Shown here: piece after piece, positions 1-64,000 of the stretch
Numbering within the stretch: position 1 is the first letter of the stretch
How the letters are laid out: the number at the start of each line of letters is the position of its first letter
From: a virus
IMG/VR virus record: IMGVR_UViG_3300029094_000045
DNA: 64,000 nucleotides
Direction: 5' to 3' (one strand)
Translations under genes and position numbers: made by a program
The notes under the pieces: generated by a model
Database searches by the model: none
Told to the model about the DNA's origin: nothing
The model's input: the letters and a program-made list of their open reading frames with translations, nothing else

Positions 1-1089
1 CGGGTCTTCGCCGCCACCAAACAGGATTTTGTTAACACCGGCTGTAGTAAAAAATGTAGCCTCTGCCTTTGCAACTTCATTCGTGTCACTATTGACACCG
101 CTCTTTTCGAAGTTCCAATCGGTAAGCTTCATGGGCGTCAAGATTGCACCAATATTAGGCGGTAAAACATTCGTCATCATGTCGTAGAACTCTTTAGCAT
201 CGTTGTAATCAATAAGAAATTCGCCTTTGTCGCCAAGCGGGATTTCCATAGCGAGAGCTTTGTAGTTGTTAGTCTCACTCGCATTTTTACTGATTGCGCG
301 ATAATCTTCAATATCTGCCAAAGCACTAAACAGACTCACAAACGGGGGAATCGGAATATAATCGTGTTCATTTACCTTGATACAGATAGACTTTGTACTA
401 TCGAGCTCCTGCCATTTATACAACTGAGTATTTGTCTTATATGTGTTGTACATAGTTTGAAACTCAGGCGGGTAGTTTGGCAATTTATCTTGATTTGAAT
501 CGAAGTATGAGAAATCGAACGCGAAATTATATACGCCATCTTCAATACTACTGATTTTACAATAATCCGCATCAAGATTTTGAAAAGCCACACTGTCGTT
601 TGTTTCCCACTCATATCCATAATAAACATCATCACGGAATGCGATGGTAAACATTTTCGTTGCTTCGTGTGGCAAATTCATAAGTTCGACTGCGGCAACA
701 CTAGAGTAATACGCTTTCTTGAGCTTGTTCGCATTAACCGTCTTAGAACGATCAAGCCCATAAGGAGAAATAGTATAAGAAAACGTGGGCATATTTGCAA
801 AATATTGAATCAGTCGGCGGTAGTAATTCGAAATATTGAACAGGTATTTGCTCATCTTTCGAAGCTGCTTTTCATAGCTGGCGGGATTGCCAAGATATGT
901 AACGAGCTGATCCTTAGTGTATTTGGTATATGTCGGATTTGTTTCTGATGTTGATTCAAGGTTACGAATACCAATCTTAGACAAATTAGCATAAACACCG
1001 GTAAGAAGGTCCTGATATGTAATATAAGAACTCTTGCCGTCCTTTGCGTTTGTCACACGGACCTTTTTTTGCATTTTATCTTCAGCCAT
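1..1089 (-). CDS. putative portal protein, 5' portion only (gene continues past the window start)
   Basis: Manual translation of the minus strand from the ATG at 1089..1087 shows no stop down to position 1. It begins MAEDKMQKKVRVTNAKDGKSSYITYQDLLTG and overlaps the terL stop. It is not in the ORF track because it has no stop inside the window. The function is inferred only from its position immediately downstream of terL (the usual TerS-TerL-portal order). Confidence 0.35.
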   Translation of the reverse strand, partial: MAEDKMQKKVRVTNAKDGKSSYITYQDLLTGVYANLSKIGIRNLESTSETNPTYTKYTKDQLVTYLGNPASYEKQLRKMSKYLFNISNYYRRLIQYFANMPTFSYTISPYGLDRSKTVNANKLKKAYYSSVAAVELMNLPHEATKMFTIAFRDDVYYGYEWETNDSVAFQNLDADYCKISSIEDGVYNFAFDFSYFDSNQDKLPNYPPEFQTMYNTYKTNTQLYKWQELDSTKSICIKVNEHDYIPIPPFVSLFSALADIEDYRAISKNASETNNYKALAMEIPLGDKGEFLIDYNDAKEFYDMMTNVLPPNIGAILTPMKLTDWNFEKSGVNSDTNEVAKAEATFFTTAGVNKILFGGGEDP

Positions 1090-3104
1090 TACAGACCTCC
1101 CTTCCTTAATATCGGTGCTCTAAAGTCAAACGTGAGAGAAGTAGGTCTCCTGTTTTTCTTTTCCATACTACGTTCGACTTGTTGAGCGATATAGTAGTTA
1201 TAAGACAGGGAAGAGTAGCGGTCTTTACGACACCCGGATTTCTCCTTGACCTTAATTACGTTGTTTATTGTTTCATACCCCAGATTAACGAGTTCGTTTA
1301 CGGCCAAGCCTGTATTGATGTACGGCATCTGTAGCGCAGCTCGTTCGCTGGGAGACATTTTGTCATATCCCTTATAGAGTTTTCGTAGTTGATCTTCGCA
1401 ACTATATTCGCTCTGAAGCAAGTGAATACGTCCCTGCTGGAAACCGCTACGGAGCCCGATGGCCACGTCACTGTTAAACTGTGAGCTGCCCATAATGGCC
1501 CAAATAACCTTCTTAGCATTTTTATCAGAACAACGATCGGCTACGTCGGGATTGTTGCAACAGCTAATAGCAGGATAGGTTTCACCGGTTTCGGGGTCGT
1601 ATATATCTTTCATGAGCAAATCAATCAAGGGAATGCCCATAGAGCGAGCATCGATGCCAAGGTAGTCGCAGTCGAAATAATCAAAATAACGACGCAACTT
1701 CAAAGCTTGGTCTTGAGTAATCATACCTTCGACGTTTTCGGAGTAAACGAAATTGCTTGTATAACGTCCGGATTTGTTTGGTACCATGCAATTCAGGAAA
1801 ATACTTGTTGCGTCATTGTCGTTCTTTTTAGAACTCATTAGTGCGATATCAGCAGTCAAAATGCGAATCTCTCCGTTTTTCTTTTTTGGAACGTCAGTCG
1901 CAGTAGGGGAGAGCACAATATTTGGCGCGTAGAATGCCTTTTCAATAACACGAGTTTTGTTGATGTCATCAAACTGGAATAGACCACCCTCGGTAGCTCC
2001 AAGCCATTCGACCATCATTTCCATTGCAAATTTCAGGTCGGAAAAACTGGACTCAGACATTTCATCTTCTACAGCTTCTTTGAGTAGAAGCCCTTCTTTG
2101 ATACTCATACGATAATCAAAAGCACAACAGAAATATTTTTTACTTCGATCAATCATATTCACAAAATAGTCTCTACATTTTTCATAGCTCCAGTGATTCT
2201 GAAACCATGCAGAGCTAAGATAGAATTCTTGATTTCGTTCAGCAAGATGCTTATACTGCGGCTTATCCAAATAACCGGGATGACGAACAATATTCAGGAA
2301 TTTCTTCAGAACCATATTGATAATATCTTCATCCATCATTCTATACTCGTCCACAAGTATTAAGTTTGCTCTCGCGCCACGCGCTGAGTCTGTAGCAGTT
2401 ACAACTTTAACGTAACTGCCGTTTTTAAATATAATTTCTGCTTTTTGATTATTTATATCTACTTTTTTGATTTCGGATTGCAACAAAGGGCTGTTTGGCA
2501 CAAGCTCTTTCATTATTTTTTCATCCAAAATATTTATAGATTGTGTTCGCACTTTACATGCGATGATGCACTTGGTACCCGGCCAGAGAATACATTTAAT
2601 GACAATGAAGACAGCGGTCAGAAAAGATTTGCCTAGCATTGGTTGTTAACCAGTAGTTTTTTATCTACTGCTCTGGAGATTTCTCTCATTTACATCGGGC
2701 TGTCAATTCAGTCCCAGATTGGCGTACATTTTCGCGTCGGACACTCTTGGTGGGATTATATTTATTCACCCACTACGCTCTACGATGGCGGGAAGCCTTG
2801 CGCAATCTTCTCGCTTATCTCGGTATTAGCAGTTAAGCTTTCACCGATATTGCCCGATTTTTTCATTCAAATAGAATGGCGGCCTATAGATTTGACCGCG
2901 AGCGGCAATGAAGCAGAAGCCTGTACATCTCACCATCAAAAATAAAAGAATCTGCTGAAATAGTTTCAAATTCAGATTCAAATATTCTTTGGCAAAACGC
3001 TGCGGATTTTTTCGGTACATTCCGCAGTGCCAAGCGACTGCATTCATTATCTTTTCTGATTTTGTATTTGCTACTTCCTTGTCTGTTAATTTCTTTTCAC
3101 TCAA
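1089..3104 (-). CDS. terL: terminase large subunit, interrupted: exon 1 about 2892..3104, exon 2 1089..about 2645
   Basis: The 516-aa ORF at 1089..2639 opens with LGKSFLTA, the second half of a Walker A/P-loop, and has a Walker B-like LILVDEYR; its frame is closed by TAA two codons upstream of the Met. The 87-aa ORF at 2841..3104 has a TerL-like N-terminus (MYRKNPQRFAKEYLNLNLKLFQQ...) and ends ...FIAARGQ. Joining the two gives ...AARGQ(QPM)LGKSFLTAV, which resembles T4 gp17 SRQLGKT. About 250 nt with stops in every frame separates them. Confidence 0.6.
2646..2891 (-). mobile_element. intervening sequence inside terL; candidate ORF-less group I intron
   Basis: The segment lies between the two terL coding parts, contains stops in the relevant frames so a simple frameshift cannot join them, and ends in ...AAUG (G) directly before the exon 2 codons CUA GGC AAA UCU. 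A ~250-nt length fits small self-splicing group I introns known in phage terminase genes. Exact splice sites and P1-P9 structure were not verified. Confidence 0.35.
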
Positions 3105-4108
3105 GGCGAACCACCGCCTTCTCCGACACCAAAAATGGCCTCGCGTAAACTATTATCTGCGGAGTCGTCTTCAGCTGTCTCTGGTTTATGCGCAGTCCAT
3201 TTCTCCATTTCTTCGTCGTATTCGTCTTGATATGGATTTTTTAAATGGAACATCTTCAGCAACGTACCTAGCACCCATACTCTGAAATATTTTCCAATAC
3301 CATCAACATCCTGCCATTCAGACGCAGGTTCCGGAATCGGTTCTTCTTCTTCCCACTTCTGAATCAATGTGCCAAATGTATTCGTCTCAGCCAGCGCATT
3401 ATCATTCGTCTGGTTCGGTTTAATTTGAGCCGATCCCATCAAATTCTGTAGATTATCATTAGCTTCCTTGATTTTCTTGGTATCGCCAGTAGCGTCGGCC
3501 TTTTCACAGTTCAGTTCTGCCTTTGCGATACGTTTGAACAGAATCTCCTGTGCGGCCGTCTTGCATTCGTGACGAGTAATCAAGTTCTGATAGTGCTCAT
3601 CAAGGAAAAGATAGTCACGCTCATCAAGCCCCGCGCCCCAAAATTTGGTCATTTTCAGAGTAACCTTAGTACCAGTGGTCTTGCCAGCTGCGAGCGCATC
3701 CTTTTTCTCTTGGTCAATCGTATTATCATAGGTTTCACCAGCATGTTGCCGAATATTTGAGAACCCCATATACAGGTTGATCTTCGGCGTAGACGTCTTA
3801 GTAGAACGATCAGCCATGGCGAGAATATCGTCGGAATAGACCAAATCAAACATCATGCATAGACGCTTAATGGCCTCATCTTCATTGCCATACTTTTTTG
3901 CATAGTAGTCAAATATTTTAGTTCGACACTCATTACACCACGGAAGATACCCGTCATTCCCAGCAAACCACTGGCTCTGCGTTTTTGAGAAATTAGTTTT
4001 CCGAACATTATAAATTTCCCCGCAGCACATGCATTTTCCGCCGCTCCAAGAATCAGGGATTTTTACACGAGGAGGCTTCTTATCTGCGGTAGTTCTGGCC
4101 ATCGTCAA
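3101..4108 (-). CDS. putative terminase small subunit or DNA-binding protein with a C4 zinc ribbon
   Basis: 335-aa ORF immediately upstream (in transcriptional direction) of terL. It carries CMCCGEIYNVRK...WCNECR (CxxC...CxxC). Assignment is by position only. Confidence 0.3.
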   Translation of the reverse strand: MTMARTTADKKPPRVKIPDSWSGGKCMCCGEIYNVRKTNFSKTQSQWFAGNDGYLPWCNECRTKIFDYYAKKYGNEDEAIKRLCMMFDLVYSDDILAMADRSTKTSTPKINLYMGFSNIRQHAGETYDNTIDQEKKDALAAGKTTGTKVTLKMTKFWGAGLDERDYLFLDEHYQNLITRHECKTAAQEILFKRIAKAELNCEKADATGDTKKIKEANDNLQNLMGSAQIKPNQTNDNALAETNTFGTLIQKWEEEEPIPEPASEWQDVDGIGKYFRVWVLGTLLKMFHLKNPYQDEYDEEMEKWTAHKPETAEDDSADNSLREAIFGVGEGGGSP

Positions 4109-4493
4109 TCACCTCCCGTTCCATCATCCGTCATGTCATCAAAACGATATCTTATTTCATTCTAGAGTTTAAGAATCGCATTCAACTTCTTTGTTTTGCG
4201 GAATTTTGTATATACAGAGCCCGTAGTAGGGTGCTCCCCAATTTCTTCATAGAAAATTCCCATAGAACGGATAAACAACGCCGTTCGTCTGGAATAACAG
4301 TAGAAGTAATCGCCTCCCAAATCTTTTACAAATTTTTCTTCCATCTCTTTAGTTTAGAACCCCCTTTTTAATTTAATTTCGTGGGTGCAGGTTGCGGGGA
4401 CGATCCGCACTATACTGGATTATGAGCCCAGCCAGCACACCGGCGCTGTCACCTGCGACATATAAAGCCCACCTGAAAAGATGGGCTTAAATT

Positions 4494-5183
4494 TTATTTA
4501 TTATTTTCTCTTTTGAAGAATTCATCCCATTGTTTTGCCATCGCCATTGCGACGCCATGGAATGTTTTGGCTCTATTTTTCGCATCCTCTCCACGTTTAG
4601 CTGCACCGCGATTTCTCACAATGCCTTTATTAGCCGATGTTCCACTTGGACAATAAGGTCCTTGCGGAGGTACAGCTTCGACCGGCACCAAAGAAGGGAG
4701 CCCCTTTAGCCACAGACAGGTCTTTTTAGTCCACGGATGCAATTCTCCATAGTATTCGTATGGCTGTATTGTTTGTGTAGGTTTAGGCATTTCATAAACA
4801 GAACTCGGAATGGGGTTTTCCACGCAGATATATTTGATGGGAGCATTATAAAATTTCATAAAGAAATCTTTTGCTTCCAGACCTTTCTGATACCGTTCTT
4901 GGTTCAGCTTATGTCCAGCCTATAGCCATCGTGCGCCCGCATTCGACAGATATGTGCAGGGAGGATGAGCTATTAAAAGATCCCAGCAACCAATATTATG
5001 AGTAGCTCCATCCATAGTAGTTACGATTCCGCTGTTTATAGTGGCAACTGCGTCACTTAAGATATGCTACTCTGGGTGTCCACCAGACGGGGCCTGAACA
5101 TCGCAAGAATAAGCTTCATGCCCAAGTTCTCTAAAGGCGTTGCATACTTCCTGCGATTCTTCGCACGCAATTAAAACTTTCAT
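4494..5183 (-). pseudogene. protein with a C5-methyltransferase motif IV-like PCxxxSxAGxR box; frame carries two in-frame TAG codons (4920..4922 and 5067..5069)
   Basis: Manual translation from the ATG at 5183..5181 reads MKVLIACEESQEVCNAFRELGHEAYSCDVQAPSGGHPE*HILSDAVATINSGIVTTMDGATHNIGCWDLLIAHPPCTYLSNAGARWL*AGHKLNQ... and runs into track ORF 4494..4859 in the same frame. The only two stops in 230 codons are both TAG. No SAM-binding motif I (FxGxGG) was seen, so true methyltransferase activity is doubtful. It is either a decayed gene or one read through by amber suppression. Confidence 0.4.
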
Positions 5184-5240
5184 TTGCATCCTCCACAAAA
5201 ATAAAACGCCCCAGACCAAAGTCCAGGACGTCAAAATCTA

Positions 5241-6323
5241 TCAAATTATAATTTTACTTGGTTTCTCTAGCTTGCAATCATACAGACAAGTCAAACCATC
5301 ATCGGCAATAACAGCTACGGCCTGCTGCGGGATATCATTCTTACGAATACCAACAGCGAAACTATCAGTACCACATACACAGCCGCTCTCGATAACCTTC
5401 GTGCCATGCACTGTAGTCATTCCGTTCGTGTGGCGATGTCCGAGGAAGACTAGATCAATGGGCTGTTTCACCATCATGGTCAAGTGTTCAACGACGTTGG
5501 CAGGGGAATCCTTATCCCCATGTGCATACATCACCAGACTATTACGAGCCTTGAATCCTCCAAATGTCGGATCGAGCTTATCTGTTTTGATTTCAATACC
5601 AGCCAGATTCTGCAGCCGAGCCTTCATATAAAACGGAATCAGTGCTTCAAGTTCATCGCCTGCCACCTGATCCTCTTTGCTGGGGAATACTCGTGAGTGG
5701 TTACCACTGACCGAATACACATCAATATGCTGACATACCTCATACAGCTCAGCGACAAAGTTACTCACTAGCTCTGCGGCCGTCATGACCTGTTCGATGC
5801 TATTCTCGTTATTCTGCACTCTGGTGTTTACATGGATGTGGCCATTGATGAGGTCACCAAGTAGTAACACATGAATCTTCTCAGCAGCGTGGCGTTCTAC
5901 AATGTTAAACACCTGGGCAACGTAGCTCTCCAATCGTGCTTTCAAAATCTCACGGTTAAATTTATTCCAAGCAGAATCGATTCCGGCACCCGTATGTAAG
6001 TCGGACAAACATACAATCACATCATGCCCGCTGCCTTCATACTGTACAACATTCAGAAAATCCTTCTTGTCGTATGGAACAACCTTGGCGGCGATTAGTT
6101 CTTTAATGGCTTCAACACGGGCAACATCTCGGTAAACTCTATTCGCCGCAGTGCGTTCGTCCTGCAGTTTGACCTTCTCTATTTTCAGTCGCTGCAACTC
6201 GTTTTGAATTGTCTCTTCGTTAGTATGTCCAACAGCATAGTCATAACCGGCCTTCCATGCTTTGTAAGTCTTGCGGTACCGGCATTCTCCATAGTCAGAA
6301 CCGGTTGCTTCATTCAAAAACAT
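5241..6323 (-). CDS. calcineurin-like metallophosphoesterase (SbcD/Mre11-like nuclease or protein phosphatase)
   Basis: Motifs in order: VCLSDLHTG (DxH), LLLGDLINGH (GDxx), VSGNHS (GNH), GHRHT. Confidence 0.55.
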   Translation of the reverse strand: MFLNEATGSDYGECRYRKTYKAWKAGYDYAVGHTNEETIQNELQRLKIEKVKLQDERTAANRVYRDVARVEAIKELIAAKVVPYDKKDFLNVVQYEGSGHDVIVCLSDLHTGAGIDSAWNKFNREILKARLESYVAQVFNIVERHAAEKIHVLLLGDLINGHIHVNTRVQNNENSIEQVMTAAELVSNFVAELYEVCQHIDVYSVSGNHSRVFPSKEDQVAGDELEALIPFYMKARLQNLAGIEIKTDKLDPTFGGFKARNSLVMYAHGDKDSPANVVEHLTMMVKQPIDLVFLGHRHTNGMTTVHGTKVIESGCVCGTDSFAVGIRKNDIPQQAVAVIADDGLTCLYDCKLEKPSKIII

Positions 6324-7651
6324 GGCGGCTTGATCCTACGTTAACTTCCGTTCACCGCAAGCATCGCCAATACGCATCATATAGTCGTCAAAAGTCTCTT
6401 CGTCCTTCTTTTTAAATTCGTCCATTTAGCACCTCAGATCTCAAAATTGGAGATAGTGCGTTGAGTGCGATTGAGTTCGTATAGAGCCGCCTCAGCCTCA
6501 ACATTCCCAGGAAGCTGAGTCAGAACAGACTTAATCTCCTCAGCATACCACTTATGTGTGGTGCGGGTAATATGGACATTGGGAATAACCTTCCGCAGAT
6601 AAGTAGCCTCGTTCTTAGTAATTTCAACCATAAATATTAGTTCTCCTTTTTAATTTAAAATCAAAGAGTGAAATATACAACACCCTTTCATATATTAAGA
6701 AAGTAAAGTTCATTTCGTGCATTTCGTTGTTTTTCGTCTGTATTTCGCCAGACGTGTTCGTTCCTTCTTAGCGGCGCATCCTTTGCAGTATCTACTGGCG
6801 TTTGGCTTCTCTGAATGATACTGTTCGCCACATATTGTGCAATAACACTCTTTCGGGTCAAACAGCTCACGTACGATAACGCTTAGATTAAGCCGATTAT
6901 TTTCCAGTGTCACATTGAACGTGTACGCAATCGTGTCATTCTTATCAAGAGTAAAATTTTGGTACTGATATAGGCATCCAATATCATCAGTACCTGTTCT
7001 GTTCAACAGGTGATAGCTGTCTGAAATCTCCTTCATGCCCCGCACAGTATTATAGCCGTCATCCTAGTTTTTCCCGGCGCAATACATAATCTCTGTCTGC
7101 TCTTCAAAGCAACCACCAAAACGCTTCATCTTGAACTCGGTATCCAATGCAAAGGTATCGCTTCCGTACAGTCGGCAGAAGAATATCACCCCAAACAAAA
7201 CGCGAAGCTGTGCATAGTTGATATGATACTTCCGACGCGCCTCTGTAATATACTCCAGATCTTTCTGATAAAGCACAACTTGATGTACGTCAAGTATTGG
7301 TGCATTATTTTTGCGGCCTCTGCTGAACGTCTGAATCAAGTGGCTGCGATCATAGCTGACAGACTCAGGATTTTTCATCCGCTCATAATAAATCGTGGCA
7401 CATTCAATGGGAGAGAGGGAGGTTCGCCTCAGCAGGTTTCGCAGCATCAGATTTGACTCGTGATAATCTTGCCAATGATCAAGCAGCATGTTTTCGTTAC
7501 AATAAAATGTCGTATAAGCCATTTAATCTCCTATTATAGATTATCCGTAAATATAATTTTTGATACCAATATAGATGAAGATGAAGATACTTTTCCATAA
7601 ACGAAAATGGTATAGTCCTCCAATATGCAATTAACGCGGTCATATTCATTT

Positions 7652-7906
7652 TTACACATCCTCCCAGCCCACAGATTTATGAGCGAATTTTTGAATACGC
7701 CGAGCTTCGTCCCAGCTAAACATTATCTCGCCGCAATTCGCACATTTCATAGCGGTAACATTTATGGCTTCGACTTCCTGTCCACGACAGTGGAATGTAT
7801 ATGTTAGTCCATTTGTCAGTGTCATGATTCCGCCACACTTGGGGCATTCCATCTGTTGCGAGGGTTCTTCCTGTTGCGTTTTCTTCTTTTTGAATAGATT
7901 AAACAT
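7652..7906 (-). CDS. small zinc-ribbon protein (YgiT/MqsA-type CxxC...CxxC)
   Basis: CPKCGG...CANCGE within an 84-aa ORF. Confidence 0.3.
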   Translation of the reverse strand: MFNLFKKKKTQQEEPSQQMECPKCGGIMTLTNGLTYTFHCRGQEVEAINVTAMKCANCGEIMFSWDEARRIQKFAHKSVGWEDV

Positions 7907-7920
7907 GATAAACTCCTTTG

Positions 7921-10479
7921 TTATTTTACTCTTGCTTCGTAAATTCTCGGTTCAGCTAAACTATATCGTTGACCAAGATATTCATACTCGCCGTTCGGAT
8001 CGTGAACTGGCAATTGCACGGGAACAGGTTTGATATTTTCAACTACGCCAGCACCAGCCATATGCCATAAGAACTTCTTGAATTTATTGGGATACTTCTC
8101 ATAGCAAAGCACCACAAGAATATTGGCCAGCTCTCTCACATCTGGACACACCAGCTTGCACTTGTTACGGTAGACATTGTAAATCGCCTGCCAGTTGGTT
8201 TCATAGGTCTTAGCTTCTTCTTTTGTAATTTTATCTTTGAGGTCATTCTTGTAGAGCTGCCAATTGTGGCATTTCTTTTCGAAGAGAAGCTGTTCCTTAC
8301 GGTAACGATTGAAATCAAGGAAGATAGCCTCGATCTGGTCAAATACCGACTGGTCATAGCCGATTTCTTTATCGAACATAATGTGCCAATCAAAGTTGCC
8401 AGCAGGCTCTTTATGCCAGCGAACACCACGTTCCCAACGTTCCAAACTCATACAAAGTAGACTCATATTGCTGTGCGCTTTGCTTAGATTGTGAAGCCGT
8501 GCATAATAGGGACCGTTGTATTTAAAGAAATATGGCATTCCACTTGCTTTTGCCCATTTACTGATCTGACGAGGAATAGGGTAGAGCACACCGGTTTTTG
8601 CGAAATCCACAGCTTTCCCGTTTGCTACAGAAAGAAGATCAATATAGCCCTCATATAACTGTTTTGTTTCCTCTGTACGTGCGACCCGGTTATGATATAC
8701 AGATGCCATGTTGCTGATCTCGCCAATCATACTTTTTAAACCACGAAGAGTACAAGCGAGCTTATTTTCAAGGTTGTCTATTTGGGCAAGACTAGTTACT
8801 TTGTCTTCAATATCAATAGTAACATATCCATCATCAGGGATAGTATTGATAATAATTGGCTCATTTGACAACAGCGTTAAGTCTCCATCATAATCGGCTC
8901 CAGACAAGCGTTGCGGGGTTATTGAAAACACGTTAATCATGCAGCAGTTGACGAGATGACTGCAATATTTTTGTGTCAATTCATTGTCAACACCTTTTAG
9001 CTTAACATGCTCTTGGTGACATATATGTGGGTTGCGTCCCAATGCGCGTTCACCTAAAATAACACCGCGTCTATCAAAGCTATAAAACTCATCGGCTTTA
9101 AGGCAACCCTTTATAGGAAGTTCCGCAATAGCCTCCATTAAAGCTATTTGATCTGGAAGCAGAAATTTAAATGTCGCGTTAAAAAATAGCTTTCCACACT
9201 TAAATCCATTGCGATATTTATCGAGGAGACTATGGAAATAATCTTTAACACTTGGCTCATGAACCATTTCTGGATTGCGCATAATAGCCGCAACATAATG
9301 ATTGAGTGGTTCAGTATTATCAGATAGTGCGCCAAGAAAACAGTATGTAAAAATCGGATCGCCACGTACGATCTTTTCATACCAATCTACTGATTTATCT
9401 GCTAGATGTTTAAATTCATCAAATGGAACATTCTGTAGGTCTTGGATAAGCTGGTAATTTCCTAAGCTAACTAAAACCTCTTTATCTGCTTGATAATTCC
9501 ATTTTGCAATACCTAATGCATGATCGTATTTCAAAGCAAGTTCTTTGTAGCGGTTCCAATCATTAACAGTTCCGTCTTGCTTAAAATATTTATATCCCTT
9601 GTACATGCTTTCACAAGCAATAAACATCGGCTCTGCATCACGAGTCACGGAATGTTTGATACCCCAAATGTCGGTGATTTCAGTAACACCACGCTCTTCG
9701 TAAAATGAAACATAATCCATTTCATTGAAAACACCTTTGAAATATGGCATACGAAACACCATGCTATTGATTCGTTCCGTTGTCCCAATTCGGTGCTCTA
9801 CTTCGCGCATCAAAGAAGGATGAGCAATACCGCATCCATCAAACATATTGATTTCAATGTCTGTTTCTTTTTTAGCGATTGCTTTTTGTTTCCAAGTGCG
9901 TTTTGCCCCGGTTTTCTGATCTACGAATTCGACTTCTTCGTCACGAACATATTTAATCTTTTGATTTGGAATAGTTGTAAAAGTATCTGGTACAACAATA
10001 ATTTTCGGAAACCATTCTCGAAGTGCGATACAATGACAACTTGAAAGCACAAGGCCGCGATAAGCATAATATTTACTAAGCACCGTCGGCTTGTCCTTGA
10101 AATCCAAATCCATACTGATTCGCTTATTAACTTCTGGCCAAATGTGAGATTCAACCATTGAGAAAATAAATTGACGAATCATAGAAGCGCTACGGTCGCC
10201 AAAAGAAAAATGATATTTACCGATTTTTGCGCCATGCTCAATCAAGTGACGGACTACTTTTGGCTTATTCTGAGCGCCAGTTGCATCGATAAATACAATA
10301 AAAGGATTGTAATCGTCATAGTTGTTTGACACAATTCTAATCTGACGAAGTAACATTGTATCAGACTGGAGCACTTGATATTGTGCATCGTTCGCAACTT
10401 CTGCCGGAATTTTGTAATTATATTTTATAAACAGACTTAAAGGATATTTGCGAACAGTGTAACTTTTAGGGCTGATCAA
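7921..10479 (-). CDS. large polymerase-like protein with an ADYDGD motif; candidate YonO-like single-subunit RNA polymerase
   Basis: 852-aa ORF containing SGADYDGDLTLL, which matches the NADFDGD catalytic loop of two-barrel RNA polymerases and YonO-type phage RNAPs (YonO is ~840 aa). No other polymerase-family motif (A, B or C) was recognised. The ORF is secure; the function is tentative. Confidence 0.35.
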   Translation of the reverse strand: MISPKSYTVRKYPLSLFIKYNYKIPAEVANDAQYQVLQSDTMLLRQIRIVSNNYDDYNPFIVFIDATGAQNKPKVVRHLIEHGAKIGKYHFSFGDRSASMIRQFIFSMVESHIWPEVNKRISMDLDFKDKPTVLSKYYAYRGLVLSSCHCIALREWFPKIIVVPDTFTTIPNQKIKYVRDEEVEFVDQKTGAKRTWKQKAIAKKETDIEINMFDGCGIAHPSLMREVEHRIGTTERINSMVFRMPYFKGVFNEMDYVSFYEERGVTEITDIWGIKHSVTRDAEPMFIACESMYKGYKYFKQDGTVNDWNRYKELALKYDHALGIAKWNYQADKEVLVSLGNYQLIQDLQNVPFDEFKHLADKSVDWYEKIVRGDPIFTYCFLGALSDNTEPLNHYVAAIMRNPEMVHEPSVKDYFHSLLDKYRNGFKCGKLFFNATFKFLLPDQIALMEAIAELPIKGCLKADEFYSFDRRGVILGERALGRNPHICHQEHVKLKGVDNELTQKYCSHLVNCCMINVFSITPQRLSGADYDGDLTLLSNEPIIINTIPDDGYVTIDIEDKVTSLAQIDNLENKLACTLRGLKSMIGEISNMASVYHNRVARTEETKQLYEGYIDLLSVANGKAVDFAKTGVLYPIPRQISKWAKASGMPYFFKYNGPYYARLHNLSKAHSNMSLLCMSLERWERGVRWHKEPAGNFDWHIMFDKEIGYDQSVFDQIEAIFLDFNRYRKEQLLFEKKCHNWQLYKNDLKDKITKEEAKTYETNWQAIYNVYRNKCKLVCPDVRELANILVVLCYEKYPNKFKKFLWHMAGAGVVENIKPVPVQLPVHDPNGEYEYLGQRYSLAEPRIYEARVK

Positions 10480-11302
10480 CTATTTCACTCCTTTTACAAC
10501 CAAATGGAATTGTTAATATTTCTTTTGGCGTCCAACCTCTATCATAACGGCTTCTGATTAAACTAGTGGACAGCCCCGTTAATTCAGACCATTCTAAAAT
10601 AGATTTTTTCTCTCCATTGTATTCTATCATGCGAGTATTTCTTTTATTGTTGGCTTGTTCCAACATTGTTTTCCATTGACAATTTTCTGGACAATAATTT
10701 CCATTATTATCAACACGATCTATGGTATATTGGCCTCTAGGAGCTGTTTCGTCATATCCTGTTTTATCTGCCCATTCTTTGAACCTTAAAAAATCTTGCC
10801 ACTCATCACAAACTTTAATACCTCGTCCACCGTAATTAGAATAATGTTTGTTTTCGTGCTTTGTACAACGAGACATCATAGCAAACCATACTTCATAAAG
10901 TCTTGATTTACCAAAACCACCTTGTGTAACATGAGAGCATCCACAAGTCTTTGACCGTCCATTAACCAGCAAAGAGCCTATAACATCAACTTCATTACCA
11001 CAATCACATTTGCAATGCCAATAAACTTTTTGATTAAGATATTTTGGCGAACGACAAACCACAGTTAATTTTCCAAAACGTTGTCCTGTAAGATCTTTTG
11101 CCCATTTCCGATGTTTTAAACATCCGCAACTTTTTGTATTTCCGGTTCTAAGTGCGTCTCCATCAACAATACATTCGTTTCCGCATTCACAAATACACTT
11201 CTATCTAGATCTGTGACGGCCATCAGCTTGGATGTAATCTTCCTCTTGATTTAATACAGTTAATTTCCCGAATTTTTTACCTGTTAAATCAACGAATTTC
11301 AT
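10466..11302 (-). CDS. HNH homing endonuclease with tandem N-terminal LTGxxFGKLTV/CxCxCGN modules; carries one in-frame TAG at 11201..11203
   Basis: C-terminal DRVDNNGNYCPENCQWKTMLEQANNKR is an HNH motif. The upstream frame reads MKFVDLTGKKFGKLTVLNQEEDYIQADGRHRSR*KCICECGNECIVDGDALRTGNTKSCGCLKHRKWAKDLTGQRFGKLTVVCRSPKYLNQKVYWHCKCDCGNEV...; the same module repeats on both sides of the TAG, so the frame is real across it. The start codon overlaps the stop of the preceding gene (TAATG). Confidence 0.55.
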
Positions 11303-11652
11303 TATTTCTTTCCTCCAGTAAGATCGTTCCAATGGTCTCCAAAGTGCGAATCGTCATCGCCGCCGTTCATATCGTCGCCATCGCCATACATAATCTCATC
11401 ATAAGCTTCTAGGCATTTACTAATAAACACAACCAAAATTGGAGTAACTACCAGTGCTGTAAAGAGTACTCGTCCTAGAATCTGGTATGTCAACACAAAT
11501 ACGACAAGCATTTCGGCTATCGTAAACATCCAATCAACGAAACTTACACTACTTAAAGCTCCAGCAACGAGCACCATTAACGGTACGGATTGAATACGAA
11601 TCTCGGCAATGTCATCTTGCTCCACTTCATCTCTCTTTGGCTCCTTATCCAT
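11302..11652 (-). CDS. small membrane protein with two predicted TM helices (holin-like?)
   Basis: Hydrophobic stretches LMVLVAGALSSVSFVDWMF and VVFVLTYQILGRVLFTALVVTPILVVFI, with an acidic C-terminus. Confidence 0.35.
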   Translation of the reverse strand: MDKEPKRDEVEQDDIAEIRIQSVPLMVLVAGALSSVSFVDWMFTIAEMLVVFVLTYQILGRVLFTALVVTPILVVFISKCLEAYDEIMYGDGDDMNGGDDDSHFGDHWNDLTGGKK

Positions 11653-12129
11653 AACACTTCGTCCTCCTTAGTCTTCATCGCCCCAGCGATCATACTTATG
11701 TGGTTTACGCCGTTCTGACTGCTTCTGTCGCTCATCACTTTCCTGCGCCTTCTCGACTTCATACAAGAACTGATTCTCAATCATACGTTGCTTGCGGGCC
11801 TCGCGCATATATGTACTCTTCGAAATTTTGTCTCGCTTGCGGTCACTCATCGTCGTAATCCTCCTCGTTGTTTTCATATTCTTCCAGCCCATATAGCTTG
11901 TGATACAAATATCGCGTCAGGAAAGGGGCCATCGGGGTGCCATCCTCCATCCAAAGCGTATCATAAAGCGAAGCACCACCAATCATCTCCTGCCACTCGG
12001 CATAAACTTGAATTGCATCGATAATGTCTTCGTATGTGACGGCATAATCGCGCACTGCGTCAACTATGGCAAACCCAATATTATAAATGTCCTGTTTTGA
12101 AAAATTTTCTTCTTTCATGTGTTCTCTCC

Positions 12130-12408
12130 TTACAAAAGGGACTCGCAGTAACAAGGCCCTGTTAATTGTTCTATTTTGTGCTCGATTTTAGTAATTCTAT
12201 CTTGTAGTTGTTCGATAATGGCTTCATATGGGTCTACTGTTGTTTTTATAGTGCCCGCATAACTCATTACAAATTGAGACATGTCATTCGCTCTGTTTAC
12301 ACGCTCGCAGGCGTTTTCAACAGTCTCTCGTGTTGTATGAATAAGATTATCTACAGTATCAAGTCTGGCGACAATATCTGGCACAATCGTTATTTCTGAT
12401 TCATCCAA
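12130..12408 (-). CDS. small protein of the ECxCxSLL C-terminal tail family (ends PCYCESLL)
   Basis: 92-aa ORF with a TAA stop; the C-terminal tail motif is shared with 16 other ORFs in the window. Confidence 0.5.
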   Translation of the reverse strand: MDESEITIVPDIVARLDTVDNLIHTTRETVENACERVNRANDMSQFVMSYAGTIKTTVDPYEAIIEQLQDRITKIEHKIEQLTGPCYCESLL

Positions 12409-12423
12409 AATTCTTACCTCCTG

Positions 12424-12609
12424 TTATAGCAGACTTTTGCAAATACAGCTGTTCATGTATTTATTTATCAGTTCAAAGTATCGTTTGTACATTCTTTCGG
12501 CAAATGGACCATAGAGTTTCTGTCCGAATCGTTTACCCTCTAATATAAGGGACACACTTCTATTTACTATAAAAGTCCTTGGTGGCTCACCATATTGGTG
12601 CATTGTCAT
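12424..12609 (-). CDS. small protein of the ECxCxSLL tail family (ends NSCICKSLL)
   Basis: 61-aa ORF carrying the shared tail. Confidence 0.45.
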   Translation of the reverse strand: MTMHQYGEPPRTFIVNRSVSLILEGKRFGQKLYGPFAERMYKRYFELINKYMNSCICKSLL

Positions 12610-12752
12610 TTTTTCTTCATCTATATCAAACCTGAAGTCCTCAAATTTTATTTTTCACTCTTCTTCAATCTCGTTATGTAATTGCATGGCCGCATCTGAC
12701 ATTGCAATTTCCAAGATTTCGTCGTCGAATTTGCTTTCACGAACATATTTAC

Positions 12753-13295
12753 TCATAATAGACTTCTACATACACATTCAGACTGTGCTTCTTCCATCGC
12801 TTGACGAATCACGTCGTTTAAACACTCTGGGATGATATGAAAGGGTTTGAAATTGTTAAACTCGTTCGCAGCCATTATGTTAAAGATGTTTGTAAATCTC
12901 ATTTTCTCTTCTGAAATATATCGAGCGTCTTCTTCGCCATATAGCGGCACAAGCGCTTTAAAAAATTTCATAGAATCAACCTGCCCCAAACATTCATCAA
13001 AGTAGAAGATCGTATATTCTACGCCGAATTTGACCTTATCGAACTTTTGCCAAAATTCATCAGGGGATTTACAAATCACGGTCACTTTTCGATGCTTCTG
13101 CGTAGAATTTAATCCTTCGTACCACGCACATACCGGGTCATAATTGTTTGGATGTACGAATAAAACACGCATATGTTCTTCTCCTTCATAAAGTCTTCTT
13201 GGGTATCGATACTGCGAACCGTATACTAGTGTTCTGGCTTTGTTGTCAATTCTATGTTTATATTTATTGAACAAATTACGTATTCTATCAATCAT
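12753..13295 (-). CDS. 180-aa protein of the ECxCxSLL tail family (ends SECVCRSLL); N-domain differs from the other members
   Basis: Carries the shared tail. Confidence 0.5.
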   Translation of the reverse strand: MIDRIRNLFNKYKHRIDNKARTLVYGSQYRYPRRLYEGEEHMRVLFVHPNNYDPVCAWYEGLNSTQKHRKVTVICKSPDEFWQKFDKVKFGVEYTIFYFDECLGQVDSMKFFKALVPLYGEEDARYISEEKMRFTNIFNIMAANEFNNFKPFHIIPECLNDVIRQAMEEAQSECVCRSLL

Positions 13296-13756
13296 ATCAA
13301 GCTATCACACACGCATTCATCCTGTGGCACTTTTTGAGACGTAGTTGGTGGTGTAAGCACAACTTCGCTCGGGTCATAAGTGACCATAGAACAAGCAGCA
13401 ATTTGGATATCTGGGAAACACATAAACTGAAAACAACGATCAATGTCGTCAACAACAAGCGGCTTGTTTTCTAGATGCAATCCACGATAATGATCGAGAA
13501 ATTCACTTGCCACTAATATATAGATCTTATATTCTCCACGTTCTCTACTTTGTAAATCCACTACAAAACATTGATGGTTAATACTATATCCATAATATTG
13601 AACACCCAAGGCGCTAGCGATTTCTTTTATGTAATCTTGCGCACACCGAACGGCAGTGTTGCGTGTCGGCACTAAGATGTTACAGTTGTTCTTGACAGCG
13701 TATTTGCAAACTCGATAAGTGCGCCCTCCACCACGCGGCGTTAATATTCGTTCCAA
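13292..13756 (-). CDS. 154-aa protein of the tail family (ends DECVCDSLI)
   Basis: Carries the shared tail with an L-to-I change at the last residue. Confidence 0.5.
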   Translation of the reverse strand: MERILTPRGGGRTYRVCKYAVKNNCNILVPTRNTAVRCAQDYIKEIASALGVQYYGYSINHQCFVVDLQSRERGEYKIYILVASEFLDHYRGLHLENKPLVVDDIDRCFQFMCFPDIQIAACSMVTYDPSEVVLTPPTTSQKVPQDECVCDSLI

Positions 13757-13770
13757 ATTTCACCACCTCC

Positions 13771-14007
13771 TTATAACAGTGATTGACATATGCATTCATT
13801 TTCGGATTCGGGATAGTAGGGAATTGGACAATCGTATTGAGCTGCACGTCGATCTTCAGAGCAATTTCCTGGATGAAGTATCTGTCGTGGATGAAAACGT
13901 AGGTCATGGCCAAGCTCCCAGCGGAATCCTTGATAGTCGAACCAGATAGTATCTTGACTTTTGCTCAGAGCATCATATAGATTGTTTATCACAGCATCAA
14001 ATGTCAT
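13771..14007 (-). CDS. 78-aa protein of the tail family (ends NECICQSLL)
   Basis: Carries the shared tail. Confidence 0.5.
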   Translation of the reverse strand: MTFDAVINNLYDALSKSQDTIWFDYQGFRWELGHDLRFHPRQILHPGNCSEDRRAAQYDCPIPYYPESENECICQSLL

Positions 14008-14021
14008 ATACCACTAGCTCC

Positions 14022-14592
14022 TTAATCGTCAGTAAAAGCAGAGAACGGAACAAATTCGATATTTTCAGGAAGTGATACGATAAGCTTTCTTGCAACTGCG
14101 ATGCCATGACCAGCGTGATAAAACGTCATATAACGAGTGAGTTGCTTTAAGGCTTTTGCGTCAAAATTATGTAATTTACATTCAACAGGAATCAGCTCGT
14201 CGTTACGATTTATCCACGCATCCGGCTTGTGTTTAGGATTGTCTTTGTGACTGACAATCTTTCCATATCCAAGTTCTTCTGCTTTTTCTTTGAATAAATC
14301 TTGATAATATAATTCGTTTTTGAAATAAAAATTTCTTGCGATTTTCTCAAAAGTAGCTTCATATAATTCATTAAAAACTACATCGCCACGATGGTGATAA
14401 AGAGCACTTGTATTTTTCAAAATAAGCTTTGCGGAATCTTTATTGTCCGCATGAAGAGCAAGAGCTAACATATGAAAGCGATCAATATGTTCCCCATCAA
14501 TATAAATTTCAAGCTCCCCATCTTCTTCAACAACTTGATAAACGTGACCCATCATTGTTATTTCGTCTACGATCTTCAGCTCGTTAGTCATG
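14022..14592 (-). CDS. hypothetical protein (possible PD-(D/E)xK-like nuclease)
   Basis: Track ORF 14022..14819 overlaps the PhoH gene; the likely start is the internal Met of MTNELKIVDEI at about 14592. It contains DELIPVECK. Function is weakly supported. Confidence 0.3.
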
Positions 14593-14625
14593 TTTGTTCT
14601 CTTACTGCTTGCGCAGTCTATGTAA

Positions 14626-15981
14626 TCAGTCCAACAGATCTGCCAGTTTAGCGGTCTCGCTTCGTTCGCTGATTGGCATATACACAACACCAAACCGTTG
14701 CTGACCTGTGAGACATTCGATTGCCTTTTGAAGACCATTATTTGACTCAAATACAACATCATCAATCTGTCGCAAATCGCCATTGAGCCACAGGGCACTA
14801 TCTCCGCCAACACGTCCAATTAGCAACTGAACATGCTCCTTAGTAAGATTTTCTGCTTCGCTGCAATAGATTATAGACCGTTTATAGCTTCGACCTCGAA
14901 TTGGTCCAAGATGTTCCAGTTTAACCCAACCATCAATAATGGCACGCTCAAGAGCTACATCGCCGCCAAGAGTATCGGATAGTGGTCCTGCATATGGCAT
15001 CAATTTTTCATTCGCAGTACCTGGCAAAAAACCAATCGACCTAGAATTCTTAACCTCGACGGTGTTGCGAACCCAAACAATTCTGTCGTATTTGCCTTTT
15101 TCAATCAAGTCGATAGCGTGATTAACCATCAGGAAATCCTTGCCGCTGCCATACACACCAAGAAGCAGTTTGATTGTGATATCGTCGTTCTGAAGTAGGT
15201 CAAAGGCGAGCTTTTGCTGATCATTAAGAGGTTTGATTTTCCCTGAGTATGCAGTATTCAGGTTCTTGTATCGCAGTGGATTCCAGCGTACCCCATCCCA
15301 ACGGATCGCTGCTGTATTTCCATCAGCATCTGCGTTCGGAATAAGGATGTATCCATTGGTGGGTGTATCAAACAGATTCTTTTGCTCGACATCTTTGGAG
15401 TACGCCATCGCCATAGTCTCTTCGCCACCATCTGCCAGAGCGACCTCAGTCCATCCAGTGTAGTCATTCTTTGTGGTTGCTGCGTTAGGGAAGATGAACT
15501 CGACTGGAAGCTGGAGAATGCCACTGGCGATATTGGCACAGCTCAAATCGCTGGTAACGAATTTGAAAGAATCAATCAAAGAAGAAATATAGGCGGCTTG
15601 GTTACTGCTTGCTTCGTCGAGCACAGTAGGTAAGTCATCCAGGTTTCGCTTCTGCTGATCCAACCACCACCGTGCGGTCGCCATGATCGTCGCGTCATTG
15701 TTATCGCTGATTGGCTTACCATCAAGAATATAGAATAGGGAAGTCATAGGGACCGCTACTACGGTATAGCTGCCATCGTCGCGATGTTCGGCAAGCAAGC
15801 GAGTGACTGTGCGGGTTTTGTAACGGATGTCTTCGGTCTTTTTACCGTTAGTTTTGATCTCTTCCAGCTCGTGTAGGGTCATATCTGCAATCAGAAAAGG
15901 CAGCGCAGCTGGTTCGAAGGCTGCGGCTCCTAGATCTAATAAGGCAGATGTGTCGTAAAAGTTCATTTGGCAAACCTCCAT
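14626..15981 (-). CDS. phoH: PhoH-like ATPase with an N-terminal PIN domain
   Basis: Walker A GVYGSGKDFLM; an N-terminal PIN-like acidic region (YDTSALLDL...HELEE); 451 aa, typical of phage PhoH/YlaK-family proteins. Confidence 0.65.
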   Translation of the reverse strand: MEVCQMNFYDTSALLDLGAAAFEPAALPFLIADMTLHELEEIKTNGKKTEDIRYKTRTVTRLLAEHRDDGSYTVVAVPMTSLFYILDGKPISDNNDATIMATARWWLDQQKRNLDDLPTVLDEASSNQAAYISSLIDSFKFVTSDLSCANIASGILQLPVEFIFPNAATTKNDYTGWTEVALADGGEETMAMAYSKDVEQKNLFDTPTNGYILIPNADADGNTAAIRWDGVRWNPLRYKNLNTAYSGKIKPLNDQQKLAFDLLQNDDITIKLLLGVYGSGKDFLMVNHAIDLIEKGKYDRIVWVRNTVEVKNSRSIGFLPGTANEKLMPYAGPLSDTLGGDVALERAIIDGWVKLEHLGPIRGRSYKRSIIYCSEAENLTKEHVQLLIGRVGGDSALWLNGDLRQIDDVVFESNNGLQKAIECLTGQQRFGVVYMPISERSETAKLADLLD

Positions 15982-17265
15982 TTTTTGGCATGACTATTGA
16001 AAAGTGACTTTCTTGATTGAATGAATGGGCTCGCAGCTGTGGAGAACGCTGCGGGCTTTTCTCTTTATACCTTATTATACACCCGGACACGCATAATATC
16101 AATAGTTTTGCATAGTATACCGGAATAAAATATTTAGTTGTTAGTATTTAGATAATGAAGCGAAATCGTACAAAAACAATACAAAATTAAGCAAAATGTG
16201 CCCCAATTTGGCAAAACAAAGCCATTTCTACTGCGTTTTGGGATGTTTCTACTGCATTCCGAGCCCTGCCGAGTGGTAAAAACAGGTGAATTTGGCAGTA
16301 AAATACTATATAAAATGTGACGATAATACGATGTTTACCGGATCGAGTTCCGGAGCGATTTTGGGGTGTTTTAGGCACTGTTGAGCACTGTCTGATATAT
16401 GTAAATGTTGCAAACTGGCAGTGCCTAGTTTGATGGAATTTTGATGCCAGCGAGGTGTGATCCGAAGGGTTTTAGAGAGGGTGGGGAGATGGAATAACTG
16501 GTACACAGGAGGCAAACTGACCCCGCTTTGGAATTTTTAACCAGCCCCCACTATGGCCCGAAAAATCTAGGATTCATGCGGGTTTTCGGCGAATCGCACC
16601 TTCTGTTATTAGGTGTTATTCGGTGGCAGTCAATCGGGAATTTATACCTATTTATATATAGGCGAGGAGCGGCTTTGGATTTTATAGGGCGTTTGTAGGG
16701 CGTTTGTACACTTGTTGCAAAAATTTCTGAGTATGGCATACTGTAGTCACTCCAAGGGAACACGGAAAGCCCACCGGAACGGTGGTGGGCGGGGGCTGAG
16801 CGGGATGCCCCCATACTGAGGATAGCACTTTGAAAATTTAAGTAAAGTAGAACGGCCACGACGGCCACGGTTTTTGCCGAACATTGCACTTGTTGTACTT
16901 GTTTTCGCCGCGTGGAGATTTGCATATACTTGCCGACTATAGCCGACCGGATAAATAAGCTATAGGTGCGCCTCAGTAAAGCGCACGGTGACAGTGTTCA
17001 CAAGTAGCCATTGCACAAAAGTCCTAGCTATATCTTTAGCGGTGGACGTGCAATCGCAAGTGTCGAGACACGCGGGGCAAGCTGTCACTCTTACCCCAAA
17101 TAAGGCTTAAAACTACCTCTTTGGGGTACAAAAGCAAAGTTTTTCAGTGCTCACAAGTGTAAAAAGCTTGTGGGTGCTTGAGACGGTGCAAGCGCAAGTT
17201 TGTACCGCGTCAAGTGTGGCAACACGGCCACGCTGAGCAACACATAAGCAAGAGAGGTAAAAATT
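15982..17265. promoter_or_regulatory. divergent intergenic control region between the leftward and rightward gene blocks; candidate early promoters and origin
   Basis: 1.3 kb with no credible ORF. Tandem AGGGCGTTTGT x2 near 16686..16708; ACGGCCACG x3 (16851..16870 and 17215); inverted CACAAG/CTTGTG near 17150. All genes to the left are minus-strand and all to the right plus-strand. Confidence 0.4.
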
Positions 17266-18087
17266 ATGACTAATCCTAAGAACGTCAAGACTACTGAGCT
17301 GGCCGCACTGGTTCTCGCAATCGCCGACCCTGAACAGGAAGTGTCCGCAATCACCAAGAAGTCTCTTGAGGACTTCAATGTTTCCGCCGTCACGGTCGAG
17401 GGTATTAAGAAAATCTCGGACGCCGTATATTCCGACATTGCCGCTATGGTGATGCTTCGCGAGAGCAAGGGTACGGCAGAAGAGGACATTCCCGCCCTGA
17501 AGGCCGCCGAAGATAAGGCACGTAAGTCCATGGCCGCATGGTTCTATGGCCTCGGTTCTCGTGACCCCAATAAACCCGATGGCAAGCGCCGCCCCCTGTA
17601 TAGCGTGACCGTCCCTGACCTTGTACTTATGGGCGAAGTGTCCGCAGATGCAAGAGCAGACGCCAACAACGATGCAAGCAAGGTTTCGGACTGCTTCTTG
17701 AAGTATCTCATCTTTGAGACTGCCCGCATTCTGAATGGACAGCCCCTTGCCCGTATCAGCGCCGCCGACTTCAAAAAGGCACGCAAGGCCGCAAACGACG
17801 CTAAGGCAAAAAAGGCCGCTGACACTAAGGCCGCCAACGAGAAAAAGGCCGCAGATAAAGCCGCTGAGGAAAAGAAAGCAGCTGACGAAGCAAAGGCAAA
17901 AGACGACAAGATTGCTCAGCTGGAAAAGAAAGTGGCCGACTACGAGGCTCGCAGCATCGACATTGTGGCGGTTGTTACCCTCGTCAACAAGAGCCACGCA
18001 ACGCAGGAAGAGAAGCAGGCTATTCTGGACGCTCTGTATGGTCGTACCAAGAAGGCCGAAGAGGCTAAGACCGAAGATAAGCAGTAA
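17266..18087 (+). CDS. Ala/Lys-rich repeat protein (histone H1/AlgP-like KAAx repeats); first gene of the rightward block
   Basis: C-terminal half is KKAADTKAANEKKAADKAAEEKKAADEAKAKDDK. The gene is locally GC-rich, which generates spurious antisense ORFs (17113..17997 and others). Confidence 0.5.
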   Translation: MTNPKNVKTTELAALVLAIADPEQEVSAITKKSLEDFNVSAVTVEGIKKISDAVYSDIAAMVMLRESKGTAEEDIPALKAAEDKARKSMAAWFYGLGSRDPNKPDGKRRPLYSVTVPDLVLMGEVSADARADANNDASKVSDCFLKYLIFETARILNGQPLARISAADFKKARKAANDAKAKKAADTKAANEKKAADKAAEEKKAADEAKAKDDKIAQLEKKVADYEARSIDIVAVVTLVNKSHATQEEKQAILDALYGRTKKAEEAKTEDKQ

Positions 18088-18150
18088 CTACCCATAACCG
18101 GATACCCTTTCGAGGTCGCACCGTTCAAAGCGGCCTCTTTCCAACGCAGT

Positions 18151-18783
18151 ATGCGTAGCGCCTTAGAGTGTGGCGCATTTTGCACACTCAGAAAAGAGGT
18201 TATCATTATGTCATGCCCTTACATCATTCGTGAGAATATCGGCTTTGGCCGTGTTCGTGAGCATGGTTATTACCAGTTTGACGAGATGGTCTATGACCTG
18301 ACCCACGGCTTTGTAAACACAGACGTCGAGGTCATCGCTCGTACCCTGTACAACGTCACCATGGAGAGCGGCGAAGAACTCTCCCAGCTGGACGACGACA
18401 CAGTGTTCAAGATGTTGAGTGCCGGACTACCTGTCAAGTACGTCAAGAATGCAAGAGATGGGTATATCACATACTCTCGTCCTGAAAGCAAACCCGTTGC
18501 CAAGGTCAAAAAAGTCGGCGGTATCACTCGCACTAATGCAATCGCTCGACCCGTCAAACAATATGACCATCCCATCTTTGCTTCCATTTCTGACGGAACT
18601 AACTGGTACACAGTTGCAATCGTGGACATGTACAATAATGTCGCTCTGTACCGCTTTAATGACTTCGATGAAGCTGAGAAGCGTTTCAGAAGCGCTCTGG
18701 GTAAAGCATGGTTCAGCGCAACCATGTGGGCAAATAATACGGCCATCTTCAAGTGTATTGAAGGCGAGCCTATTTGGCGCTGA
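18151..18783 (+). CDS. hypothetical protein
   Basis: 210-aa ORF with an RBS; followed by a conserved GTCCCGGGCATGAC element. Confidence 0.4.
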   Translation: MRSALECGAFCTLRKEVIIMSCPYIIRENIGFGRVREHGYYQFDEMVYDLTHGFVNTDVEVIARTLYNVTMESGEELSQLDDDTVFKMLSAGLPVKYVKNARDGYITYSRPESKPVAKVKKVGGITRTNAIARPVKQYDHPIFASISDGTNWYTVAIVDMYNNVALYRFNDFDEAEKRFRSALGKAWFSATMWANNTAIFKCIEGEPIWR

Positions 18784-18894
18784 TGTTTTTGTCCCGGGCA
18801 TGACGTTAAACTGCTCACCCCTACAATCGGAACGCCTTGACGTGGCCTAGGGGCTTTGAACTGAGAGTCCGAAAGAAAGAGAGGTAAACACGCA

Positions 18895-19488
18895 ATGAAA
18901 ACAAAACCGACATTTAAGACCGGCAATGCGTGGGTGATTCAAGCAAAAGAGTCAATCACGTTTTGTGGTAACACTGTCAATCCTGGCGAACTTTATGGTT
19001 CGTTTGACGGTGTTCATTTCATCACGGAAGCACGTGCAACTGCTTCTGGGATGTATCCTTCCATGGCGATTCTAAATAATGGTTCTAAGTGGGTACGAAT
19101 TTGCCCTACTAAAATCAGCGAATTTCTTCTCGATGCAATCCATCAGCACCGCATTCAGGTTTGGAAGATTAAATCCAAAGCTGAAAAGCAAGCTGAACTT
19201 GCAAAACGCCAAGAGAAAGTGATGTACAATCACGCCTTTAATGATAACTGTAAATCTTGTATTCGTCGGTTCAAAGGCAAAGGCATTGGTCGTAGTGCTG
19301 GCAATTCTCCAATTATTCTTTCGCGTGAATACCAAATCACAAGTCAAGAAATTTACGGCGGTCAGATTGATATGAATGGGAAAATCAAATTCATGAACAA
19401 CAAAATGGCCCAATATATGGACGGCAATACGACTGACGGCTACCGTCCTCTCAATCCTCAGTTTCCTGTAAAATCTGGTAAACGATAA
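18895..19488 (+). CDS. hypothetical protein
   Basis: 197-aa ORF preceded by an AGAGAGG RBS. Confidence 0.4.
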   Translation: MKTKPTFKTGNAWVIQAKESITFCGNTVNPGELYGSFDGVHFITEARATASGMYPSMAILNNGSKWVRICPTKISEFLLDAIHQHRIQVWKIKSKAEKQAELAKRQEKVMYNHAFNDNCKSCIRRFKGKGIGRSAGNSPIILSREYQITSQEIYGGQIDMNGKIKFMNNKMAQYMDGNTTDGYRPLNPQFPVKSGKR

Positions 19489-19811
19489 TTGATTTTCGTC
19501 TTGAATTTATCTCCACTATCCATTACAATGTGGTTAGTCCTACTCCATTCCAGCATAGGAGGTAAATTCAATGGCTGAAAATAAATTCGTAGTAAAAACC
19601 ATCAGCTGTCTCCGAGATGAACTAAAAGTCTTGACAGAGAATGAGTTCCCTACGAGAAAAGAAGCAGAAGAGTTTCGTGATTTGACCATGTACGCTATGA
19701 AGCTAAACTATGGCGAAAACCAGACCGTTGTTCGAGTCGAAATCGAAGAGCTTTGATGCTTCACGTCCCGGGGCATGACATAAAACCGCCCTAATTTAAT
19801 AACCAACCCCA

Positions 19812-19853
19812 ACGTCGCTTCAAGCAAACGCAAGAAGCGACGTTTTCTTTTTA
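19812..19853 (+). terminator. intrinsic terminator
   Basis: GTCGCTTC (loop aagcaaacgcaa) GAAGCGAC followed by GTTTTCTTTTT. Confidence 0.55.
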
Positions 19854-22800
19854 CCTCTTTTCTTTATGCCGTGCGATTAGCGGTCACGGGGAAGATAGTA
19901 ACCGCCCCAACGCGAAAGCGTCAAAAAAATGCAATTAAACACAGTAGGAAAGGAGTCCACCAAGCATGTCTATCATTGCAATCGAATCCGCTTATGACCT
20001 CGCAATCATGTTCGGAGACAAAGAACTTGCTGCCGTATATCGTGAAGCACTTGTCGAGGCCGGCGTTCACTACGAAAGCAAGGCGACGTGCTGGGCTGAC
20101 TGAAAGGAGACTTCAATATGAAATGGATTCTGACCGCCGGGGGTGGATACACTAGTTATCAGGCACAATGTCTGAGCCCGCTCATCTGGTTGCTCGTACT
20201 CGGTGCAATCGGTTACGGCCTGATGGAGTACCTCGAATCGAACCCCAAGACCGCGGCCAAGGTAAACCGCTGGATTGAAAGGAGACTGCATGTTCATTAC
20301 GATGATGATTGAAGCATTCGGTGACGATGAAATCGGTAACATCGATTTTGATGCTCAGGACATCAAGACGCATGAAACTGAAGAAACCGCTATCGAAGAG
20401 TTTCATCGCCTCGAAAAGAAGGCGATAGGTTCTGGCGGCAATGGTTTTTACTATCGTCCGATTAAAATTAAAGTGTAAAGGAGAACACGCAGTAGTATGA
20501 ATGAAATCGAAAATCGAATCGAAGAGTTGAATACAAAGCTCGACGAGGCCGTAGATGTCTATCTGTGCGTGAAAGCAGTATTCAATCTGTATCCTTGTAT
20601 CAGATCAGAACTGGGCCTGCGTCTTGCAGCAAATCGTGTCTCTGCCGCAATCAACCGAACCGAAGAAGCATTACGGCAACTCGAAAAGGAAAAAGCTGTC
20701 ACCGCGCCGCACTTCATTCTTCGTATTGAAACCCCCAATAAGATCCTCGAGTATGAGTACGTGGGCGAATACGATGCTTTCCTTGCTTATAAAAAGGCTT
20801 GCCTTGATATGAAGCTGAGCCGCAAATCTACTCGGGTTTCTCTGAGTCGCGGCGATACCGTGTTCAAGAGCGCTGACCTGATGTGACGCCGCAGAAAGGA
20901 GCTGCGAAGCATGAAGCGCATTCGTCCTGTCCCTGAAGACTCGCGAGTGATTGCTGTGTATCCTATTTGCAATTATGGCGGCGTCGAGATCCTTTCTGTC
21001 AAAGAAGATGTCGATGCTATCAGAGCCGAGGTTGCAATCAATACGGGTGACCGCCGCGAATACAAGGAATTCTACAAAATCAATCGAACAAAAACAACTG
21101 ACCGTGCATTCTTCAAAATGTACGGTCTTCTTTATTATCTGGATCAGTTCCAGCGAATCCGATAAGGGGGCGCAGCAGTGTCTGAAACCTTCTTGGCAGT
21201 GTGTGTCTTGGCTATCTTGGCAATGGGATACGCGCTGTATCTGATCGGCGTAGCAATCTATATGTTGGGTTGCTGTCGCAAATTTAACCGCACAGTCGAT
21301 GTGATTTCACATTGGCTTTTATCATTCTGGGAAGATTGTGTCTATGATGTTATCGTAGTCGCAGCAGCTTTGGTTGTGATTATAATTTCGTTATATGGCA
21401 CTTTCTAGTATACAACAAATCAAAGAAAAGAGGAAATTAAAATGCTGTTTTACCGTGTCAAAGAAGAAGCTGACAAGAAGCCCATGTTTATCAAGAAGCG
21501 CAACGGTATCGAATACTGGTCCATCTACGTCGGTGGCGAATTGTTTACAGCAAACGAGATGGCGCTGCGTCATCTGAATCCGGACTACATGTATCCGGTC
21601 GAAGTGAATCTGCGCAAGACCCAGTTCGTGTTCGGCGCTCGTATGCCGATGCCTGACGCAAATATCACCGCAATTCAGACGAAGAAGAACGAGGAGGGTA
21701 TTTCTAATGAGATGATTAAAAACATTGTCGATTTCGTTTCTGCTGCCGGCCGTCCTCAGTCTGAGCGTAAGCGCGGTGTCGTTCGCGTCTGCAAATCACA
21801 GTCTGGTTCAGTCGCCCACGGCTAACTCGGCGGCGGCACTCAACTCGGCGGGCAGATACATTCTCGGCGGCATTGTTAGCGCGGCGTACTACGAAAACGG
21901 TACGCGAGTTCTGAATATCGTCGATGAGAGTGGCGAAGTCTGGTGTGCAACTGTGCTGAGGACTGACCCGGCGGGTGACTAACCTAGCGAAAAACAACCT
22001 GACGGTTGGGAGGTGACTTAATGGCATCTGAATTTGTTCCTGAGTATGTCGTCGTCGTAGAGATCCCTTATCCGAGACGAATTCAAACCAAGACTACAAG
22101 TTTCGCTACGCTTGAAGAAGCGGCTCGTGAGTATTATGGCTATAAAAATTATATCCGCAATAACGCCGATGGCTATCATGCGTGGCTGAAAAAGAAGTCG
22201 GAAGACGGAAGCTACAAAGTGCTCGAAGAGTGCTCGTATGAGATCCTTCATCCGTCGGAGAAATAAATCTCAAGCGCAACAACCCAAACAAAGTATTCGC
22301 AGAGGGCTCCCCAGCAATAGTTGGGGAGTAATGCGGCTACGGAGACTGCAGAAATCCGTACTGGTCCCAAGCCCAGAACGCAGCAGCGTAAAGAAGCGGG
22401 CGCTCCGCAGCCATAATGAAATCCGATTCGATTTTGATGTGATGGCCACACTGATAAATCGATGACGAGAGTAAATTATGGGGCGTTTCTTGAATGAGCG
22501 AAACTAAACGAAAGGAGGGTTTATAGCTTGAATTGTAAACTTTGTTGCCCGCAATCGGTGGGCGTAGCAGCTGGTGCAAAGGTCGCGTCTTACTCCACTG
22601 AGCGAAATTTCATGGCATGGCGATACAAACTGTTCTGGCACCTAATTTAGATTGAGTTTTTTTGACTGATTTGGCAGTTGATGCTACAGGGGTAGTTGTC
22701 CCCGATATGTTTGATGGGATCATATAATAAAACCTATCTGGTGTCACCGACCATGTTCCTCGCCTGAAATATGGGAGACAAAAATAAGTGAAGGGCGGAT

Positions 22801-24664
22801 TGTCGCTAGTTCCAATGGAACCAACCGGATCTTTCCTTAGCCTTACGAGGTTGAAATGTCGGGCGACTGGTGGTACCGAGGCAGACGTAACCACATCCAC
22901 TACATGCGTAGTAAACGCAATAGCATACACACGCGAAAAGAAAAGAGGAAATCAACATGAACACCGCGAAACTGATTGAATCCCTTCCTCCGAGGATCAA
23001 AGACCACGTGATCGAATATCAGGATGTTATCTTGAAGGGCGGTCAGCCGGCAATGCGAGTGCTACTTGACTGTATCTTGTCGCCGGGTCAGAAGGCGCTC
23101 TTACAAGGCAACAAGCACATCATTGGGCTGGAGTGTGTCGCTCAGGACAAATACGCCCCAGAAATCAAGCATTCTTACTTCTACATGGTATGAGAGCAGC
23201 TATGTATAATCCGCAGAGAACGCAGCGGGTAAAAAGGGGGAAGTTGTAACAATGATGGTACATATCTTAGATAATTCCTATTCCAAGCGAGTCAAAGGCC
23301 AGTCGTGGATGATGTTCAATCATTACAATGGGGATGTCTAAAGCAGTCTTGAGTGTGCTATGAAAATGTTGACCGAAATGGCAAAATCGGTGAGTGCAGA
23401 CCCGGAGTGTTATGATGTCGTGTTCAATGCCAATAGACGCAATCTTCGTTATCGTTGGAAAAACTGGGACGATGATGAGATTGAGTGTTTTGTCCAGATT
23501 GAATCAAAAGAAGTGAAATGAAAGGAGCTATTCAGTATGGTTCTCAATATGACTGAACTTCCTCTTATGAGCTGGTCGCCGGAGCAGTTCGAAGCAGCCC
23601 GTAAGCTCTGTGCGGATGGCATCATTCATAGCATGGAGTTGCCTACGATCCTGCCGATTGATAACGTAATTGATATACGCAATATGGCTGTCGATGCTGA
23701 AATGGCTGCGGCTGTACATCATCCTGACGCAATCGTTATTCAGGGCGAACCTATCTTTGTGTATGAATTCGTTAATGCCTGTAAAGAAGAGATTCCGCAG
23801 ATTCAGTGTTATTCACCTTGCTATAAGGACGGCAAGTTCGTGCAGTTCAGAAGGTTTTGATTATGTGCCAAAAATGTAACTTCAAATTAAACAACCATGT
23901 TTTATGGAAGAGCAAAAACGAATGGCTGCTTACGTCAAAGAGCAACTATTTTGCAGAGCACATCGATATGAGTCAGGTAGAAAAACTTGGTCCAGACTAT
24001 TACGTAGCATTGGGAGCTGCAGTTTGGAAATATTCGGATGATGTCGTTGTTTTTAGTGGAAACACACCACAAGTATAACCGTTTCTAGTGCAAAAAGAAA
24101 GGAGATGTCGTAGGATGTCTGATTGGAAACTCGGTAAAGATATGATCCCCAGCGATACGATTCTTGACCCTGTCACGTTCGATGATCTGATTCTGGCTCT
24201 GAAGTGTAATTGTAAGTACATTACGAAGGGCGCAGTCATTGCTCAAGCGACGGCAATTATCAGTCAGCGGCTGGAAGATTGGAAGTATCTAATTGAAAAC
24301 AACATCGACGAAGTCATTGCGCTGGCAGCGGATGAACCGCTTAAAGACGCTGGTCACGATGACATCACCCTCGAAGAGTAATAAGGAGAGCGGCCGTGAA
24401 AAACTTGTCTAAACAGAACCGCAAGAAAATCTTTGATCTGATCAAGCGTGATTGTACGTTTGTTGGTTCATATGACATGGAGCGTTCGGAAGAAACGGTT
24501 TTGACTTATCTCCCGAAGCCCGGCACGCAGATTCACAAAGATGTTGAAGAGGTTCGTGTCATAAAGAACCGCAAGACTGGTAACTGGATCGAATCAGTTG
24601 TCGATATCCGATGGATACCGGGTATGACCTTGGTAGAAGCCGAAATGATTGAAAGAAAATATCA

Positions 24665-25324
24665 ATGCAAATCCAACAAATAAGGAGGGGCGCAGCCGTG
24701 AAAACTGAAATCAATAGACAGCCCACCGAGCTGCTGTTCTATAACAATTGGATGTACAACGTAGTCCGTATCCAGAACGAACTCAAGCGCATCTTTGAGA
24801 ATGAAGGCGGTGAAATGGTACGGCGAGACCTTTATCAAAAGCAACTCCAGCTGTCGTCAATTCCGACTTATGTAGTCAATCGCACACTGAAAGAGCAAAT
24901 CAAACAACTCGAAGAAAAGGTGTCATATCTGGAAACGCGCCCTTTCAAATGCGTAGAATCCTATCTTGATTACAAGAACAAACTGGAACGACTTCAGCAG
25001 ATTCCAAATGAACCGATTCTAAAAATTGGTACACATGATTTCGTCCTGAATGATATGTATTACGGGATTCTGTTTAATGACAATATGTTTTTCGATACAT
25101 ACTATGTAGTGGCGCATATTTCACATTCTGGTAATTATCGTACGGTTGCATATGATTACTTCAGAAAAATGTCAACCGAGTGGAAATACGACTGCTTATA
25201 TCGATGTGATTGCAGTGAGGCTGATATCAGAGAGGTTGCTTATCAAATCTTCAATGCGCTAATCAAATGTAAAGCATTTCCAGAACGCGGTATTTCGGCT
25301 TATTTACATACAGTCACAATTTAA
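24665..25324 (+). CDS. hypothetical protein (219 aa), representative of the run of small early-type genes from 20.1 to 26.8 kb
   Basis: ORFs at 20118, 20275, 20497, 20911, 21178, 21442, 22006, 22957, 23537, 23857, 24088, 24396, 24665, 25340, 26049 and 26431 are co-directional, mostly with AGGAG-type RBS. Several start at GTG after a shared GGGGCGCAGC(C)GTG junction. None had a recognisable domain. Confidence 0.35.
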   Translation: MQIQQIRRGAAVKTEINRQPTELLFYNNWMYNVVRIQNELKRIFENEGGEMVRRDLYQKQLQLSSIPTYVVNRTLKEQIKQLEEKVSYLETRPFKCVESYLDYKNKLERLQQIPNEPILKIGTHDFVLNDMYYGILFNDNMFFDTYYVVAHISHSGNYRTVAYDYFRKMSTEWKYDCLYRCDCSEADIREVAYQIFNALIKCKAFPERGISAYLHTVTI

Positions 25325-27410
25325 GAGGGGCGAAACATAATGAAAAAGATCCTGATTACATACGAAGCTTCCATTGAGACTGGTGACAAATTGGAATACG
25401 GAGAAGCTGCCACGACTCTCGATTTTATCACCGACAATATGGCTCTCGAACTCGTAGATACGATTGGTAAACCATACCACTCCTGGAAACCCATTGGACG
25501 AGTTGCAAGGTCTCGGGTTACTGAGATTCTTATCAATCTGGAGCGGCTTCGTGGACGAATCTATGTAGCCAATTCTATTAAGAGCGTCGAAATCATTTCC
25601 GATTCTTAAATGGCGAATAATTTACGCTTAAAAGTTGTGAAATTCAATCAATGGGAACAATTCACCAATTGACTGATACGACTATCGGTTGTACAATGAA
25701 AGGACGAATATCGTGTCACCAGTGAAGGAGTGGAGAACTTCACAGTCGATGTTGAAAACTTTTGAACGACGATTGCAATGCAACAATAATTCATCTTTTC
25801 GATGATAACCAAATTCAATCGCTCAATCATTCTGTACGAAAATCACCAGTGAAAAACAATCGCCAATAAAGCAGTCGTTCGAAGCCAAGCGAGCGACGAG
25901 CGAAGTGTGGCGAGAAAAAGAAAACTGATGGTTATGTAGTAAGGGGTTATAGGGTTAAGAGTAGATTGTTAAGGAGAGAGAAGACCATCCGGGGAACGGA
26001 GTAGAAGGAAGAGGCCATTGAGCCTGAAAGCTGAAAGGAAAAAATTCTATGGCAAATTTAGCACTGGGCACCCACGAGTTCAAACCCGACGAGATGATTG
26101 GGTTGATTAGGCAGTACGATTTCTTTATGCTTTCGTTTGGCGACGATCCGCTTTTGCAGATTCGAGTCCCGACGAGATGGGTTAGACTTGAGATGGCGAA
26201 CAATGGTGTAAGCTATCTTACCTGTCGAGATAAGCGTAAGCGAGACGGACATCTGTTTAAAATCAGCGCCAACAAGTTTGTTTTTGACGTTGACCATAAC
26301 AGCGGACGGCTGAGTGGCAATTTCAAGTTTGACCTTAATGAAACCAATCTTTACGTCGTCATGTGGGGCAGCTCCGACGTGCCAGCCGACGATGATGAGT
26401 GAGTGCATCAGCAGAAAGGAGCGATAAATTGTGGAAAGCGAAAACGTAATGAGAGCCACTGAGGAACGTCCCCGTCTGAGTCGAGAAGAGCAGGAGACCA
26501 TCATAACCACATCTGCGGCCGACGATACGGCTGAAGTGTACACTGCTGACCCGATCTACATGCGAAAGCTGGACAAGCGGGTTGAACAGGACCCTGGCAA
26601 CTACAAGGTCAAGAGCCGCAATACTTACAGTGCGACCTACACGATGCCCAAGCGACTGTTGCAGTTCCGGCTGCCGACTGCGCCTCGTGAACTGACTGAA
26701 GAACAGCGCGCAGAACTCCGTGAACGAATGAAAAAAGCACAAGCGGCTCGACAGAATAAGGCCAGCATCAATTCTCAGCCGAATTCATAAAGAGTTTGAC
26801 TGTATTCCAAACATACATCATGGTTCGGTAATGAAATTACTCTACCGAGACGTGTTAACAGTTTTTTATCGAGACTTTGTAGGAGAAAAATGACCTACTT
26901 TGAAATCGGGGAGGCGAATGAGTATGATACCGCAACGCTTTGACGATACCGCATAGAGACTGCTGTGCAAGTAGCGTCACAACAAAAACACAGTAAACAA
27001 GTAGACAGATTGAGATGAATAGTAAGTCGAGAGATTTACGCAGCTGCCAAAGGCGACTGTAACGAAAAGGTAAGACGAGACAACCAACCCGACCTGGAGG
27101 AGACTACATGTACTGAGGAGCTCGGACGCGCGCGGAGGGCAGAAAAAAAAACGGAACGCCACAGGGAAGAAATGCGTACCAAATGCTCGCGTGTAGAGGT
27201 CAGATACAGACCGAAATCGCGATGAAAGGCGGAAATTATTCCGAATCTGAAGCCTGCTGCACGCCTGCGGACATCACGTGATCGCTCAGGATCCTCCTAA
27301 GGAATAGCACGAATGTGTTTAGATCTCAATCATGCAACAAAAATATATGTTGAAAGAGAGTTGAAAGCTAATGTAGTGAATTAAGATCCGTTATTATCGA
27401 GGCACGATTT

Positions 27411-27680
27411 GTGATGAATAATTGTCCAATACGGATAATGCATTCAGGTCAAACCGAATGTGACGAATTGTTAAGATGGAATACCCATCAGGACAGAAGA
27501 CCGGCAGCCGGATCGGCTAGGAAGGCAGTCCGAAATGATGACTATGAGTAACAAAACCAGGAATAGAACGCAAACTCAAGGGGTAGAAGTCCTAGCAGAG
27601 AACCAAATGAGATGGTCCAAGATCGGGAAAATCGCCTCCAGTGCCCCGAGGCAGCGCTCAAACAGCACTATTTAGATCAC
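27411..27680 (+). ncRNA. conserved structured non-coding element, copy A
   Basis: About 270 nt that align in blocks with copy B at 40219..40476: gtgatgaata; aatgcaYtcaggtYaaaccgaRtgtgacgaattgt; gaaccaaat...gatgag; tttagatcac. The stem cattc/gaatg (27441..27460) shows compensatory changes relative to cactc/gagtg in copy B. It lies in a 1-kb ORF-free, purine-rich region. Confidence 0.4.
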
Positions 27681-27854
27681 AAATCCCCTATTATAATAAT
27701 GAAGGTTGTGATGTTAACAACAAAAGATGGATAAAAGTGAGTACAACCATTTGTCTATATTTACCATTGACAACAACTCATGGTTTGTGCAATACTATTT
27801 ACACAGACGACAAAGTCACTTTTCAATACTTGCAAACGAAAGGAACGAGGTAAA

Positions 27855-29144
27855 ATGAATGCGAATGTAGCAATACAGGCTTTTGCCAGTGATGAGTTTG
27901 GCGAAGTTCGAACCTTGAGCATTGAATCTTCACCTTGGTTCGTCGGCATGGACGTGGCAAAAGCTTTGGGATACAGCAATGCAAGCAAGGCGGTCATGGC
28001 TCATGTTTACGAAGAGGATAAACGGTTCGAAATGCTTCCCATCGGACCAGATTCCCAAAATGGGAATCCGGTCAAAACCGTCAAAACAGCGTTGATAAAT
28101 GAGTCTGGTCTGTATGCTTTGATCTTTGGAAGCAAGCTTGAGTCAGCTAAACGATTCAAACATTGGGTGACGAGCGAAGTTCTCCCGATGATTCGCAAAA
28201 CCGGCTCTTACACGGTCAAAACAACGGGTCAGCAAAGGTTCGAGCTGATGAACCAAGAAGTTCTTGTGGTTCAGAAGGTTCAGAACGAAATGATGGCCAA
28301 GCTCGATGCGTTCGAGATTGCCCGCAAACAGGATAGACAGGCCATCGACAATGTCTTATTCGTTTGCAAACAGCTCGAAAGAAAACTTCAAGCCACACAG
28401 CCTGGGTCTTACACTCCGAAGCAGACACCGAAAGGCCGTAGTGAATGGCGTACTGAAATTTATGATCTGGCTAACAAAATCGTCAGCATGACAGGTTTAA
28501 CTCTGAATTGCGTATTGCATCAGGGGTACGATTATCTGGGACGCAACTACGGTTGGTTCTTTGAGGATGCACGTAAAGAATTTGTAAGACAAACCGATTA
28601 TAAGGGGAGTCTCAAGAACATCAGCGGTTTGGATGTAATCGAGGCAAGTGAAATGTATAAATCAATCTTCATGTCGATTATGAAAGACCGCTGTGAAAAC
28701 GAAAAGCACAATGCCGAAGTCAAGAAGGGAATTAAGGGGGTGCTCGCAAAGACACCACCTGTCATTCCTGCTGATATGATTCCGAAGCGACAGACTGTTG
28801 CAGGTTCCGCCATTAAACAGGACGAGACGCCTATTATAGCTGAAGCTCAGGCGATTGAAATCGAAGAGCCGGTTGCGAAAAAGAAGGGCTACTACAGACC
28901 AAGTATTACGCTGCCGATTGTCGAGCCGATTGCCAGAAAGCTTGGAGATAAGACGATCGGTTATCGTATCACTTATCAGAAAATCTACAATCTCATCGGA
29001 GTTACAAAGATGGACAGAATGAGGAAGGCGTATATTCGCACTCACAGCAAGCCGCCGAAATCCACACCTGACATTTTCCAAAGCTCTGATAAGAATTTAA
29101 AAGTGTTCAAAGAGGCTGTGCGGGCTTTGGACTCTACTATTTAA
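27855..29144 (+). CDS. Bro-N/antirepressor (ANT)-domain protein with a C-terminal extension
   Basis: N-terminus FASDEFGEVRTLSIESSPWFVGMDVAKALGYSNASKAV...INESGLYALIFGSKLESAKRFKHWVTSEVLPMIRKTG is a typical Bro-N/KilA-type domain. The start is taken at the ATG at 27855, which follows AAGGAACGAGG. Confidence 0.6.
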   Translation: MNANVAIQAFASDEFGEVRTLSIESSPWFVGMDVAKALGYSNASKAVMAHVYEEDKRFEMLPIGPDSQNGNPVKTVKTALINESGLYALIFGSKLESAKRFKHWVTSEVLPMIRKTGSYTVKTTGQQRFELMNQEVLVVQKVQNEMMAKLDAFEIARKQDRQAIDNVLFVCKQLERKLQATQPGSYTPKQTPKGRSEWRTEIYDLANKIVSMTGLTLNCVLHQGYDYLGRNYGWFFEDARKEFVRQTDYKGSLKNISGLDVIEASEMYKSIFMSIMKDRCENEKHNAEVKKGIKGVLAKTPPVIPADMIPKRQTVAGSAIKQDETPIIAEAQAIEIEEPVAKKKGYYRPSITLPIVEPIARKLGDKTIGYRITYQKIYNLIGVTKMDRMRKAYIRTHSKPPKSTPDIFQSSDKNLKVFKEAVRALDSTI

Positions 29145-29203
29145 GCTATCTATCTTCCTCCATTAGCTCTTGGAGCTGACAGCCGGGAAAGACCGGCATA
29201 TAA

Positions 29204-29281
29204 CCGGGTGTGGCGAAGCTGGTATCGCGCTAGTTTTGGGATCTAGAGATTTCGCCCGTTCGAATCGGGTCACTCGGACCA
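29204..29281 (+). tRNA. tRNA-Pro (anticodon TGG), CCA encoded
   Basis: Acceptor ccgggtg/cactcgg (7 bp including one GU); D stem gcga/tcgc; anticodon stem ctagt/tctag; loop tTTGGGa; T arm gcccg-TTCGAAT-cgggt; then A-CCA. Confidence 0.7.
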
Positions 29282-29423
29282 GTGTGTAGGGTTTCCGCAT
29301 TTTTCCTTACATAACAAACAACTTAGAAACGCCTCCTTTCATTGTGCTGCTTATCACAATCTTTCGATTTCTAAGTTGTCGTGGCTGAAAACGCCGAGCG
29401 GGTACGATAATCCCGTTTTATAT

Positions 29424-29464
29424 GAGGTCAATGATTACTTCTGGGTTTGATTCCCGGAGACCTC
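29424..29464 (+). other. tRNA mini-helix (acceptor stem plus T arm only)
   Basis: gaggtca-(10 nt)-ctggg-TTTGATT-cccgg-agacctc: 6 of 7 acceptor pairs and a 5-bp T stem. At 41 nt it is too short for a tRNA. It sits just 5' of the tmRNA-like gene. Confidence 0.3.
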
Positions 29465-29471
29465 TCTATAT

Positions 29472-29855
29472 GGGCCCGAAAGGTTTTCGACAGGGCTAAG
29501 AAAAAATTACAATTCGCAGGTCGGCCATCACCTTACGAGGCAAAAACAAATAAACGCTAACAACAACAGTTATCGTTGCGCGGCTTGATGCCGTGCCCAA
29601 AACAGCATCCTGATAGGCAGGTAAATGCTTGACGGTTCAAAGAATAAATCCCGGAACCCGATGTAAACGGTAAGAAACACTAGCGTTCTCGGACGTCAAA
29701 ACCGAGTGGTGGAGTGATGTAACAACCGTTACGTCCCTAGGTTTGCTGCGTCGGCGGCATGAATTCCTTTTCAAAATTCTAAATGCTGGCTATTGCGTAA
29801 GAAAATTGTAATTGAGTATTAGTTTTGGACGTGGGTTCGAATCCCACCGGGTCCA
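29472..29855 (+). ncRNA. ssrA: tmRNA (ssrA)-like gene, one-piece, with variant tag ANNNSYRCAA
   Basis: The 5' strand GGGCCCG (29472..29478) pairs perfectly with the 3' strand CGGGTCC (29848..29854) and includes a G3-U70 wobble, the AlaRS identity pair. The conserved 5' motif UUCGACAGGG matches E. coli GAUUCGACGGG. The 3' end GGACGUGGGUUCGAAUCCCACC matches E. coli GGACGCGGGUUCAACUCCCGCC. The tag frame GCU AAC AAC AAC AGU UAU CGU UGC GCG GCU UGA starts about 85 nt from the 5' end, as in E. coli, and encodes ANNNSYRCAA (E. coli ANDENYALAA). Total length ~384 nt. CCA is not encoded. Confidence 0.6.
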
Positions 29856-30264
29856 TAGCGGCGCAAGCCGCAAAGCTAGGTTCGATTCTGTCGGCGTGGA
29901 GTAGCACGTCGGTAGATGGGGTGGCGCAATTCCACCGTGGGTGATCATACTCCCCCTCTGACACATCCATAACGCTCTGACCGAAAATAATAACCATGAT
30001 GCAACGGGAGTAGCTACCCGCCACAGTGGATGTGCATGGCTCTATTATGTGTAGGCGAATATGGCACTGCCTGCGAAAGTGGCATAGATGCTCGGTGCCC
30101 AGAGCATCGGAGAGTGAATTTGAAAGGGCAGCCTTTGAGGATGGACACCATAAGAGACCTATTCGCTTATGTGTTGTATCCACTGACGCGACTGAGTATA
30201 GTGCAGACTTTGTAAGCCGCTTGCTTCTCGCTGATGTCGTTACATGGTTAAATCCTCCTCTCTG

Positions 30265-30342
30265 GGGCTAGTAGCTTAGTCTGGTTAAAGCCGGCAGCTC
30301 ATAACTGCTTGATCGGGGGTTCAAATCCCTCCTGGCCCACCA
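30265..30342 (+). tRNA. tRNA-Met (anticodon CAT), elongator-type, CCA encoded
   Basis: Acceptor gggctag/ctggccc; D stem gctt/aagc; anticodon stem ggcag/ctgct; loop cTCATAa; T arm ggggg-TTCAAAT-ccctc; A-CCA. The anticodon stem lacks the three G-C pairs of initiator tRNAs. Confidence 0.7.
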
Positions 30343-30636
30343 TTTTTAGTAACATTTTGAAAGAAGGTATGAATCATGGCAAATCCGAATATCAAAGAAA
30401 TCGTTGAATGGATGATTGAAAAAGCGAAAGATAGGGCTTCCGATAGCATCGCAGTCATTGATGAAGGAGAAATCGTTAAAGAGTTCGGAGTGGAGTCTGG
30501 ATGGCTTCAGAGCCATGGTCCAGAAATCTATCACGAATGCGATCGGCACTCAGAAGTTTTGGACTCTTTGATTTACACTGGAAATGATAGAGATTATTGG
30601 TCTATTCAGCTTACCATTAACAAGGAGTAAATCAAA

Positions 30637-31329
30637 ATGACTGATAAATATCTCAGTATCATCACGAACTTCGGGTGCCACTACAGCTGCCCTGAGTGTA
30701 TTGTCCGCAATAACAAGCTTAAGATGACACCGACAGTGGAGTATTCCTCTTACGCTCAGCTGTGGCATGTTCTTCATAACGAATGCAATGATTGCGATTG
30801 GGTGTCTGTTTCTGGTGGTGGCGATCCATTGTATCACTGGTGGGAACATCAGGCATGGTGGTTCGGATTCTTCGAGATGTGTTGGCGTTCTTTTCGCAAG
30901 ATTGAGCTGCATACCAGTTACTTTGATGTAGAAAATAATCACGAGATTATGTTGTTTCCGTTTGATAAATTCGACCGTGTTGTCTACCATGTTCACGGGC
31001 TGGATGATCTTGATGAGATTCGTCGTCGAGGCAATGAAATCGTCCGCGTAGTCTTTGTTGTTGATGACGATATGACTGAGGACGAAATCAATGGAATCGC
31101 TGATAATGTAGAAGCGTCAGACCAAATTGACGAGCTTTCGTTCCGGCAGCGTGTGGACGATAACTACGAGGCAACTTATCATCTGCATGATTTCCTGAAG
31201 GCCGGTCATCAGAAACGCTGGTGGTACATTGAACAGTGTGATTACAATATCTACTATCATAACGGTAAGCTGTTCACGAAGTATACCGATATCTTTGATT
31301 CTGAGGCGGTAAGTTATGAAAAAACATAA
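30637..31329 (+). CDS. radical SAM enzyme (QueE-like or RNR-activase-like)
   Basis: N-terminal NFGCHYSCPECI matches CxxxCxxC, and VSGGGDPLYHWW matches the GGE/GGD SAM-binding motif. GCxYSCxxC resembles B. subtilis QueE AGCDYSCSWC. 230 aa with no SPASM-type C-terminal cysteine cluster. Confidence 0.55.
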   Translation: MTDKYLSIITNFGCHYSCPECIVRNNKLKMTPTVEYSSYAQLWHVLHNECNDCDWVSVSGGGDPLYHWWEHQAWWFGFFEMCWRSFRKIELHTSYFDVENNHEIMLFPFDKFDRVVYHVHGLDDLDEIRRRGNEIVRVVFVVDDDMTEDEINGIADNVEASDQIDELSFRQRVDDNYEATYHLHDFLKAGHQKRWWYIEQCDYNIYYHNGKLFTKYTDIFDSEAVSYEKT

Positions 31330-31552
31330 AGATTTATTGCTGGCAGCTTGCGCATCGGCTGTTTCGTTTTTGAGTCTCAATGCCATTTTTGAGAAACTTC
31401 TACGGCACATCTCGCTTGTTCAAATGGCAACAGGAAGTATAAGTTCTCTTTACGGACGTGTCAGCGAGGCGGCTCTTTCGGTATCTGTAGCTCTGTCACT
31501 TGCGATTGGAGCTGTAGTATATATTCTGTTCAAAAATTAAAAGGAGGAACGA

Positions 31553-32464
31553 ATGAAGAATTTCAAAAAGATTTTCGTGGTTTCGTGTGCAATCGTGATG
31601 GCGCTGACCTTTACGGGGTGTACCAAGAAAGAGGTGTATACAATCGAACCTCATGAAACCGCATTTCTGATTTCACTCTCTGAGGGCGGGGAAAATCAGG
31701 CGTCTTTTGAGAGTGAGGCAATGCTCGCCGAGGCAAAGGTGGCAGCCAAGCAGGTATACATTACTTACTCGAAGCGGCATCTGTCACCGACTGACATCCT
31801 TGGTACTTGGGTTCCGGACAACATGTTGGTCATCGTTAATAGAACTCCTGTTACTCGTGAATGGTCCGAGGGCAAGGATAGTGGCACCAGCACTGTCAAT
31901 CAGTCCATCTCTGCCGAAAGCAAGGAGTCTATTGGCTTCTCCGTCGGCATGAACTGCTCTGCTCAGATCTACACTGAAAACGATGCAGTCAAGTTCCTGT
32001 ATTCCTACAACAACAAGCAGCTCTCCGAGATTATGGATACTGAAATCCGTGCGCGTGTAGAAGCTGACTTTGTTGAAAAGTGCGCCAAGTACACCATGAA
32101 TGAGATCCTTGAGAAGAAGGCCGAGATCATGGAGTATGTCCGCAAGGATGTGACTGAGTATTTTGCAGAGCGCGGTATCACGATTACGGTCCTTGGTATG
32201 AAGGATGGCATTGAGTACGACGATGCGTCTGTTCAGGCTGCTATTAACAAGTCCTTTGTGGCCGAGCGCAATGACGAGGCGCAGGAGATTGAGAATCAGA
32301 CCAAGATTTCCAAGGCGAACGCAGAAGCCGAGGCGAATAAAATCATCTCTGAGTCTCTAACTGACCGGCTGATTCAGCAGCAGATGTATGAAAAGTGGGA
32401 CGGTAAGCTTCCGACTTATGTTGGCGGCGATACCAGCGTCCCTGTACTGAACGATATGAAGTAA
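31553..32464 (+). CDS. SPFH (band-7/HflC-like) domain lipoprotein
   Basis: Signal peptide with lipobox ...ALTFTGC; the C-terminal half AEAEANKIISESLTDRLIQQQMYEKWDGKLPTYV is a typical SPFH/band-7 Ala/Glu-rich helix. Confidence 0.5.
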   Translation: MKNFKKIFVVSCAIVMALTFTGCTKKEVYTIEPHETAFLISLSEGGENQASFESEAMLAEAKVAAKQVYITYSKRHLSPTDILGTWVPDNMLVIVNRTPVTREWSEGKDSGTSTVNQSISAESKESIGFSVGMNCSAQIYTENDAVKFLYSYNNKQLSEIMDTEIRARVEADFVEKCAKYTMNEILEKKAEIMEYVRKDVTEYFAERGITITVLGMKDGIEYDDASVQAAINKSFVAERNDEAQEIENQTKISKANAEAEANKIISESLTDRLIQQQMYEKWDGKLPTYVGGDTSVPVLNDMK

Positions 32465-32504
32465 CCTGTGTAAGCAGTGGCGGCTCGGAAAGACGAGCAT
32501 ATAT

Positions 32505-32587
32505 GTTTCGGTGCTGGAATCGGCAGACAGGGGAGTCTCAAAAACTTCTGCGCAAGCATGTGGGTTCAAGTCCCATCCGAAACACCA
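32505..32587 (+). tRNA. tRNA-Leu (anticodon CAA), type II, CCA encoded
   Basis: Acceptor gtttcgg/ccgaaac; anticodon stem ggagt/acttc; loop cTCAAAa; long variable arm; T arm tggg-TTCAAGT-ccca; A-CCA. Confidence 0.65.
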
Positions 32588-32717
32588 GGGCGGACGTTTC
32601 ACCGCCTCTTTTCATACATCTCCTTTCCCTCACAGATGCTTAGTGGTTCATGGGTTCCAGACATGAATCACCGTGACTGAACAAGTCGTAGCAGGTACGC
32701 AATCCTGCTCTTGATAA

Positions 32718-32802
32718 GCCATAGTGGTGGAACTGACATACACTTCCGTTTTAGGGGCGGACGCCGCAAGGATTGAGGGTTTGAATCCCTCCTATGGCAC
32801 CA
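32718..32802 (+). tRNA. tRNA-Leu (anticodon TAG, reads CUA/CUG), type II, CCA encoded
   Basis: Acceptor gccatag/ctatggc; anticodon stem tccgt/gcgga; loop tTTAGGg; 13-nt variable arm; T arm gaggg-TTTGAAT-ccctc; A-CCA. The anticodon is 5'-UAG-3', not the amber-suppressor CUA. Confidence 0.6.
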
Positions 32803-32958
32803 ATCTCGTATGGGTAGGATCTTTAGCGGTCAGATCCGGCCGCGCCTGTGCGAGATACCACCCCGAAAGGGGAAGTTATCCATGATGTCCTTTCTACGCC
32901 CGCTATTCTCGGCTCGCTCGAAAGAGTGCAGCGTGCCTTTGTAAGCCGAGTATCTTAT

Positions 32959-33031
32959 GCAGCCGTAGTGTTAGTGGTTAGCACACCTGCTTCCCAAGCA
33001 GAGAGGGCGAGTTCGAATCTCGTTGGCTGCT
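32959..33031 (+). tRNA. tRNA-Gly (anticodon CCC)
   Basis: Acceptor gcagccg/tggctgc; D stem gtgt/gcac; anticodon stem cctgc/gcaga; loop tTCCCAa; T arm gcgag-TTCGAAT-ctcgt; CCA not encoded. Confidence 0.6.
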
Positions 33032-33207
33032 CTAGAGCTCCTGTGTTTGCGTTGCCCAGCTGTTAGTAATTAGTGTGTGTTGTTATGGTTCATAAAACCT
33101 CCTTTCCGCTTGGCGATATAGGAACTCATTTACCTCTTTTCTTCCTTATTATTCCCGGCTCCATGGCGCATGCTGTGGCAATAAGACGTAGTAAGCCGGG
33201 TTCTTAT

Positions 33208-33279
33208 GCAGCGGTCGTATAACGGCTAGTACATCGTCCTTCCAAGTCGATGGCGTGGGTTCGACTCCCATTCGCTGCT
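33208..33279 (+). tRNA. tRNA-Gly (anticodon TCC)
   Basis: Acceptor gcagcgg/tcgctgc; D stem gtat/gtac; loop cTTCCAa; T arm gtggg-TTCGACT-cccat. Its upstream flank (gtaagccgRg...cttatgcagc) is duplicated with the CCC gene, so this is a tandem duplication that has diverged at the anticodon. Confidence 0.6.
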
Positions 33280-33455
33280 CTACAGGTACTACACCTGAAG
33301 GGGTATGGCAAGATATTTAGCGGGTATACACGTTAAATAAGTCTACTGTATGAGATAAAAGATAGAAACCATAGGAGTGGCTTCCTAATGGGACAGGATG
33401 TGTGGGTTGGCTGCCCTGAGATGAGTCTGATAACCTGTATAAAACAGACTACCGT

Positions 33456-33501
33456 GGGATAACTCGGTGTTGAAGATTGAGTTCAATTCTCAATCATCCC
33501 A
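33456..33501 (+). other. second tRNA mini-helix (acceptor-like stem plus 7-bp T hairpin)
   Basis: gggataa-(12 nt)-gattgag-TTCAATT-ctcaatc-atccc-a; no D or anticodon arms. Confidence 0.25.
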
Positions 33502-33748
33502 ATTCCACCGCGAGGTGGAAGACAGCTTTGCCCATTAGGTCTTTAACAAAATGGGGAATAGGTACATGGTGGTAAAAGGACGATCAAATAATAGCCATGA
33601 CTTCTTTGCTTGACGCCATAAGACTCGGATAGAATGGTCCGATGGGAAGTTGTCCTGCTTGGAGAATCGGGAGTGCAGGTGTACCTAATTTTATATGTAT
33701 ACAAATTTATTTCATATATTAGGAGATGCTGAATTATGGGAGGTTAAT

Positions 33749-34222
33749 ATGATAATTAAAGAAACACCAGAATATAACGTATACCAAAACAAGGATGGTC
33801 GAACAAGAGTTTACATAAAGTCAACACAAAAAATTATGTCATACCCTAAATTTATCATGGAACAAAAACTTGGCAGGTCTCTATTGGCAGATGAAGAGGT
33901 TCATCATATTGACGAGGATTTCACAAATAATGATCCTAGCAATTTGATTGTTTTAGCAAAAGATAAACATCTTGCTATTCATTTGAATGAAAAAACAAAA
34001 TATTACGATAAAATGATGACGTGTCCTATATGCGGAAAAAATTTTTTGTGGACAGCAAAATCACAATCTACATTTTACAGGACAAAAAATCGTAGAATGA
34101 AAAGAAATAAAACCAATACTGTAAATGACAGTCCGTTTTGTTCAAGAGAATGCGCTGGACACTATTCTCAAGAGCAAAAGATTCGCTACCATGGCGAAAA
34201 TGGCAGTACGCTTCGGTCTTAA
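33749..34222 (+). CDS. HNH homing endonuclease with a C-terminal zinc ribbon; its 3' end overlaps the tRNA-Leu(TAA) gene
   Basis: EEVHHIDEDFTNNDPSNLIVLAKDKHLAIH is an HNH motif, followed by CPICGKN...CSRECAGH. Start assigned to the ATG at 33749 after GGAGGT. The TAA stop lies inside the tRNA anticodon loop. Confidence 0.55.
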   Translation: MIIKETPEYNVYQNKDGRTRVYIKSTQKIMSYPKFIMEQKLGRSLLADEEVHHIDEDFTNNDPSNLIVLAKDKHLAIHLNEKTKYYDKMMTCPICGKNFLWTAKSQSTFYRTKNRRMKRNKTNTVNDSPFCSRECAGHYSQEQKIRYHGENGSTLRS

Positions 34223-34270
34223 AAACCGATGTCGAGAGGCGTGCGGGTTCAAGTCCCGCTGGTAGCACCA
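34185..34270 (+). tRNA. tRNA-Leu (anticodon TAA), type II, CCA encoded
   Basis: Acceptor gctacca/tggtagc; D stem gcg/cgc with a 12-nt loop; anticodon stem tcggt/accga; loop cTTAAAa; 13-nt variable arm; T arm gcggg-TTCAAGT-cccgc; A-CCA. Confidence 0.65.
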
Positions 34271-35228
34271 TTGTTCGAATATCAACACATAAAAAATAGG
34301 AGCAAAACAACATGAATATCGTTATTGAAACTAAGGACGACAAATATGTAGCCGGTGTTTATGCTGACGAGGGAGAGAATACCGAAAACGATACGATCAT
34401 TGATTGTGCTGTAAACGGGCTTCTTGCTATCATTCGTTTTTATATTCTTAAAGACGAAACCCTTACGATGGAAAACAAGAAGAATGTTGTGTCTGACCTA
34501 TGCGATGAAATTAAGAAAAAGCTTTTGGAAGCGATTGAAGAGGAGGACGCAGCCGTATGAATTCCATTATCAATCCTTGGGTATTCTACTGGATCAGCAT
34601 CGTAGATAATATCAGAACACTACTAATCGTCATTCTAATTGTGCTTATAATTGGAGGAGTGGTTATGTCCATGTGTACTATGAGCGATGCAGACGATTAT
34701 GGCTTTGAAAACAAAGGTGTAGCCAAAGAAGTAAAACTCTGCATCAAGGTTGCAATTGCTACTTTTGTTGTCGCAGTTCTGGTTTGTGTGACTCCTGACT
34801 CTGACACCTGCTACAAGATGCTCGCCGCTAAGATGTTTACGCAGGATAATATCAATTCCGCCACTGAGTATGTCACTGACGTGATTGACTATGCTGTAGA
34901 TAAGGTCAAAGAATTAAATCCCGTTCAAGATACGGAGGAATGAACTATGGAAGTTTATATTCTTTATGATTGCGTTGAGAATCCGGATGAGTGGGCGTTC
35001 GCTGGAGTCGAACACGTCTATGATAATTGGGATGCTGCTTACGCAAGGATGGAAGTTCTGTACAACGAATGTAAGGAAGAACACTTCGACGAGAAAGACG
35101 AAGATGGAGCCCGTGATACCTATATTGATGGCTGGGGTGCCTGTGTTGAAAATACTATTACGGGCTACCGTCATACGTGGAATATCACAAAGGAAAAGGT
35201 CGGCAGCTACAGCGAAAGGGAATAAGCA

Positions 35229-35633
35229 ATGGGAGGTAAGACCAGTCGCGATAGTCGCGAAAGGTACAATAAAAAAACATACGATCGAATCAACCTGATG
35301 ATTAGGAAAGATTCGCCGATCAACAAAGATTGTATCGCAAAGGAAGCGCAACGTGAAGGGAAGAGCTTGACAGGTTATATCCTTGATGCTGTTTGTGATC
35401 ACATCGAAAGAGAGAAACAACTCGAAAATTTTCCTACTTGTCCAGAATCTAATCTTGAGCCTCCGAAGGTTTTTGATGAGAACGGTTTGAGATACGAACT
35501 CAACTATCGTGAAATGTGTTGTCTCCTTTATAAGGCATTGAGGGATGACCCAAATCTGACAGAAGGTATGAGAAAATCACTCATTGGAATTATTCGTCAG
35601 ATGCACGACACCTTGATTGACGTTTCGTGGTGA
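35229..35633 (+). CDS. ribbon-helix-helix (CopG/Arc-like) DNA-binding protein
   Basis: N-terminal SRERYNKKTYDRINLMIRKD...KSLTGYILDAV has the RHH pattern. Confidence 0.35.
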   Translation: MGGKTSRDSRERYNKKTYDRINLMIRKDSPINKDCIAKEAQREGKSLTGYILDAVCDHIEREKQLENFPTCPESNLEPPKVFDENGLRYELNYREMCCLLYKALRDDPNLTEGMRKSLIGIIRQMHDTLIDVSW

Positions 35634-35893
35634 GCCCAATGGAAAGAAAGTTCAAATATGGAGACATTGTGGTACTCGATGGAGACATTGTCCACGAGGA
35701 AGACACTAATCACAATATCTCGGGTAGAGTGGTTGGATATTCTTTTAATCCATTCGAAAGTTGTCCCACCGTAGAAGTATTTACTCCATTTAAGTTTGGA
35801 GAGAAAAGACTTTCTACAGTAGATTTCCTTGGTGACGATTGGTGGAGACTAGTCAAAGAACCGACCGAGTGCTACTGCGAATCATTGCTTTAA
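35627..35893 (+). CDS. ECxCxSLL tail-family protein (ends EPTECYCESLL)
   Basis: 88 aa; KYGDIVVLDGDIVHEE resembles the PGD-V-x-R-DL start of the tandem family. Confidence 0.5.
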   Translation: MVSPMERKFKYGDIVVLDGDIVHEEDTNHNISGRVVGYSFNPFESCPTVEVFTPFKFGEKRLSTVDFLGDDWWRLVKEPTECYCESLL

Positions 35894-36141
35894 TTTTCGC
35901 CCAACAAAGTCACTTTTCAATATCTGAACCAAATAATGGAATAGAAAGGAGGTTTATAAGATGCAAATCAAGTATGTTGATGGCCATTATGAAATCGTGT
36001 CGGCGGATAATGGCCAGTTTATTCAGTCGGCCGACACGTGGGACGAAGCTCTGAATGATATGAAGGAGCTATTACAAACAAGGTGAAACGGGCACACGGC
36101 TCGTTTACATAAAACTTTTTAATTAAAAAGGAGTAACAACT

Positions 36142-36567
36142 ATGAAGGCAACTGTTAAGTACAATTCTCTGTTCATCACCAGCGCATACGACATTGAGAC
36201 CCTGAAGAAGGTGGCCAAGTTCCGCAAGGAGGCTCTGACTCTGTACAAGGGCGAAGGCAAGGATAAGACTCCTGTGTGCAGCATCGCTGTCAGTAAGACC
36301 GCCGTTGCTAACAACCTGGGCATCACTTTCGCCAAGGACTCTGCTACCGAGCCGAAGCTCGCCACCATGAGCATTGACCTGCCCGATGATGCAAACACTA
36401 CCGAGAAGATCAACGCTTTCGTTCGTGACAAGCTGGGCCTGACCATTGTCAACTGCATCAAGATCGAGGAGCAGATCGCCGCTGCTCTGACCGAGATCGC
36501 TGGTGACGAGGCCGCTATGAACGCCGTCATCACTATCGAGAATGAGCCCGAGCACGCCGCCGAGTAA
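36142..36567 (+). CDS. hypothetical protein, first gene of the Ubl/JAB/E1 cassette
   Basis: 141 aa, with a strong GGAG RBS. Confidence 0.4.
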   Translation: MKATVKYNSLFITSAYDIETLKKVAKFRKEALTLYKGEGKDKTPVCSIAVSKTAVANNLGITFAKDSATEPKLATMSIDLPDDANTTEKINAFVRDKLGLTIVNCIKIEEQIAAALTEIAGDEAAMNAVITIENEPEHAAE

Positions 36568-36706
36568 GAGCTCCGCTGAGTAAGCGTTAAGCGCCGCTAT
36601 GGTTCCACGCCGGATGTTCCAGAGCAATACGTCCGGCATTCGTTAAGATGATTCGTCAAATGACGTTTCTACAATAATTTTTCAAATTGAAGAGGAGATA
36701 CATAAT

Positions 36707-36943
36707 ATGCTGCAGATTACTGTGGGTACCAACACCAATCGTAAGGTCGTCATGATTCCTGAGGATTACACCCTGCGTCAGTGCCTTGAGGAGAATGGCG
36801 TCAACTACTCCGCTGCCCAGACTTCTCTGGATGGTTGCGTCCTTCAGCCTGGAGATATGGACAAGACCTTCGCTGAGATGGGCATCACCGAGAAAGCTTA
36901 TCTGGTTTCCGTCCAGAAGATGGATAACGCTCTGGCCGCCTAA
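36707..36943 (+). CDS. small ubiquitin-like (beta-grasp) candidate protein ending ...NALAA
   Basis: 78 aa. MLQITVGTNTNRKVVMIPEDYTLRQCLEENGV...LDGCVLQPGDMDKTFAEMGITEKAYLVSVQK has the same strand/helix spacing as ubiquitin and ThiS/MoaD. It ends in Ala-Ala, not Gly-Gly. The fold is inferred from pattern only. Confidence 0.35.
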   Translation: MLQITVGTNTNRKVVMIPEDYTLRQCLEENGVNYSAAQTSLDGCVLQPGDMDKTFAEMGITEKAYLVSVQKMDNALAA

Positions 36944-37097
36944 TTCTGGGCGAATTTAAAATCCGAATGTAAATCTGTTTTTGGTTACAACAGATAAATA
37001 GCATTGCAGCCGCTGGCAGGCCGGTTAAAGTCTGCCTTATATATGTCCAGTATCTGGGCTTGATAATGCAATCACAAATTTTAAGGAGGAAGTTTAT

Positions 37098-38573
37098 ATG
37101 GCGTTCTCTGGTATTAAAACCAAGCTTGGTTCGCCCGAGTGTGAAGAATATTTCAACTCGATTGTTTACCGAAATGACTTCAAGGATGAAGACAATACCA
37201 TTGTGACGATTCTTCGTGCGATGATGAACGAGAAGCGGCTGGCAACTTTTAATGCAAAACCTGACGTGAAGGGCAAGATGCAGGTCCAGACTATCAACAA
37301 GGAAATTCGCTTTACGGGCGAGACTGCAAAAATTGACGCTGGCTACTATGGTGGCGCACATGGCCCTTTCAGTCAGGCAATTATCGGCCTCTGGTTGGTC
37401 TTCATTCCGAACAAAAATGCTTCGGACTACATCAAACAGGTCAAGGAATTCGACGAAGACTATAAGAAGCTTGGTTGGTCTCGTCTGGAAGATGTCTCTC
37501 TCTATCTGGATCGTAGCGGTGAGATTCTGGCGTATCAGAATGAAAAGAAGCAGGCCACAATTCTGTTTGCGCCGACGGCAAAGCGGATTCAGACCATGCA
37601 GATGGCGGCGAGTTGTATTTCTCGAATCTTTCCGTGGGCGTTCAAGGATTGTTCGCTGTCTGAGGACGAAATTGCATTCCTGAAACTGTTGAGTGAGCAG
37701 AAGTATACGGAGTTTAACGCAGCTATGGAAAGAAGCTACGCTGCGTACAACTTCTATGTTAAAAAGCTCCAGACTATTCTGCATGGGTTCTGTGACCAGA
37801 ATTATTCTCGCATGATCAAGAATCAGGAAGAGCGGGTTCGTCGTGCAGAGCGGACTGTTGATGACTATTATCGCAACGTAAGAAGCGCTCAGGACAGCCT
37901 CGAAGAAGAGCAAGGGAAGCTTCTGAGCCTGAGAAATCGAGCTTGTAACGGCGGAGAAGATGAAAAGGAGCTGATTGATTTCTTCTCTTCGAATAAGTCA
38001 ATCACTGTTCTCGGTAAATCCGGACGAGATCTCCGTCTTGGTGTGAATTGTTACCTCAATGACTTCAACGAAGATGTCTTCAAGCAGTATGTTGAGAAAC
38101 AGGATAGGGTGTCCAGTTACATCTATAGCGCAAGCCCTTATGGTCTGGAACTGACGAAGAAGTTATTCCTCGCTATTTGGAAGGAGCATCGCTTCAACTT
38201 GAGAGTTTATTGCGAATGGATTCTGTATGACGATTGCAATGTTGAAGCGGTTTCGCAGTCCAATATGGGAGGTCGTGACGACCTGATGGAAGACCGTATT
38301 CCTCAGCCTCATATCGATGATTACCAGTGCTTCAGAGGCTACACCGGCATTCTGAACGACCTTGCACGTTCTCGTGATTATATCGGAATCATGAGTACAT
38401 TGTTGAGTTCTTCCTCTTCTATCAATTGGACCGATTCTACAGTTGTTTCCAAGCTGATGAAACGGTTGTTTGAAACCAATAAGGATACGAAGTGTCTTGA
38501 GGATAAGGATGGCAACCATTATACCGTGGCAGAGGTCGTTAAAATTCTTGAAGACGAGGCAAAGGCGGCGTAA
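37098..38573 (+). CDS. 491-aa protein of unknown function between the Ubl-like and JAB genes (candidate E2-like or adaptor component)
   Basis: Co-directional and tightly spaced within the cassette. No recognisable motif. Confidence 0.4.
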   Translation: MAFSGIKTKLGSPECEEYFNSIVYRNDFKDEDNTIVTILRAMMNEKRLATFNAKPDVKGKMQVQTINKEIRFTGETAKIDAGYYGGAHGPFSQAIIGLWLVFIPNKNASDYIKQVKEFDEDYKKLGWSRLEDVSLYLDRSGEILAYQNEKKQATILFAPTAKRIQTMQMAASCISRIFPWAFKDCSLSEDEIAFLKLLSEQKYTEFNAAMERSYAAYNFYVKKLQTILHGFCDQNYSRMIKNQEERVRRAERTVDDYYRNVRSAQDSLEEEQGKLLSLRNRACNGGEDEKELIDFFSSNKSITVLGKSGRDLRLGVNCYLNDFNEDVFKQYVEKQDRVSSYIYSASPYGLELTKKLFLAIWKEHRFNLRVYCEWILYDDCNVEAVSQSNMGGRDDLMEDRIPQPHIDDYQCFRGYTGILNDLARSRDYIGIMSTLLSSSSSINWTDSTVVSKLMKRLFETNKDTKCLEDKDGNHYTVAEVVKILEDEAKAA

Positions 38574-38587
38574 AGGAGGTTTGATTT

Positions 38588-39499
38588 ATGCAGCCCATTA
38601 AAATGACTGACGAAATTATTCGCGATGTTATGCAGGAGTTCTACAGTCAGGCTTCTGTTCTCGGTAATCTCCAGACGGATAAATTTTCTTTCAATAAGAG
38701 CTTCTCTAAGCCAGCTAAAGACGCCGTTGAGGTGAATTTCACGCTAGAAGCTTACCATGAAATGTGTGCGCTGATTGACCATTTTTCGACTGAAGTTGCG
38801 TGGCATGGCCTGGTGAAGCGCCTTGATAAGACGCATTTCCAGGTCACAAAAATCCTGATTTATCCTCAGAAGGTGACTGGTGCCACCGTAAATACTGATC
38901 AAGAGGAGTATACCAAGTGGCTTTATGCTCTCAAAGATGAAGAGTTTAATGCAGTTCGTTTTCAGGGACATAGTCATGTAAATATGGCTACTAATCCTAG
39001 CGGTGTTGATATGCAGAATCAGTGGGATATGATCAATCAGCTCAATTCTACTGATTACTATATCTTTATGATTTGGAACAAGCGCCGTGAATACAATGTT
39101 CGCGTAATTGATATGGCTGACAATGTTATCTACAGCGGCAGCGATGTCAAGGTGACTATTGGAGCTCTTGATATGAAAGGGTTTCTCGAAGAGGCAGAAG
39201 CGCTCGTCAAAAAGCCGACACCTGTGTACAACTATGGTACCACCTACGGATCAAACGCAAGAACTTATCCGGGAGGCTCATTCGTTGGTACGACTAGCAC
39301 CGCAACCACAAAGTCGGCAGAAAAGACAGAAACGGAAGCATCGAACCCGGCGCTGAAGACTGTCACCGGTGCTGCAGCTCCCAAGGTGAATAAGGAGAAT
39401 GAGTCTAATCTCATGGGGTACTACAAGAAAAATCCGAACGAGTTGTTGGCCAATTGGAATTCTAGTTGTCTACCTTATGAGGATGCTCTGTCGAATTAA
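38588..39499 (+). CDS. JAB/MPN+ (JAMM) metalloprotease domain protein
   Basis: Exact JAMM signature FQGHSHVNMATNPSGVDMQN (HxHx7Sx2D), with upstream Glu candidates. Confidence 0.65.
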   Translation: MQPIKMTDEIIRDVMQEFYSQASVLGNLQTDKFSFNKSFSKPAKDAVEVNFTLEAYHEMCALIDHFSTEVAWHGLVKRLDKTHFQVTKILIYPQKVTGATVNTDQEEYTKWLYALKDEEFNAVRFQGHSHVNMATNPSGVDMQNQWDMINQLNSTDYYIFMIWNKRREYNVRVIDMADNVIYSGSDVKVTIGALDMKGFLEEAEALVKKPTPVYNYGTTYGSNARTYPGGSFVGTTSTATTKSAEKTETEASNPALKTVTGAAAPKVNKENESNLMGYYKKNPNELLANWNSSCLPYEDALSN

Positions 39500-39516
39500 G
39501 AAAGGAAAATGCACAA

Positions 39517-40197
39517 ATGGATTTGAGTAAGATTGAGATGATTTTTGACCCCGCATCTGTTAAGGGGCGCATTCATATCATCGGCTGTGGTTCGGTCGGT
39601 TCTACTGTGGCTGAACTGTTGGCACGATATGGTTTGACCAAATTCACTCTGTGGGACATGGACTTTGTTGAACCGAAGAATATCGTCAATCAGATGTTCT
39701 TCCAGCAGGATATCGCTCATCCCAAGGTTGAGGCTGTGGGCAACATCCTGTGTAATGTGAATCCTGATATCAAAGAGGACCTGGTTCTGATGCCCAATGG
39801 TTGGCAGGGCGAAACTGTTAAGGGTTACGTGTTCTTGGCGGTGGACAATATCGAGATTCGCCAGCAGTTCTTGGAGAAGAACAAGTACAACATCGATTTA
39901 CTCGGGGTGTTCGACATTCGGACGGGTCTCTATGATGCGCAGTGTTGGTCGGCCGACTGGAAGGATCGTAAGCAGATTGAAAACCTAAAGCGTTCCATGG
40001 CATTCACTCATGAAGAGGCCAAGGCGGCTACGCCGGTATCTGCTTGTGGCGTCGTTCAGGGCGTTGCTCCGACCGTTCGTTTCATCTGCTGTCTGGCAGT
40101 TACGAACTTCATCAATTTCGCGGAAGGCAAGCCGCTGAAGAAGCAGATCGTTGCAACCCCGTTTATTCTGGGTGAAGAGAGCGTCATGGCGTTCTGA
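39517..40197 (+). CDS. E1-like adenylyltransferase of the ThiF/MoeB/UBA family
   Basis: IHIIGCGSVGS (GxGxxG Rossmann); WDMDFVEPKNIVNQMF (D-D-VE-SNL-RQ region); HPKVEAVGNILCNVNPDI; VFLAVDNIEIRQ. Collinear with ThiF/MoeB. 226 aa, with no C-terminal CxxC or rhodanese domain. Confidence 0.7.
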   Translation: MDLSKIEMIFDPASVKGRIHIIGCGSVGSTVAELLARYGLTKFTLWDMDFVEPKNIVNQMFFQQDIAHPKVEAVGNILCNVNPDIKEDLVLMPNGWQGETVKGYVFLAVDNIEIRQQFLEKNKYNIDLLGVFDIRTGLYDAQCWSADWKDRKQIENLKRSMAFTHEEAKAATPVSACGVVQGVAPTVRFICCLAVTNFINFAEGKPLKKQIVATPFILGEESVMAF

Positions 40198-40218
40198 TAA
40201 AATCGCAAATAAATAATC

Positions 40219-40476
40219 GTGATGAATAGTTGCTCTTTTATAAGCAATGCACTCAGGTTAAACCGAGTGTGACGAATTGTCAGGACGAGGTACCCCAGAA
40301 GGGAGGGCACGTGCGCGTGCCATGACGCTCGTCACCTGGTGAATTACGAGGCCACCTCGAAAATGCGAACCAAATACAACGATGAGACGTAGCAGCAAAC
40401 GCGGCCGTGATCTAACGTGCCGGCTAACAAGGCTAACAGAGCTCAGCGGATGCAGGAACCAACCTGTTTAGATCAC
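40219..40476 (+). ncRNA. conserved structured non-coding element, copy B, directly upstream of the RT gene
   Basis: Homologous blocks with copy A. Stem cactc/gagtg at 40250..40269. Internal palindrome ggcacgtgcgcgtgcc. Ends ~30 nt before the RT start codon. Confidence 0.4.
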
Positions 40477-40505
40477 GATTTTTTAAATTACATAAGGAGA
40501 AATAT

Positions 40506-41738
40506 ATGTACATCACATATTGGAATCCGCCTAATACACGGCAGATTACTTTTGATGAAATCATCGCAGGCGTACAGAATGTTGAAGCGCTGCATTATGG
40601 CGGCAGCACCACCTCGACGATTACGGTGTGTCGTAATGACCTTACTCCGCGCCTGCAGAAAATCACCAATATCCCAGATATGATCGCAAAACTTACGGAG
40701 TTTAATCAGAAATATGCAGGACTCGAAGCGTGCGACCTCGCTGCTCATTATGAACATTTTGAGATTCCTAAGAAGTCCGGCGGCTGGCGTCCTATCGATG
40801 CTCCGGATAAGGAATTGTCTGATGCTCTGGTTGAGCTGCGCGAATTACTTCACAGCTTCATGATCGCAGACTATCACACAAATGCTTTTGCTTATATTCC
40901 GAATCGTAGTTTTATCGACGCAGTCCGCAAACATCAGGCTGGTCACATTAAAACGAAAAAGAATGAAGAAACCGGAATACAGACGACAGTGACTTTTGAA
41001 AATCACTGGGCAGTGAAGTTTGACTTGCATGGATTCTTTCCGAGCACAACGCCGGATTTTCTTCTTGGGATGTTGAGCATTATTTATCCGTTCGCTCTGA
41101 TTATGAAGGATGAACGGGGGCACGAACAGCTTGCCAACGCCTTAAAACTTTGTTTCCTCCACGGTGGTTTGCCGCAGGGGACGCCTATCAGTCCATGGCT
41201 TACCAATGTTATGATGATTCCATTTGATCATCTTATCACGCGCAAGCTGTGTTACGGCTATAAGGCAAAAGACGGTATCGAACGTGAATTTACCTATACC
41301 CGTTACGCTGACGATATGATGTTTAGTTGTTATCACAGTTTTGACCCGATGGAGATCCAGCAAATCGTCATCGATGGTTTGAACTTCATCCATGCACCAT
41401 TTACTTTAAATGAAGCAAAAACTCATTACGGCAACCGCCATTCCAGTAAAAACTGGTGCCTTGGTTTGATGTGGAACAAGGATAACCAGATCACTGTTGG
41501 ATGGCGAAATCTGAAGATGTTTCGGTCTGCCATGAAAAACTACATTGATGCGAAAAAGCGTGGCGAAACGTGGGAGCTTGAAGATCTTCAGTCGTTTATG
41601 GGCAAGCTTAATTACTATCATATGGTCGAACCCGATGTAATTGATGATTTGGTTCATCGTTACAATGAAAAATTTGGTGTTGATGTGATGGCTATGCTCA
41701 AAGACGATCTTCGTCTTAAAGATGGCGAAGCCGCGTAA
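40506..41738 (+). CDS. reverse transcriptase of retron/group-II type
   Basis: RT motifs in order: IPKKSGGWRPIDAP (1/2), FDLHGFFPS (A), GLPQGTPISPWLTNVMM (B'), YTRYADDMMFS (C, YxDD), then an LG region. QGxxxSP plus RYADD is retron/group II-like rather than DGR-like (IGxxxSQ). Confidence 0.7.
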   Translation: MYITYWNPPNTRQITFDEIIAGVQNVEALHYGGSTTSTITVCRNDLTPRLQKITNIPDMIAKLTEFNQKYAGLEACDLAAHYEHFEIPKKSGGWRPIDAPDKELSDALVELRELLHSFMIADYHTNAFAYIPNRSFIDAVRKHQAGHIKTKKNEETGIQTTVTFENHWAVKFDLHGFFPSTTPDFLLGMLSIIYPFALIMKDERGHEQLANALKLCFLHGGLPQGTPISPWLTNVMMIPFDHLITRKLCYGYKAKDGIEREFTYTRYADDMMFSCYHSFDPMEIQQIVIDGLNFIHAPFTLNEAKTHYGNRHSSKNWCLGLMWNKDNQITVGWRNLKMFRSAMKNYIDAKKRGETWELEDLQSFMGKLNYYHMVEPDVIDDLVHRYNEKFGVDVMAMLKDDLRLKDGEAA

Positions 41739-42893
41739 GGAGAATATGATGATTAAGCAGTATAAGAATGTCCTTGATGGTATCACGATGGAAGAATTCA
41801 TGGATGCTATTAAAAACGAAAAGAATGTTACAGCGAGAACGGTGTCTGCAATCTTATTTTCGATGATTGATGATCGTGTTCAGGAGGCCATCGATACGGC
41901 CAAAGAAAACATTCCAGACATTCTGATGGCAACGAAAGCACCTCCAGTGGTGGATGATTTCACTGAAGGATACGAGCTGGATGAAATTCGTGGCATCTGG
42001 CGTGTCGTGGACTCTACATGGTATCGGAATAAGAAATTCTATCTGATGAAGGCAGAACAAGATCCCGATTACTGTGGACCTATCGCGGTGGACGAGAACG
42101 GAAAGCTTGTTGCGGAAGAACTGTGCGACGGATTCGATTGCGACTTTGAAGATGCCGCAGACGAATATTTTGACGAAAACAAATTTAAAGGTTTCGGCCT
42201 TATCGGAGAGGAGGATATGTACTAATGGTTGAGCTTATGTGTCGTGATGGCAAAATCTCTCAGAGCGACCTCGAAAAACTAGCAGATACGATTTATTATT
42301 CTACCGGTATCGAGGTCAACGTGATTGCGGAACAGGACCGACGAGCCATGGTGTTCTGGGGGCCGGAAGATGTAAAGGGGATTATTGAGTCCTCGCACAT
42401 CCAGTCTATTGACCCGGACAACACGAGTATCTGTGACACAATCGTCGCTACGGCAGAGCCTAAGATTCATCAGGCGATGCTGGAGGCCGGTAATGATGTT
42501 CTGGTGGATGAAGTGTACGAGCTGGCCGAGTCGTTAGGAGAACATTTCGACGACTCAGATGTCGAGTTGGGTGATTCTTTATACGACGATTTTGAAGTTT
42601 CTTCCATGAAATAAAACAACGTAGATAAAAATCATTTTGTATATCACTCTATAAGAGCGAGCATTACACCTAAGGTGGATGTTTAGAAGAATACTAAGGA
42701 CCGGCCGCTGCGCTCTGATCAATCCCATCGTCGCGCAGCTTGGCCTCGAAACAAATCCTACGTCGAGTGCAATTTCAACTGCTCTCGATCCAATGAAATC
42801 GCTTCGCTCAGATATTGGATCGCTCGCATTGGAAATTTCCCTCGATAAACGGAGCTACGGATTTTAGAAAATGATTTTTGAAAGGATATAAAA

Positions 42894-43163
42894 ATGGAGT
42901 CGATAATGTATAAGCCGGGTGATAGAGTTACGATTCGTTCGGATTTGGAAGAGTACGAATGTTACTGTATGTTGTCTGGCCCCAAAAAAGAGAAAGGAAT
43001 GTTCTGCACCGTGCCGAGCATGGTTGCACAGGCCGGGAAAGTACTTACAATCGAAAAAATTCTAGAAGACGGAAGAGGTTATCAGCTTAAAGGATGTAAT
43101 CTCGGTTGGACGGATTCTATGTTTGAGTCAGCAAATGAATGTATTTGCGATTCGCTGCTGTGA
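42894..43163 (+). CDS. tandem-family paralog 1 (PGDRVxIRxDL...WTDxMFE...ECICDSLL)
   Basis: 89 aa. It carries the N-terminal domain shared by the 11 tandem paralogs and the family's C-terminal tail. Confidence 0.55.
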   Translation: MESIMYKPGDRVTIRSDLEEYECYCMLSGPKKEKGMFCTVPSMVAQAGKVLTIEKILEDGRGYQLKGCNLGWTDSMFESANECICDSLL

Positions 43164-43172
43164 GGTATTGAG

Positions 43173-43442
43173 ATGAAATATTTCCACGATATTGGTGATG
43201 CGGTTGTCGTAAAATCCGATCTTCATACTGGTATTGATTATTACATGAAGTCTGGTCCGGAAACTCCAATATATAATAATGTCACCGAGGAAATGAAAAA
43301 GTATGCTGGTAAAATTGTTCACATTGCGGACCACATAAACGGGCAGTATTTGATTAAAGAAGACGATTGTGAATGGATATGGACAGATGACATGTTCGAG
43401 AATGTTTCGGATGAGGAATGTTTTTGTGTGAGCCTGTTATGA
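43173..43442 (+). CDS. tandem-family paralog 2 (ends EECFCVSLL)
   Basis: Carries the shared N-domain and tail. Confidence 0.55.
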   Translation: MKYFHDIGDAVVVKSDLHTGIDYYMKSGPETPIYNNVTEEMKKYAGKIVHIADHINGQYLIKEDDCEWIWTDDMFENVSDEECFCVSLL

Positions 43443-43460
43443 TAGAAAGGGTGAGATAAA

Positions 43461-44285
43461 ATGGCCGAAGCTGTTAAAAGGAAAAAATATGAAAAGTTGG
43501 TCCAATTCCCCAAAGTCTCTGATAGCACTCACTTCACCATGAGTGAAGAAGAACTTCAGAAGATGATTCGGGATATTGCGGCTGCGGCTCAGAAGTCTAG
43601 AAAGCGTAAACCTAAACCTACATATAGTCTCTATACGAAGGATGGACGCAGAAAGCCCACGCCAGCCGATCCGATTCGTTCGAAAGAAGATTTCTGGAAA
43701 CTGGCTGATTATTTGGGTTCTACTGGAGATCCTAAATTCCAGCTGCGGAATAAGACGATTTTTATTTTTGGCTGTAGTATCGGCGTTCGCTGCGGCGATT
43801 TGTTGAACCTAAAAACAGGAGATGTTTATGAGGCGAATGGTTCGGTGAAAGAACATCTCGAACTAATGGAAGAAAAAACGCGCAAAATCAACGTTTGTAA
43901 AATTCCCAAAATGGCCGTGGATGTTCTGGAACAGTATCGTGATGAACAGAAATTCTCTATCGATCAGCAGAATTATCTATTCCGCAGCCGTAAAAATGGT
44001 TCTCTAAATGTGCGCAGTTTCTATCACATCTTGAAGAACGCAGGCAAAGTATGCGGGCTGGATATTGACCTGTCTACTCATACGATGCGTAAAACTTATG
44101 CAATGGCAGCTCTTCAAACAGCAGATGGAACAGAGGCGTCTGGCGATACGTTGGAGTTGCTTCAGGTGAAATTCAAACACAGTGATAAGCGCGTTACTAT
44201 GCGATACATTAAGGCGGATCAGGATAAAATCGATAAGATGTCCAATCGCGTTTCAGAATGGTTTGAGGATGGAGGAACTAAATGA
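43461..44285 (+). CDS. tyrosine recombinase (integrase-family catalytic domain only), embedded in the paralog array
   Basis: Box I GVRCGDLLNLK; box II LSTHTMRKTYA (HxxR); catalytic Tyr in KRVTMRYIK. 274 aa with no N-terminal arm-binding domain. Its stop overlaps the start of paralog 3. Confidence 0.6.
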   Translation: MAEAVKRKKYEKLVQFPKVSDSTHFTMSEEELQKMIRDIAAAAQKSRKRKPKPTYSLYTKDGRRKPTPADPIRSKEDFWKLADYLGSTGDPKFQLRNKTIFIFGCSIGVRCGDLLNLKTGDVYEANGSVKEHLELMEEKTRKINVCKIPKMAVDVLEQYRDEQKFSIDQQNYLFRSRKNGSLNVRSFYHILKNAGKVCGLDIDLSTHTMRKTYAMAALQTADGTEASGDTLELLQVKFKHSDKRVTMRYIKADQDKIDKMSNRVSEWFEDGGTK

Positions 44286-44551
44286 CGGATTATTTATATC
44301 ATCCCGGCGATAGGGTTTATGTTCGACCTGATCTTACGGATACTGAAGAGTATAAAATGTTGTCTGGGAAAAGTGAAGGCGAGTCTTGGGGAATCTACTC
44401 TTGGATGAAGAACTACGCAGGAAAAGAGATTGTTATTCTAAAAATTGAATTAGCCCGTGGCGTTTACACAGCACAAGGAATTAATGGCTGCATTTGGTCT
44501 GATGAAATGTTTGAGCCTCTAAACGAATGTTTCTGCGGCTCGTTATTATGA
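44282..44551 (+). CDS. tandem-family paralog 3 (ends NECFCGSLL)
   Basis: Carries the shared N-domain and tail. Confidence 0.55.
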   Translation: MTDYLYHPGDRVYVRPDLTDTEEYKMLSGKSEGESWGIYSWMKNYAGKEIVILKIELARGVYTAQGINGCIWSDEMFEPLNECFCGSLL

Positions 44552-44561
44552 GGACCTGTAA

Positions 44562-44843
44562 ATGAAGAACACCAAAAAATATATGTATCAACCCGGAGAC
44601 ATTGTTATTGTTCGAAAGGATTTAGATAAATATAAAAGCTACAAAATGTTTGCTGGCCCATATAAAGATAAAACATGGGGCATTCATCCGGATATGTGCC
44701 TTATGAGGGGACAAGCGGTTCATATTTCTGGGATTCATGAATATGGTGCTTATTTGATTTCGGAAACTGATGAATTTGTTTGGACAGATGAGATGTTTTC
44801 TGGATTAGCATACAATGAATGTTGTTGTAATTCGCTACTATAA
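44562..44843 (+). CDS. tandem-family paralog 4 (ends NECCCNSLL)
   Basis: Carries the shared N-domain and tail. Confidence 0.55.
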   Translation: MKNTKKYMYQPGDIVIVRKDLDKYKSYKMFAGPYKDKTWGIHPDMCLMRGQAVHISGIHEYGAYLISETDEFVWTDEMFSGLAYNECCCNSLL

Positions 44844-44867
44844 AATTAAACGACGGGGGAGATAGAA

Positions 44868-45143
44868 ATGGCATCGAGGTATTATCGATATAAAAACGGA
44901 GAAGAGGTTATTGTTCGTGCTGATTTAGATTATAATACTCGTTATTATATGCGTTCTGGTTATCGAGCTGACGAACAGTATACAATGCTTAGCTATGGCC
45001 AATCTCAGAAATTAGGAAAACCTGTACATATCAAAGACAAACGAGGTGGGCGATACATTATTGAAGAAGACTACGGCGGTTCTGCTTGGACTGACGATAT
45101 GTTTGAGTCTTCGAATGAATGTTGTTGCAGTTCTTTGCTGTGA
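44868..45143 (+). CDS. tandem-family paralog 5 (ends NECCCSSLL)
   Basis: Carries the shared N-domain and tail. Confidence 0.55.
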   Translation: MASRYYRYKNGEEVIVRADLDYNTRYYMRSGYRADEQYTMLSYGQSQKLGKPVHIKDKRGGRYIIEEDYGGSAWTDDMFESSNECCCSSLL

Positions 45144-45151
45144 GGTGTGAA

Positions 45152-45445
45152 ATGACAAAAGAATATCTTTATAACGTCGGAGATGTTGTAAGAATCCGCG
45201 AGGGGCTTGATCAGAATGAGTCTTATCGTATGCAGTCCGGCCCTTCGGATGGCTATAATCCCGGAATTAATAAATCTATGACAAGGCGCGGCGGAGAAGT
45301 TCATATGATACTGGGTTATGCCGCCTTGGGTTGTTATCATATCGACGATAACCCTAACGCAAAAGATTCTCATGGAAATTGGAGTTGGGCCGATGAAATG
45401 TTAGAACCTGTAGAGAATGGGTGCTACTGCGAGAGTTTGTTGTGA
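45152..45445 (+). CDS. tandem-family paralog 6 (ends NGCYCESLL)
   Basis: Start taken at the ATG of MTKEYLYN, after GAGGTG. Carries the shared N-domain and tail. Confidence 0.55.
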   Translation: MTKEYLYNVGDVVRIREGLDQNESYRMQSGPSDGYNPGINKSMTRRGGEVHMILGYAALGCYHIDDNPNAKDSHGNWSWADEMLEPVENGCYCESLL

Positions 45446-45453
45446 GGTGTGAT

Positions 45454-45723
45454 ATGAGTGAACTTCTATATAAGCTGGGTGACAAGGTTACAATCCGTTC
45501 TGATTTGAAAGAGGGCACACTGTATCCTGTTTTGTACGGACCAGCTGCTATCAAGAAAACTCTTTATTGCAGTCCTGGTATGGCAAAGCTTAGAGGCGAG
45601 ACTTTTGAAATCGACCGGTATACCTTCGATGGAAAGTTTTACAGATTGAAGGGAGTCGATTGGAACTGGACAGAGTCTGTGTTTGAAGATCCAAAAGAGT
45701 GCTTCTGTGAAAGTTTGTTATGA
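45454..45723 (+). CDS. tandem-family paralog 7 (ends KECFCESLL)
   Basis: Start taken at MSELLYKLGDKV. Carries the shared N-domain and tail. Confidence 0.55.
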   Translation: MSELLYKLGDKVTIRSDLKEGTLYPVLYGPAAIKKTLYCSPGMAKLRGETFEIDRYTFDGKFYRLKGVDWNWTESVFEDPKECFCESLL

Positions 45724-46003
45724 GGTATCAATGTGAAAGAGATATGGTGTGTTATTGAATCTAGCTCTGAAGGCGAGGTTTTTAGCCCCGATTTTTTCAA
45801 TTCAAAAGAAAAAGCAGTAGAATTTATCGAAGAAGAGACGAAAGAGTGTCTAGCTAATATGATGGATCTTCCAGAAGCTGGTAGGATGACGGATATCGTT
45901 GATGGAGATCCGATTGGTGAGGTGTGGACTGATAAATATAGTTGGGTATGGCATGGTTTTGAAGTTACTAAAGAAATTAAAAATATTTTAAAGGAGAATA
46001 ACA

Positions 46004-48070
46004 ATGTCTGACTTTAAGGAATTTCGTGCGCTGCTGCAGGACCACTTCAATGAGATGGTGAAGGATGGCGCACCTCTGTTTATCACCAATGCAGACGAGG
46101 ATAAGCTATATGGTCTCTATTTGGACAGCTTCCCGGCTGGTACGAACTCCATCTTCCGTAAGCGGCGTGAGTATGATTGCTCCTGCTGCCGTCGTTTCGT
46201 AAAGAATATTGGTAAGCTGGTTTCCTTTATGGATGGTCAGATGGTCACCGTCTGGGATTTCGATACCAAGTCCGACGTTTATCAGCCGGTTGTGGATGCG
46301 CTGGCTACTTATGTGAAAACCTGCGCTGTTGTGAATCCGTATTATGTTAGCCGCAATATGATCTCTGATGGCAAGTTCGGCACGGAGATGAACTATGAGT
46401 ATGATGCTAATCATAAGGCGGTTCACACCTGGGATCATTTCGCTGTCGAGATTCCTCAGCGGTTCATTGTCAATTCCTGTGATGTGACTACCAAGATGGC
46501 CGAGTGGCGTGATTCTGCTAATGTGTTCAAGCGTTCTCTGGAGGAGCTGACCATGGGTGCCGTGGACACCGTACTTGAGCTGATTGCGCAGAACAGCCTG
46601 TATCGCGGCAAGGAGTTTGAATCTCTGGTTCGTGGCTTCAAAATCGATAAGCGAGCGTATGATCGTCTGCCTGATGAAAAGAAGTCCGCTTATGTTTGGA
46701 TGGCTCCCGGCGGTGCGTCGATGAACCGGCTTCGTATTCGTAACACCGCTATCGGCACCCTTCTTATCAATTTGAGCGAAGGTATGGATGTGGATTCCGC
46801 CGTTACCGCCTTTGAGAAGGTTGTCGCTCCTGCCAATTATAAGCGTCCCAAAGCTATTTTCACTAAGAAGATGCTGGAAGATGCACAGAAAACCGTTACT
46901 GAACTGGGTTACATGAACAGTCTGGGTCGCCGATTTGCCACTCTGGATGATATTACTGCCAACAATATTCTGTTCTGCAACCGCGATGCCGCTCCTCGTG
47001 TGCTTGGCGCTATGAATCCGTTTGAAGCAATGGCTAAGACTGTTGCGATTGATCCCAAGAAGTTTGGCCGTGCAGAAGAAATTGGCATCGACAAGTTCAT
47101 CAAGGATGTACTGCCGACTGCGGCTGGCTTAGAACTGTTCATGGAGAATCGGTTCGAAAAGAATATGATGTCTCTGATTGCTCCGCAGGATAAAAATGCG
47201 CCGTCTATGTTCAAGTGGGCAAATGGATTCAGTTGGGCGTATACAGGTAACATGACTGACAGCCAGATTCGAGAGAACGTCAAGGCTGCTGGCGGCAAGG
47301 TGGATGGCGTGCTGCGTTTCTCGATCCAGTGGAACGATGTGCCGGGTGAATGGGATGAAAACGATGAGGATGCTCATTGCATTGAACCTGGTAAGAATCA
47401 TATCTATTATGGCAATAAGTGGAATCCTCGTACTAATGGCCGCCTAGATGTTGATATCCGTTGTCCTAATCAGGGTAAAGCTGCGGTCGAGAATATCACC
47501 TGGCCTGACATCAAAAAGATGAAGGAAGGCGAGTACAGCTTCTATGTAAACTGCTACGCTAATCGTGGTGGTAAAACTGGTTTCCGGGCTGAAATCGAGT
47601 TCGATGGCAACATCTACTCTTTCAACTACGATAAGCCGCTGCATGGTGGTCAGAATGTCGCCGTGGCAAAAGTCACGCTGAAGGACGGCAAGTTCTCTAT
47701 CAAGGAGCTGCTGCCCAGTTCTACCAGCACCCGCGAGATCTGGGGTGTGAATTCCAATCAGTTCGTACCTGTGTCTGTGGCGATGTACTCTCCGAACTAC
47801 TGGGACGAACAGACCGGCAATGGCAATCGTCACTACTTCTTCATGCTCAAGGATTGCGTCAACCCTGAAAAGCCGAACGGATTTTACAACGAATTCCTGA
47901 AGGCGGAATTGCTACAGCATAAGCGAGTATTTGAGGCGCTGGGTTCTCAGATGGCAGTTCAGTCGGTGGACGATCAGCTGTCTGGTGTTGGTTTCTCTGA
48001 GACTCAGCACAACAGCTTTATTGTTAAAGTGCAAGGGGCAACGGAGCGAGTTCTGAAAGTGGTGATTTGA
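46004..48070 (+). CDS. 688-aa hypothetical protein inserted within the paralog array
   Basis: Long ORF with an RBS and no recognisable motif. Its stop overlaps the start of paralog 8 (TGATG). Confidence 0.45.
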   Translation: MSDFKEFRALLQDHFNEMVKDGAPLFITNADEDKLYGLYLDSFPAGTNSIFRKRREYDCSCCRRFVKNIGKLVSFMDGQMVTVWDFDTKSDVYQPVVDALATYVKTCAVVNPYYVSRNMISDGKFGTEMNYEYDANHKAVHTWDHFAVEIPQRFIVNSCDVTTKMAEWRDSANVFKRSLEELTMGAVDTVLELIAQNSLYRGKEFESLVRGFKIDKRAYDRLPDEKKSAYVWMAPGGASMNRLRIRNTAIGTLLINLSEGMDVDSAVTAFEKVVAPANYKRPKAIFTKKMLEDAQKTVTELGYMNSLGRRFATLDDITANNILFCNRDAAPRVLGAMNPFEAMAKTVAIDPKKFGRAEEIGIDKFIKDVLPTAAGLELFMENRFEKNMMSLIAPQDKNAPSMFKWANGFSWAYTGNMTDSQIRENVKAAGGKVDGVLRFSIQWNDVPGEWDENDEDAHCIEPGKNHIYYGNKWNPRTNGRLDVDIRCPNQGKAAVENITWPDIKKMKEGEYSFYVNCYANRGGKTGFRAEIEFDGNIYSFNYDKPLHGGQNVAVAKVTLKDGKFSIKELLPSSTSTREIWGVNSNQFVPVSVAMYSPNYWDEQTGNGNRHYFFMLKDCVNPEKPNGFYNEFLKAELLQHKRVFEALGSQMAVQSVDDQLSGVGFSETQHNSFIVKVQGATERVLKVVI

Positions 48071-48342
48071 TGGAACTTAAATATCATGTCGGCGATAAGG
48101 TTATGATTCGTCCGGATCTTAAAGCGGGCAAAGTGTGTGAGATGTATTCGGGACCAATGCGTGGACGATATACTTACAGTATCACACCTAGTATGACACA
48201 GTTGGTTGGTAAATTTGCTACGATTGAAAGAATTTGTGATGGGGGAACTGGATATAGACTTAAAGAATATGGTTTCTCATGGACCGATGGAATGCTGCTG
48301 CCGGCTGATTTAAACGAGTGCGTTTGTGCTTCGCTGTTGTGA
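48067..48342 (+). CDS. tandem-family paralog 8 (ends NECVCASLL)
   Basis: Carries the shared N-domain and tail. Confidence 0.55.
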   Translation: MMELKYHVGDKVMIRPDLKAGKVCEMYSGPMRGRYTYSITPSMTQLVGKFATIERICDGGTGYRLKEYGFSWTDGMLLPADLNECVCASLL

Positions 48343-48351
48343 GGTGGTCTG

Positions 48352-48627
48352 ATGAAATATCGATACGAACCCGAAGACGCAGTTTTTGTTCGGCCTGATT
48401 TGAAACGTGGCTCCAACTATTGGATGCGTTCTGGGGTGAATGAAAATAAGCAATGTCTTGTAGCTGTTGGTGATATGTTAAATTTCGTAGGTAAAATGGT
48501 TCATATTTCTGGATATTCTCGGGATGGTTTTTATTACATCAAAGAAGATCCGGGGCAATGGTGCTGGACTGATGAGATGTTCGTTGGTCTAGCTGGCAAT
48601 GAGTGCTACTGCGAATCTCTGCTGTGA
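48352..48627 (+). CDS. tandem-family paralog 9 (ends NECYCESLL)
   Basis: Carries the shared N-domain and tail. Confidence 0.55.
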   Translation: MKYRYEPEDAVFVRPDLKRGSNYWMRSGVNENKQCLVAVGDMLNFVGKMVHISGYSRDGFYYIKEDPGQWCWTDEMFVGLAGNECYCESLL

Positions 48628-48635
48628 GGTGCCAA

Positions 48636-48911
48636 ATGGACTATCGGTACAAAATAGGAGAGGCTGTTTGGGTTAGAGACGACCTCGAATATGCAGCCTC
48701 TTATGATATGACGCCTGGCCCTTATCCAAAAGGCAATCGTAATGTCGTGACAGATAAAATGGCCAAACTCCATGGGCGGCTTGTCCATATTAAAAATTAT
48801 TCTGCTGCCGGCCAATATTATGTGGAAGAAACAAATAGTCTTCAATGGACCGACGATATGTTTGAAGGCTCAGAAAATAATAATGAATGCCTCTGCGAAT
48901 CTCTACTGTGA
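48636..48911 (+). CDS. tandem-family paralog 10 (ends NECLCESLL)
   Basis: Start taken at MDYRYKIGEAVWV. Carries the shared N-domain and tail. Confidence 0.55.
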   Translation: MDYRYKIGEAVWVRDDLEYAASYDMTPGPYPKGNRNVVTDKMAKLHGRLVHIKNYSAAGQYYVEETNSLQWTDDMFEGSENNNECLCESLL

Positions 48912-48919
48912 GGCTTGTT

Positions 48920-49207
48920 ATGGATTATGTAATTCCACTTCGATTTAAGCCTGGCGATCATGTTGTGGTTCGTCCGGATTTGAATATCAATACGGTCTAT
49001 CAAACATTTGGAGGCAAGAATGCCGGTTATCGTACAGCCCCAACGATGAATATGGTTCGCTTTGCGGGAATGGAATCTGAGATTAAAGAGTATTCTAGGT
49101 CTCAAAAAACTGTAAAACTGAAGTACTGTGGTTTTTGTTGGACAGAACAAATGCTGATTCCCAAAAGTTTTGTAGAACAGGAATGTGTTTGTGAATCACT
49201 TTTATAA
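48920..49207 (+). CDS. tandem-family paralog 11 (ends QECVCESLL)
   Basis: Start taken at MDYVIPLRFKPGDHVVV. Carries the shared N-domain and tail. Confidence 0.55.
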   Translation: MDYVIPLRFKPGDHVVVRPDLNINTVYQTFGGKNAGYRTAPTMNMVRFAGMESEIKEYSRSQKTVKLKYCGFCWTEQMLIPKSFVEQECVCESLL

Positions 49208-49621
49208 AAATAAAGGAGAGATAATTATGGAAAAGAATCTGTTTGAAATTGCGACCCGTAATCGCTATCGCTTCAACTATAAGGGCGTTATGACTGTTGA
49301 AGATCTGTGGGATCTGAACGTTGAGGCTCTGGATGCAATCTTTAAGACTCTGAACCGCCAGAAGAAGACTGCCGATGAGGACTCCTTGCTGGCCGCGAAG
49401 AGTGCCGAGGATACTGAACTGGCAAACAAGATCGAGCTGGTCAAGTACATCGTGTCTGTCAAGCTGGCCGAGTCCGAGGCTCGTGTAAATGCTGCCGAGA
49501 AGAAGGCGCAGCGCGATAAGATTATGAAGATCGTGGCTAAGAAGAAGGATAAGGAGCTGGAAGATATGGATGTTGATCAGCTGATGAAGAAGCTGGAAGA
49601 GCTGAACTAAGGAGAAGCAAG

Positions 49622-50725
49622 ATGAAGATTGTTGAAAGTTCTGGCCGTTTACATCTGTATGGCGATGACATGAAAGCATATGACCAGATTCCGGCTGGTA
49701 CATACGATATCTGCTTTTCCAAGATGACCGGTTTTTATCTGGTTCGTCGTCCTGACATGGCGGTTGATGAAAAGGTGTATGGTGTCGCCGGGGAAAAGGC
49801 TGCGAAGGTAATGAGCACGTTCAAGGTGTTTACCCGAAATCTTGGTGTAATCCTCAGCGGTGATAAGGGCATCGGTAAGTCTATGACTGCTAAAATGATT
49901 GCTAAGGCCGCTATTGATGAGGGCTATCCTGTTATTTTGGTGAGTGAATACGTCCCCGGTATTGCAAGTTTTATTGAGTCAATCACACAGGAAGTTATGA
50001 TTCTGTTTGACGAGTTTGATAAAACATTCCGTAAAACAGATGACGATACGCCACAGGATACTATGCTTAGTCTATTCGACGGCACTACCGCAGGCAAGAA
50101 ACTGTTTGTGGTCACGTGTAATGAACTGCGGAGCCTGAATGACTATCTGGTAAATCGTCCCGGTCGTTTTCATTATCACTTCAGATTTGATTATCCAAAG
50201 GCGGACGAAATTCGCACTTATCTACAAGACAAGCTCGACCCCAAGTATTATGGAGAAATCGAATCTGTTATTCAGTTTTCTTCTCGTGTCGCTCTGAATT
50301 ATGATTGCCTGCGTTCTATTGCATTTGAGTTGAACCTTGGCACTGCATTTAAGGATGCGATTTTGGATTTGAACATCGTCAATCTGGACGATTTGAGTTA
50401 CAAGATTACCGCAATAACTGAAAGCGGTAAAAGGGGCTCTACTACTGGCAGTTACGATCTCTTTAGCGAGGGCCAAGATTATTCCGATTATTTTACTCCG
50501 ATCGTCGGAAATGACAGTTTTAAAATTCGATTCAATACTAACGATATTGAGTTTGATCCCAAGACAAATAGGTGTCTGATCATGGGTGAAAATTTGGATG
50601 TTATAAATCCTTACGACAAGGATACTGAGTGGGAAAAGGAAGACTATGCAGCGTTCGAAAAGGAAACTATCAAATGTATTGTGTTTGAACGCCGCAGTGA
50701 CCGCAGTCTGCATTACGCAGTCTAA
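49622..50725 (+). CDS. AAA+ family ATPase
   Basis: Walker A GDKGIGKSMTAKMIA and Walker B VMILFDEFDK. Confidence 0.5.
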   Translation: MKIVESSGRLHLYGDDMKAYDQIPAGTYDICFSKMTGFYLVRRPDMAVDEKVYGVAGEKAAKVMSTFKVFTRNLGVILSGDKGIGKSMTAKMIAKAAIDEGYPVILVSEYVPGIASFIESITQEVMILFDEFDKTFRKTDDDTPQDTMLSLFDGTTAGKKLFVVTCNELRSLNDYLVNRPGRFHYHFRFDYPKADEIRTYLQDKLDPKYYGEIESVIQFSSRVALNYDCLRSIAFELNLGTAFKDAILDLNIVNLDDLSYKITAITESGKRGSTTGSYDLFSEGQDYSDYFTPIVGNDSFKIRFNTNDIEFDPKTNRCLIMGENLDVINPYDKDTEWEKEDYAAFEKETIKCIVFERRSDRSLHYAV

Positions 50726-50736
50726 GGAGGCCCAAT

Positions 50737-51564
50737 ATGGTCAAAGCAAATCATTATGAAATCAGTTCTTTCCCTGATGGCACCCCACTGATCAAGAAGG
50801 ATCTGACTATCAATTATCTCAATGTGATCAGTATCGTCTGGACATTTGAATCCATGGCCGAACTTCCCACGGTCATTATGATCGCAAAGGACGCAAGGGA
50901 TAATGGGGCAGAAGTCGAACTGTTTATGCCGTATATTCCGAACGCTCGTATGGATCGCGTTCATAGTGGCGAGGATGTGTTCACCCTCAAGTGGTTTGCA
51001 GAGGAGATCAATCGATGTGAATTCAGCCGCGTTGTTGTATTTGATCCTCACAGTGATGTGGCTCCGGCTCTGATTGATCGTTGTGAGGTACGAACTCCGA
51101 TTCGTGAGATCTGTCAGGCAATCGAAGAAAGCAAGCCTGATGTGATTTACTTCCCGGATGCCGGCGCAATGAAACGATACGAGGAAACTGTTCACTGGGC
51201 ACTCGATCGTGTCGGTTGTAAGGCTTATATCATTCACGGAGACAAGAAGCGTGAGTGGAAGACCGGAAAGATTCTCGGTTTGGATGTCACCGGTTATCCT
51301 CCCAAGGGCGGCAAAGTTCTGATGATTGATGACATTTGCTCTTACGGAGGCACCATGTTCTATTCGGCTGAAAAGCTGAAGATGTTGGACGTTGGAGATA
51401 TTGATATGTATGTCAGTCATTGTGAGAACAGTATTCTGGACAAGGAGCGCGGTCATCTGTTTGACGACCCGGAGCTGATTCACAAGGTATATACCACGGA
51501 CAGTATCTTCACTGGCCATCACGACAAGATTACTGTATTAGAGCATCATTGGGATGAGGACTGA
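50737..51564 (+). CDS. ribose-phosphate pyrophosphokinase (Prs) family enzyme; candidate ADP-ribose pyrophosphate synthetase (Adps) of an NAD+ reconstitution pathway
   Basis: Collinear with Prs: FMPYIPNARMDR (Prs IPYFGYARQDR), VVVFDPHSD (Prs TVDLHA), VIYFPDAGAMKRYEE, and the PRPP-binding loop VLMIDDICSYGGTM (Prs VLVDDMIDTGGTL). Confidence 0.6.
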   Translation: MVKANHYEISSFPDGTPLIKKDLTINYLNVISIVWTFESMAELPTVIMIAKDARDNGAEVELFMPYIPNARMDRVHSGEDVFTLKWFAEEINRCEFSRVVVFDPHSDVAPALIDRCEVRTPIREICQAIEESKPDVIYFPDAGAMKRYEETVHWALDRVGCKAYIIHGDKKREWKTGKILGLDVTGYPPKGGKVLMIDDICSYGGTMFYSAEKLKMLDVGDIDMYVSHCENSILDKERGHLFDDPELIHKVYTTDSIFTGHHDKITVLEHHWDED

Positions 51565-51824
51565 CATGAAGCATGCAAAAGGTGAAATCCTTAGTGCATA
51601 TCAGCGCTTAACGAAAAGTATCAAATATGGAGATGCATACTGGTCTGAAAAAGCAATGATAAGTGATGCTCTGAGTGATTACTTCAATCGGATAGAGAGC
51701 AAGAAAGTCGTAATCGATCCAAAATATAAAAGCTACAGATGTCCAAAGTGCAATACAGCATTAATTGGTCAATATGATCACTACTGCGGACAATGTGGTC
51801 AGAAATTGGACTGGAGGATTAAAA

Positions 51825-53303
51825 ATGATCAATATTAACCCAATGCTGCTGTGTGACTTCTACAAGACAACTCACAGTAAGCAGTTTCCGGCCGGCACCA
51901 CCAAGCTGGTCAGTTACTTTACTCCTCGTATGAGCCGTCTGGATGGCGTGGATGAAGTCGTCGTGTTCGGCATTCAGGCATTCTGCAAGGATTATCTGGT
52001 GCAGTATTTCAATGACAACTTCTTCGACGAACCAAAGTGTATTGTAATTCCTCAGTATAAGCGATATCTGGATGCGACCATTGGCAAGGATGCTTACGAT
52101 CTGAGCAAGATTGCAGCACTACATGATCTGGGATATCTTCCTGTTGAAATCAAGGCTCTGCCAGAAGGTACTCGTTGCCCGATCCATGTGCCGTTCCTTG
52201 AGATGAGCAATACGCACCCTGATTTCGCATGGGTTCCGCAGTTCCTCGAATCTTTTACGAGTTCTGAGCTGTGGCATCCGATGATTTCTGCAACGGTCGG
52301 AACTCTGTATCGCGATATCGTGGACAAGTATTACGATGAAACCGTTGAAGAGGGTGTGCCCCATGCTCGTGCTCTGGGTGATTTCAGCTTCCGCGGTCAG
52401 GAGTGTATGCAGTCGGCAGTTAAGTCAAGCGCCGGTTGGTGTCTGAGTTTTCTGAATACGGCTACTGTACCTGCGATTCCGTATCTGGAAGAAATGTATC
52501 GCTGCAATTGTGAAGAAGAGCCTGTTGCGTTTGGCGCTGTTAGCACAGAGCATAGTGTGATGTGTTCTAACTTCGCAGTCGATGGCGATGAGATCACTTT
52601 CATCCGCCGGGCGCTGACTGAGCTGTATCCGAATATGAGTTTCAGTATGGTGTCTGATTCCTATGATTACTGGAATCTGGTCGATAATATTCTGCCGCAG
52701 CTCAAGGATGAAATCATGGCGCATAATGGCACGCTGCTGATTCGTGGCGACTCTGGTGACCCGGTCGAAATCGTTACGCAGACCGTCTATCATCTGTGGG
52801 ACATCTTCGGCGGCACAGTCAATAGCAAGGGTTATAAGGTGCTCGACCCTCATGTAAAGGCTCTGTATGGAGACTCTATTACTGTGCAGCGCTGTGAAAA
52901 GATTTATGCCGAACTCAAAGCACACGGTTTCGCCTGCAACAATGTAAGTCTCGGCGTTGGTTCCTTCTCCATGCAGTGTATTGAACAGAATGGGCAGCTG
53001 AAACCGTTCACCCGTGATACGTTCGGCATGGCAGTCAAGGCAACTTATGGCGTGGTTAACGGCAAGGAGATCCAGATCTTCAAAGACCCAAAGACCGATA
53101 CCGATCACTTCAAGAAAAGTCTGAAGGGTATGTGCTATGTCACCAAGGATGATTCTGGGAAGCTGATTTGCACAGATGGTCTGATGAATCATGCCGCGCA
53201 TTCGGATGGGAATCTTCTGCAGACCGTATTCCGTAATGGCGCGATGATCAAGGAGTACAGTCTGAAGGAAGTCCGCGACCGACTGTGGAAAGGGAAGTTT
53301 TAA
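51825..53303 (+). CDS. nadV: nicotinamide phosphoribosyltransferase (Nampt/NadV) family enzyme; candidate NadV or nicotinamide-ADPR transferase (Namat)
   Basis: Family signatures LLCDFYKTTHSKQFP, PVEIKALPEG, GDFSFRGQE, VSDSYDYWN, IRGDSGDPVE, KGYKVLDPHVKALYGDSIT match the Nampt blocks NTDSYK.TH, IKAVPEG, GYRG, VSDSYD, IRPDSG, KGYK..P...GDG. Start taken at the ATG at 51825 after GGAGG. Confidence 0.7.
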   Translation: MININPMLLCDFYKTTHSKQFPAGTTKLVSYFTPRMSRLDGVDEVVVFGIQAFCKDYLVQYFNDNFFDEPKCIVIPQYKRYLDATIGKDAYDLSKIAALHDLGYLPVEIKALPEGTRCPIHVPFLEMSNTHPDFAWVPQFLESFTSSELWHPMISATVGTLYRDIVDKYYDETVEEGVPHARALGDFSFRGQECMQSAVKSSAGWCLSFLNTATVPAIPYLEEMYRCNCEEEPVAFGAVSTEHSVMCSNFAVDGDEITFIRRALTELYPNMSFSMVSDSYDYWNLVDNILPQLKDEIMAHNGTLLIRGDSGDPVEIVTQTVYHLWDIFGGTVNSKGYKVLDPHVKALYGDSITVQRCEKIYAELKAHGFACNNVSLGVGSFSMQCIEQNGQLKPFTRDTFGMAVKATYGVVNGKEIQIFKDPKTDTDHFKKSLKGMCYVTKDDSGKLICTDGLMNHAAHSDGNLLQTVFRNGAMIKEYSLKEVRDRLWKGKF

Positions 53304-53537
53304 TGATTCTCGAAATTAGTGCCGAAACGGCGTGTGAAATAATCAGCCATCCACTGGAATCGTCTTCTGATAGATTTTGGCTGCAAGAAAATGACCGTTA
53401 TGTTGGAATCGATAATTCTGAGCATTCGGCATGGGTCGAAGACTTCTCCACAAAAGAAGAATGCCTTAATTGGCTCGAAGAGAATCAAAAAGATGACAAG
53501 TAACCAACAGAGATGCTGTCGAATCGAAGGTGAAAAC

Positions 53538-54011
53538 ATGGCAGTTGTTATCAAAGAAGGCAACGTATTTGATTCTGACGCAGACATTATCTGTCATCAG
53601 GTGAATTGTCAGGGCGTCATGGGGTCAGGCGTTGCTAAAGAAGTTCGCGAGCGTTATCCAGAAGTATATGCTCAGTATAAGTATCTATGTGATATAAATA
53701 AGGGTTATCCTGCCGGATTACTGGGAAAGGCACAAATCGTTTCGACTGACAACGTATTTTCTCGATATATCGCCAATTGTTTTGGCCAGGATAAATACGG
53801 TTATGATGGCGCTCAGTATACTTCAGTTGGTGCATTGATGGAAGCCCTGATTTATGTTGCAGAGCAGGCAAGGCAGTTTAACTGGAAGGTCGCTATGCCG
53901 TATAAAATCGGATGTGTCCGTGGTGGGGCTGATTGGGATACGGTTAAGAAAATAATCGATGTCACGTTTCAGGGTGTCGATGTAGAACTGTGGAAACTGG
54001 AGGGTAAATAA
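53538..54011 (+). CDS. macro domain protein (ADP-ribose binding/processing)
   Basis: VIKEGNVFDSDADIICHQVNCQGVMGSGVAKEV matches the macro-domain N-terminal Gly-rich ADP-ribose pocket (Gx(I/V)xxxxxDAIVNAAN...GGGVA pattern). Confidence 0.55.
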   Translation: MAVVIKEGNVFDSDADIICHQVNCQGVMGSGVAKEVRERYPEVYAQYKYLCDINKGYPAGLLGKAQIVSTDNVFSRYIANCFGQDKYGYDGAQYTSVGALMEALIYVAEQARQFNWKVAMPYKIGCVRGGADWDTVKKIIDVTFQGVDVELWKLEGK

Positions 54012-54012
54012 T

Positions 54013-54771
54013 ATGCGTAAGTATGAATTTAATGCGGCAAAAACCAAGGATGAAATCGTCGAGTGGATTCGGAACTATTTCCGCAAGAATGGTCCTGATT
54101 GCAATGCAGTGATTGGTATCTCTGGCGGCAAGGATTCCAGTATTGTGGCTGCTCTGTGTGTGGAAGCTCTTGGTAAAGATCGAGTTATTGGTGTGCTGAT
54201 GCCGCAAGGCGTACAGGACGATATTGATGTGGCGCGAGATCTGGTCAAGTATCTGGGCATCAAGTCGTTCGAGATCAATATTGCTGAGACTGTGAACACG
54301 CTGCTGGCCAAGGGACGAATTGCCGGTCTATGCGATTCCAAGCAGGCTCGTGTGAATCTGCCGGCTCGAATCCGTATGGCGACTCTGTTCATGGTATCTC
54401 AGAGTATGAATGGACGAGTAAGCAATAACTGCAACGCTAGTGAGTCATATATTGGCTGGGCTACGATTGGTGGAGATGGGTTTGGCCAGTTTAGCCCTCT
54501 CGGTAAGCTGACCGTCACCGAAGTAAAGGCTGTTGGTCGTGAACTTGGTCTTCCGGAAAAGTTTATCGAGAAAGCACCTGCAGATGGACTGACTGGCAAA
54601 ACCGACGAGGACAATTTTGGCTTTACTTACGACTTCCTTGACAAGTATATCCGTACTGGAGATTTCGGCGGCGATAGCGCTACGGCCGCCAAGATTGATC
54701 GAATGCACTACGCAAACACATTCAAGCAGCTTCCGATGCCGACATATAGTTCAAACCCGATTGACTGGTGA
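54013..54771 (+). CDS. nadE: NH3-dependent NAD+ synthetase
   Basis: PP-loop VIGISGGKDSS (SGGxDS); ~250 aa; collinear with NadE. Confidence 0.6.
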   Translation: MRKYEFNAAKTKDEIVEWIRNYFRKNGPDCNAVIGISGGKDSSIVAALCVEALGKDRVIGVLMPQGVQDDIDVARDLVKYLGIKSFEINIAETVNTLLAKGRIAGLCDSKQARVNLPARIRMATLFMVSQSMNGRVSNNCNASESYIGWATIGGDGFGQFSPLGKLTVTEVKAVGRELGLPEKFIEKAPADGLTGKTDEDNFGFTYDFLDKYIRTGDFGGDSATAAKIDRMHYANTFKQLPMPTYSSNPIDW

Positions 54772-54792
54772 GGCTGATTAAGGAGAATCATA

Positions 54793-55365
54793 ATGGAAAA
54801 GACAAAGGTCGATGTCCTGATTGTTGTCGATATGCAGAACGATTTTGTAACCGGTTCACTGGGTACTCCTGAAGCTCAGGCCATTGTGCCAAAGGTCGTG
54901 GAGAAGATCAAGAACTGGAATGGTCCGGTATTCTACACGATGGACACTCATGATGAAGATTATCTTAATACTCAGGAGGGCAAACATCTTCCCATTATTC
55001 ATTGCGTTGAAGGAACAGACGGATGGAAGTTGATAAACGAAATCGGAGATGATTTTGTCGCAGACTACGAGCAGATCTATCATAAGAAAACGTTTGGTAG
55101 CTATGAGTTGTTCATTGATGCAACGTTAGACGACAATCAAAGAATCTATCAAACGTTGTTCCCTGTGAATGTTGGTTCCATTACTTTGATTGGGCTTTGC
55201 ACAGATATTTGTGTGATTACAAATGCGCTGCTTTTAAAGACGGCAAAGCCTGAAGTTCCTATCATTGTGGATGCAAGTTGCTGCGCCGGTGTTACTCCTG
55301 AGTCCCACAAGAATGCGTTGGCCGCCATGAAGATGTGTCAGATCGAGATTGTGAACGAGAGATAA
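54793..55365 (+). CDS. pncA: nicotinamidase / isochorismatase-family cysteine hydrolase
   Basis: VLIVVDMQNDF; catalytic Cys in LIGLCTDICV. Confidence 0.55.
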   Translation: MEKTKVDVLIVVDMQNDFVTGSLGTPEAQAIVPKVVEKIKNWNGPVFYTMDTHDEDYLNTQEGKHLPIIHCVEGTDGWKLINEIGDDFVADYEQIYHKKTFGSYELFIDATLDDNQRIYQTLFPVNVGSITLIGLCTDICVITNALLLKTAKPEVPIIVDASCCAGVTPESHKNALAAMKMCQIEIVNER

Positions 55366-57491
55366 AATTATGCCATATTGTGTTACGGTTGCGCTCGTTG
55401 GTCACATTTATGTCGATACGGATGATTCGGATGAGGCGGTGGAAATCGCAAATTCACATCCAGAAGATATTAAATGGTCTAAAAATTATACAGTTACGAA
55501 TTGTGTGGAGTCAGATTGAAATCATAAACGAGGAATAAAATGCACTACGTTAATGGAGATATTATTTTGGACGCTGATGAAGCGAGACGATTTCAGCATC
55601 TTCTAAGGCATCCAAACGTAGAGGAAGTACAAAGGAAGTTAAAGGCTTGTAACGATGCCCTCGCTGAAATGAATTATCGGGAGAACGAAGATGGGACTAC
55701 TTCTTTTGATATTGACATTGAGGTGTAAATCATGCGCTACAGAGTAGATGTGAAAGTCGAGGGATACATTCTGGTTGAAGCAAAAGATCCTTTTGAAGCT
55801 CATAAAATCGTAGACATGAATCAAGAAGACATCGTTTGGGATAACTGGATGACATATACAAGCTGTAAAAAGATTCAAGAAACCTAATATGGAAGAGATT
55901 ATTATTTTCGGTTAATGTCCGAATGCTAGGTAATTGGCGGTACTAGGGTAGACATAACCGCTACCAGAATGAAAATTGTAAGGAGGCTATCATATGATTC
56001 CAGTCATTGAAACCGACGCCAAGATTAAAATACCAGGTGGATATCTTGTATGCATTAAAACTGGAGCCGCAGACGATTACCCGGGCTTTGGTGTCTTTTA
56101 TTCTAAAGATGGGAAAACGGCTAATTGGGATGACCTGATTTCAATAACGGAACATAATTCTACGTTTGATAATATCCAAACGGTCGGTTATCGGCAGGGA
56201 CAAGAAAATTATGTCGCCGCTATTCGTTTTGAAGACGGAGATATTATTGAAAATTGAGGTGTAGATATGAAAAATCCATGCCAGTATTGCGTAGCACCAG
56301 AGCGTCACCCGGGTTGCCATGATCATTGTGAAAAGTTGAAAAGCTATCATGAGAGCGATGAATATAAAAAGTTATGTGACTACAAGGATACATATTTTAA
56401 GACCATTTCTGTAAGCTCTGTTGGAATCAATCGAAGAATGAGATATTTAGCCAAAAAAAGATGTAGTTTACATAGATACAAGTACGCTATGAAGTGAGGC
56501 ATATACAATGTGGGTTGTAATTGAAAATAAGTACGCTAAAGATAAGAAAATTGGTTACGCAGAACTTGAAACCATTGATAAAAATAATGGTGATGAATGG
56601 TTCTCTGTAATGTATCGAATCAATGAAGATAACGATCTTGATGTTTATGTACAGTACGAAATCGATGAAGATGAAATAGAAAAAATCATAAAAACTCTTG
56701 CAATTTATCTTGAAGATGAAGGACTTTGGGAGGACTGATTATGTGGGCCCTAAGAAAAGTTCATGCACTGCACGATGGTTGGGGCTGGGTCTGGAATGGA
56801 TCATTCCATCATAAGGACGTGTTCGTTGATAAAAACGAGAACCCAAAAGAAATCTTCTGGCAGGAATGTCAGATGTTTTTCTCAGGATTACTTAAGTAGG
56901 TGCGAGATTGTAGATGATGGCGATATTCTAGAACTTCAGCTAAAGGATTCCGGGGAACCGGTTCTCGCTATGACTATGTAAAGAGGAATGAATGTGGAAA
57001 AGTATATTTTGATCGCCGTTAACGAACGGAAAATTTTCGAACCTGATTATTTTGAAACTCTTGATGAGGCTCAAGCGGAGATGAGAAAACGTGTTGAGCA
57101 AATCGTGAGTCAATCTGGTGGAGAAACGAAAGTTGATTTTGAAATCAACAATGACAGTGCCTATGTGACAGCCGCTCATTTTGAGCTTGGCGATGGGAAT
57201 TGGGATTTTGCAATCTGCGAGGTGGTTGATACGAAATACCCTGAAAATATTAAAGACGCCATGTTTACTTCTGTGTGGGACGGTGGTTTTGAGATCACTG
57301 CGAAATGCAAGGTGAATACGGAAACAAAAGAGATTTTCGATATCGAAGTGTCGGAATCAAATGCAGACATGGTGGAACATCTTGACGAAGAATATGTTAC
57401 GATTGACGGCGTGGATTATTCAGCTGCAAATCATGATGACATCGATGAAGACGATAAAGAAACTTATTGGTATGAATAAGAGGTATACGAT

Positions 57492-58049
57492 ATGAAAGAA
57501 CATAATGTAGAGCAGCTCAAACTTGAAACACTTCAAATGATTGATAAATATTTCATGCCAACTAAAGCGGTTATCGTAAAAGATTTTCTTAATACATACG
57601 GATTCTGGGACGCCCCGGCTTCTACCAAATATCATGGAAACTATCCGGGTGGTCTGGCAGAGCACAGCCTGACGGTAGCAAAAAATCTACTGATGTTGAC
57701 GGAGAAATTGGATCTGAAGTGGGACAATCCCGGGTCTCCATTTGTTGTCGGTCTGTTGCACGATGTTTGTAAAATGGATCAGTATAAGCTGACTGATATA
57801 GAAAATGGGTATCAATATGCTTATAGGAATGATTCCATCTACAGTCACCATGGAGAAAAGTCCATTTGTATGTTGGCGAGTTGTGTTACCTTGACCCAAG
57901 AGGAAATCGCTTGTATTCGTTGGCACATGGGAGCTTATGAAACCGACACGAACGAGTGGAAATATTATGGCAACGCTATCCAAAAGTATCCTAATGTGCT
58001 CTGGACTCATACTGCTGACATGATGGCCAGCCATATTGATGGGGTGTAA
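57492..58049 (+). CDS. HD-domain phosphohydrolase
   Basis: KYHGNYPGGLAEHSL ... GLLHDVCK (H...H...HD). Confidence 0.5.
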   Translation: MKEHNVEQLKLETLQMIDKYFMPTKAVIVKDFLNTYGFWDAPASTKYHGNYPGGLAEHSLTVAKNLLMLTEKLDLKWDNPGSPFVVGLLHDVCKMDQYKLTDIENGYQYAYRNDSIYSHHGEKSICMLASCVTLTQEEIACIRWHMGAYETDTNEWKYYGNAIQKYPNVLWTHTADMMASHIDGV

Positions 58050-58666
58050 TATGGAGTATACGGTTTACGCAAAAGTGATTCGTTATTATGAAGAATATAT
58101 CAATGCCGATTCTAAAGAAGAAGCGGAGAAAATCGCATTGTCGATGTACGATGATAGCGCGATGGATAATTACGAAGACGAACTGATGTCGATTGAAGTC
58201 GAGGGAGAAAACGATGGATGATATCAATGATTTATATGATGTGATTCAGTCTGGACTAGCTCTTGCAGGACTGTCAATCGTAGATTTCGATAAAAACGGA
58301 ATGATTGTTCGCGATAAAATCAAGGACAATGATTATCGAATCAAAATTACAGAGGAGGTTAACTGATGAAGGTAAAAAGTACGACGGCAGATATTACATA
58401 CGAAATGACCGAAGATCAAATCGAGGCGGCTTATCGATATCAGGAAGAACATTATCGTGAAATGGATGCAAAACGTTTTATCGACGAACGTTTAGCGTGG
58501 CTTGACGATGATAAGGACGCATTTGAAAAGGAACACGGTGTTTCTTACGACGACGTTATTGAAGATGTTAACTATCTCGCCGGTCGTTTTATGGACGAGT
58601 TTGATTGCAATGTTCCTGAAAACGAAATTTGGGATGAAGTGCTCGGCGAATATTTTGGACCGGTGA

Positions 58667-58990
58667 TTGAAGAAGATGGCGAGTAAGTGGCAAAATATCC
58701 GTTTGTCTGAGCAGCAAGATCGTCGTATAAAATTGACTTCAGAGAAGAAATTAGAAATACTTCGCAAATATCAAACTGGAGGATATTCTCTTCGTGGTCT
58801 GGCAAAAGAATACAATGTGACCCATAAAACGATTTCGCTGATCGTTGATGTTAAAGCTAAGGCGAAAAGTGATGAGTATATACGGACCCATTGGATGAAT
58901 TATAAGAAAACAACCAAAGACCAAAGAGAAGCACATCGAAAAACGGTTGAGTATAAAAAGAGATTGTATGAGAAAGGAGAGTTAAAATAA
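58667..58990 (+). CDS. helix-turn-helix DNA-binding protein
   Basis: KKLEILRKYQTGGYSLRGLAKEYNVTHKTISLIVD is an HTH. Confidence 0.4.
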   Translation: MKKMASKWQNIRLSEQQDRRIKLTSEKKLEILRKYQTGGYSLRGLAKEYNVTHKTISLIVDVKAKAKSDEYIRTHWMNYKKTTKDQREAHRKTVEYKKRLYEKGELK

Positions 58991-59570
58991 TGGGACAGCG
59001 ACTGGTTATTACGATTCATGCTTTTAATGAAGATATCGCAACTATTTACTATCATTGGTCTGCGTACACTACAAGCGCTCTTCAGGAAGCAAGGGATATC
59101 ATCGACAAAGTAGACTGGTTTAATACCAGTGATAAAGACGAGCTTGTTCTTTGTATCACCAGATATCTTGAAAGCTGCGGCGGCGGAGTAGACATCCGTG
59201 ATCGGAAAGTGTTTGAAGAAAAATATCCGGGTGAGGAGTTTAGCAACGATGTCGAAAGAAGCTATGGATTGATTGCCATTTCAGAAGATTCTATGGCGCA
59301 GCAACAGAAATGGTCAGAAGGGGATCTAACAATTGATTTTGATGCGGAGAAAGTCTACAACGAAGTAATGTTTACATATGCTTCCGATAAAGAGTTCAAG
59401 CAGGGGCGGATTGATGCCGGGTTTGAAGATGACGACATTGATGTGAAAGGTATTAAAAAAATCCTGCTTGATCCAACTGAAGTACACTTCTTTGCGCTTG
59501 ATTCGACAATTAAGGCGCTGGACGGTTTGCAGTTCTGCCGCTACTTTGGTCAGGTTTATGAACTGATTAT

Positions 59571-60098
59571 TTGAGGTGGGTTATGATTACAATGTATCGC
59601 GGCAAATGGAAATTTTCTGTGATGAGCGCAGCCGAAGCAGAAGACTTTATCCGAGAATCGCACTTTGAACGAATTCGGTTTATCTCTATCACTGAGGCGA
59701 ATGGTTATCATATCGATTTTCAGAAATGCAAAGGCAATATCACGTTCTTGCCACTGAAGTTTGATGATTGCACTACTGATCTGGAGGGTACATGTATTAC
59801 TGAAGTTCAGGCTAAGAATATCGTGAAATTTGTCTTGGATAACCACGAAGCAGATAAGACCGATTGGTTCTGCGTGAATTGTACTGCCGGCGTATCGAGA
59901 TCCGCCGCTGTGTGCGCTGCTATCATGAGAATTCTGTGTAATGACGATATGCCGATATTCACCAACAGTCATTTTTGTCCGAATATGACAGTATACCGTG
60001 AAGTGCTGAATGCTTGGATCGATAAATTGTCGGATGGCGGCGAAAATATATCTCAAGAAATTTGGAATTCAACGAATCTGAATCTGATTGGAGAATAA
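59571..60098 (+). CDS. Cys-based (CX5R) protein phosphatase, dual-specificity type
   Basis: P-loop VNCTAGVSRSAAV (C-x5-R-S). Confidence 0.5.
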   Translation: MRWVMITMYRGKWKFSVMSAAEAEDFIRESHFERIRFISITEANGYHIDFQKCKGNITFLPLKFDDCTTDLEGTCITEVQAKNIVKFVLDNHEADKTDWFCVNCTAGVSRSAAVCAAIMRILCNDDMPIFTNSHFCPNMTVYREVLNAWIDKLSDGGENISQEIWNSTNLNLIGE

Positions 60099-61073
60099 AT
60101 ATGACACACGAATGGGTGGAACAGAAGAATAAAGAATATCATAAACAGTTTAAAGACTATCCACAGGCATTGGTAGATGAATGGAATCGAATTCCTGAAT
60201 GGGTTAAGAACATCATTGATCGTCGTGTTGTTGATGTCGAAATAAAACTGTTTGAGACGCTTGCAAAGCTTAACGAGGAACCAGATAGTTTCGATGTACA
60301 TAGATTGGTCGCAGAAACGGATAGTAGTTCCTTTTTTGTGAAATGGTATATTGATCATGATATCGAAAGGGGCGCAGATCCCGATGAAGAGCTGAAGAAA
60401 ATCTCGAAGGAATTTGAAAAACTGCGAGATATGGCAGAAAAATATGAAGAATTCTTAGAATATAAAGATCGTTATCTTGAAGCAGAAGATCGTATTATGG
60501 AGTTTGATGGGGATATTATCATTACAGATCCATGTTATCTGTCTCACAATATGTCAAATGACGAGCGGAGAAAATTTGAATGTTGCGATATCAGCAGTCA
60601 TGGCATCATTGGAATAGAGTCCAATACTTACTACGGTGATTGGGGTTGTACTACATTCGTGCCCGAAACGAAAGTTAAACTGGGCGAATTCTGCGCAGAT
60701 GCCGGTATGGTATGTGTGGCTGATTTGGCCTCCGTCTTAAAGTTTAATCCAAAATACAATGATCATCTTGAAAAGCCTTGGTGTGCAACTTGGATCAAAA
60801 ATTTCAAAGGCGTTGTTCGTATCGCTATTGATGAAAACAAAGAGCGCTGGCCGGCTTATATTGTTCATGTGGTAGGGTATGGTGTCAATAAAGAAACAGG
60901 AGAGACGATCGAATTTGATACGGTGCAAACAGGGTTATGATGAACTTTATTTTGAGATTATTATCTCGATTTGTTGATTTTTGTCTTGAGTGGGAATGGA
61001 TTATCCTTCCGTTATGGGCATTTTGCTTTATTGCTGTGATGTTAATAATCTCAAGTGTAAAGAGGTGGTAAAA

Positions 61074-61877
61074 ATGACACGAGAAGAATTACAGTGCATC
61101 ATTGCGGGCGAACCGTATGATTTTCTTCGCACCAATCCGCATCTTGGTAAGCATTTGATGTTTCTTACTATTGGCGGCAGTCATGCTTATGGGACTAACG
61201 TGGAAGGGTCCAATGTGGATATCCGGGGTATTGCTTTGAATTCACGGGAAGATTTACTTGGTCTTGGCACTTTTGAGCACTGGGTTGATGAGACGACTGA
61301 TACTACGGTGTTCGGATTCAAGAAAGCTATTGAACTCATGTGCAGCGGAAATCCGAACATATTGGAACAGCTAGGCAATGCAGACGATTTGATTATCAGT
61401 TATCATCCGGCTACGAAGTTGCTAATGGAGAATAAGAAACTTTTCCTGTCAAGACAGGTGGTTTATTCGTTTGGCAGCTTTGCAGATAAAATGTTTAATG
61501 AAGCGGTTAAGTATGGTGAGTTTTACAATCAAATGCAGAAGTTTGGCAGCGTTTGCGATCTATTTAATGTTAAGCGTAAGATGAACAAGACCATTATGAA
61601 CATGATCCGTCTGTATCTTATGGTATTTGACATTCTGGAGAAGGGCGAGATCATAACGAATCGTGCCGCTGCACATGAGCTGCTGATGGAAGCCCGCAGT
61701 GGTGGATTCCAAAATGAAAACGGCTATATCAGTCATGAGCTGAAGAACCTGCAAAAAGAATACGAAAAGCGTTTGCAATATGATAGGGCGAATACCATGT
61801 TGCCAGAGCGGGTCAATATGAAACAAATCGAAGAGTTAGTTATGACTATCAACGAGATGGCTCTAAAGGTTGCGTAA
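61074..61877 (+). CDS. nucleotidyltransferase-fold (Pol-beta superfamily) protein
   Basis: TIGGSHAYGTNVEGSNVDIRGI has the GS-x(9-13)-D pattern. The second acidic residue is not obvious, so the call is tentative. Confidence 0.3.
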   Translation: MTREELQCIIAGEPYDFLRTNPHLGKHLMFLTIGGSHAYGTNVEGSNVDIRGIALNSREDLLGLGTFEHWVDETTDTTVFGFKKAIELMCSGNPNILEQLGNADDLIISYHPATKLLMENKKLFLSRQVVYSFGSFADKMFNEAVKYGEFYNQMQKFGSVCDLFNVKRKMNKTIMNMIRLYLMVFDILEKGEIITNRAAAHELLMEARSGGFQNENGYISHELKNLQKEYEKRLQYDRANTMLPERVNMKQIEELVMTINEMALKVA

Positions 61878-63841
61878 ACACATCGCTATTATAATGAGGA
61901 AGGAGAGCGCTCTCCTAAAGTGAGGGTGTGAAAATTGAATATGTTAAAGCTGTCAGTGTCGGACGCAAACGGCAAGATGGGGAGCATCAAGTCTATCTCG
62001 ATGCCTCGTATTAAAACCTGTGCCTTGGGCGTTCCGTGTGCGAAGACGTGCTATGTCGGTCACTTTGATTGGCGAACGTCGGTACGAAATGCATATGACA
62101 ACAATTTGAAACTGTGGTTGACAGACCCTGACGGCTTTGAAATGCAGGCTACTGCGGCCGCCTATGGATCCTTTTATTTTAGGTGGCATGTCAGTGGTGA
62201 CATTGTGGATATGCAGTATCTTGAAATGATGTGCCGTATCGCAGTCAAGTTGCCGCGCACCCAATTTCTAGCATTCACTAAGAAATATGATTTGGTCAAT
62301 GCTTTTATGGAAGCGGGTGGTACGATTCCAAGCAATTTACATATTTTCTTTTCATCTTGGCCTGGCTATAATATGAGCAATCCCTATAATCTGCCAGTTG
62401 CTTATGTAGCATTTAAAGATGGATGTTGTGAAGCGCCGGCCGATGCACATGAGTGTTCTGGGCATTGCGAGGATTGTGCTTACGCTGGTAAAAACTGCTG
62501 GGTTCTGGGTCCAGGACAGTCGATCGTTTTGAAAGAACATTGAGGGGATTTCCCAGACCCCTATTATAATAAGGTGGGAAGGTGATAGATTTTGGAGAGT
62601 TCTGAGTACGAGAAGGCTGTGAGTTGGCATGAAGAATTCATTGGATGGGCGAAAGACAACAACGCGACTGGCTCTGATGAATACAAGATAACTCGCTATG
62701 CTTTAGAATGCATTCAATTTAGAAACAAGTTTGAGAATTTTGTTCAACGGAACTATAAGGAGGGGCAAGTGTGAGCTATGTTCTTACCAATGGGCACACA
62801 TATATCACAAAAAAGCCCAACAACAAATTCACAGTGACATACGACCCAGGTCTGGCGGTTCAGTTTGATTCCGAGAATAAAGCTTGGAATGTTCTCAAAA
62901 GTCTGCCGAATGCATACAGAGGACAAGGGTATCTGCCGAAGGGTGCTGAAGTTAAAGAAACGAAGGCATCATTAAAAGATCCGGGTATCTCAAAGGCAGA
63001 GTCGCCGCAACAGAAATTGGCACCGGTGTCGTATCCTGTCGAAGACTCTGTGTGGATGGCTGAGTTCAAGAGTCGGCTGAAAATTGTAGATGAGACACTT
63101 GGGATGCTGAAGACAATGTATGCAGGGCTCTATAGTGATCTGAATAAGGCCACTGATGAGATCGATGATCTTGAACATGCAATCGAATTTACCCGAGCAA
63201 ACGCTGTGAAGCGATGCTATCTGGAAAACGAGTTGAAGAGAGTTCGAAAGATCCGTCGTGAGTGCAAAGACGCAATGGGATTGATTGAAATGATTCTGAA
63301 GTTCGACCTGGACGACTGGGGAACCGGAAAGGTAACATCTGCGATTGTACATTTGGAAAATCGGTGCTATGTGCCAAAGGTTAGAGAAGATATTTTTACA
63401 TAAGGAGTGAAAAATTATGAGTGGTGCTGTTTCGTTCGTTTTAGGTTTGTTGGGGCTGGGGGCTGCTGGAGGCATTAACCTCGGACAGAGTGTAAGCCAG
63501 AAGAAAAAAGAAGCTGAATTGGCGGAGATGTACGGTTGGAACGAAACTGATATTGAAGTCAAGAAAATGCGTGAGCGTGTTCGTAAAGAGTGGTGGAGCA
63601 TTCCAGACTGTCATCCAAACTGTCTAGGCAAGTGGCCCAGCGCATATCCCAGTCATATGGGGCCGTACTATCAGACAAAGTTTTGGTTCCGGGACCATTT
63701 GAAAGCTAAAGGGATTCCTTATGATGATGTAATCCTTGATGACGTATGCGGTGTCAATTACGAAAAATTGATGAACGAACAATTTCGAAATGCAGGCAAG
63801 AAGAAGCGCAGATGGTTATGATTTTAAGATACGAGGTAATT

Positions 63842-64000
63842 TATGCAAGCATATGAAGCGTTGAAGTCAGTTTTAATGTCTGTCGAACGAAATCATTCCA
63901 AATTAAGGGTAGAACCAAATTCAGATGGTGTAGTTCACGACAAGTGGGAAGCCGAAGATGAGGCATTAGGTGATTTGGAAGAAGCCCTTGAAGAAGCTGT
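63842..64000 (+). CDS. hypothetical protein, 5' part (runs off the window end)
   Basis: ATG after AGGTAATTT; frame open to the end: MQAYEALKSVLMSVERNHSKL... Confidence 0.3.

Follow-up and report, generated by a model that had tools for sequence, protein, structure and literature searches.

A probable group I intron without P8 in the Walker A motif of a phage terminase gene

The terL gene of the viral DNA analysed here (IMGVR_UViG_3300029094_000045, 64,000 nt, hereafter the window) lies on the minus strand and, from the ORF list and translation, is interrupted in its ATP-binding loop. The 258-nt insert is very probably an ORF-less group I intron of the phage type (subgroup IA-like), situated in the Walker A motif of TerL, spliced by the mechanism set out below and derived from a mobile ancestor; its splicing chemistry, its self-sufficiency without a cofactor and its homing are what we infer. 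On balance, the sequence comparisons also favour the view that the terL lineage and, independently, an intron in a dUTPase gene are natural group I ribozymes which have lost P8 entirely, 3 nt joining P3 to J8/7. The absence of P8 is the sole unusual trait of an otherwise common phage-type intron.

The interrupted gene and its uninterrupted allele

Exon 1 of terL (3104-2895, minus strand, 70 codons from a TTG start at 3104, from the ORF list and translation) ends ...FIAARG with U2895 as its last base, and exon 2 (2636-1089, minus strand, 515 codons) starts LGKSFLTAV and completes Walker A. The upstream ORF (3104-2841, MSEKK...GFCFIAARGQIYRPPFYLNEKIGQYR) reads across the 5' junction and then stops (...GFCFIAARGQIYRPP...), and the downstream ORF (2639-1089) starts MLGKSFLTAV. 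As the sequence-only reading had proposed, the joined product recreates a Walker A: fusing 3104-2895 to 2636-1089 gives a protein of 585 aa containing AARGLGKS, with a match to Pfam Terminase_6N from residue 64 that is above the cutoff (E=3.6e-7). The break between the exons falls at residue 70/71 in relatives too (tblastn). Among isolates, SPbeta-like Bacillus phages have the closest TerL (~40% amino acid identity).

Blastn of phage records followed by alignment showed that terL is uninterrupted in MT836002.1, a human faecal phage scaffold with 97.4% nucleotide identity to the window in two blocks that cover 87% of the query, and 99.5% amino acid identity. Its junction is CGC GGT|CTA GGC AAA TCT (AARG|LGKS; ...ATTGCCGCTCGCGGTCTAGGCAAATCT... 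in the alignment), with zero bases separating GGT from CTA. The ligated exons of the window are identical to this sequence (CGCGGTCTAGGCAAA) and the reading frame is restored on excision. Since this uninterrupted allele fixes the junction independently, the boundaries of the insert are exact. It occupies 2894..2637 on the minus strand, starts CAAAUC, ends CCAAUG with G2637 as omega-G, and is absent from MT836002/L140; a 1-nt ambiguity in the boundary arises because a C is present at both ends of the insert.

The sequence-only reading had placed an insertion of ~250 nt at 2640-2895. The split gene, the strand and the size class stood, while the ends were off by 1-3 bases and the exact length is that given by the intronless allele. 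The exon ends had been given as FIAARGQ and (M)LGKSFLTAV, which located the split correctly at the P-loop but counted intron bases as exon: the Q codon (CAA) is the first three bases of the intron and the ATG of MLGKS its last three. Exon 1 closes with GGT (Gly, T2895) and exon 2 begins at CTA (Leu, C2636), the intron sits between the codons of Gly70 and Leu71 inside the TerL Walker A, and the restored motif is AARGLGKS and not AARGQ-GKS. The expectation that the insert would have stops, lack an ORF and end in G agreed with what was found, namely six stops in the exon frame (3 TGA and 3 TAA), no ORF on the gene strand and a terminal G2637. A 100-aa ORF on the opposite strand (2643-2945) had no Pfam match.

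Structure of the insert and its RNA family

All of the elements described here are on the minus strand. P1 (2879..2899) pairs exon bases GCGGU (2899-2895) with the internal guide GCCGC (2883-2879, intron bases 12-16) over 5 bp, the splice-site U2895 being paired with G2883. It was recovered by the MFE fold, and the intron has an MFE z-score of -3.5. The P1 loop is 11 nt long and its terminal UAG is able to pair with exon-2 CUA (P10, 3 bp). The U.G rule of P1 is kept in relatives L002 (GACGGU/GCCGUC) and L015 (AGACGCU/GGCGUCU). The P2 hairpin (2864..2878) is CAUUC-UAUUU-GAAUG, and CAUUUC/GAAAUG in endonuclease-carrying relatives. P3 (2857-2852 UCGGGC with 2742-2737 GUCCGA) encloses P4, P5, P6, P6a, the 5' strand of P7 and P7.1 (2737..2857). 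Within it are P4 (2847-2843/2824-2820, UCGGU/ACCGA), P5 (2839-2837/2830-2828) and P6 (2819-2817/2786-2784), and P6a (2814-2807/2795-2788), which has 8 bp, a conserved 11-nt loop and, in the window copy, an A.C mismatch. P7 (2721..2780) crosses P3 to form a pseudoknot, its 5' strand being G2780, the bulged A2779 and GCGUA (2778-2774) and its 3' strand UACGCC (2726-2721). The P7.1 hairpin (2750..2773) has a GUGGG/CCCAC stem and the 14-nt family loop UGAAUAAAUAUAAU. A linker CGC (2736-2734) stands in place of P8 and is followed by the conserved J8/7 GAAAAUG (2733-2727). In the 3' domain (2652..2717), modelled by comparison with L003, L004 and the terL-site variants, P9 (CUG 2717-2715 with CAG 2675-2673) closes a three-way junction with P9a (2714-2709/2702-2698, loop AAUUGA) and P9b (2687-2676, GAGA-GAAA-UCUC); the P9.1 hairpin (2669-2652) is AGUAG-AUAAAAAA-CUACU. 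The 3' end of the family has the consensus GAUAACAA...G, the G being base 2637 here.

Two other pairings were tried and rejected. The first hand-fold, which is also the MFE choice, paired UCGGGC with a downstream GCCCGA. This pairing is broken in L169 and L003, and relatives covary with the upstream GUCCGA, hence the assignment of P3 given above. GAGA-GAAA-UCUC had been read as P8 but, being placed 3' of the P7 3' strand, it must be P9b.

The covariation-supported P3/P7 pseudoknot around P4-P6 with its conserved joiners is the topology of a group I intron. The joiners J3/4, J4/5, J6/7 and J8/7 are AAWA, GAA, GUAGA and GAAAAUG, invariant or nearly invariant at the expected positions and presumably with tertiary roles. 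A bulged P7 beside a G-C pair is the arrangement of the group I guanosine-binding site, and the invariant G2778-C2722 beside the P7 bulge is a candidate for this pair. Subgroup IA introns typically have an additional hairpin separating P7 from P3'; of the subgroup trait P7.1/P7.2, a single hairpin P7.1 is present, with five of its five pairs covarying, and the second hairpin is absent.

Covariation was scored in MAFFT alignments (A2/A3) of 32 compact family members. Overall, 98.8% of cells in these 32 sequences were paired, against 76% in shuffles and 34-44% with the register slid. Double changes were seen in 29 of the 39 pairs, and the observed values were reached in 0/500 shuffles. P3 and P7.1 were each 100% paired, with double changes in four of six and five of five pairs respectively, P6/P6a had double changes in 9/11 pairs, and four of the five pairs of P9.1 covary. 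The six pairs of P7 were paired in 192/192 cells; two of them covary (GC/AU/CG and GC/AU), with a covariation score reached in 0/500 shuffles. The sixth pair, G81-C140, varies as G-C, A-U and C-G and is followed by the 1-nt bulge and the invariant G83-C139.

Covariance model R1 matches the intron core (2721-2860) at 159 bits. For model R2, the terL-site lineage was excluded and only 23 relatives in other genes were used; it gives the window intron 142 bits (E=3.8e-33). Neither R1 nor R2 found the intron a second time in the 64-kb window. Other RNAs found in the window are on the plus strand: a Twister-P5 self-cleaving ribozyme match (22298-22376, 50.7 bits against an Rfam gathering score of 37.6), a phage tmRNA (29472-29858, 93.6 bits, tag ANNNSYRCAA) and seven tRNAs (Pro, Met, Leu x3, Gly x2), which lie with the tmRNA within 29204-34270.

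The search with the Rfam group I model RF00028 that had been suggested as a check gave no match in the window at E<=10 and none in seven relatives. This negative says little, because in a control on the T4 nrdB-td region the same model scored td at 40.3 bits, under the gathering score of 50, and missed nrdB; the model is insensitive to phage introns. When R1 was run without filters on 8 kb of T4, its two best matches, both on the correct strand, fell on P3-P6 of the introns in nrdB and td, though weakly (~10 bits, E ~0.19). The weak alignment to td matched the J3/4-P4-J4/5 and J5/4-P4'-P6 segments, and the family link to the T4 introns is a weak, supportive lead only.

An IMG/VR scan with patterns anchored on the 13-nt P7.1 loop core GAAUAAAUAUAAU gave at least 120 family loci. 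The signature loops of the family are that P7.1 loop, P6a AUUGCGNAAGG and P9.1 AUAAAAAR. By blastn, intron positions ~30-253 resemble intervening sequences of other phages at 67-76% identity. Family members interrupt terL in Staphylococcus phage SA2 and Clostridium phage vB_CpeS-1181, and others are found in the polymerase region of a Leptolyngbya phage beside a LAGLIDADG gene, in a RecD-like helicase of Bacillus phage PJN02 and in the helicase region of the crAss-like phage cr6_1. The genes interrupted thus include terL, DNA polymerase, helicase and dUTPase genes, and homing-endonuclease ORFs often adjoin. The terL insert is a strong, independent member of this widespread phage intron family. 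In the SA2 terL (L002, 3440-3640), AUGAUAUAGUCUAAUCC lies just before exon 2, 3' of the family core and the ORF; AUGAUAUAGUCUAAUCC resembles the classical group I 'S' element, which suggests a second intron or a twintron.

The sequence-only interpretation of the insert as a group I intron is supported by the exact insertion, the U.G of P1, the terminal G, the covarying P3/P7 and P4-P6, and the family membership, from which splicing is predicted. In the terL transcript, the last five bases of exon 1, GCGGU, would pair with the guide GCCGC as P1, with a U.G wobble where cleavage is to occur. The attack after U2895 would come from a free guanosine docked on the invariant G-C beside the P7 bulge. 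The terminal G2637 would then occupy the guanosine site, and the freed 3'-OH of exon 1 would attack after G2637. Ligation would join ...CGC GGU to CUA GGC AAA UCU and a continuous TerL with AARGLGKS would be translated. The ancestor was probably a mobile form with a LAGLIDADG homing endonuclease in the P1 loop, a form surviving in relatives, for which the conserved P-loop coding sequence would be the homing site.

Loss of P8, mobility and rival readings

P8 is a helix of the conserved group I core and part of the P3-P8 stack. In the family, the 3' strand of P3 (..CGA) is followed by a C, a hairpin (P8), the J8/7 GAAAAUG and the 3' strand of P7. P8 is present and covarying in 23 of the 32 aligned relatives. 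From the 3' strand of P3 to J8/7 there are 9-31 nt in 122 of 136 family loci, the shortest P8 of these 122 being a 2-bp stem with a GAAA loop, and 3-4 nt in 14. In the window there is only CGC between GUCCGA and GAAAAUG, and the P8 positions are deleted in both the A3 and the R2 alignments. P8 is absent from 12/12 distinct terL-site variants (24 contigs), which have the linkers CGC, CAC, CGA or UGUGA. It is also absent, together with P2, from the 222-nt intron L015 (1343-1564, plus strand) in a dUTPase gene, where excision joins ...NSPGTIDA to DYRGEI... and a U.G is found at the splice site. L015 is a P8-less member unrelated to the terL-site lineage and, to our knowledge, is among the smallest of group I-type introns. 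A literature search for natural P8-less or minimal group I introns found no relevant description; its coverage was incomplete and an earlier description is possible.

Loss of P8 could impair or abolish autonomous catalysis. Many group I introns require maturases or chaperones and some LAGLIDADG proteins double as maturases. As the relatives encode a LAGLIDADG protein and P8 is absent, it is conceivable, if unlikely, that the insert is a group I-derived intron which no longer self-splices and in which a protein cofactor of the host or the phage offsets the loss of P8; the bI3 intron is an example of a protein-dependent group I intron (PMC2813881). Any such cofactor would have to act in trans because the window copy and most of the terL-site variants are ORF-less. 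No maturase was identified in the window, and the remaining core elements are intact and conserved, which speaks against this reading.

The distribution of the insert bears on mobility and on function. It was found at the same site in 24 IMG/VR contigs (~5-150 kb) representing 12 distinct variants, and can therefore be neither chance nor the assembly error that the sequence-only reading had kept as its alternative. Among 47 full-length TerL relatives in IMG/VR, the intron is absent from 32, 254-259 nt long in 13 and 1281 nt long in one, and presence and absence are intermixed at all levels of TerL identity. In the long forms (L011, L014 and L016) the P1 loop contains a LAGLIDADG ORF (PF14528, LAGLIDADG_3, E=5.9e-10). 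The window copy has neither an ORF nor terminal repeats nor a target duplication, as would fit a derivative of a homing intron that has lost its endonuclease. Conservation is far higher in the intron than at synonymous sites in the exons on either side, a difference that recent horizontal spread could account for as readily as constraint on the RNA.

Two further observations concern terL in relatives. In the intron-bearing L165-L167 and L183, exon 2 is 96% identical in amino acids to that of the window and exon 1 just 81%, while in the intronless MT836002/L140 both exons are 99% identical to those of the window. This mosaic, which has its breakpoint at the intron, is consistent with recombination or with co-conversion during homing. 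L178 and L179 lack the Walker A intron and have another insertion of ~1039 nt (~1462-2500) at terL residues ~166-169, the LILVDEY Walker B region, so that insertions appear to strike both ATPase motifs of terL across relatives.

A much less probable reading is that the insert is a dead group I remnant, its ribozyme destroyed by the loss of P8, terL being a pseudogene in a defective or decaying prophage. Several features could be taken this way: the P3-P8 stack is conserved and P8 is present in ~90% of the family, the window copy has no endonuclease ORF, P6a contains the A.C mismatch, and a methyltransferase gene of the window has two in-frame TAG codons. Against it, the P8-less form persists in 12 variants and 24 contigs with compensatory changes in P3 (C-G to U-A in L170), P2, P9a (CUG/CAG to CCG/CGG) and P9b (GAGA/UCUC to GAAG/CUUC), all within the P8-less lineage. 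The independent P8-less L015 (222 nt) restores GTIDA|DYRGE in the dUTPase on excision, and the P8 lengths of relatives are graded down to 2 bp with GAAA. All intron-bearing relatives keep terL exon 2 colinear over 1545 nt and free of frameshifts, and in these genomes pS is 0.39-0.84 (large or saturated), pN is 0.03-0.12 and dN/dS, where estimable, is 0.02-0.12. The terL of the intron-bearing phages is thus, by these substitution patterns, under strong purifying selection, although the viability of each relative's genome has to be assumed because all are metagenome-assembled contigs. Purifying selection and the compensatory changes together favour a P8-less intron that is functional.

The methyltransferase homologue (4494-5183, minus strand, phrog_757, E=1e-54) aligns in a single stretch over residues 1-227 and has its in-frame TAG codons at 5067-5069 and 4920-4922; it is either a pseudogene or subject to amber read-through or recoding. 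A CUA anticodon is absent from the window's seven tRNAs and no global recoding of the window was seen by an ORF-length test. In-frame TAG codons also occur in relatives, at terL exon 2 codons 211 and 379 of L011, L013, L016 and L018-L021, which are Trp (TGG) in the window, and after ..YADG in the LAGLIDADG ORF of L014, where L016 has Tyr. Protein alignments continue straight across these codons and the aligned residues are aromatic, not Gln, which hints at amber suppression in the phage lineage.

That the insert is not an intron at all, being instead an assembly chimera, a transposon or MITE with a two-polypeptide TerL, an intein, a group II intron or a site of translational bypass, can be given hardly any weight, for although its 258 nt are a multiple of 3 and an ATG stands directly 5' of exon 2, the same insert occurs in independent samples and contigs, neither terminal inverted repeats nor a target-site duplication were found at its ends (2637/2894), a split P-loop cannot bind ATP, and six in-frame stops including TAA exclude an intein or read-through. 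Group II introns have six domains including domain V and usually exceed 400 nt, so 258 nt is too short, and RF00029 had no match in the window. For bypassing of the T4 gene 60 type, the take-off and landing codons must match and lie ~50 nt apart; here the gap is preceded by GGU and followed by AUG|CUA. Stop-codon recoding that would make the insert translatable was rejected, the in-frame stops including TAA and the ORF-length test giving no global recoding in the window.

Significance and comparison with known introns

For annotation, terL here is one gene, neither two fragments nor a pseudogene, and the same holds for dozens of related genomes of gut phages. With at least 120 loci the intron family is large, yet it is invisible to RF00028, and pipelines relying on that model will consequently under-call phage introns and mis-call split genes. 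If the P8-less introns still splice, P8 would be dispensable for the group I core, these RNAs would show the limits of core reduction, and few natural group I introns of protein-coding genes would be as small as L015 and those at the terL site. P8 shrinks by degrees across the family, from 31 nt through a 2-bp stem with GAAA to none, a natural deletion series in a core helix usually regarded as invariant.

The nearest comparison is with the phage subgroup IA introns, such as those of T4 td, nrdB and nrdD, Staphylococcus phage Twort orf142 and the DNA polymerase gene of Bacillus phage SPO1. Like the terL intron, these have a P3/P7 pseudoknot and P4-P6 in a core of the self-splicing type, the extra hairpin between P7 and P3' (P7.1), a position within an essential phage gene at a conserved catalytic motif, and mobile relatives whose peripheral loops contain homing endonuclease ORFs. 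The J3/4-P4-J4/5...J5/4-P4'-P6 region aligns, weakly, with that of td and nrdB. Unlike them, the terL intron has no P8, one P7.x hairpin, no ORF and just 258 nt, and it has signature loops of its own in P7.1 (GAAUAAAUAUAAU), P6a (AUUGCGNAAGG) and P9.1 (AUAAAAAR). It is undetected by RF00028, whereas td reaches 40 bits.

Group I introns in terL are themselves familiar. Lactobacillus phage LL-H has one. In the Bastillevirinae they have been documented in 5 of 52 genomes (PMC11878797). These introns and the terL intervening sequences of SA2 and vB_CpeS-1181 share with the window intron the host gene and the need for removal before packaging, and those of SA2 and vB_CpeS-1181 also belong to the same RNA family. 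They differ in being at other sites, in being mostly 0.8-1 kb with an endonuclease ORF, and in retaining P8.

In size, the terL intron resembles the minimal bacterial group I introns of Azoarcus tRNA-Ile (~205 nt) and Anabaena tRNA-Leu (249 nt), which are likewise ORF-less with a compact core. Those, however, belong to subgroup IC3, interrupt tRNAs at the anticodon loop and have retained P8, a tetraloop-receptor partner of L2 in Azoarcus, whereas the terL intron is in a protein-coding gene and has no P8. As an intron in terL it is a further member of a well-known kind, and the missing P8 makes it a variant.

Follow-up and report, generated by a model that had tools for sequence, protein, structure and literature searches.

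Probable reading of UAG as tryptophan, with a phage-encoded amber-suppressor tRNA, in the late genes of an SPbeta-like phage

Within a 64,000-nt stretch of viral DNA (IMG/VR record IMGVR_UViG_3300029094_000045; hereafter the window), six in-frame TAG codons occur in five adjacent genes of the late-gene block that surrounds a YonO-type RNA polymerase, a clustering far beyond chance. The evidence assembled here makes it probable that UAG is read as tryptophan in these genes by means of a phage-encoded amber-suppressor tRNA. Across about 150 related phage loci, the six sites hold TAG or TGG and nothing else, and the homologs of all five genes run uninterrupted across each site. The window derives from an SPbeta-like phage or prophage with a genome of ~138-151 kb, of which it represents 64 kb, and the host probably belongs to the gut Clostridia; the survey as a whole covered about 105 kb of the genome. 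Stop-codon recoding by a phage is of a known kind. In our literature search, UAG-to-Trp turned up as described for Balanophora plastids only, and no phage with this reading of TAG was found.

The block, at 4.1-11.3 kb of the window, is marked as an SPbeta-like late-gene region by the YonO-type RNA polymerase gene, downstream of which YonJ-, YonG-, YonD-, YonB-, YomW-, YomV- and YomU-like genes follow in the same orientation. The late operon of SPbeta is transcribed by YonO (PMC5467207). In the window, yonO is free of TAG. A TAG at 10480..10482 lies directly upstream of the yonO TTG start and 3´ of the Shine-Dalgarno sequence, and is therefore outside the gene. In relatives, TAG was found at Trp positions of core genes, including YonG, structural proteins and, in some of them, YonO (Trp 114, 308, 642 or 682). 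The density of TAG-for-Trp codons, six in the window, is 4-8 per 21-kb slice in relatives.

The initial annotation had reported three in-frame TAGs in a methyltransferase and an HNH endonuclease gene. All three are present, appearing as CTA on the plus strand since the genes are on the minus strand, but they are accompanied by three more in the same block (Table 1). Both gene labels were matched by PHROGs, while a Pfam search of the two readthrough proteins gave no match. The methyltransferase gene contains no internal stop other than its two TAGs, both of which are retained in 10 near-identical contigs. When compared with 14 intact homologs (58-83% identity), the first TAG aligned with Trp and the second with Trp, Phe or Tyr. 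The HNH TAG, previously placed between two copies of a repeated module, is in fact inside the first LTGxxFGKLTV...CxCxCGN copy, and the equivalent residue of the second copy is W (YWHCKCDCGN). HNH orthologs at 88-98% identity have TAG (14) or TGG (5) at this codon, and the TAG is retained in MT836002 although the gene differs by 7 substitutions.

The other three genes gave the same picture. Readthrough extends a 60-aa ORF to 79 aa, the length also given by code-15 gene calls on public contigs, and ends at a TGA overlapping the start of the YonG-like gene; the site is TAG in 22 relatives and TGG in 8, with homology extending beyond the TAG. In the second gene, readthrough lengthens the YonJ-like protein from 360 to 394 aa; Pfam YonJ_N matches the 394-aa calls. 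Relatives have TAG (28) or TGG (53) at its site, TGG being present in every relative at 34-42% identity. The 270-aa gene falls into two pieces under code 11 (152 aa and about 111-117 aa), with 28 TAG and 49 TGG at codon 153 in relatives; those at 33-37% identity gave one continuous alignment, residues 3-264, across this codon.

Table 1. Genes with in-frame TAG codons, candidate TAG terminators and other features of the window.
Feature	Position	Strand	Details
79-aa late-operon gene	4105..4344	-	in-frame TAG 4162..4164 (codon 61)
DNA methyltransferase (phrog_757)	4494..5183	-	229 codons; TAGs 5067..5069 (codon 39) and 4920..4922 (codon 88)
YonJ-like metallophosphatase	5241..6425	-	394 aa read through; in-frame TAG 6336..6338 (codon 30)
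270-aa late-operon gene	6710..7522	-	in-frame TAG 7064..7066 (codon 153)
YonO-type single-chain RNA polymerase (PF05183)	7921..10479	-	852 aa, TTG start
HNH endonuclease (phrog_374)	10466..11302	-	278 aa read through; in-frame TAG 11201..11203 (codon 34)
Ambiguous TAG	21406..21408	+	ends 76-aa membrane ORF; in frame with next gene
First tRNA cluster	29204..34270	+	Pro-UGG, tmRNA, Met, Leu-CAA, Leu-UAG, Gly-CCC, Gly-UCC, Leu-UAA; suppressor absent
Second candidate TAG terminator	56897..56899	+	end of 57-aa ORF

As the initial annotation had stated, no tRNA(CUA) was found in the window, whether by ARAGORN or by Rfam in gathering or E-value mode; none was found within ±10 kb of YonO (75 loci) or around the first tRNA cluster (66 loci). 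The tRNA sits instead in a second tRNA cluster, on a contig (L348) that matches the last 10,584 bases of the window at 100% identity. Its position, L348 15798..15876, is 5.2 kb past the window's right end (~69.2 kb in window-equivalent coordinates), and its Rfam tRNA score is 51.6 bits. ARAGORN labels it tRNA-Pyl, which is only that program's name for any tRNA with this anticodon; in unrelated phage proteins, Trp is the residue aligned with the TAGs. In relatives, the slot between tRNA-Lys and tRNA-Ser is occupied by a CUA tRNA, a Trp-CCA tRNA, both or neither. Across 14 of these CUA and CCA tRNAs, 98.3% of the cells of the cloverleaf pair, with compensatory changes in 16 of 21 pairs. All CUA tRNAs encoding the 3´ CCA (15/16 distinct sequences) have G1·U72 and G73, an end shared with the Trp tRNAs of the clade, whereas its Gln tRNAs have U1-A72. 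The anticodon loop (CU-CNA-AA) is likewise that of the clade's Trp tRNAs, unlike its Gln tRNAs. When the tRNA body was compared with a general phage tRNA set, leaving out the anticodon arm, the best matches other than itself were Arg and Met tRNAs, all of them weak; by this comparison the body has no distinct affinity to Trp tRNAs over other isotypes. An IMG/VR scan for the anticodon arm GCAGTCTCYAAAACTGC had at least 66 Trp tRNAs among the matches listed; it is circular, as the pattern includes the anticodon, and shows only that arms matching this pattern are common in phage Trp tRNAs.

Presence of the tRNA and of TAG-for-Trp codons in the late operon coincided in every genome compared. Each of the 26 genomes with the tRNA has 4-8 such codons, and not one occurs in the 11 genomes that lack it (p = 1e-9, computed ignoring kinship among genomes). 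TAG is also depleted as a terminator: it ends at most 2 of ~105 window genes, and clade-wide its share is 3-4%, the same 3-4% being given for relatives without the suppressor. Intact relatives without TAG, which the initial annotation would have taken as a refutation, thus do exist, but do not count against suppression because they lack the suppressor tRNA.

On the alignments and the features of the tRNA taken together, the amino acid inserted at TAG is most likely Trp. Standard code 15, in which tRNA(CUA) inserts glutamine as in crAss-like, Lak and phAss phages, is an unlikely alternative, although published phage amber recodings are of this type. The TAGs are rendered as Q in public gene calls (P0001), and Gln is aligned at seven TAG sites. 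In addition, U35 favours GlnRS in E. coli, the change of C35 to U alters a known TrpRS identity nucleotide, and E. coli tRNA-Trp(CUA) is charged largely with Gln. The codons themselves point the other way. In the late operon (74 loci), a survey restricted to selected real genes, with spurious six-frame ORFs left out, gave 281 in-frame TAGs at Trp positions and ~20 other in-frame stops of all kinds; TAG was aligned with Gln twice, and for a few TAGs the aligned residue is Tyr, Phe, Gln or Ala. With a TAG-free relative as reference, 13 of its 65 TGG codons are replaced by TAG in one or more of the others, as against 1 of 87 CAG, 2 of 267 TAT/TAC and 0 of 393 AAG/GAG/TTG/TCG codons (Fisher p = 8e-13). 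Several sites are Trp in all intact homologs examined, as in the methyltransferase motif GGHPEWH. The acceptor end is that of the clade's Trp rather than Gln tRNAs, and a separate tRNA-Gln(UUG) is also encoded by the same phages. The alignment of TAG with Trp makes code 15, under which the initial annotation had proposed to re-predict the genes, the wrong choice of table.

UAG could also be a sense codon that is decoded ambiguously or inefficiently, with termination mixed with insertion of Trp and/or Gln and the TAGs mainly lowering output. We consider this improbable, but several observations fit it. The host RF1 is presumably active, and neither release-factor nor aaRS genes were seen in the parts surveyed, ~105 kb of clade DNA. 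Here the motifs HIGH and KMSKS (class-I aaRS) and GGQHVN (release factor) were looked for and not found, a weak negative. TAG density is low. A purine follows TAG in 41 of 48 contexts and follows TGG codons in 40 of 64, a difference suggestive of selection for efficient suppression. Two TAGs of the window are terminator-like. The ambiguous TAG is conserved in 4 suppressor-carrying relatives; the gene after it has an ATG at 21442 with AAGAGGA upstream, and suppression would yield a 215-aa fusion. Readthrough of the second candidate terminator would be harmless because an in-frame TGA follows five codons later. Against ambiguous decoding, the restriction of TAG to Trp positions implies that the readthrough product needs a Trp-like residue to be tolerated, and the TAG-bearing YonO RNA polymerases and YonJ-like proteins of relatives must reach useful amounts.

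Recent nonsense mutations, with the methyltransferase and HNH genes decaying as accessory or selfish elements, had been offered as one explanation and now appear very improbable. The methyltransferase gene is indeed an accessory indel (missing from MT836002), HNH genes frequently decay, and for some genes it is conceivable that the two code-11 fragments are each translated on their own. Identical TAGs are, however, kept among relatives at 80-99% identity or swapped only with TGG, and they occur in core YonJ-like, YonG-like, YonO and structural genes as well. Frameshifts are absent, and TGA and TAA nearly so; TGG-to-TGA is an equally easy change, yet 2 were observed in the late-operon survey compared to 281 TAGs. 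The sequence 3´ of the TAGs is conserved down to ~35% identity, and the link with tRNA(CUA) is perfect. The other explanation offered, amber suppression limited to a few genes, is supported as to phage suppression, given the phage tRNA(CUA) and its co-occurrence with the TAGs, but the TAGs are not confined to selfish genes; core late genes carry them too, in the window the YonJ-like, 270-aa and 79-aa genes. Editing of the mRNA from UAG to UIG, which is decoded as UGG (Trp), is known from the amber/W site of hepatitis delta virus and would give the same amber-to-Trp result. It is scarcely credible here: the match between the TAGs and a dedicated tRNA(CUA) is perfect, the bases after TAG do not fit UACG, the motif of bacterial TadA, and an editing enzyme was not identified. 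With the data accounted for by the tRNA, both RNA editing and DNA-modification artefacts were set aside.

TAG recoding was also considered as the cause of three ORF-free stretches (22270..22956, 25610..26048 and 26791..27854) and was rejected, all three stop codons being present there in all six frames. One of these stretches contains a twister ribozyme. ORF coverage under alternative codes was uninformative, since dropping any stop codon inflates ORFs.

How UAG could have come to be read as Trp is suggested by the tRNA slot. The tRNA(CUA) would be related to the tRNA-Trp(CCA) found in the same genomic slot in relatives and, retaining a Trp-type acceptor end and anticodon loop, would presumably be charged by the host TrpRS. 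With UAG decoded as tryptophan, TGG-to-TAG transitions could then have built up in the YonO/late-gene block, where some of the Trp codons would have become fixed as TAG, and TAG would have been nearly lost as a terminator. The TAG sites are confined by region, with 14 of 50 Trp codons affected in the late block and 0 of 80 in two other regions (p = 4e-7). Late-block proteins may thereby be made only once the phage tRNA cluster has been expressed, which would safeguard timing or lysogeny in the way proposed for TAG=Gln phages; that most structural genes of this phage lack TAG speaks against such a role. We regard it as fairly likely that this clade of SPbeta-like phages of gut Clostridia has a natural UAG-to-Trp code, an assignment not documented for any phage or bacterium, in which a tRNA-Trp-derived CUA suppressor is gained, lost or swapped with tRNA-Trp(CCA) in one slot, and that the code is confined to the YonO/late block as a translational gate on late expression.

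Surveys of recoded phages describe only TAG-to-Gln and TGA-to-Trp where the phage code differs from that of the host (Borges et al. preprint). A TAG-to-Trp phage would, if true, represent a third recoding route. It would also suggest that the choice of amino acid for a reassigned stop is set by the tRNA that the phage happens to mutate, together with the synthetases available in the host. Annotation is affected under either standard choice. The JGI code-11 calls, made on a contig with 99.98% identity to the window, break the genes into 29+360, 152, 60, 121 and 198 aa, the first pair being the divided YonJ-like gene, while code-15 pipelines place Gln at conserved Trp positions, as in P0001, a sequence that a public protein catalogue already lists. 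The clade includes close relatives that have or lack the suppressor and differ by TGG or TAG at defined sites, a natural experiment on the onset of reassignment and on whether it gates late genes, and the tRNA(CUA) is a candidate natural Trp-inserting amber suppressor for Firmicutes.

Among the closest parallels are the TAG-to-Gln gut phages (code 15: crAss-like, Lak, phAss-1 and others), which share in-frame TAGs in conserved genes, a phage-encoded tRNA(CUA), few TAG terminators, a presumably standard-code host, recoded codons mostly in late genes and fragmentation of genes by standard annotation. Here, however, TAG would specify Trp, the lineage is SPbeta-like with a YonO RNA polymerase, close relatives swap tRNA-Trp(CCA) and tRNA(CUA) in one slot, and the density is 6 TAG codons in 64 kb, compared to TAG in 41 of 147 ORFs in phAss-1. 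TGA-to-Trp phages (code 4) likewise read a stop as Trp with a phage suppressor tRNA, and stop and TGG alternate in their alignments, but the codon is TGA (anticodon UCA) rather than TAG (CUA), and W-to-TGA was seen here at only 2 sites. The TAG=Trp assignment itself is shared with the Balanophoraceae plastid code (NCBI table 32), which is organelle-wide and found in extremely AT-rich DNA, whereas the present one would be virus-borne and restricted to a block inside a standard-code cell. The E. coli amber suppressor su7/supU is also a Trp tRNA with C35 changed to U, but is a laboratory mutant that in E. coli is mischarged largely with Gln; in these phages natural selection keeps TAG at Trp positions, which implies Trp insertion in the natural host. 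Finally, a YonO-type RNA polymerase followed by YonJ- to YomU-like genes in a single orientation is shared with the YonO-dependent late operon of SPbeta, for which stop-codon recoding is not described.

The genes in the first 16.7 kb of the window lie on the minus strand, and the initial annotation had flagged three in-frame TAG codons in two of them while finding no tRNA(CUA) in the window. This observation was correct: apart from the TAGs the frames are intact, the PHROGs labels agree (phrog_757 DNA methyltransferase, MTase; phrog_374 HNH endonuclease), and the RNA genes detected by ARAGORN and Rfam, seven for tRNAs plus one for a tmRNA at 29.2-34.3 kb, include no CUA anticodon. It was also incomplete, as a scan of the coding strand with TAG counted as sense revealed three further in-frame TAGs in the same block. 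With W/Q marking the TAG position, the residues across the sites are as follows: MTase, GGHPE[W/Q]HILSDAVATINSGIVTTMDGATHNIGCWDLLIAHPPCTYLSNAGAR and WL[W/Q]AGHK; YonJ-like protein, LT[W/Q]DQAAMFLNEATGSDYGECR; 270-aa protein, N[W/Q]DDGYNTVR.

TAG codons, the genes that carry them and the candidate suppressor tRNA (window coordinates unless a contig is named)
Feature	Coordinates	Strand	Description
MTase	4494..5183	-	229-codon frame; sole stops are TAG 5067..5069 (codon 39) and TAG 4920..4922 (codon 88)
HNH endonuclease	10466..11302	-	Sole interruption is TAG 11201..11203 (codon 34)
TAG in 79-aa gene	4162..4164	-	Extends a 60-aa ORF to 79 aa; final stop overlaps start of next gene
TAG in YonJ-like metallophosphatase gene	6336..6338	-	Extends 360 to 394 aa
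TAG in 270-aa gene	7064..7066	-	Fuses 152- and 117-codon ORFs into 270 aa
TAG before 852-aa gene	10480..10482	-	Directly upstream of the TTG start; noncoding
TAG between two ORFs	21406..21408	+	Between 76-aa membrane ORF and 127-aa ORF, same frame, no other stop between (21178..21825)
TAG near gene end	56897..56899	+	In-frame TGA five codons later
tRNA(CUA)	L348 15798..15876		5.2 kb past window end; Rfam tRNA, 51.6 bits

By its Pfam match, PF05183, the 852-aa protein groups with YonO, the single-chain RNA polymerase (RNAP) of Bacillus phage SPbeta, and the genes downstream match YonJ, YonG, YonD, YonB, YomW, YomV and YomU (tail tube). The late structural and lysis genes of SPbeta form a single operon that YonO transcribes (PMC5467207). 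With related contigs measuring 138-151 kb, the window covers less than half of the genome. More distant RNAP relatives, at 45-54% identity, occur in MAGs of Clostridia, among them Oscillospiraceae and Lachnospiraceae. The phage is also carried on contigs of 342, 360 and 461 kb (L349, L353 and L354), far beyond the ~148 kb phage genome. These lengths suggest a prophage, probably in the host chromosome; if so, the contigs would permit the host to be identified and its TrpRS and GlnRS to be inspected.

Comparison with relatives indicated which residue aligns with the TAGs. MTase codon 39 is Trp in 14 of 14 intact homologs examined (GGHPEWH), Trp occupies both TAG positions among intact homologs (58-83% identity), and the closest (83%) have TGG at both. 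The MTase gene itself is a clean indel (window 4467..5202), missing in the GenBank relative MT836002 and in the IMG/VR relatives, and occurs with both TAGs in ~22 short public contigs. When the read-through proteins were compared by tblastn with the surroundings of the RNAP gene at 75 IMG/VR loci, we counted 22 TAG and 8 TGG at codon 61 of the 79-aa protein, 28 and 53 at codon 30 of the YonJ-like protein, and 28 and 49 at codon 153 of the 270-aa protein; HNH orthologs at 88-98% identity have 14 TAG and 5 TGG at codon 34. Each site was spanned without a break in alignments down to ~35% identity. The two states are mosaic between close relatives, with MT836002 keeping the HNH TAG despite seven substitutions and having TGG in the 79-aa gene. 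In these alignments, the TAG sites of the window alternate with TGG only.

The same pattern was seen when the queries were genes taken from TAG-free relatives. Of 65 TGG codons in the RNAP region, 13 occur as TAG in one or more relatives, compared with 1 of 87 CAG, 2 of 267 TAT/TAC and 0 of 393 AAG/GAG/TTG/TCG codons (Fisher p = 8e-13). For selected genes in 21 kb of the late operon at 74 loci, the in-frame TAGs aligned with Trp (281), Tyr (5), Phe (2), Gln (2) and Thr (2), the few at Tyr and Phe being conservative under a Trp reading; other in-frame stops comprised two Trp-to-TGA changes and seven TAA codons. A mutational explanation is ruled out, since TGG-to-TGA is equally easy yet nearly absent (2 vs 281). 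In some relatives the sites include Trp 114, 308, 642 and 682 of the RNAP, the YonG-like protein and structural proteins. Within the same genome set, TAG-for-Trp was confined to the late block (14 of 50 Trp codons) relative to two tRNA-cluster regions (0 of 80; p = 4e-7). A purine follows TAG in 41 of 48 distinct contexts and follows TGG codons in 40 of 64, which hints weakly at selection for efficient suppression.

In relatives, neither the surroundings of the RNAP gene nor the first tRNA cluster (window 29.2-34.3 kb) yielded a tRNA(CUA). Contigs retrieved by exact-protein look-ups at the right end of the window, however, carry a second tRNA cluster with a CUA tRNA. One of these, L348 (JGI 3300045988 Ga0495776_088955, 137.9 kb), matches the last 10,584 bases of the window at 100.0% identity, and its tRNA(CUA) has the sequence GCGCCCATAGCTTAAATGACAAAGCCGCAGTCTCTAAAACTGCCATTTCTTGTAGGTTCAAATCCTGCTGGGCGTGCCA. 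Across 64 loci, the slot between tRNA-Lys(UUU) and tRNA-Ser(UGA) is filled either by a CUA tRNA, of which there are at least four sequence types, or by tRNA-Trp(CCA); some loci have neither, and one has both. The Trp(CCA) type seen most often has a 5´ half that also occurs in one suppressor type and a T arm that also occurs in another. A single cloverleaf accommodates ten CUA sequences together with four CCA sequences (98.3% of cells paired, compensatory changes in 16 of 21 pairs). The CUA tRNAs that encode 3´ CCA (15 of 16 distinct sequences) all have G1·U72 and discriminator G73. Trp tRNAs of the clade have A1-U72 or G1·U72 with G73, while its Gln tRNAs carry U1-A72 and the discriminator is A73 in most other isotypes; the anticodon loop is CU-CUA-AA in the suppressor and CU-CCA-AA in Trp tRNAs.

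For 37 contigs the late operon could be paired with the tRNA slot. Every one of the 26 carrying a CUA tRNA had 4-8 TAG-for-Trp codons per 21-kb slice, whereas all 11 without it (seven Trp-CCA, four neither) had zero (Fisher p = 1e-9, a statistic that ignores phylogeny). Within one group, at 85% YonB-like protein identity, both states are found, and there are several types of suppressor.

Other RNAs were noted in these clusters. A further slot, after tRNA-Thr (L348 14390..14464; L279-L342), holds a tRNA with a near-constant body whose anticodon varies between genomes (AUA, AUG, GUA or a 6-nt loop); in other genomes it is taken by a tRNA of type Gly-GCC, Phe-GAA, Leu-UAA or Ser-UGA. As a tRNA, the AUA version reaches 54 bits; A34-U35-A36 is an unusual anticodon in bacteria. 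The tmRNA (29472..29858, plus strand; RF00023, 93.6 bits), between tRNA-Pro and tRNA-Met, has the tag peptide ANNNSYRCAA; some relatives have a tmRNA (tag ANNNSYRCAA or ANYNSYRCAA) and others lack it.

The evidence best supports a reading in which UAG is decoded as Trp by a phage-encoded amber suppressor kin to phage tRNA-Trp, with TGG-to-TAG changes tolerated, or favoured, only in genes translated while the suppressor would be present. Since no aminoacyl-tRNA synthetase or release-factor motif was seen in the ~105 kb surveyed, we assume charging by host TrpRS. A Trp tRNA with C35 changed to U is largely mischarged with Gln in E. coli, so the residue inserted depends on the host synthetases. 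This favors code 15, in which TAG is Gln, but we consider that reading unlikely, as it is contradicted by both the alignments, with TAG at Trp, and the acceptor end of tRNA(CUA). A public MTase protein (P0001, 99% identical) has Q at the TAG positions, but its underlying DNA reads TAG and it is thus a code-15 gene call. Partial or ambiguous suppression of UAG is given a still smaller chance. Gene decay, the other option initially raised, is very improbable given the sequence conservation, the exclusive TAG/Trp pattern, the TAGs in core genes and their link to tRNA(CUA). RNA editing is unneeded to account for the data and is scarcely credible.

At most two genes in the window end in TAG, at 21406..21408 and at 56897..56899. 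The gene after the first of these, the TAG between the two ORFs, has a strong Shine-Dalgarno sequence, and four relatives that bear the suppressor keep this TAG, which could thus be either a true stop or the junction of a read-through fusion; with the suppressor, a 215-aa fusion would be made beside two separate products. Recoding had also been suggested to rescue ORF-free stretches, but no single stop reassignment opens them: 25610..26048 (0.44 kb) and about 26791..27779 (1.0 kb) have all three stops in all six frames, and Rfam gave zero matches in either. The stretch ~22267..22956 contains a type-P5 twister ribozyme (22298..22376, plus strand; RF02684, 50.7 bits, gathering 37.6). A RAGATH-5-like match at 18098..18150 (42.8 bits) was under the threshold of 50.

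The CUA tRNA cluster is found with metabolic and accessory genes in the part of the genome encoded on the opposite strand, while the TAGs are in and around the YonO late block. Pfam matches on contigs overlapping the right part of the window (gene calls, L154 1..3867) revealed an NAD-salvage block at 51.5-55.4 kb (plus strand; NAMPT/NAPRTase, NAD synthase, isochorismatase/nicotinamidase and Macro domain), and a PemK-like toxin gene is just beyond the window end. The strand and gene layout fits a published model in which recoding couples late-gene translation to phage-made tRNA, though we infer the timing. TAG makes up only 3-4% of gene ends in relatives without the suppressor, similar to the TAG depletion proposed in the literature to precede recoding. 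Phage stop-codon recoding by suppressor tRNAs is already known, but the recoded-phage surveys consulted describe only TAG-to-Gln and TGA-to-Trp. A TAG-to-Trp assignment would thus be new for phages within the open-access literature, where full-text searches found TAG/UAG-to-Trp only in work on Balanophora plastids, which have the same assignment as that proposed here.

Follow-up and report, generated by a model that had tools for sequence, protein, structure and literature searches.

A conserved C-terminal tail as a putative docking tag on unrelated small proteins of a gut phage clade

Encapsulin cargo-loading peptides are C-terminal tags of ~10 residues that are carried by unrelated cargo proteins and recognized by one receptor. 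The T4 capsid-targeting sequence (CTS) is located at the other end of the protein, at the N-terminus, and is cleaved off by the prohead protease. The LIR/AIM motif (Θ-x-x-Γ) and the SIM (a hydrophobic core with an acidic flank) are short Ubl-binding motifs that do not need a free C-terminus. Autoinducing peptides have a ring of one Cys plus four residues. The T4 internal proteins, a diverse, fast-changing group of small proteins encoded at variable loci, have nothing in common but a short terminal peptide (PMC3012670). Here, we describe a set of phage genes that share a short tail at the extreme C-terminus, as found in a window of 64,000 nucleotides (IMG/VR record IMGVR_UViG_3300029094_000045), the whole stretch of DNA that was analyzed.

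Tagged genes on both strands of the window

A six-frame scan of the window identified 17 stop-to-stop ORFs ending in C.C.SL[LI], five on the minus strand and 12 on the plus strand, versus, on average, 0.04 (and at most 2) in first-order Markov random sequences. Roughly one in seven window genes is tagged (17 of ~119, ~14%), and in all 17 the tail immediately precedes the stop codon. The encoded proteins are mostly acidic (median pI 5.0). Searches against Pfam, PHROG, NCBIfam, and PADLOC assigned them to no family, except for phrog_1828 (one minus-strand protein, m4) and the N-terminal half of phrog_7488, which the plus-strand array family matched. A PDB profile search with the array family found nothing, and a literature string search for the tail peptides found nothing relevant. 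NAD-salvage and Macro genes are also present in the window, alongside the tagged genes.

The minus-strand ORFs (m1 to m5) span 12130-14007 and end in [E/P/S]CxCxSL[L/I]; all five were located exactly where the first-pass annotation had reported five adjacent genes sharing a tail. The gene sizes that it gave (61-180 aa) agreed with the ORF coordinates, but the 61-aa ORF (12424-12609) is only the 3' part of the 110-codon m2 gene (12424..12756, minus strand; C-terminus ...NSCICKSLL; BLAST family C2). The m2 reading frame is interrupted by an in-frame TGA (12655-12657) at a position where the ortholog codes for Cys, and its homology to the 104-aa orthologs of family C2 extends over the full length. 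The first tagged gene of the cassette slot is m5 (13771..14007, minus strand; 78 aa, acidic; ...NECICQSLL; family C5), for which Pfam and PHROG scans gave no match. The m4 protein (13292..13756, minus strand; 154 aa; phrog_1828, E 7e-5) begins with a terminase-ATPase-like mini P-loop domain (residues 1-125), continues in a linker of ~25 residues modelled with low confidence, and ends in the tail ECVCDSLI, whereas in m3 (12753..13295, minus strand; 180 aa) a Rossmann/flavodoxin-like alpha/beta domain (residues 40-172) precedes the tail ECVCRSLL. Weak, sub-threshold matches to Pfam coiled-coil families indicate that m1 (12130..12408, minus strand; 92 aa, acidic; TTG start; ...GPCYCESLL; family C13) is probably a coiled-coil protein.

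Judging from their junctions, the m1 to m5 genes are tightly packed and translationally coupled. The m4 stop/m3 start and the m3/m2 junctions are ATGA overlaps, and the m5/m4 and m2/m1 gaps are 14-15 nt, each with a GGAGG-type ribosome-binding site. Gene content and order in the cassette slot differ between close relatives. The best match in a promoter scan, a sigma-70-like TTGATA-17-TATAAT (11/12) upstream of PhoH (16074..16102, minus strand), could by its consensus drive a leftward operon containing the slot; the total number of sigma-70-like matches was not above that of a shuffled control.

On the plus strand, a solitary tagged gene (35627..35893; 88 aa, ...ECYCESLL) probably shares remote ancestry with the array family (hhalign 59%). 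The first half of the array (42894..45723) encodes seven tagged paralogs of ~90 aa, starting at 42894, 43173, 44282, 44562, 44868, 45152, and 45454, and is interrupted by a tyrosine-recombinase gene (43461-44285). The second half (48067..49207) encodes four more, starting at 48067, 48352, 48636, and 48920. Directly after the array lies a classical AAA ATPase gene (49622-50725; phrog_2376, E 8e-111).

Unrelated heads and lineage-specific tail flavours

The first-pass annotation had proposed looking for the tail on additional proteins, and besides the 17 window genes it was found on >600 proteins of related phages. Related loci totalling 3.7 Mb encoded 613 distinct tailed proteins, which BLAST grouped into 22 families, and one locus (L323) encoded four more without a BLAST match to these families. 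The tag was found in a single clade, namely gut phages of ~145 kb with a YonO-type RNA polymerase. No cultured relative with tagged families was found, the only match being a weak one to Brevibacillus phage Sundance. A scan of species-representative genomes gave 22 single matches, about as many as estimated by chance; the real ones came from phage-like contigs in the bins of two MAGs, one of Peptococcaceae and one of Faecalibacterium. Judging by the GGAGG-type ribosome-binding sites, the host may belong to the Firmicutes.

The N-domains of m1 to m5 fell into five different BLAST clusters, and hhalign probability was <1% for every pair and also against the plus-strand array family. Profile alignment thus upheld the earlier view that these domains resemble neither each other nor the array domain. 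Outside the clade, homologs of the m4 domain are ~125 aa long and tail-less, stopping right after the globular domain; m4 itself exceeds them by the ~25-residue linker and the tail, both of low model confidence. No full-length tail-less homologs were found inside the clade, so that the m4 family alone gives direct proof of acquisition. In predicted structures, linker and tail had pLDDT values of <50 in m4 and ~52 in m3 and are probably flexible in both. Conserved tail residues are encoded by diverse codons (TCN and AGY for Ser, five to six codons for Leu, and TGT about as often as TGC for Cys). Synonymous tail sites are saturated, and therefore selection acts on the protein; this codon diversity led us to reject a DNA-level explanation.

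Tails occurred in three flavours: ECxCxSLL (A), Φ-x-C-[KR]-SLL (B), and a third, Φ-x-F-x-SLL. Flavour goes with the genome and not with the gene family. Purely ECxC loci numbered 223 and purely Φ-x-C loci 27, with only 2 mixed; all 20 tails of contig 127729, in both clusters, were Φ-x-F-x-SLL; and the two tagged clusters, ~22 kb from each other, had the same flavour in 59 of 59 contigs. The common skeleton is Φ(-6)-x-[C/F](-4)-x-[S/P/G](-2)-L(-1)-L(0). Cys(-4) is nearly invariant in flavours A and B, the first Cys is exchanged for F, L, or Y in whole lineages, and Ser(-2) becomes Pro or Gly in whole orthologous groups (e.g., ECVCRPLL, PCICEPLL, and ECICEGLL). More distant relatives keep the Ubl-E1-RT-array order and have tails on a Φ(-4)xxΦΦ skeleton (SFD[DE]L[LI]... 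in L424 and EDLSxLM in L272) with no fixed Cys. The emphasis that the first-pass annotation had placed on the cysteines was not borne out: Cys(-4) is Phe in one lineage, and the cysteines are not essential to the tag. Its main proposal fared better, since the unrelated heads, the tail-less m4 homologs, the codon diversity, and a flavour that tracks the genome all support the tail as a portable functional tag and not a relic of whole-gene ancestry.

A candidate partner and the rival explanations

Flavour changes in step across all tagged genes of a genome, which argues for one shared partner, and the tail is very likely a docking tag for a common, putative receptor. The best explanation overall, and one that we regard as probable, is a C-terminal docking motif recognized by one co-evolving partner with its candidate in the Ubl block described below. 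The tail would be a short linear motif at a free C-terminus, joined by a flexible linker to small soluble domains that are unrelated to each other, and would connect a large, fast-turning-over set of accessory proteins to that partner. We infer that the partner is phage-encoded and co-evolves with the tails; the receptor may instead be host-encoded.

Among the sampled genes (~60 kb of the genome lay outside the sample), only the region at 36.1-44.3 kb tracks flavour. Alleles of this block (36142..44285, plus strand) separate cleanly by tail flavour; identity of its Ubl, for example, was at least 58% in A-flavour genomes and at most 40% in B-flavour genomes. The block contains a Ubl-like gene (36707-36943; 78 aa), a JAB-like gene (38588-39499), a ThiF/E1 gene (39517-40197), and a retron-type RT (40506-41738), all on the plus strand, together with a 141-aa ORF, a 491-aa ORF, a 129-aa ORF (42225), and the recombinase. 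TerL, portal, other head genes, RNAP, PhoH, and the AAA ATPase have alleles common to different flavours (mosaic). Being the only block that tracks tail flavour, the Ubl block is the leading candidate for the partner, although its assignment as the receptor locus is tentative. A component of the Ubl module (Ubl-like, 491-aa, JAB, E1, or RT) or a small neighbour would be the favoured receptor, and the tagged proteins would then be clients or adaptors of the module that combine a variable target-binding head with a constant tail. The tracking block physically adjoins the array, and linkage alone could account for much of the congruence. The Ubl-E1-RT module also occurs without a nearby array, in L271, L273, and L275/L276.

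The operon encodes its own candidate Ubl, with a conserved K-x-D-N-A/GG end. The E1 therefore has a cognate Ubl and the tails are not obvious E1 substrates; with Cys dispensable as well, E1 was rejected as a tail activator. Operon context and non-significant PDB matches (E 0.2-0.9) weakly support a Ubl fold for the 78-aa protein. A PDB profile search with the 491-aa protein found nothing, and no partner stood out among the sampled genes when A and B flavours were compared for Cys-to-Cys co-variation. Head proteins and the AAA ATPase were not supported as co-varying receptors, their alleles crossing flavours.

It is conceivable, if rather doubtful, that the phage has its own Ubl conjugation module (Ubl, a 491-aa E2/E3-like protein, JAB, and E1, linked to a retron-type RT) that is served by a large, diversifying set of small tagged proteins. 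Their variable heads would bind host or defence targets while the constant, co-evolving tail docked onto the Ubl machinery, making the system a self-contained viral counterpart of the F-box or PRANC families of substrate adaptors.

The tail might alternatively be a signal by which various anti-host effectors enter the procapsid and are then co-injected, in the manner of the T4 CTS or encapsulin cargo-loading peptides. Content and order of the cassette locus vary between close relatives, as for T4 internal proteins, and the NAD-salvage and Macro genes of the window plausibly serve counter-defence. However, alleles of TerL, portal, and seven downstream ORFs are common to different flavours, with none co-varying with the tail; the 10 kb after TerL lack a tagged gene; acidic proteins predominate among the tagged ones (median pI 5.0); and a host-type promoter match precedes the operon that contains the cluster, so that virion loading seems unlikely. 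We likewise give little credence to a tether or degron through which tagged proteins, or the targets that they bind, would dock onto a host or phage AAA+ protease or unfoldase, timing removal of the former or directing degradation of the latter; models for it would be the ClpX-binding peptide at the SspB C-terminus, ssrA-type tags, and the C-terminal motifs of proteasome activators. A flexible linker before a hydrophobic extreme C-terminus fits such an architecture, and the AAA ATPase gene (49622-50725) directly follows the array, but its alleles are not congruent with flavour, the phrog_2376 family occurs independently of the tagged clade, and conserved host proteases poorly explain three lineage-specific flavours among gene-exchanging phages. 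The tail is also unlike LAA-type tags.

Chemistry at the CxC tail (zinc clasping, lipidation, or, after E1-type adenylation, formation of a C-terminal thiolactone or thioester of AIP size) drew interest from the near invariance of Cys(-4) in flavours A and B, the ThiF/E1 enzyme encoded nearby, and a Cys-plus-four spacing that matches the autoinducing peptide ring. As a general mechanism it is largely refuted and most improbable: whole lineages have F, L, or Y in place of the first Cys, 20 of 20 tails of contig 127729 have Phe where Cys(-4) would be, more distant arrays have no fixed Cys, Ser(-2) can be Pro or Gly, and the domains lack a conserved partner Cys. An intramolecular zinc site was rejected, as the array family has no conserved internal Cys and m2 has no other Cys. 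We consider it equally far-fetched that the tail is conserved as DNA or RNA, signals coupling, or acts at termination as a nascent peptide. It does directly abut the stop codon and the ribosome-binding site of the next gene, and TAG stops are almost absent from tagged genes (1 of 557 vs roughly 7-14% elsewhere); yet synonymous sites are saturated without a conserved nucleotide motif, the tail is also present on genes that no gene closely follows (e.g., 35627), and a ribosomal target is hard to reconcile with lineage-specific flavour change.

The tag sets apart, by sequence alone, a functional group among otherwise unannotatable "hypothetical" proteins, and marks >600 distinct proteins in human-gut phages of ~145 kb that form a widespread clade. 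For a docking motif with one co-evolving partner, the in-step flavour change across unrelated genes is a clean handle on the receptor. Were the receptor the phage Ubl module, the phage would encode a Ubl system that comes with its own repertoire of adaptors, bearing directly on phage counter-defence and on how Ubl pathways gain substrate specificity. Should the tail be a packaging or degradation signal instead, it would still be a new portable targeting peptide usable in engineering.

Comparison with known motifs and systems

Several known C-terminal motifs differ from the tail at defining positions. Class I PDZ ligands ([S/T]-x-Φ-COOH) have an obligatory hydroxyl at -2, where the tails also have Pro or Gly, and no PDZ domain was detected by Pfam in ~40 window proteins scanned. 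The beta-clamp motif QL[SD]LF begins with Gln, in place of which the tails listed have Cys or Phe, never Gln. CaaX boxes have Cys at -3, and here it is at -4, or Phe in one lineage. Thiolactone precursors of the AgrD/AIP type are short and combine Cys plus four residues with an amphipathic N-terminal leader and an acidic recognition tail at the C-terminus; the likeness stops at the ring-size spacing, and the tagged proteins are folded, 60-190 residues long, and end at the would-be ring. Nor do they resemble Ubl/E1 substrates (ThiS, MoaD, Bil, and CBASS), which are beta-grasp proteins with a Gly-Gly or similar end, since tagged folds are diverse. RiPP precursors, which are short leader-core peptides encoded beside a maturase, do not match folded domains of up to 180 aa, and no RiPP maturase family was found among the neighbours scanned.

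Systems built on a shared terminal element are closer. As with the T4 CTS, a short terminal peptide is all that diverse, rapidly changing small phage proteins have in common, but the T4 element is an N-terminal leader of ~10 residues removed by the prohead protease, whereas the tail is at the extreme C-terminus in 17 of 17 window genes and the head genes do not co-vary with it. Encapsulin cargo likewise consists of unrelated proteins with a C-terminal tag (here, 22 BLAST families, with hhalign <1% among window families). Its Gly/Ser/Leu/Ile-rich consensus, however, has no Cys or Phe at -4, unlike Φ-x-[C/F]-x-S-L-L, and cargo genes adjoin the HK97-fold shell gene, whereas the tagged genes are far from the head module. 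The SspB XB peptide, HbYX, and GQYL also place a hydrophobic extreme C-terminal peptide on a flexible linker for docking onto a hub, but they are unlike the tail in sequence, and alleles of the nearby AAA ATPase do not follow flavour. Poxvirus ankyrin/PRANC and F-box proteins share the plan of many paralogs in which a diversifying target-binding part is joined to a constant terminal element for one machine; their hooks bind Skp1 and are folded domains of ~40-50 residues, whereas the tail is a peptide of 7-8 residues, and no E3-like component was identified here. LIR and SIM motifs offer a further likeness: the [C/F]-x-x-L-L skeleton (F-D-x-L-L in L424), often after acidic or polar residues, is on a flexible segment and lies beside a Ubl/E1/JAB operon whose alleles track flavour. 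By analogy, the Φxx(L)Φ skeleton and its co-inheritance with the Ubl block may reflect a LIR/SIM-like Ubl interaction.

Tailed genes and their setting in the window

A six-frame scan identified a C.C.SL[LI] tail on 17 ORFs of the window: five on the minus strand, one at 35627, and eleven in a plus-strand array of paralogs at 42.9-49.2 kb. In composition-matched random sequences from a first-order Markov model, the mean chance expectation was 0.04 tailed ORFs. About 17 of 119 plausible genes thus carry the tail, and no second recurrent terminal motif was found among the ~119.

The five minus-strand tailed ORFs reported at 12130-14007 by the first-pass annotation matched exactly in position, and end in PCYCESLL, SCICKSLL, ECVCRSLL, ECVCDSLI, and ECICQSLL. 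The genes (m1, 12130-12408; m2, 12424-12756; m3, 12753-13295; m4, 13292-13756; m5, 13771-14007) lie inside a leftward operon, behind the region's best sigma-70-like promoter match (a consensus match only). They are predicted to be translationally coupled, by ATGA overlaps or by 14-15 nt spacers with a GGAGG-type site. One gene had been described as encoding 61 aa. Its tail, SCICKSLL, is real, but its extent was not correct, since the ORF is the 3' part of the 110-codon m2, which is homologous along its whole length to 104-aa orthologs. An in-frame TGA at 12655-12657, where orthologs have Cys, splits m2 and may represent a nonsense mutation, a sequencing error, or an internal restart giving a 61-aa tagged fragment.

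The source of the window is a large phage of the human gut, with related IMG/VR contigs of 140-150 kb. The window encodes an 852-aa YonO-like single-subunit RNA polymerase (7921-10479; Pfam RdRP match, PF05183), PhoH (14626-15981), an anti-repressor, and a terminase-related gene (1089-2639), which is followed by the portal gene, outside the window on its left; related loci have a YonG_N-domain gene. An HNH endonuclease gene (10466-11062), probably a mobile homing endonuclease, separates the RNA polymerase gene from a 116-aa gene in the window. It is also present in related locus L357, and the same spot is empty in L280/L010 and L057. Embedded in the array is a 274-aa XerC/D-like tyrosine recombinase (43461-44285), an arrangement shared by L420. 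The intergenic spacers of the array are too short to hold attC-like sites. A 688-aa protein in mid-array (46004-48070; phrog_1735, E 2e-253) had no Pfam match. It is ~55% identical to proteins of Bacillus phages (Bcp1, TsarBomba, and others) and of a Clostridioides phage record, and many Salmonella and Klebsiella phages have it at lower identity.

One tail on unrelated domains

Within 3.7 Mb of related loci we identified 613 distinct proteins with the tail, which BLAST grouped into 22 clusters. The five minus-strand genes fall into five separate clusters, and with the tail removed, profile-profile probability was <1% for every pair of their N-domains and against the array family, confirming that these domains are homologous neither to one another nor to the array domain. 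The sole plausible case of a remote relative of the array is the gene at 35627, which scored 59% against that family in profile-profile comparison. An AlphaFold model of m3 showed a Rossmann/flavodoxin-like domain followed by a low-confidence tail. An exhaustive HMMER search for the m4 family retrieved both homologs of ~125 aa that end directly after the globular domain (P0116, P0118, P0119, and P0124-P0133) and tailed homologs ending in QLTCRSLL or ECYCETLL. No homolog within the clade was full-length yet tail-less, and tail variants changed only Ser(-2), counting from the terminal Leu as 0, to Pro, Gly, or Thr. The presence of one tail on unrelated N-domains supports the earlier reading of a portable functional tag: the tail is an add-on to unrelated domains.

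The minus-strand genes occupy a slot flanked by PhoH and by a conserved gene for an acidic protein of 103 aa; the four to eight tagged genes in this slot vary in family and order even among close relatives. The m4/m3 order of the window is inverted relative to L010 and L001, and L007 carries an m3 ortholog 97% identical to that of the window, with only a short untagged ORF at the m4 position.

Across 557 distinct 3' ends, tail serines are encoded by AGT, TCT, AGC, TCA, and TCG, leucines by five to six codons, and cysteines by TGT and TGC at similar frequency. At four conserved tail codons the synonymous-difference proportion was 0.17-0.85, equal to or above that of gene bodies, and non-synonymous change was near zero, in a comparison that is partly circular because sequences were picked by motif; essentially all clade homologs retain the tail, which bears on this circularity. 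The tail-versus-body check bore out free synonymous variation with near-fixed amino acids, and selection on the tail acts at the protein level. Stop codons of the same genes were TGA (301), TAA (255), and TAG (1 of 557, versus ~7-14% in other genes); this scarcity of TAG may reflect stop/ribosome-binding-site context or release factor 2 dependence.

Tail flavours across the clade

Tails were purely ECxCxSLL (flavour A) in 223 loci (1458 tails) and purely Φ-x-C-[KRH]-SLL (flavour B) in 27 loci (199 tails); two loci were mixed, with one exception in each. Flavour was identical between the two clusters, ~22 kb apart, in 59 of 59 contigs sampled for both regions, and is set by the genome, not by gene family. 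Contig 3300045988_127729 carries Φ-x-F-x-S-L-L on 20 of 20 tails (e.g., GISFQSLL and LQFRSLL), both in L420, its array region, and in L323, which corresponds to the minus-strand slot and in which two of six proteins are homologous to families with Cys-type tails elsewhere. Gene conversion cannot explain the agreement because codons differ. Such parallel amino-acid change in many unrelated genes would imply one shared partner with a shifted specificity. A flavour with Phe, a flavour B that lacks the first Cys, and tails with Pro or Gly at -2 further show that the tail cysteines and serine have no obligatory chemistry.

The flavours share the skeleton Φ(-6)-x-[C/F](-4)-x-small(-2)-L-L. More distant relatives keep synteny but differ in array tails: L424 array genes (12816-15456 and 19491-20209) end in [IVL]SFD[DE]L[LI] plus 2-9 residues, and those of L272 (~28 genes, 12429-20368) in an acidic run, then EDLSxLM. 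Both have the small 'xxGDxVxV' domain of the array, and both retain Φ(-4)-x-x-Φ-Φ, a pattern typical of short docking motifs. We therefore regard the tail as a putative docking motif at the C-terminus, co-evolving and specific to this clade, that is borne by at least 22 unrelated protein families.

IMG/VR matches to a degenerate DNA pattern of the tail were confined to this clade. The same pattern gave 22 single matches in 185,579 species-representative genomes, about the number estimated by chance; the genuine ones lie on phage-like contigs that had been assigned to a Peptococcaceae MAG and a Faecalibacterium MAG by binning. The 10 kb that follow TerL contained no tagged gene. The pattern also detected a conserved 30-aa ORF ending in ...GEC[KR]CESLF in four Flavobacterium genomes (L205, L212, L215, and L217), probably unrelated to the phage tag.

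Candidate partner and known systems

Mosaicism is evident across the clade: different flavours share alleles of TerL, portal, seven other ORFs of the head region, RNA polymerase (54% to 98% identical), PhoH, the genes that flank the slot, the 688-aa protein, and an AAA ATPase. Among the genes sampled (~60 kb of the genome lies outside the sample), only a contiguous block at 36142-44285 separated cleanly by flavour. It comprises a 141-aa ORF, a putative 78-aa ubiquitin-like protein (Ubl; 36707-36943), a 491-aa protein, JAB, E1, a reverse transcriptase (RT), a 129-aa ORF, and the recombinase. Identity to the window allele in ~100 A loci versus 21 B loci was ≥58% versus ≤40% for Ubl, ≥62% versus ≤41% for the 491-aa protein, ≥64% versus ≤43% for the 129-aa ORF, and ≥62% versus ≤53% for JAB. 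This separation makes the block the best candidate location of the putative receptor. Linkage contributes to the congruence because the block adjoins the array, and L271, L273, and L275/L276 have the Ubl module with no array nearby, which counts against the block; the receptor could be host-encoded.

The same allele distributions bear on other functions of the tail. For loading into the virion, phage biology offers the strongest precedent, the T4 CTS (PMC3012670), but this function is unlikely given that head genes do not co-vary with the tail. A tether to a protease or unfoldase would suit the tail architecture and is similarly improbable, since neither the flavour shifts nor the AAA ATPase alleles fit. 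Cysteine chemistry is essentially excluded by the contig with Phe on all 20 tails, and a nucleic-acid-level explanation by the free variation of synonymous codons. Docking to a shared partner is the reading we retain, and the receptor and biological output of the tail are now directly testable.

The window also resembles known systems beyond the tail. An NAD-related island (50737-55365; PRPP-transferase-like gene, NAMPT, Macro domain, NAD synthase, and nicotinamidase), which combines NAD-salvage genes with a Macro domain, is similar to phage NAD-reconstitution counter-defence sets. The five-gene module at 36707-41738 (Ubl-like protein, 491-aa protein, JAB, ThiF/E1, then retron-type RT) is conserved in several diverged large-phage lineages (window, L271, L272, L273, L276, L420, and L424). 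Its Ubl-like protein has K-x-D-N-A (GG in L271) at the C-terminus, followed by 0-3 additional residues, and its second gene encodes a ~450-510-aa protein of unassigned family. The module looks like a phage-borne Bil/CBASS-type conjugation system, always paired with an RT, and the F-x-x-L core of the tail is reminiscent of Ubl-binding motifs. No prior report of the tail was found in the searchable literature; conceptually, it is a variant, hitherto unreported there, of known terminal targeting and docking tags.

Follow-up and report, generated by a model that had tools for sequence, protein, structure and literature searches.

A one-piece tmRNA gene among the tRNA genes of a phage

The window (the whole stretch of DNA that was analysed, 64 kb of a phage genome of ~150 kb) carries seven tRNA genes on the same strand between 29204 and 34270, which bears out the phage tRNA island described in the original prediction. 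Between the tRNA-Pro and tRNA-Met genes of this island lies a one-piece tmRNA (ssrA) gene, found in the same slot in every copy and surrounded by further RNA elements. The features of the RNA block are as follows:

29204..29281, + strand: tRNA-Pro (UGG), CCA encoded, upstream edge of the RNA block (ARAGORN, Rfam)
29381..29423, + strand: conserved two-hairpin element ending UUUUAUAU, abutting the 5' side of the slot in every family member
29424..29465, + strand: tRNA-like minihelix of 42 nt (6-bp acceptor stem, 10-nt linker, 6-bp T stem, 7-nt loop), from comparison with relatives and fold
29466-29471, + strand: spacer CTATAT between minihelix and tmRNA, from the sequence
29472..29855, + strand: one-piece tmRNA (ssrA) gene (ARAGORN; Rfam RF00023 over its full length; 92-99% identical across 13 IMG/VR contigs)
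29472..29491, + strand: 5' half of the tRNA-like domain, comprising the acceptor strand GGGCCCG (29472-29478, with the G3 of G3-U70) and the D-loop analogue AAAGGUUUUCGAC (model posterior probability near 1)
29556..29588, + strand: tag frame GCU AAC AAC AAC AGU UAU CGU UGC GCG GCU UGA, encoding ANNNSYRCAA and a stop (ARAGORN; RF00023 alignment)
29578..29596, + strand: helix 5, GCGCGGC / GCCGUGC, its loop holding the stop codon (RNAalifold columns 108-114/120-126, all kept; aligned to the model helix)
29831..29855, + strand: T arm GUGGG-UUCGAAU-CCCAC, 3' acceptor strand CGGGUCC and discriminator A (RF00023 alignment, RNAalifold)
29858..29871, + strand: hairpin GCGGC-GCAA-GCCGC, which always accompanies the tmRNA cassette
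29874..30264, + strand: conserved structured non-coding RNA of ~390 nt between the slot and tRNA-Met (covariation)
30265..30342, + strand: tRNA-Met (CAU), CCA encoded, downstream edge of the RNA block (ARAGORN, Rfam)

ARAGORN called the gene at 29472-29855 (+), coordinate for coordinate as had been predicted for a complete tmRNA, and the Rfam model proposed as a check, RF00023, matched 29472-29858 over its whole length (model 1-374 of 374) with 93.6 bits. Given a gathering score of 47 and an E value of 3.5e-35, this match lies far beyond chance. Within the tRNA-like domain (TLD), the acceptor stem GGGCCCG/CGGGUCC has the G3-U70 pair, as claimed, and is accompanied by the discriminator A; stem and discriminator are invariant in 11 of the 12 aligned copies. 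Acceptor pairs 1-7 with 377-383, G3-U included, are kept in 12/12 aligned sequences; an A2-C71 mismatch was seen in the stem of one copy (L014). For the same domain, GGUUUUCGAC aligned to RF00023 at high posterior probability, the T stem keeps 5/5 pairs and the T arm, described in the original prediction as near-identical to that of E. coli, agrees with the Rfam consensus, while the two proposed tmRNA motifs, GGUUUUCGACAGGG and GGACGUGGGUUCGAAUCCCACC, fall onto conserved tmRNA blocks in the RF00023 alignment. The mature RNA ends with the discriminator A at 29855, and CCA is not encoded (GGGUCCA is followed directly by UAG).

The TLD is joined to the mRNA-like domain by helix 2 (columns 20-28/350-358 and 37-48/324-341), which covaries at columns 28/350 (A-U to U-A) and 37/341 (U-A to C-G) and shows two wobble changes in addition. 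Inspection of the PK1 region yielded a candidate H-type knot of 4 + 5 bp (S1, 47-50/59-62, AGGU/ACCU; S2, 53-58/66-70), of which S2 was found by RNAalifold; a stem search with a 4-bp uninterrupted criterion gave one stem only, and among copies the region varies by a single G-C to G-U change, with no covariation. Between helix 5 and helix 2, the region of PK2-PK4, the model posterior is only 0.2-0.4 and the nested fold consists of several helices with wobble-type support only. No canonical PK2-PK4 pseudoknots could be recovered in this central region by RNAalifold or by stem search, and a candidate knot of 217-221/231-235 and 222-227/244-249 is broken by U225C in sister copies. In E. coli, the PK2-PK4 knots are replaceable. 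A match to the permuted two-piece tmRNA family (RF04321, 29403-29588) remained below threshold (35.7 bits vs a gathering score of 47) and was rejected, as the T arm of the upstream minihelix, read together with the 5' portion of the one-piece tmRNA, accounts for it fully.

In architecture the gene thus resembles bacterial one-piece tmRNA (E. coli, B. subtilis; RF00023), with which it shares the G3-U70 acceptor stem, the D-loop analogue GGnUUCGAC and a long helix 2, as well as a GCN resume codon preceded by UA in an A-rich stretch, a tag of 10 codons that stops in the loop of helix 5, the T arm and the discriminator A. Unlike bacterial tmRNA, it is encoded by a phage, lacks CCA in this copy and specifies a tag that ends in YRCAA instead of YALAA; its PK2-PK4 region is too divergent for confident alignment, and its similarity to the bacterial and viral tmRNAs recovered is at the level of the TLD only.

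The genome that carries the tmRNA is that of a ~150-kb SPbeta-like phage from the human gut, probably temperate and with a host probably among the Bacillota. The viral contigs of the tmRNA-bearing phage measure ~143-151 kb, the terminase is 39% identical to SPbeta yonF, and the gene set includes a YonO-like RdRP-family polymerase, PhoH, Bro-N, a reverse transcriptase, an integrase, the RNA-repair gene RlaP and a NAMPT / NAD synthase / nicotinamidase / Macro cluster; some proteins of the window also occur on contigs of 240-548 kb, the integrase on the one of 548 kb. ORFs matching phage protein families flank the tmRNA on both sides, among them terminase, the YonO-like polymerase, PhoH and Bro-N, with ~29 kb to the left end of the window and ~34 kb to the right, and the same slot recurs on at least 13 viral contigs of up to 150 kb, as expected of a bona fide phage location. 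A SmpB-like ORF was found neither in the 64-kb window nor in the fetched loci (tblastn best E = 0.11, obtained with an approximate E. coli SmpB sequence as query), so that the function of the tmRNA would depend on its compatibility with the SmpB of the host.

Distribution of the cassette and other RNAs at its slot

The tmRNA is an accessory cassette that is present or absent within one phage family. It was found on only 14 IMG/VR contigs, compared with 263 stretches encoding the neighbouring protein, and since most relatives are without it, it is dispensable; a gapped pattern search of viral contigs added one contig. Where present, the tmRNA is the best-conserved segment of its neighbourhood (92-99% identical between genomes, against 67-96% for the adjacent spacer and 74-88% for the neighbouring protein gene), a conservation that could in part reflect recent phage-phage exchange rather than selection. 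Neither a bacterial source nor a prophage copy was detected with the TLD pattern, which had 0 matches in 185,579 species genomes. In INPHARED, DNA similarity to the tmRNA portion was confined to MT835676.1, an unannotated human-fecal phage contig that is 97% identical, and the 38 other tmRNAs on IMG/VR contigs are similar to the phage tmRNA in the TLD only. Bacteria whose tags likewise end in CAA (see below) were considered as the source of the gene and rejected because their tmRNAs are only ~54% identical overall, with the T arm alone matching.

The elements that border the slot have features of their own. The two-hairpin element on its 5' side shows a compensatory change (CGGG/CCCG vs CAGG/CCUG). 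The hairpin at 29858..29871 is not an intrinsic terminator, since no U-run follows it, and no terminator-like site was found there. At 29874 homology to all relatives restarts with the ~390-nt RNA, which is kept with or without the tmRNA; 25 of its 75 predicted pairs are changed on both sides, compared with 1-6 in slid controls, and the segment holds no called gene and matches no Rfam family (E <= 10).

In most relatives the sole occupant of the tmRNA slot is a sister version of the minihelix. The structure of this RNA is paired in 99.3% of cells (36-58% in slid controls), with 9 of its 12 pairs changed on both sides, and the minimum-free-energy fold gives the same structure. No Rfam family was matched at E <= 10, tmRNA and tRNA models included; the stems do not resemble the TLD of the tmRNA in sequence, and G3-U70 is absent from most copies. 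With stems so dissimilar, the idea that the minihelix is a recent internal deletion of the tmRNA is unsupported. As a phage RNA of acceptor stem and T arm that stands where relatives have a tmRNA, the minihelix recalls the TLD-only ssrA of DS6A, compared here by its description (the DS6A record has no TLD-only ssrA annotated), from which it differs in being unmatched by the Rfam tmRNA and tRNA models and in mostly lacking G3-U70. TLD-only molecules inhibit tmRNA in vitro (PMC4131195).

It is conceivable, if decidedly doubtful, that the slot as a whole is a switchable trans-translation module. Most genomes carry the minihelix, which would then be a possible TLD mimic engaging SmpB, RNase P or the CCA-adding enzyme; other genomes carry the tmRNA in its place, and others again have both. 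The -YRCAA end would give rescued proteins a fate other than that of host-tagged ones, and the ~390-nt RNA would belong to the same system.

The peptide tag and its Cys-Ala-Ala end

The tag proposed in the original prediction, ANNNSYRCAA in a frame ~85 nt from the 5' end, was returned unchanged by ARAGORN, with the coding part at gene positions 85-117. Its codons align one for one with the RF00023 tag consensus GCaAACgAcaAaaAcUA..., which we take to be the E. coli ANDENYALAA frame, and length and spacing are equal. The resume codon GCU is preceded by UAAAC, in which U(-5), A(-4) and C(-1) are kept in all copies, and after 10 codons the frame closes with UGA in the helix 5 loop (GCGCGGC-UUGAU-GCCGUGC); the other two frames give CGC UAA or a tag whose first residue is not Ala. 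Read-through of this UGA by an alternative genetic code was rejected, since TGA closes 14 of the 38 long ORFs and is therefore a real stop in the phage genome. Across relatives the tag has undergone three synonymous changes (AAC>AAU, CGU>CGC, GCU>GCC) and one replacement (N3>Y), with SYRCAA invariant throughout the phage clade. Arithmetically, a compensated frameshift (GCG UUG to CGU UGC) could have turned AL into RC, but no intermediates support this.

In a pentapeptide screen in E. coli, the ClpXP degron consensus was [L/F/Y/W]-[L/A/R]-L-A-A, terminal Ala-Ala was present in 91% of the top 100 tags, and at -3 Leu was the most favoured residue and small polar side chains were depleted (PMC10862746). 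YRCAA agrees with this E. coli consensus at four of its five positions: Tyr at -5, Arg at -4 (counted as a departure in the original prediction) and the terminal Ala-Ala-COOH all conform, and at -3 Leu is replaced by Cys. For an SPbeta-like phage whose host is probably a member of the Bacillota, E. coli SspB and ClpX are the wrong yardstick. Among the 38 other viral-contig tmRNA tags, Leu occupies -3 in 25 and Cys in none; Arg is found at -4 in 11, and 36 end in AA.

CAA-ended tags do occur in bacteria. We found them in 16 species among 185,579 species genomes (14 gut Bacilli-type MAG species and 2 Desulfovibrio), a number that is a lower bound since the search pattern covers only part of tmRNA diversity; in IMG/VR, the same pattern matched this phage family only. 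The tmRNAs of the gut Bacilli/'Mollicutes' MAGs (ANKPVMFRAPAMMACAA) specify tags of 17-18 residues that end in ...MMACAA or ...MMAACAA and so share the terminal Cys-Ala-Ala, and the Desulfovibrio tag, ANNDYEYACAA, shares the ANN...Y.CAA layout of the phage tag. The bacterial CAA-ended tags have Ala at -4, whereas the phage tag has Arg. To our knowledge, no CAA degron variant has been measured. With an aromatic side chain still at -5 and Ala-Ala-COOH still at the end, the phage tag most likely continues to act as a degradation signal of the ClpXP type, perhaps with another strength; given the rare and clade-conserved Cys at -3, a quantitatively different degron is possible.

Proposed role and alternatives

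We consider it likely that this accessory cassette, set in the tRNA/small-RNA island of an SPbeta-like gut phage, encodes a functional one-piece tmRNA that adds ribosome-rescue capacity. How it is expressed, processed and charged, its use of host SmpB and what becomes of tagged proteins we infer as follows. The tmRNA would be co-transcribed with the neighbouring tRNAs, cut by RNase P at its 5' end and by RNase Z at its 3' end, and completed with CCA by the host CCA-adding enzyme, which would be needed because the gene does not encode CCA. Host AlaRS would charge it with alanine via G3-U70 and A73, and together with host SmpB and EF-Tu it would enter the A sites of stalled, mRNA-less ribosomes, where translation would restart at GCU (29556), append ANNNSYRCAA and stop at UGA, and the ribosome would be freed. 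What the phage would gain is extra ribosome rescue whenever cleaved mRNA or damaged tRNA leaves many non-stop complexes, be it in infected cells or in lysogens, a benefit that fits the tRNAs, RNA-repair genes and NAD+-salvage genes of the same genome.

The original prediction had read the tag as an altered degron, with -RCAA escaping or redirecting host ssrA-tag proteolysis such that tagged proteins would be spared, degraded more slowly or sent to another protease or adaptor. The rarity of the tag end stands: Cys at -3 is seen in 0/38 other viral-contig tags, the CAA pattern is confined to this phage family in IMG/VR and is matched by at least 16 of 185,579 species genomes, RCAA is invariant in the clade while its codons vary synonymously, and the residue that Cys replaces, Leu, was the one most favoured at -3 in the E. 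coli screen (PMC10862746). A changed fate of the tagged proteins appears unlikely, however, as YRCAA retains Tyr, Arg and Ala-Ala and hence 4/5 consensus positions, Arg at -4 is common, and CAA ends belong to called tmRNA tags in two bacterial lineages (where a second ssrA copy is possible), which suggests that CAA is compatible with normal tag function.

Alternatively, the phage RNA could serve as a decoy or competitor that titrates host SmpB, AlaRS or EF-Tu or displaces host tmRNA, the tag being secondary. Near TLD-only molecules inhibit tmRNA, perhaps by SmpB titration, and DS6A carries such a gene (PMC4131195); a 42-nt acceptor/T-arm minihelix fills the same slot in most family genomes, and no phage SmpB was found in the 64-kb window. 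Yet a pure decoy needs no mRNA-like domain, and here that domain, the resume context, helix 5 and the intact 10-codon frame are conserved with mostly synonymous change, while minihelix and tmRNA TLD are not closely alike in sequence and most minihelix copies are without G3-U70, so that we regard a decoy role as highly improbable. That the gene does not work at all, being either host ssrA acquired by mis-assembly or at a prophage junction or else a decaying relic, is hardly credible. Temperate phages often insert in ssrA and carry its 3' fragments (general knowledge; PMC9004378), the L014 copy has its A2-C71 acceptor mismatch, and window proteins on 240-548 kb contigs suggest integrated copies, but this reading is largely refuted by a gene that is complete, interior to the window and flanked on both sides by ORFs matching phage protein families, that recurs on at least 13 independent viral contigs in a constant slot between tRNA-Pro and tRNA-Met, that is matched in none of 185,579 bacterial species genomes and that is locally the most conserved segment.

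The reading that we prefer, a functional phage-encoded tmRNA, is of an already known kind, and the gene is a confirmation rather than a surprise. About 2.3% of sequenced phages carry ssrA (PMC9004378), and known examples include the mycobacteriophages Bxz1 and Wildcat with their relatives, Bacillus phage G, huge phages and the marine myophage Melnitz, which has a two-piece tmRNA; roles in sustaining translation or in manipulating proteolysis have been proposed for them, and none demonstrated (PMC4131195, PMC7162821, PMC9004378, PMC7474061). Like these, which usually stand next to tRNA genes, the present gene is a complete ssrA in a large phage. It differs from them in its SPbeta-like human-gut lineage, in being a presence/absence cassette in one family and in its Cys-containing tag end, and from that of Melnitz in being one-piece.

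The minihelix in the tmRNA slot and the unclassified ~390-nt RNA are two side findings worth attention. With its Cys at -3, the tag itself represents an uncommon natural variant of a degron in heavy use; knowing its strength would add to the data available for engineering ssrA tags and would reveal whether phages adjust what becomes of rescued proteins. Finally, close gut phages of ~150 kb with and without the tmRNA at a precisely defined slot constitute a natural experiment, in which the effect of the tmRNA on infection or lysogeny would be directly measurable once the host is found.

Architecture and lineage of the phage tmRNA

ARAGORN placed a one-piece tmRNA gene on the plus strand at 29472-29855, the very coordinates of the original prediction, and returned the same tag, ANNNSYRCAA, from gene positions 85-117. 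The Rfam covariance model RF00023 matched 29472-29858 over its full length (1-374) with 93.6 bits against a gathering score of 47 (E = 3.5e-35). Through the PK2-PK4 region the alignment is of low confidence, and our search of that region confirmed no canonical pseudoknots; PK1 is, by inspection only, a plausible 4 + 5 bp knot. All the elements that had been listed are present in the raw sequence: the acceptor stem pairs 5' GGGCCCG with 3' CGGGUCC, G3-U70 included, with the discriminator A next to it, the D-loop analogue reads GGUUUUCGAC, the T arm (GUGGG-UUCGAAU-CCCAC) agrees with the family consensus, and the resume codon GCU is preceded by an A-rich stretch ending in UAAAC. The tag aligns codon by codon to the RF00023 tag consensus GCaAACgAcaAaaAcUA, which we take to be the frame of E. 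coli ANDENYALAA, and helix 5 (GCGCGGC/GCCGUGC) holds the UGA stop in its loop. Since 14 of the 38 long open reading frames of the window end in TGA, this is a genuine stop codon here. One correction to the earlier picture is that the gene encodes no 3' CCA (GGGUCCA is followed directly by UAG). Apart from the pseudoknots, the window RNA has those defining features of a one-piece tmRNA that are open to computational testing. The 64-kb window yielded no SmpB homologue, so that host SmpB would have to serve.

As phage-encoded tmRNAs are well documented, in mycobacteriophages, Bacillus phage G and huge phages and, by one survey, in 402 of 18,146 phage genomes (PMC4131195, PMC7162821, PMC9004378), the window tmRNA is a further case of a known class; what is new is a previously undescribed lineage and a rare tag variant. 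The pattern of its tRNA-like domain (TLD) had no match in 185,579 bacterial and archaeal species, one genome each, and the 38 other tmRNAs on IMG/VR contigs are like it in the TLD only. In INPHARED, the sole close DNA match is MT835676.1, an unannotated human-fecal contig (97% identical), with no similar tmRNA in annotated or isolated phages. On these three counts it is a distinct, diverged lineage, and the searches exclude recent capture of a host gene, a fragment left at a junction and a mis-assembly.

A fixed slot in the tRNA island and its structured neighbours

Flanked by tRNA-Pro(UGG) and tRNA-Met(CAU), the tmRNA is part of a block with seven same-strand tRNA genes (ARAGORN). Exact and gapped DNA patterns located it on 14 IMG/VR contigs, two of them cut by contig ends, with two tag variants, ANNNSYRCAA and ANYNSYRCAA. 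Using the neighbouring 230-residue protein (30637-31329) as an anchor, we obtained 263 related stretches and fetched the best 80; most of these best 80 of 263 lack the tmRNA yet keep the tRNA-Pro/tRNA-Met pair, ARAGORN and an nhmmer profile being concordant. BLAST against tmRNA-less genomes gave sharp edges, with homology ending near 29424-29433 and restarting exactly at 29874. The slot directly follows a conserved two-hairpin element with a UUAUAU end, and reading of the junctions revealed three states.

States of the slot between tRNA-Pro and tRNA-Met
State A: about 52 loci; 42-nt element alone
State B: the window and 7 contigs; diverged copy of the 42-nt element, CTATAT, then tmRNA without CCA
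State C: 6 contigs; tmRNA with encoded CCA, no 42-nt element

A GCGGC-GCAA-GCCGC hairpin is always found 3' of the tmRNA in states B and C. By its distribution, the tmRNA is an accessory cassette whose position is fixed, and two non-coding elements are found at or next to the slot:

29424-29465, plus strand: 42-nt tRNA-like minihelix (in fetched loci of relatives, e.g. L016 5438-5479 and L018 5006-5038)
29874-30264, plus strand: ~390-nt conserved non-coding region, from the slot to tRNA-Met

Both versions of the minihelix have a 6-bp acceptor-like stem, a 10-nt linker, a 6-bp T stem and a 7-nt UU(C/U)GAUU loop. Pairing is kept in 99.3% of cells, compared to 36-58% in alignment-shifted controls, and 9 of the 12 pairs are altered on both sides between versions; judged by this pairing, the element is genuinely structured. 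Its likeness is to a tRNA minihelix or to a TLD-only ssrA of the kind that phage DS6A is reported to carry (PMC4131195), although only few copies have G3-U70. No Rfam model recognises the 42-nt element (E <= 10), which could be TLD-like or a processing element. A two-piece gene at 29403-29588 (plus strand) was rejected: the permuted-tmRNA model RF04321 reached only 35.7 bits against 47, an artefact of the minihelix T arm lying just upstream of the tmRNA 5' half.

The ~390-nt region is 65-96% identical across the family, contains no called genes and has no Rfam match at E <= 10. Its predicted fold, from an alignment of the window with 12 relatives, comprises 75 pairs in 16 helices, 25 of the pairs being altered on both sides compared to 1-6 in alignment-shifted controls. 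We consider it a candidate for a new large structured RNA of SPbeta-like gut phages. The tRNA beyond it also varies: the window has an ordinary 78-nt tRNA-Met, and in many relatives (e.g. L016 5868-5959, L021 5616-5706) its place is taken by a 91-92-nt tRNA-Met(CAU) whose variable region carries a ~17-nt insertion (Rfam tRNA, 60 bits) or by a 91-nt tRNA read as Ile(UAU) by ARAGORN.

The tag end and selection on the tmRNA

A search for tags with a Cys-Ala-Ala-stop end at the correct distance from a tmRNA-type T arm retrieved 16 bacterial tmRNAs (GTDB genome contigs L095-L100, L102-L110 and L112). Fourteen are from gut MAG species labelled Bacilli, Mollicutes or Clostridia (three under implausible submitter names, e.g. 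Bacteroides uniformis) with the tag ANKPVMFRAPAMMACAA or close variants, and two are from Desulfovibrio sp. with ANNDYEYACAA; they show a CAA tag end apparently in use among bacteria. As a source of the phage tmRNA these genes were rejected (~54% identity, the T arm alone matching). In IMG/VR, matches of the Cys-Ala-Ala search were confined to the present phage family.

Tag ends of the 38 other viral-contig tmRNAs with a common TLD motif
LAA: 25
AAA: 4
VAA: 3
MAA: 2
QAA: 1
IAA: 1
AVA: 1
VNA: 1

Thirty-six of these 38 tags terminate in Ala-Ala and 11 have Arg at -4 (e.g. ...VRLAA), while none has Cys at -3. When random C-terminal pentapeptides were screened in E. coli, 91% of the top 100 tags carried Ala-Ala, and the consensus was [L/F/Y/W]-[L/A/R]-L-A-A (PMC10862746). 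The original reading of -RCAA in place of -ALAA as an altered degron is narrowed by these comparisons, Arg being a favoured residue in the screen and Cys for Leu at -3 having no counterpart among the 38. Because Arg is favoured and YRCAA fits four of the five consensus positions, the sole real oddity is this Cys, rare and clade-conserved within a degron that is otherwise canonical by the E. coli consensus. E. coli SspB is no relevant yardstick for a phage of Bacillota.

Across 12 aligned copies, two pairs of helix 2 are altered on both sides (A-U to U-A, U-A to C-G) besides wobble changes, and the pairs of the acceptor stem, T arm and helix 5 are retained. The 33-nt tag frame shows three synonymous changes (AAC>AAU, CGU>CGC, GCU>GCC) versus one replacement (Asn3>Tyr), and SYRCAA is invariant among the relatives' tags. 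A comparison of state B with state C genomes gives identities of 92% for the tmRNA, 67-80% for the downstream spacer and 74-87% for the adjacent protein gene; among state B genomes the values are 98-99%, 84-96% and 80-88%, respectively. With identity above that of spacer and protein gene in both comparisons, the tmRNA is the most conserved local segment, which points to function; recent exchange between phages could have contributed.

These data bear on what the RNA does. That it alters the fate of tagged proteins through a changed degron would fit a Cys that is rare and conserved in the clade, but the remainder of YRCAA looks canonical and we think this improbable. A decoy for SmpB is likewise unlikely because the coding part is conserved, and a relic or host contaminant is essentially excluded. 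Most likely, the window RNA is a working accessory tmRNA.

Genomic setting and probable role

The window is phage DNA. Its large terminase (1089-2639, minus strand) shares 39% identity with yonF of Bacillus phage SPbeta and relatives, its remaining matches being all to phages of Bacillota. Besides genes for PhoH/YlaK, a Bro-N protein and an SPFH protein, the window carries:

7921-10479, minus strand: RdRP-family protein of 852 residues, PF05183 match
33695-34222, plus strand: HNH endonuclease gene within the tRNA island, running into tRNA-Leu(UAA), which starts at 34185
40506-41738, 43461-44285 and 49622-50725, all plus strand: reverse transcriptase (RVT_1), tyrosine recombinase, STAND/AAA NTPase
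51765-55365 and 60990-61877, plus strand: NAD+ salvage cluster (NAMPT, Macro domain, NAD synthase, isochorismatase-type nicotinamidase) and RlaP RNA-repair family gene

We take PF05183 to be the family of YonO, the unusual single-subunit RNA polymerase of SPbeta, and on the strength of this protein and the yonF-like terminase we place the phage among SPbeta-like viruses. The HNH enzyme may be a homing endonuclease that aids cassette shuffling in the tRNA island, and the NAD+ salvage cluster and RlaP gene plausibly provide counter-defence functions beside it. Unannotated 'Bacteriophage sp.' contigs from human faeces are 93-97% identical to the window, and related contigs in IMG/VR and ENA measure 143-151 kb; some window proteins also recur as exact copies on contigs of 240-548 kb (the recombinase on contigs up to 548 kb), which suggests integrated prophages and a temperate lifestyle. 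A Twister-P5 ribozyme (RF02684, 22298-22376, plus strand; 50.7 bits, gathering score 37.6) has its conserved core blocks intact, in surroundings of 5 kb that hold no ORF of at least 150 aa.

Public assemblies call no genes between the Bro-N gene and a small ORF past tRNA-Met. As no promoter or intrinsic terminator is evident adjoining the tmRNA gene, co-transcription with the tRNAs and tRNA-type processing would be likeliest. After such processing, with CCA supplied by a host enzyme in state B, the RNA would be charged with alanine by host AlaRS via G3-U70 and delivered to stalled ribosomes together with host SmpB and EF-Tu; ANNNSYRCAA would be added, a tag that most likely consigns the product to ClpXP-type degradation, and the ribosome would be freed at UGA. 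In accord with published proposals for other phage tmRNAs (PMC7162821, PMC9004378) and with the tmRNA of mycobacteriophage Wildcat being expressed at a very high level (PMC7474061), a plausible gain for the phage is a larger capacity for ribosome rescue at times when truncated mRNAs arise from infection or from host RNA-targeting defences, a benefit that is consistent with the tRNAs, RNA-repair and NAD+-salvage genes of the same genome.

Follow-up and report, generated by a model that had tools for sequence, protein, structure and literature searches.

Retrons are known from bacteria as defences against phages, each with one RNA per reverse transcriptase (RT), and they underlie the in-cell production of single-stranded DNA for genome editing. 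In type II CBASS, Cap2 and Cap3 conjugate and release the C-terminus of the nucleotidyltransferase. In DRT2 (UG2) systems, one RT is immediately preceded by a structured ncRNA of ~270 nt. Thirteen retron types have been described, and no association with ThiF, JAB or ubiquitin was reported among them (Mestre et al., PMC7736814). A retron-like RT of unknown role, gp206, is encoded by the Staphylococcus jumbo phage MarsHill (bioRxiv 10.1101/2020.12.14.422802). Here we analyse a 64-kb window, i.e. the whole stretch of DNA studied, of a phage genome of ~145 kb. We propose, with a probability of roughly 60%, that it carries a phage-borne retron-type system in which one RT works with several template RNAs.

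The initial annotation of this DNA reported a 410-aa reading frame with the QGxxxSP and RYADD boxes of an RT, and this assignment holds. The protein is recognised by Pfam RVT_1 (E = 2.8e-15), and its LPQGTPISP and YTRYADD boxes do not vary among 20 aligned family members at 44-82% identity; its ATG start has AAGGAG upstream. The top PADLOC matches are all retron RT models (RT_II-A at 4e-37; XIII, III-A and I-A near 1e-30). The best NCBIfam model is retron_St85_RT at 141.9 bits, which is under its curated cut-off of 235, and the RT falls under the curated cut-off of every defined retron type. Further down the NCBIfam results are the group II model TIGR04416 (64 bits, cut-off 300) and Drt2 (39.3 bits, cut-off 390). 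A sequence search of the PDB likewise returned retron RTs first (an entry named "Retron", Ec83, Ec78 and members of the St85 family), with GsI-IIC behind them. Using an AlphaFold model of the RT (pLDDT 83.9, pTM 0.76), Foldseek placed the retron RTs Eco7/Ec78, Ec83 and Ec86 at the top (1e-17 to 1e-13), followed by GsI-IIC (1e-12), DRT2 (5.5e-10), a DGR RT (2.5e-9) and DRT9 (7e-9). By sequence and fold, the closest RTs are thus those of the bacterial retrons I-A, II-A (Ec78/Eco7, Ec83, St85/Sen2) and Ec86, with group II, DRT2, DGR and DRT9 enzymes ranking below them. Retron-type is the best-supported class for this RT, as judged from sequence similarity and the predicted structure.

The RT nevertheless differs from those of bacterial retrons. 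The family has (D/S/T)AxxKHQ at the NAxxH site and NWxLG at the VTG site, with invariance limited to H143 of NAxxH and G320 of VTG and the rest of both motifs degenerate. H and G are the most conserved residues of the two motifs in retron RTs (Mestre et al., PMC7736814). The phage enzyme also has a family-specific N-terminal extension of ~75 aa. When bacterial genomes were scanned, relatives covering the full length (residues 1-405, 36-65% identity) turned up only on MAG contigs of gut Clostridia, while for ordinary bacterial retron-like RTs the identity falls sharply to 31% or less and covers residues ~77-390 only. Because of this drop in identity and coverage, we regard the family as a separate clade, set apart also by its N-terminal ~75 aa. 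It is large and frequent in samples from the human gut: 3,455 proteins were retrieved as homologues at E <= 1e-5, RTs of other retron clades probably among them, and as many as 1,600 sequences fall into a single cluster. No second RT lies in the 64-kb window. MarsHill gp206 resembles the present RT in being a retron-like enzyme of a large, virulent-type phage with a non-coding region upstream, but it is 501 aa long with a 200-aa N-terminal domain, and for MarsHill no ncRNA was defined and no E1/JAB module reported (bioRxiv 10.1101/2020.12.14.422802).

The stretch preceding the RT gene had been described as homologous in blocks to about 27411..27680. We found that it aligns to 27403..27685, well over the first ~75 and the last ~20 nt and not in the centre, and a degenerate core of 27 nt has precisely two occurrences in the window versus 0 expected from 100 shuffles. 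The paired substitution noted between the two copies is real (GCACTCAGG..CCGAGTGT in copy B versus GCATTCAGG..CCGAATGT in copy A), and it falls in a hairpin that appears in both minimum-free-energy folds. A second copy 13 kb upstream therefore exists as had been claimed, but it is no orphan: it is one of three additional copies, so that the window contains four (B, A, C and D), all on the plus strand (Table 1). The fourfold presence of the RNA and the end-to-end pairing in every copy had been missed. The copies were scanned with a first covariance model of the 5' domain and with a second one built from 31 diverse matches. Under the first model B scores 91 and A 89 bits. Copies C and D gain score with the second model, and the next best match in the window reaches 18 bits. 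Each copy has its own a1/a2 ends and its own variable segment. Rfam searches gave nothing at any copy, retron msr and group II intron families included, at the gathering threshold over the whole window and at permissive thresholds in the RNA regions. A fifth candidate at 56582..56660 (16.5, then 11.6 bits) is without an a2 partner and lies in coding-like sequence, and was treated as a chance match. The 62-aa ORF inside copy D is probably spurious, because the lengths of D among close relatives differ by non-multiples of 3.

Table 1. Coordinates of the RNA copies, their elements and the neighbouring features in the 64-kb window
Feature	Coordinates	Strand	Description
Promoter-like site	26900..26928	+	TTGAAA-17-TATGAT; ~80 nt upstream of copy C; consensus match only
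ncRNA copy C	27008..27331	+	In tandem, 75 nt before copy A; covariance model 43.9 bits, then 65.0 bits (E = 1.8e-11)
Copy C elements	27008-27016; 27017; 27318-27322; 27323-27331		a1 (GATTGAGAT); G; UUUAG; a2 (ATCTCAATC)
ncRNA copy A	27406..27685	+	95 nt upstream of Bro-N/anti-repressor gene; covariance model 79-89 bits
Copy A elements	27406-27415; 27416; 27671-27675; 27676-27685		a1 (GATTTGTGAT); G; UUUAG; a2 (ATCACAAATC)
Conserved 491-aa protein	37098..38573	+	First gene of the module; long coiled coil
JAB/MPN+ metallopeptidase-like protein, 303 aa	38588..39499	+	JAMM motif; PADLOC JAB (Cap3-type) 1.4e-4
E1-like (ThiF family) adenylating enzyme, 226 aa	39517..40197	+	Pfam ThiF 1.6e-19
ncRNA copy B	40215..40480	+	Directly upstream of RT; covariance model 80.7-91.3 bits; fold z-score -3.4
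Copy B 5' elements	40215-40223; 40224; 40229-40248; 40249-40270		a1; candidate priming G; hairpin 1; hairpin 2
Copy B 3' elements	40467-40471; 40472-40480		After the variable region: UUUAG; a2
Reverse transcriptase (RT), 410 aa	40506..41738	+	Retron clade; RVT_1, PADLOC, NCBIfam, PDB, Foldseek
ncRNA copy D	42627..42879	+	0.9 kb downstream of RT; covariance model 21 bits, then 37.5 bits (E = 1.4e-5)
Copy D elements	42627-42638; 42639; 42863-42867; 42868-42879		a1 (AAAAATCATTTT); G; UUUAG; a2
62-aa ORF, probably spurious	42679-42867		Inside copy D

The four copies follow a common plan, which runs from a1 through a G, two hairpins, a variable segment and UUUAG to a2, with the two ends (a1 and a2) paired. 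The RNAs are 250-325 nt long and the end pairing spans 8-18 bp across copies. UUUAG, or UUCAG or UCAAG in relatives, stands directly 5' of a2, and a short conserved linker (CGAAuuGU or similar) separates the hairpins from the variable segment. The hairpins themselves keep a few fixed bases, namely GCA...UGU and an NAA loop. The same picture of a constant plan under changing sequence was seen in the upstream regions of 80 related viral loci, which come from human-gut phages of ~75-150 kb and whose RTs range from 98% to 41% identity. The a1 and a2 sequences change in step between copies (ATCGTGAT/ATCACGAT, GATTTGTGAT/ATCACAAATC and GTTTCTGTAAT/ATTACAGAAAC, among others). Across 24 diverse copies, only two columns never vary, the G that follows a1 and the G that precedes a2. 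In D-type copies the closing helix is longer (11-18 bp), and their consensus fold contains a1/a2, both hairpins and a further GC-rich stem.

Selection on RNA structure had been suggested from the two copies first noticed, and it is borne out by covariance analysis, in which both hairpins and the a1/a2 helix covary. A MAFFT alignment of all lineages set the hairpins out of register between groups, and a model-guided alignment of 31 matches was used instead. In this alignment, 96.4% of the cells in hairpins 1 and 2 are paired and 14 of the 16 pairs show changes on both sides, compared with 24-39% paired when the 3' partners were slid by 1-3 columns, these slid controls being the fair comparison for an alignment fitted to the modelled structure. 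For the a1/a2 helix, 24 diverse copies representing all four types were aligned without gaps; 86.5% of cells are paired, with double changes in 12/12 pairs and 31-49% paired in the slid controls. Because a2 was placed by taking the best stem that follows an AG, pairing close to the G is built in to some extent; neither the constant UUUAG context nor the covariation depends on that placement. Taken over ~30 related phage loci, the covariation strongly supports both hairpins and the closing helix, and the two hairpins are probably a handle bound by the RT.

The retron msr/msd-like reading of the RNA given in the initial annotation is supported by its layout and its strong covariation, and the putative msDNA synthesis would proceed as follows. 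The RT would bind the two-hairpin handle and prime from the 2'-OH of the G adjoining the a1/a2 duplex. Copying would begin at the G of UUUAG and run 5' through the variable segment, so that each RNA would yield its own RNA-linked single-stranded DNA. That one RT serves all four copies is an assumption, because the handles of C and D have diverged. Like bacterial retrons, the locus has an RT of the retron clade, an ncRNA directly upstream of it on the same strand, a1/a2 terminal inverted repeats, a G after a1, 5' hairpins followed by a template segment, and adjoining accessory genes. It departs from them in being a conserved module of a large phage, in having two to four or more ncRNAs per RT, in tandem or 13 kb off, and in its multi-hairpin template segment, where classical retrons have a single long msd stem-loop. 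It also departs in its effector type: none of the 13 described types is matched by the accessory set of an E1-like protein, a JAB protein and a ~490-aa protein (PMC7736814).

The variable segment, 170-240 nt long in the four copies and 150-240 nt across the related loci, is unalignable between lineages. That of copy B diverges faster than the RT gene (67-85% nucleotide identity in the segment versus 95-97% in the RT, and about 60% versus 88%), and many of its changes preserve small hairpins, while the segment of copy D shows small excess divergence (86-99%). The folds consist of several short hairpins with no single long msd stem-loop; the stems of D-type copies are longer, and they are also not single. 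Composition differs between the copies too, B, A and C having 13-14% T in this segment, compared with 27.5% for the window, and D not being U-poor. This scarcity of U would suit a DRT2/DRT9-like mechanism, in which the RNAs are RT templates copied from a protein-primed or de novo start, possibly by rolling circle, with concatemeric DNA or a new gene as the product. Repeats inside the RNAs that resemble a2 or complement a1, e.g. GTGATCTAA in B, could support template jumping in such a scheme, and the RT carries an extra N-terminal domain and finds the DRT2 RT as a significant structural match. We consider this reading unlikely. The RT is not a DRT2 member, its Drt2 score being about a tenth of the cut-off, and retron RTs outrank those of DRT2 and DRT9 in every comparison. 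Unlike in DRT2, there is no endless reading frame: the longest stop-free frames in 19 RNAs, on both strands, are no longer than in shuffles. The phage system shares with DRT2 a single RT that has a structured ncRNA of similar size directly before it, but it has several RNAs, and their end-closing helix with the adjacent invariant G is the retron priming geometry.

We examined the distribution of the RNAs in the related phages. At E <= 0.1, the second covariance model gave 143 matches in the 574 kb of the 80 viral loci, and 143/143 are on the RT strand. In related loci one copy immediately precedes the RT gene and one to three tandem copies follow it (one plus three in L075-L080), and the same pattern recurs in distant metagenome and MAG loci (one plus three in L138, one plus two in L143). 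D-type copies are present in most related loci. The tandem C-A pair has the same location before the Bro-N gene in five other contigs (L084, L090, L111, L122 and L133). No within-genome homogenisation of the RNA handles was seen, copy A being closer to another phage's A than to its own B.

This distribution bears on the possibility that the RNAs serve in regulation or processing, for instance as structured leaders, stabilisers or small RNAs, and act without reverse transcription, with the RT as a mere neighbour. Such a role would fit the distance of ~13 kb between the RT and copies A and C, and the placement of A before the Bro-N gene, of B before the RT and of D directly before a small-ORF array. 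It is improbable, however, given that all 143 matches flank the RT on its own strand, that every lineage has an RNA ahead of the RT, including those in which its sequence has wholly changed, and that the layout repeats the a1-G...a2 order of retrons. Even less probable is a spread of the copies round the phage genome as non-autonomous, SINE-like retroelements moved by the RT. Dispersed and tandem copies with a common 5' domain and one RT could be read in this way, yet copies stand at shared positions in phages with no more than 80-84% RT identity, a1/a2 and the variable segment are particular to each copy type, and the flanks are inverted repeats internal to the RNA rather than target-site duplications. 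A group II intron or a diversity-generating retroelement (DGR) can practically be set aside, since the QGxxxSP and YADD boxes common to group II RTs come with a TIGR04416 score far under the cut-off, the intron domains (notably V/VI) that the initial annotation had named as the sign of a group II element were found in Rfam at neither gathering nor permissive thresholds, the element is only 250-325 nt long, and, common as DGRs are in gut phages, no variable segment has a second match that could be a target repeat or an antisense target in the 64-kb window of the ~145-kb genome (blastn-short, word size 9).

Under the favoured retron-type reading, the genes preceding copy B are the likeliest protein partners. 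The E1/JAB neighbours pointed out in the initial annotation are well founded. The E1-like protein has PDB matches to Uba5/MccB/MoeB and matches the PADLOC models of CBASS 'E1-E2' (Cap2-type) proteins at 1.3e-17, and its stop codon lies 18 nt before ncRNA B. The JAMM motif of the JAB protein, E69...H128-S-H130-x7-S138-x2-D141, is invariant in 24 homologues; matches to Prok-JAB are weak and occur in 3/24 family members. For the 491-aa protein, an E2/RWD-like domain is possible on the basis of a fold match that is weak at best. The order ~490-aa protein, JAB, E1, RNA and RT is found in 80/80 viral loci, down to 41% RT identity. The three-gene set is also present in every further context examined, one of which was reached from a JAB homologue at 38% identity; among them, contig L141 ends just after the E1 gene, which puts the RT end outside the view. 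The three genes stay linked to the RT even where identity in the first gene has fallen to 24% and the genes downstream have changed. An LPD18 gene overlapping the RT stop codon occurs in 4/80 loci only and is not part of the module. Because all loci examined belong to one phage lineage, the linkage between the RT and E1/JAB may be inherited gene order only.

The E1-like and JAB genes recall type II CBASS, as they match Cap2- and Cap3-type models. In contrast to CBASS, the phage E1 is a stand-alone protein of 226 aa, an E2 is at best weakly indicated, by fold, within the 491-aa protein, and the adjacent polymerase is the RT; no CD-NTase or CBASS effector was found among the neighbours of the module. 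In the retron-type system proposed here, the 491-aa protein, JAB and E1 would act either as the effector or in regulating the RT. Because the module has been retained in gut-Clostridia phages that are deeply diverged from one another, it is probably of use to the phage itself, in conflict with the host or with other phages; its behaviour is not that of a dispensable defence island. We tentatively extend this to a more specific scheme, possible but doubtful in its full form: an array of interchangeable template RNAs would give a repertoire of single-stranded DNAs, with the RT or its DNA controlled by E1, JAB and possibly E2 in the way that Cap2/Cap3 act on the CBASS cyclase, as a core phage function and not a host defence.

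The literature searched describes no retron with more than one ncRNA, none tied to E1/JAB and no multi-RNA retron of a phage. If the more specific scheme holds, no earlier retron would have had several templates, and reverse transcription would for the first time be tied to E1/JAB chemistry. A retron-type RT conserved in large phages and serving several RNAs would also be a case of such a system working on the virus side of the conflict, would hint at an unseen coupling between an RT and ubiquitin-like conjugation enzymes, and would have as its handle a natural RNA scaffold that accepts many templates, useful for multiplexed DNA production. As to the expression of the copies remote from the RT, the promoter-like site upstream of copy C, recognised by its resemblance to the consensus, could drive the C-A tandem pair.

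The variable segments of three ncRNA copies in the window, B (upstream of the retron-type reverse transcriptase, RT), A and C, are strongly U-poor, with a T content of 13–14% vs 27.5% in the window; unlike these, the variable segment of the fourth copy, ncRNA D, is not U-poor. In ncRNA B, an internal GTGATCTAA at 40408..40416 is complementary to the 3' TTAGATCAC. The 80%-identity group, comprising L004 (a related phage locus carrying the same RT family) and its relatives, has ATCATGAT ~50 nt before the 3' end element a2, able to pair with the 5' end element a1. These internal mimics of the end-pairing partners suggest alternative pairings.

Downstream of ncRNA D, the first ORF of an array of ~90-aa paralogues begins 15 nt past the end of the ncRNA. 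The five paralogues are 34–47% identical and all end in C-x-C-x-SLL (5/5), and their order relative to the tyrosine recombinase differs among related phages.

The 491-aa conserved protein, the first gene of the RT module, gave a confident structure prediction for which no convincing structural relative was found. It carries an invariant QPHI...C411, similar to the E2 signature HPN...Cys.

A second RVT_1 gene (448 aa), unrelated to the retron-type RT and with no counterpart in the 64-kb window, lies 2 kb downstream of that RT in the related phage contig L135 (11000..12346). It adjoins a DUF6273 gene and may be a DGR.

Window coordinates of the RNAs and genes
Feature	Position	Strand	Remarks
PhoH-like protein	14626..15981		phage-encoded
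Type-P5 twister ribozyme	22298..22376	+	50.7 bits vs gathering score 37.6
Variable segment, ncRNA C	27078..27316	+	
Variable segment, ncRNA A	27476..27670	+	
tmRNA	29472..29858	+	tag ANNNSYRCAA; within 29204..34270
tRNA genes (7)	within 29204..34270	+	Pro, Met, 3 Leu, 2 Gly; tmRNA and tRNA region
491-aa protein	37098..38573	+	
Variable segment, ncRNA B	40285..40465	+	
Five paralogous ORFs	42894..45143	+	~90 aa each; around recombinase gene
Tyrosine recombinase	43461..44285		274 aa; flanked by the five ORFs
Nicotinamide phosphoribosyltransferase	51765..53303		phage-encoded
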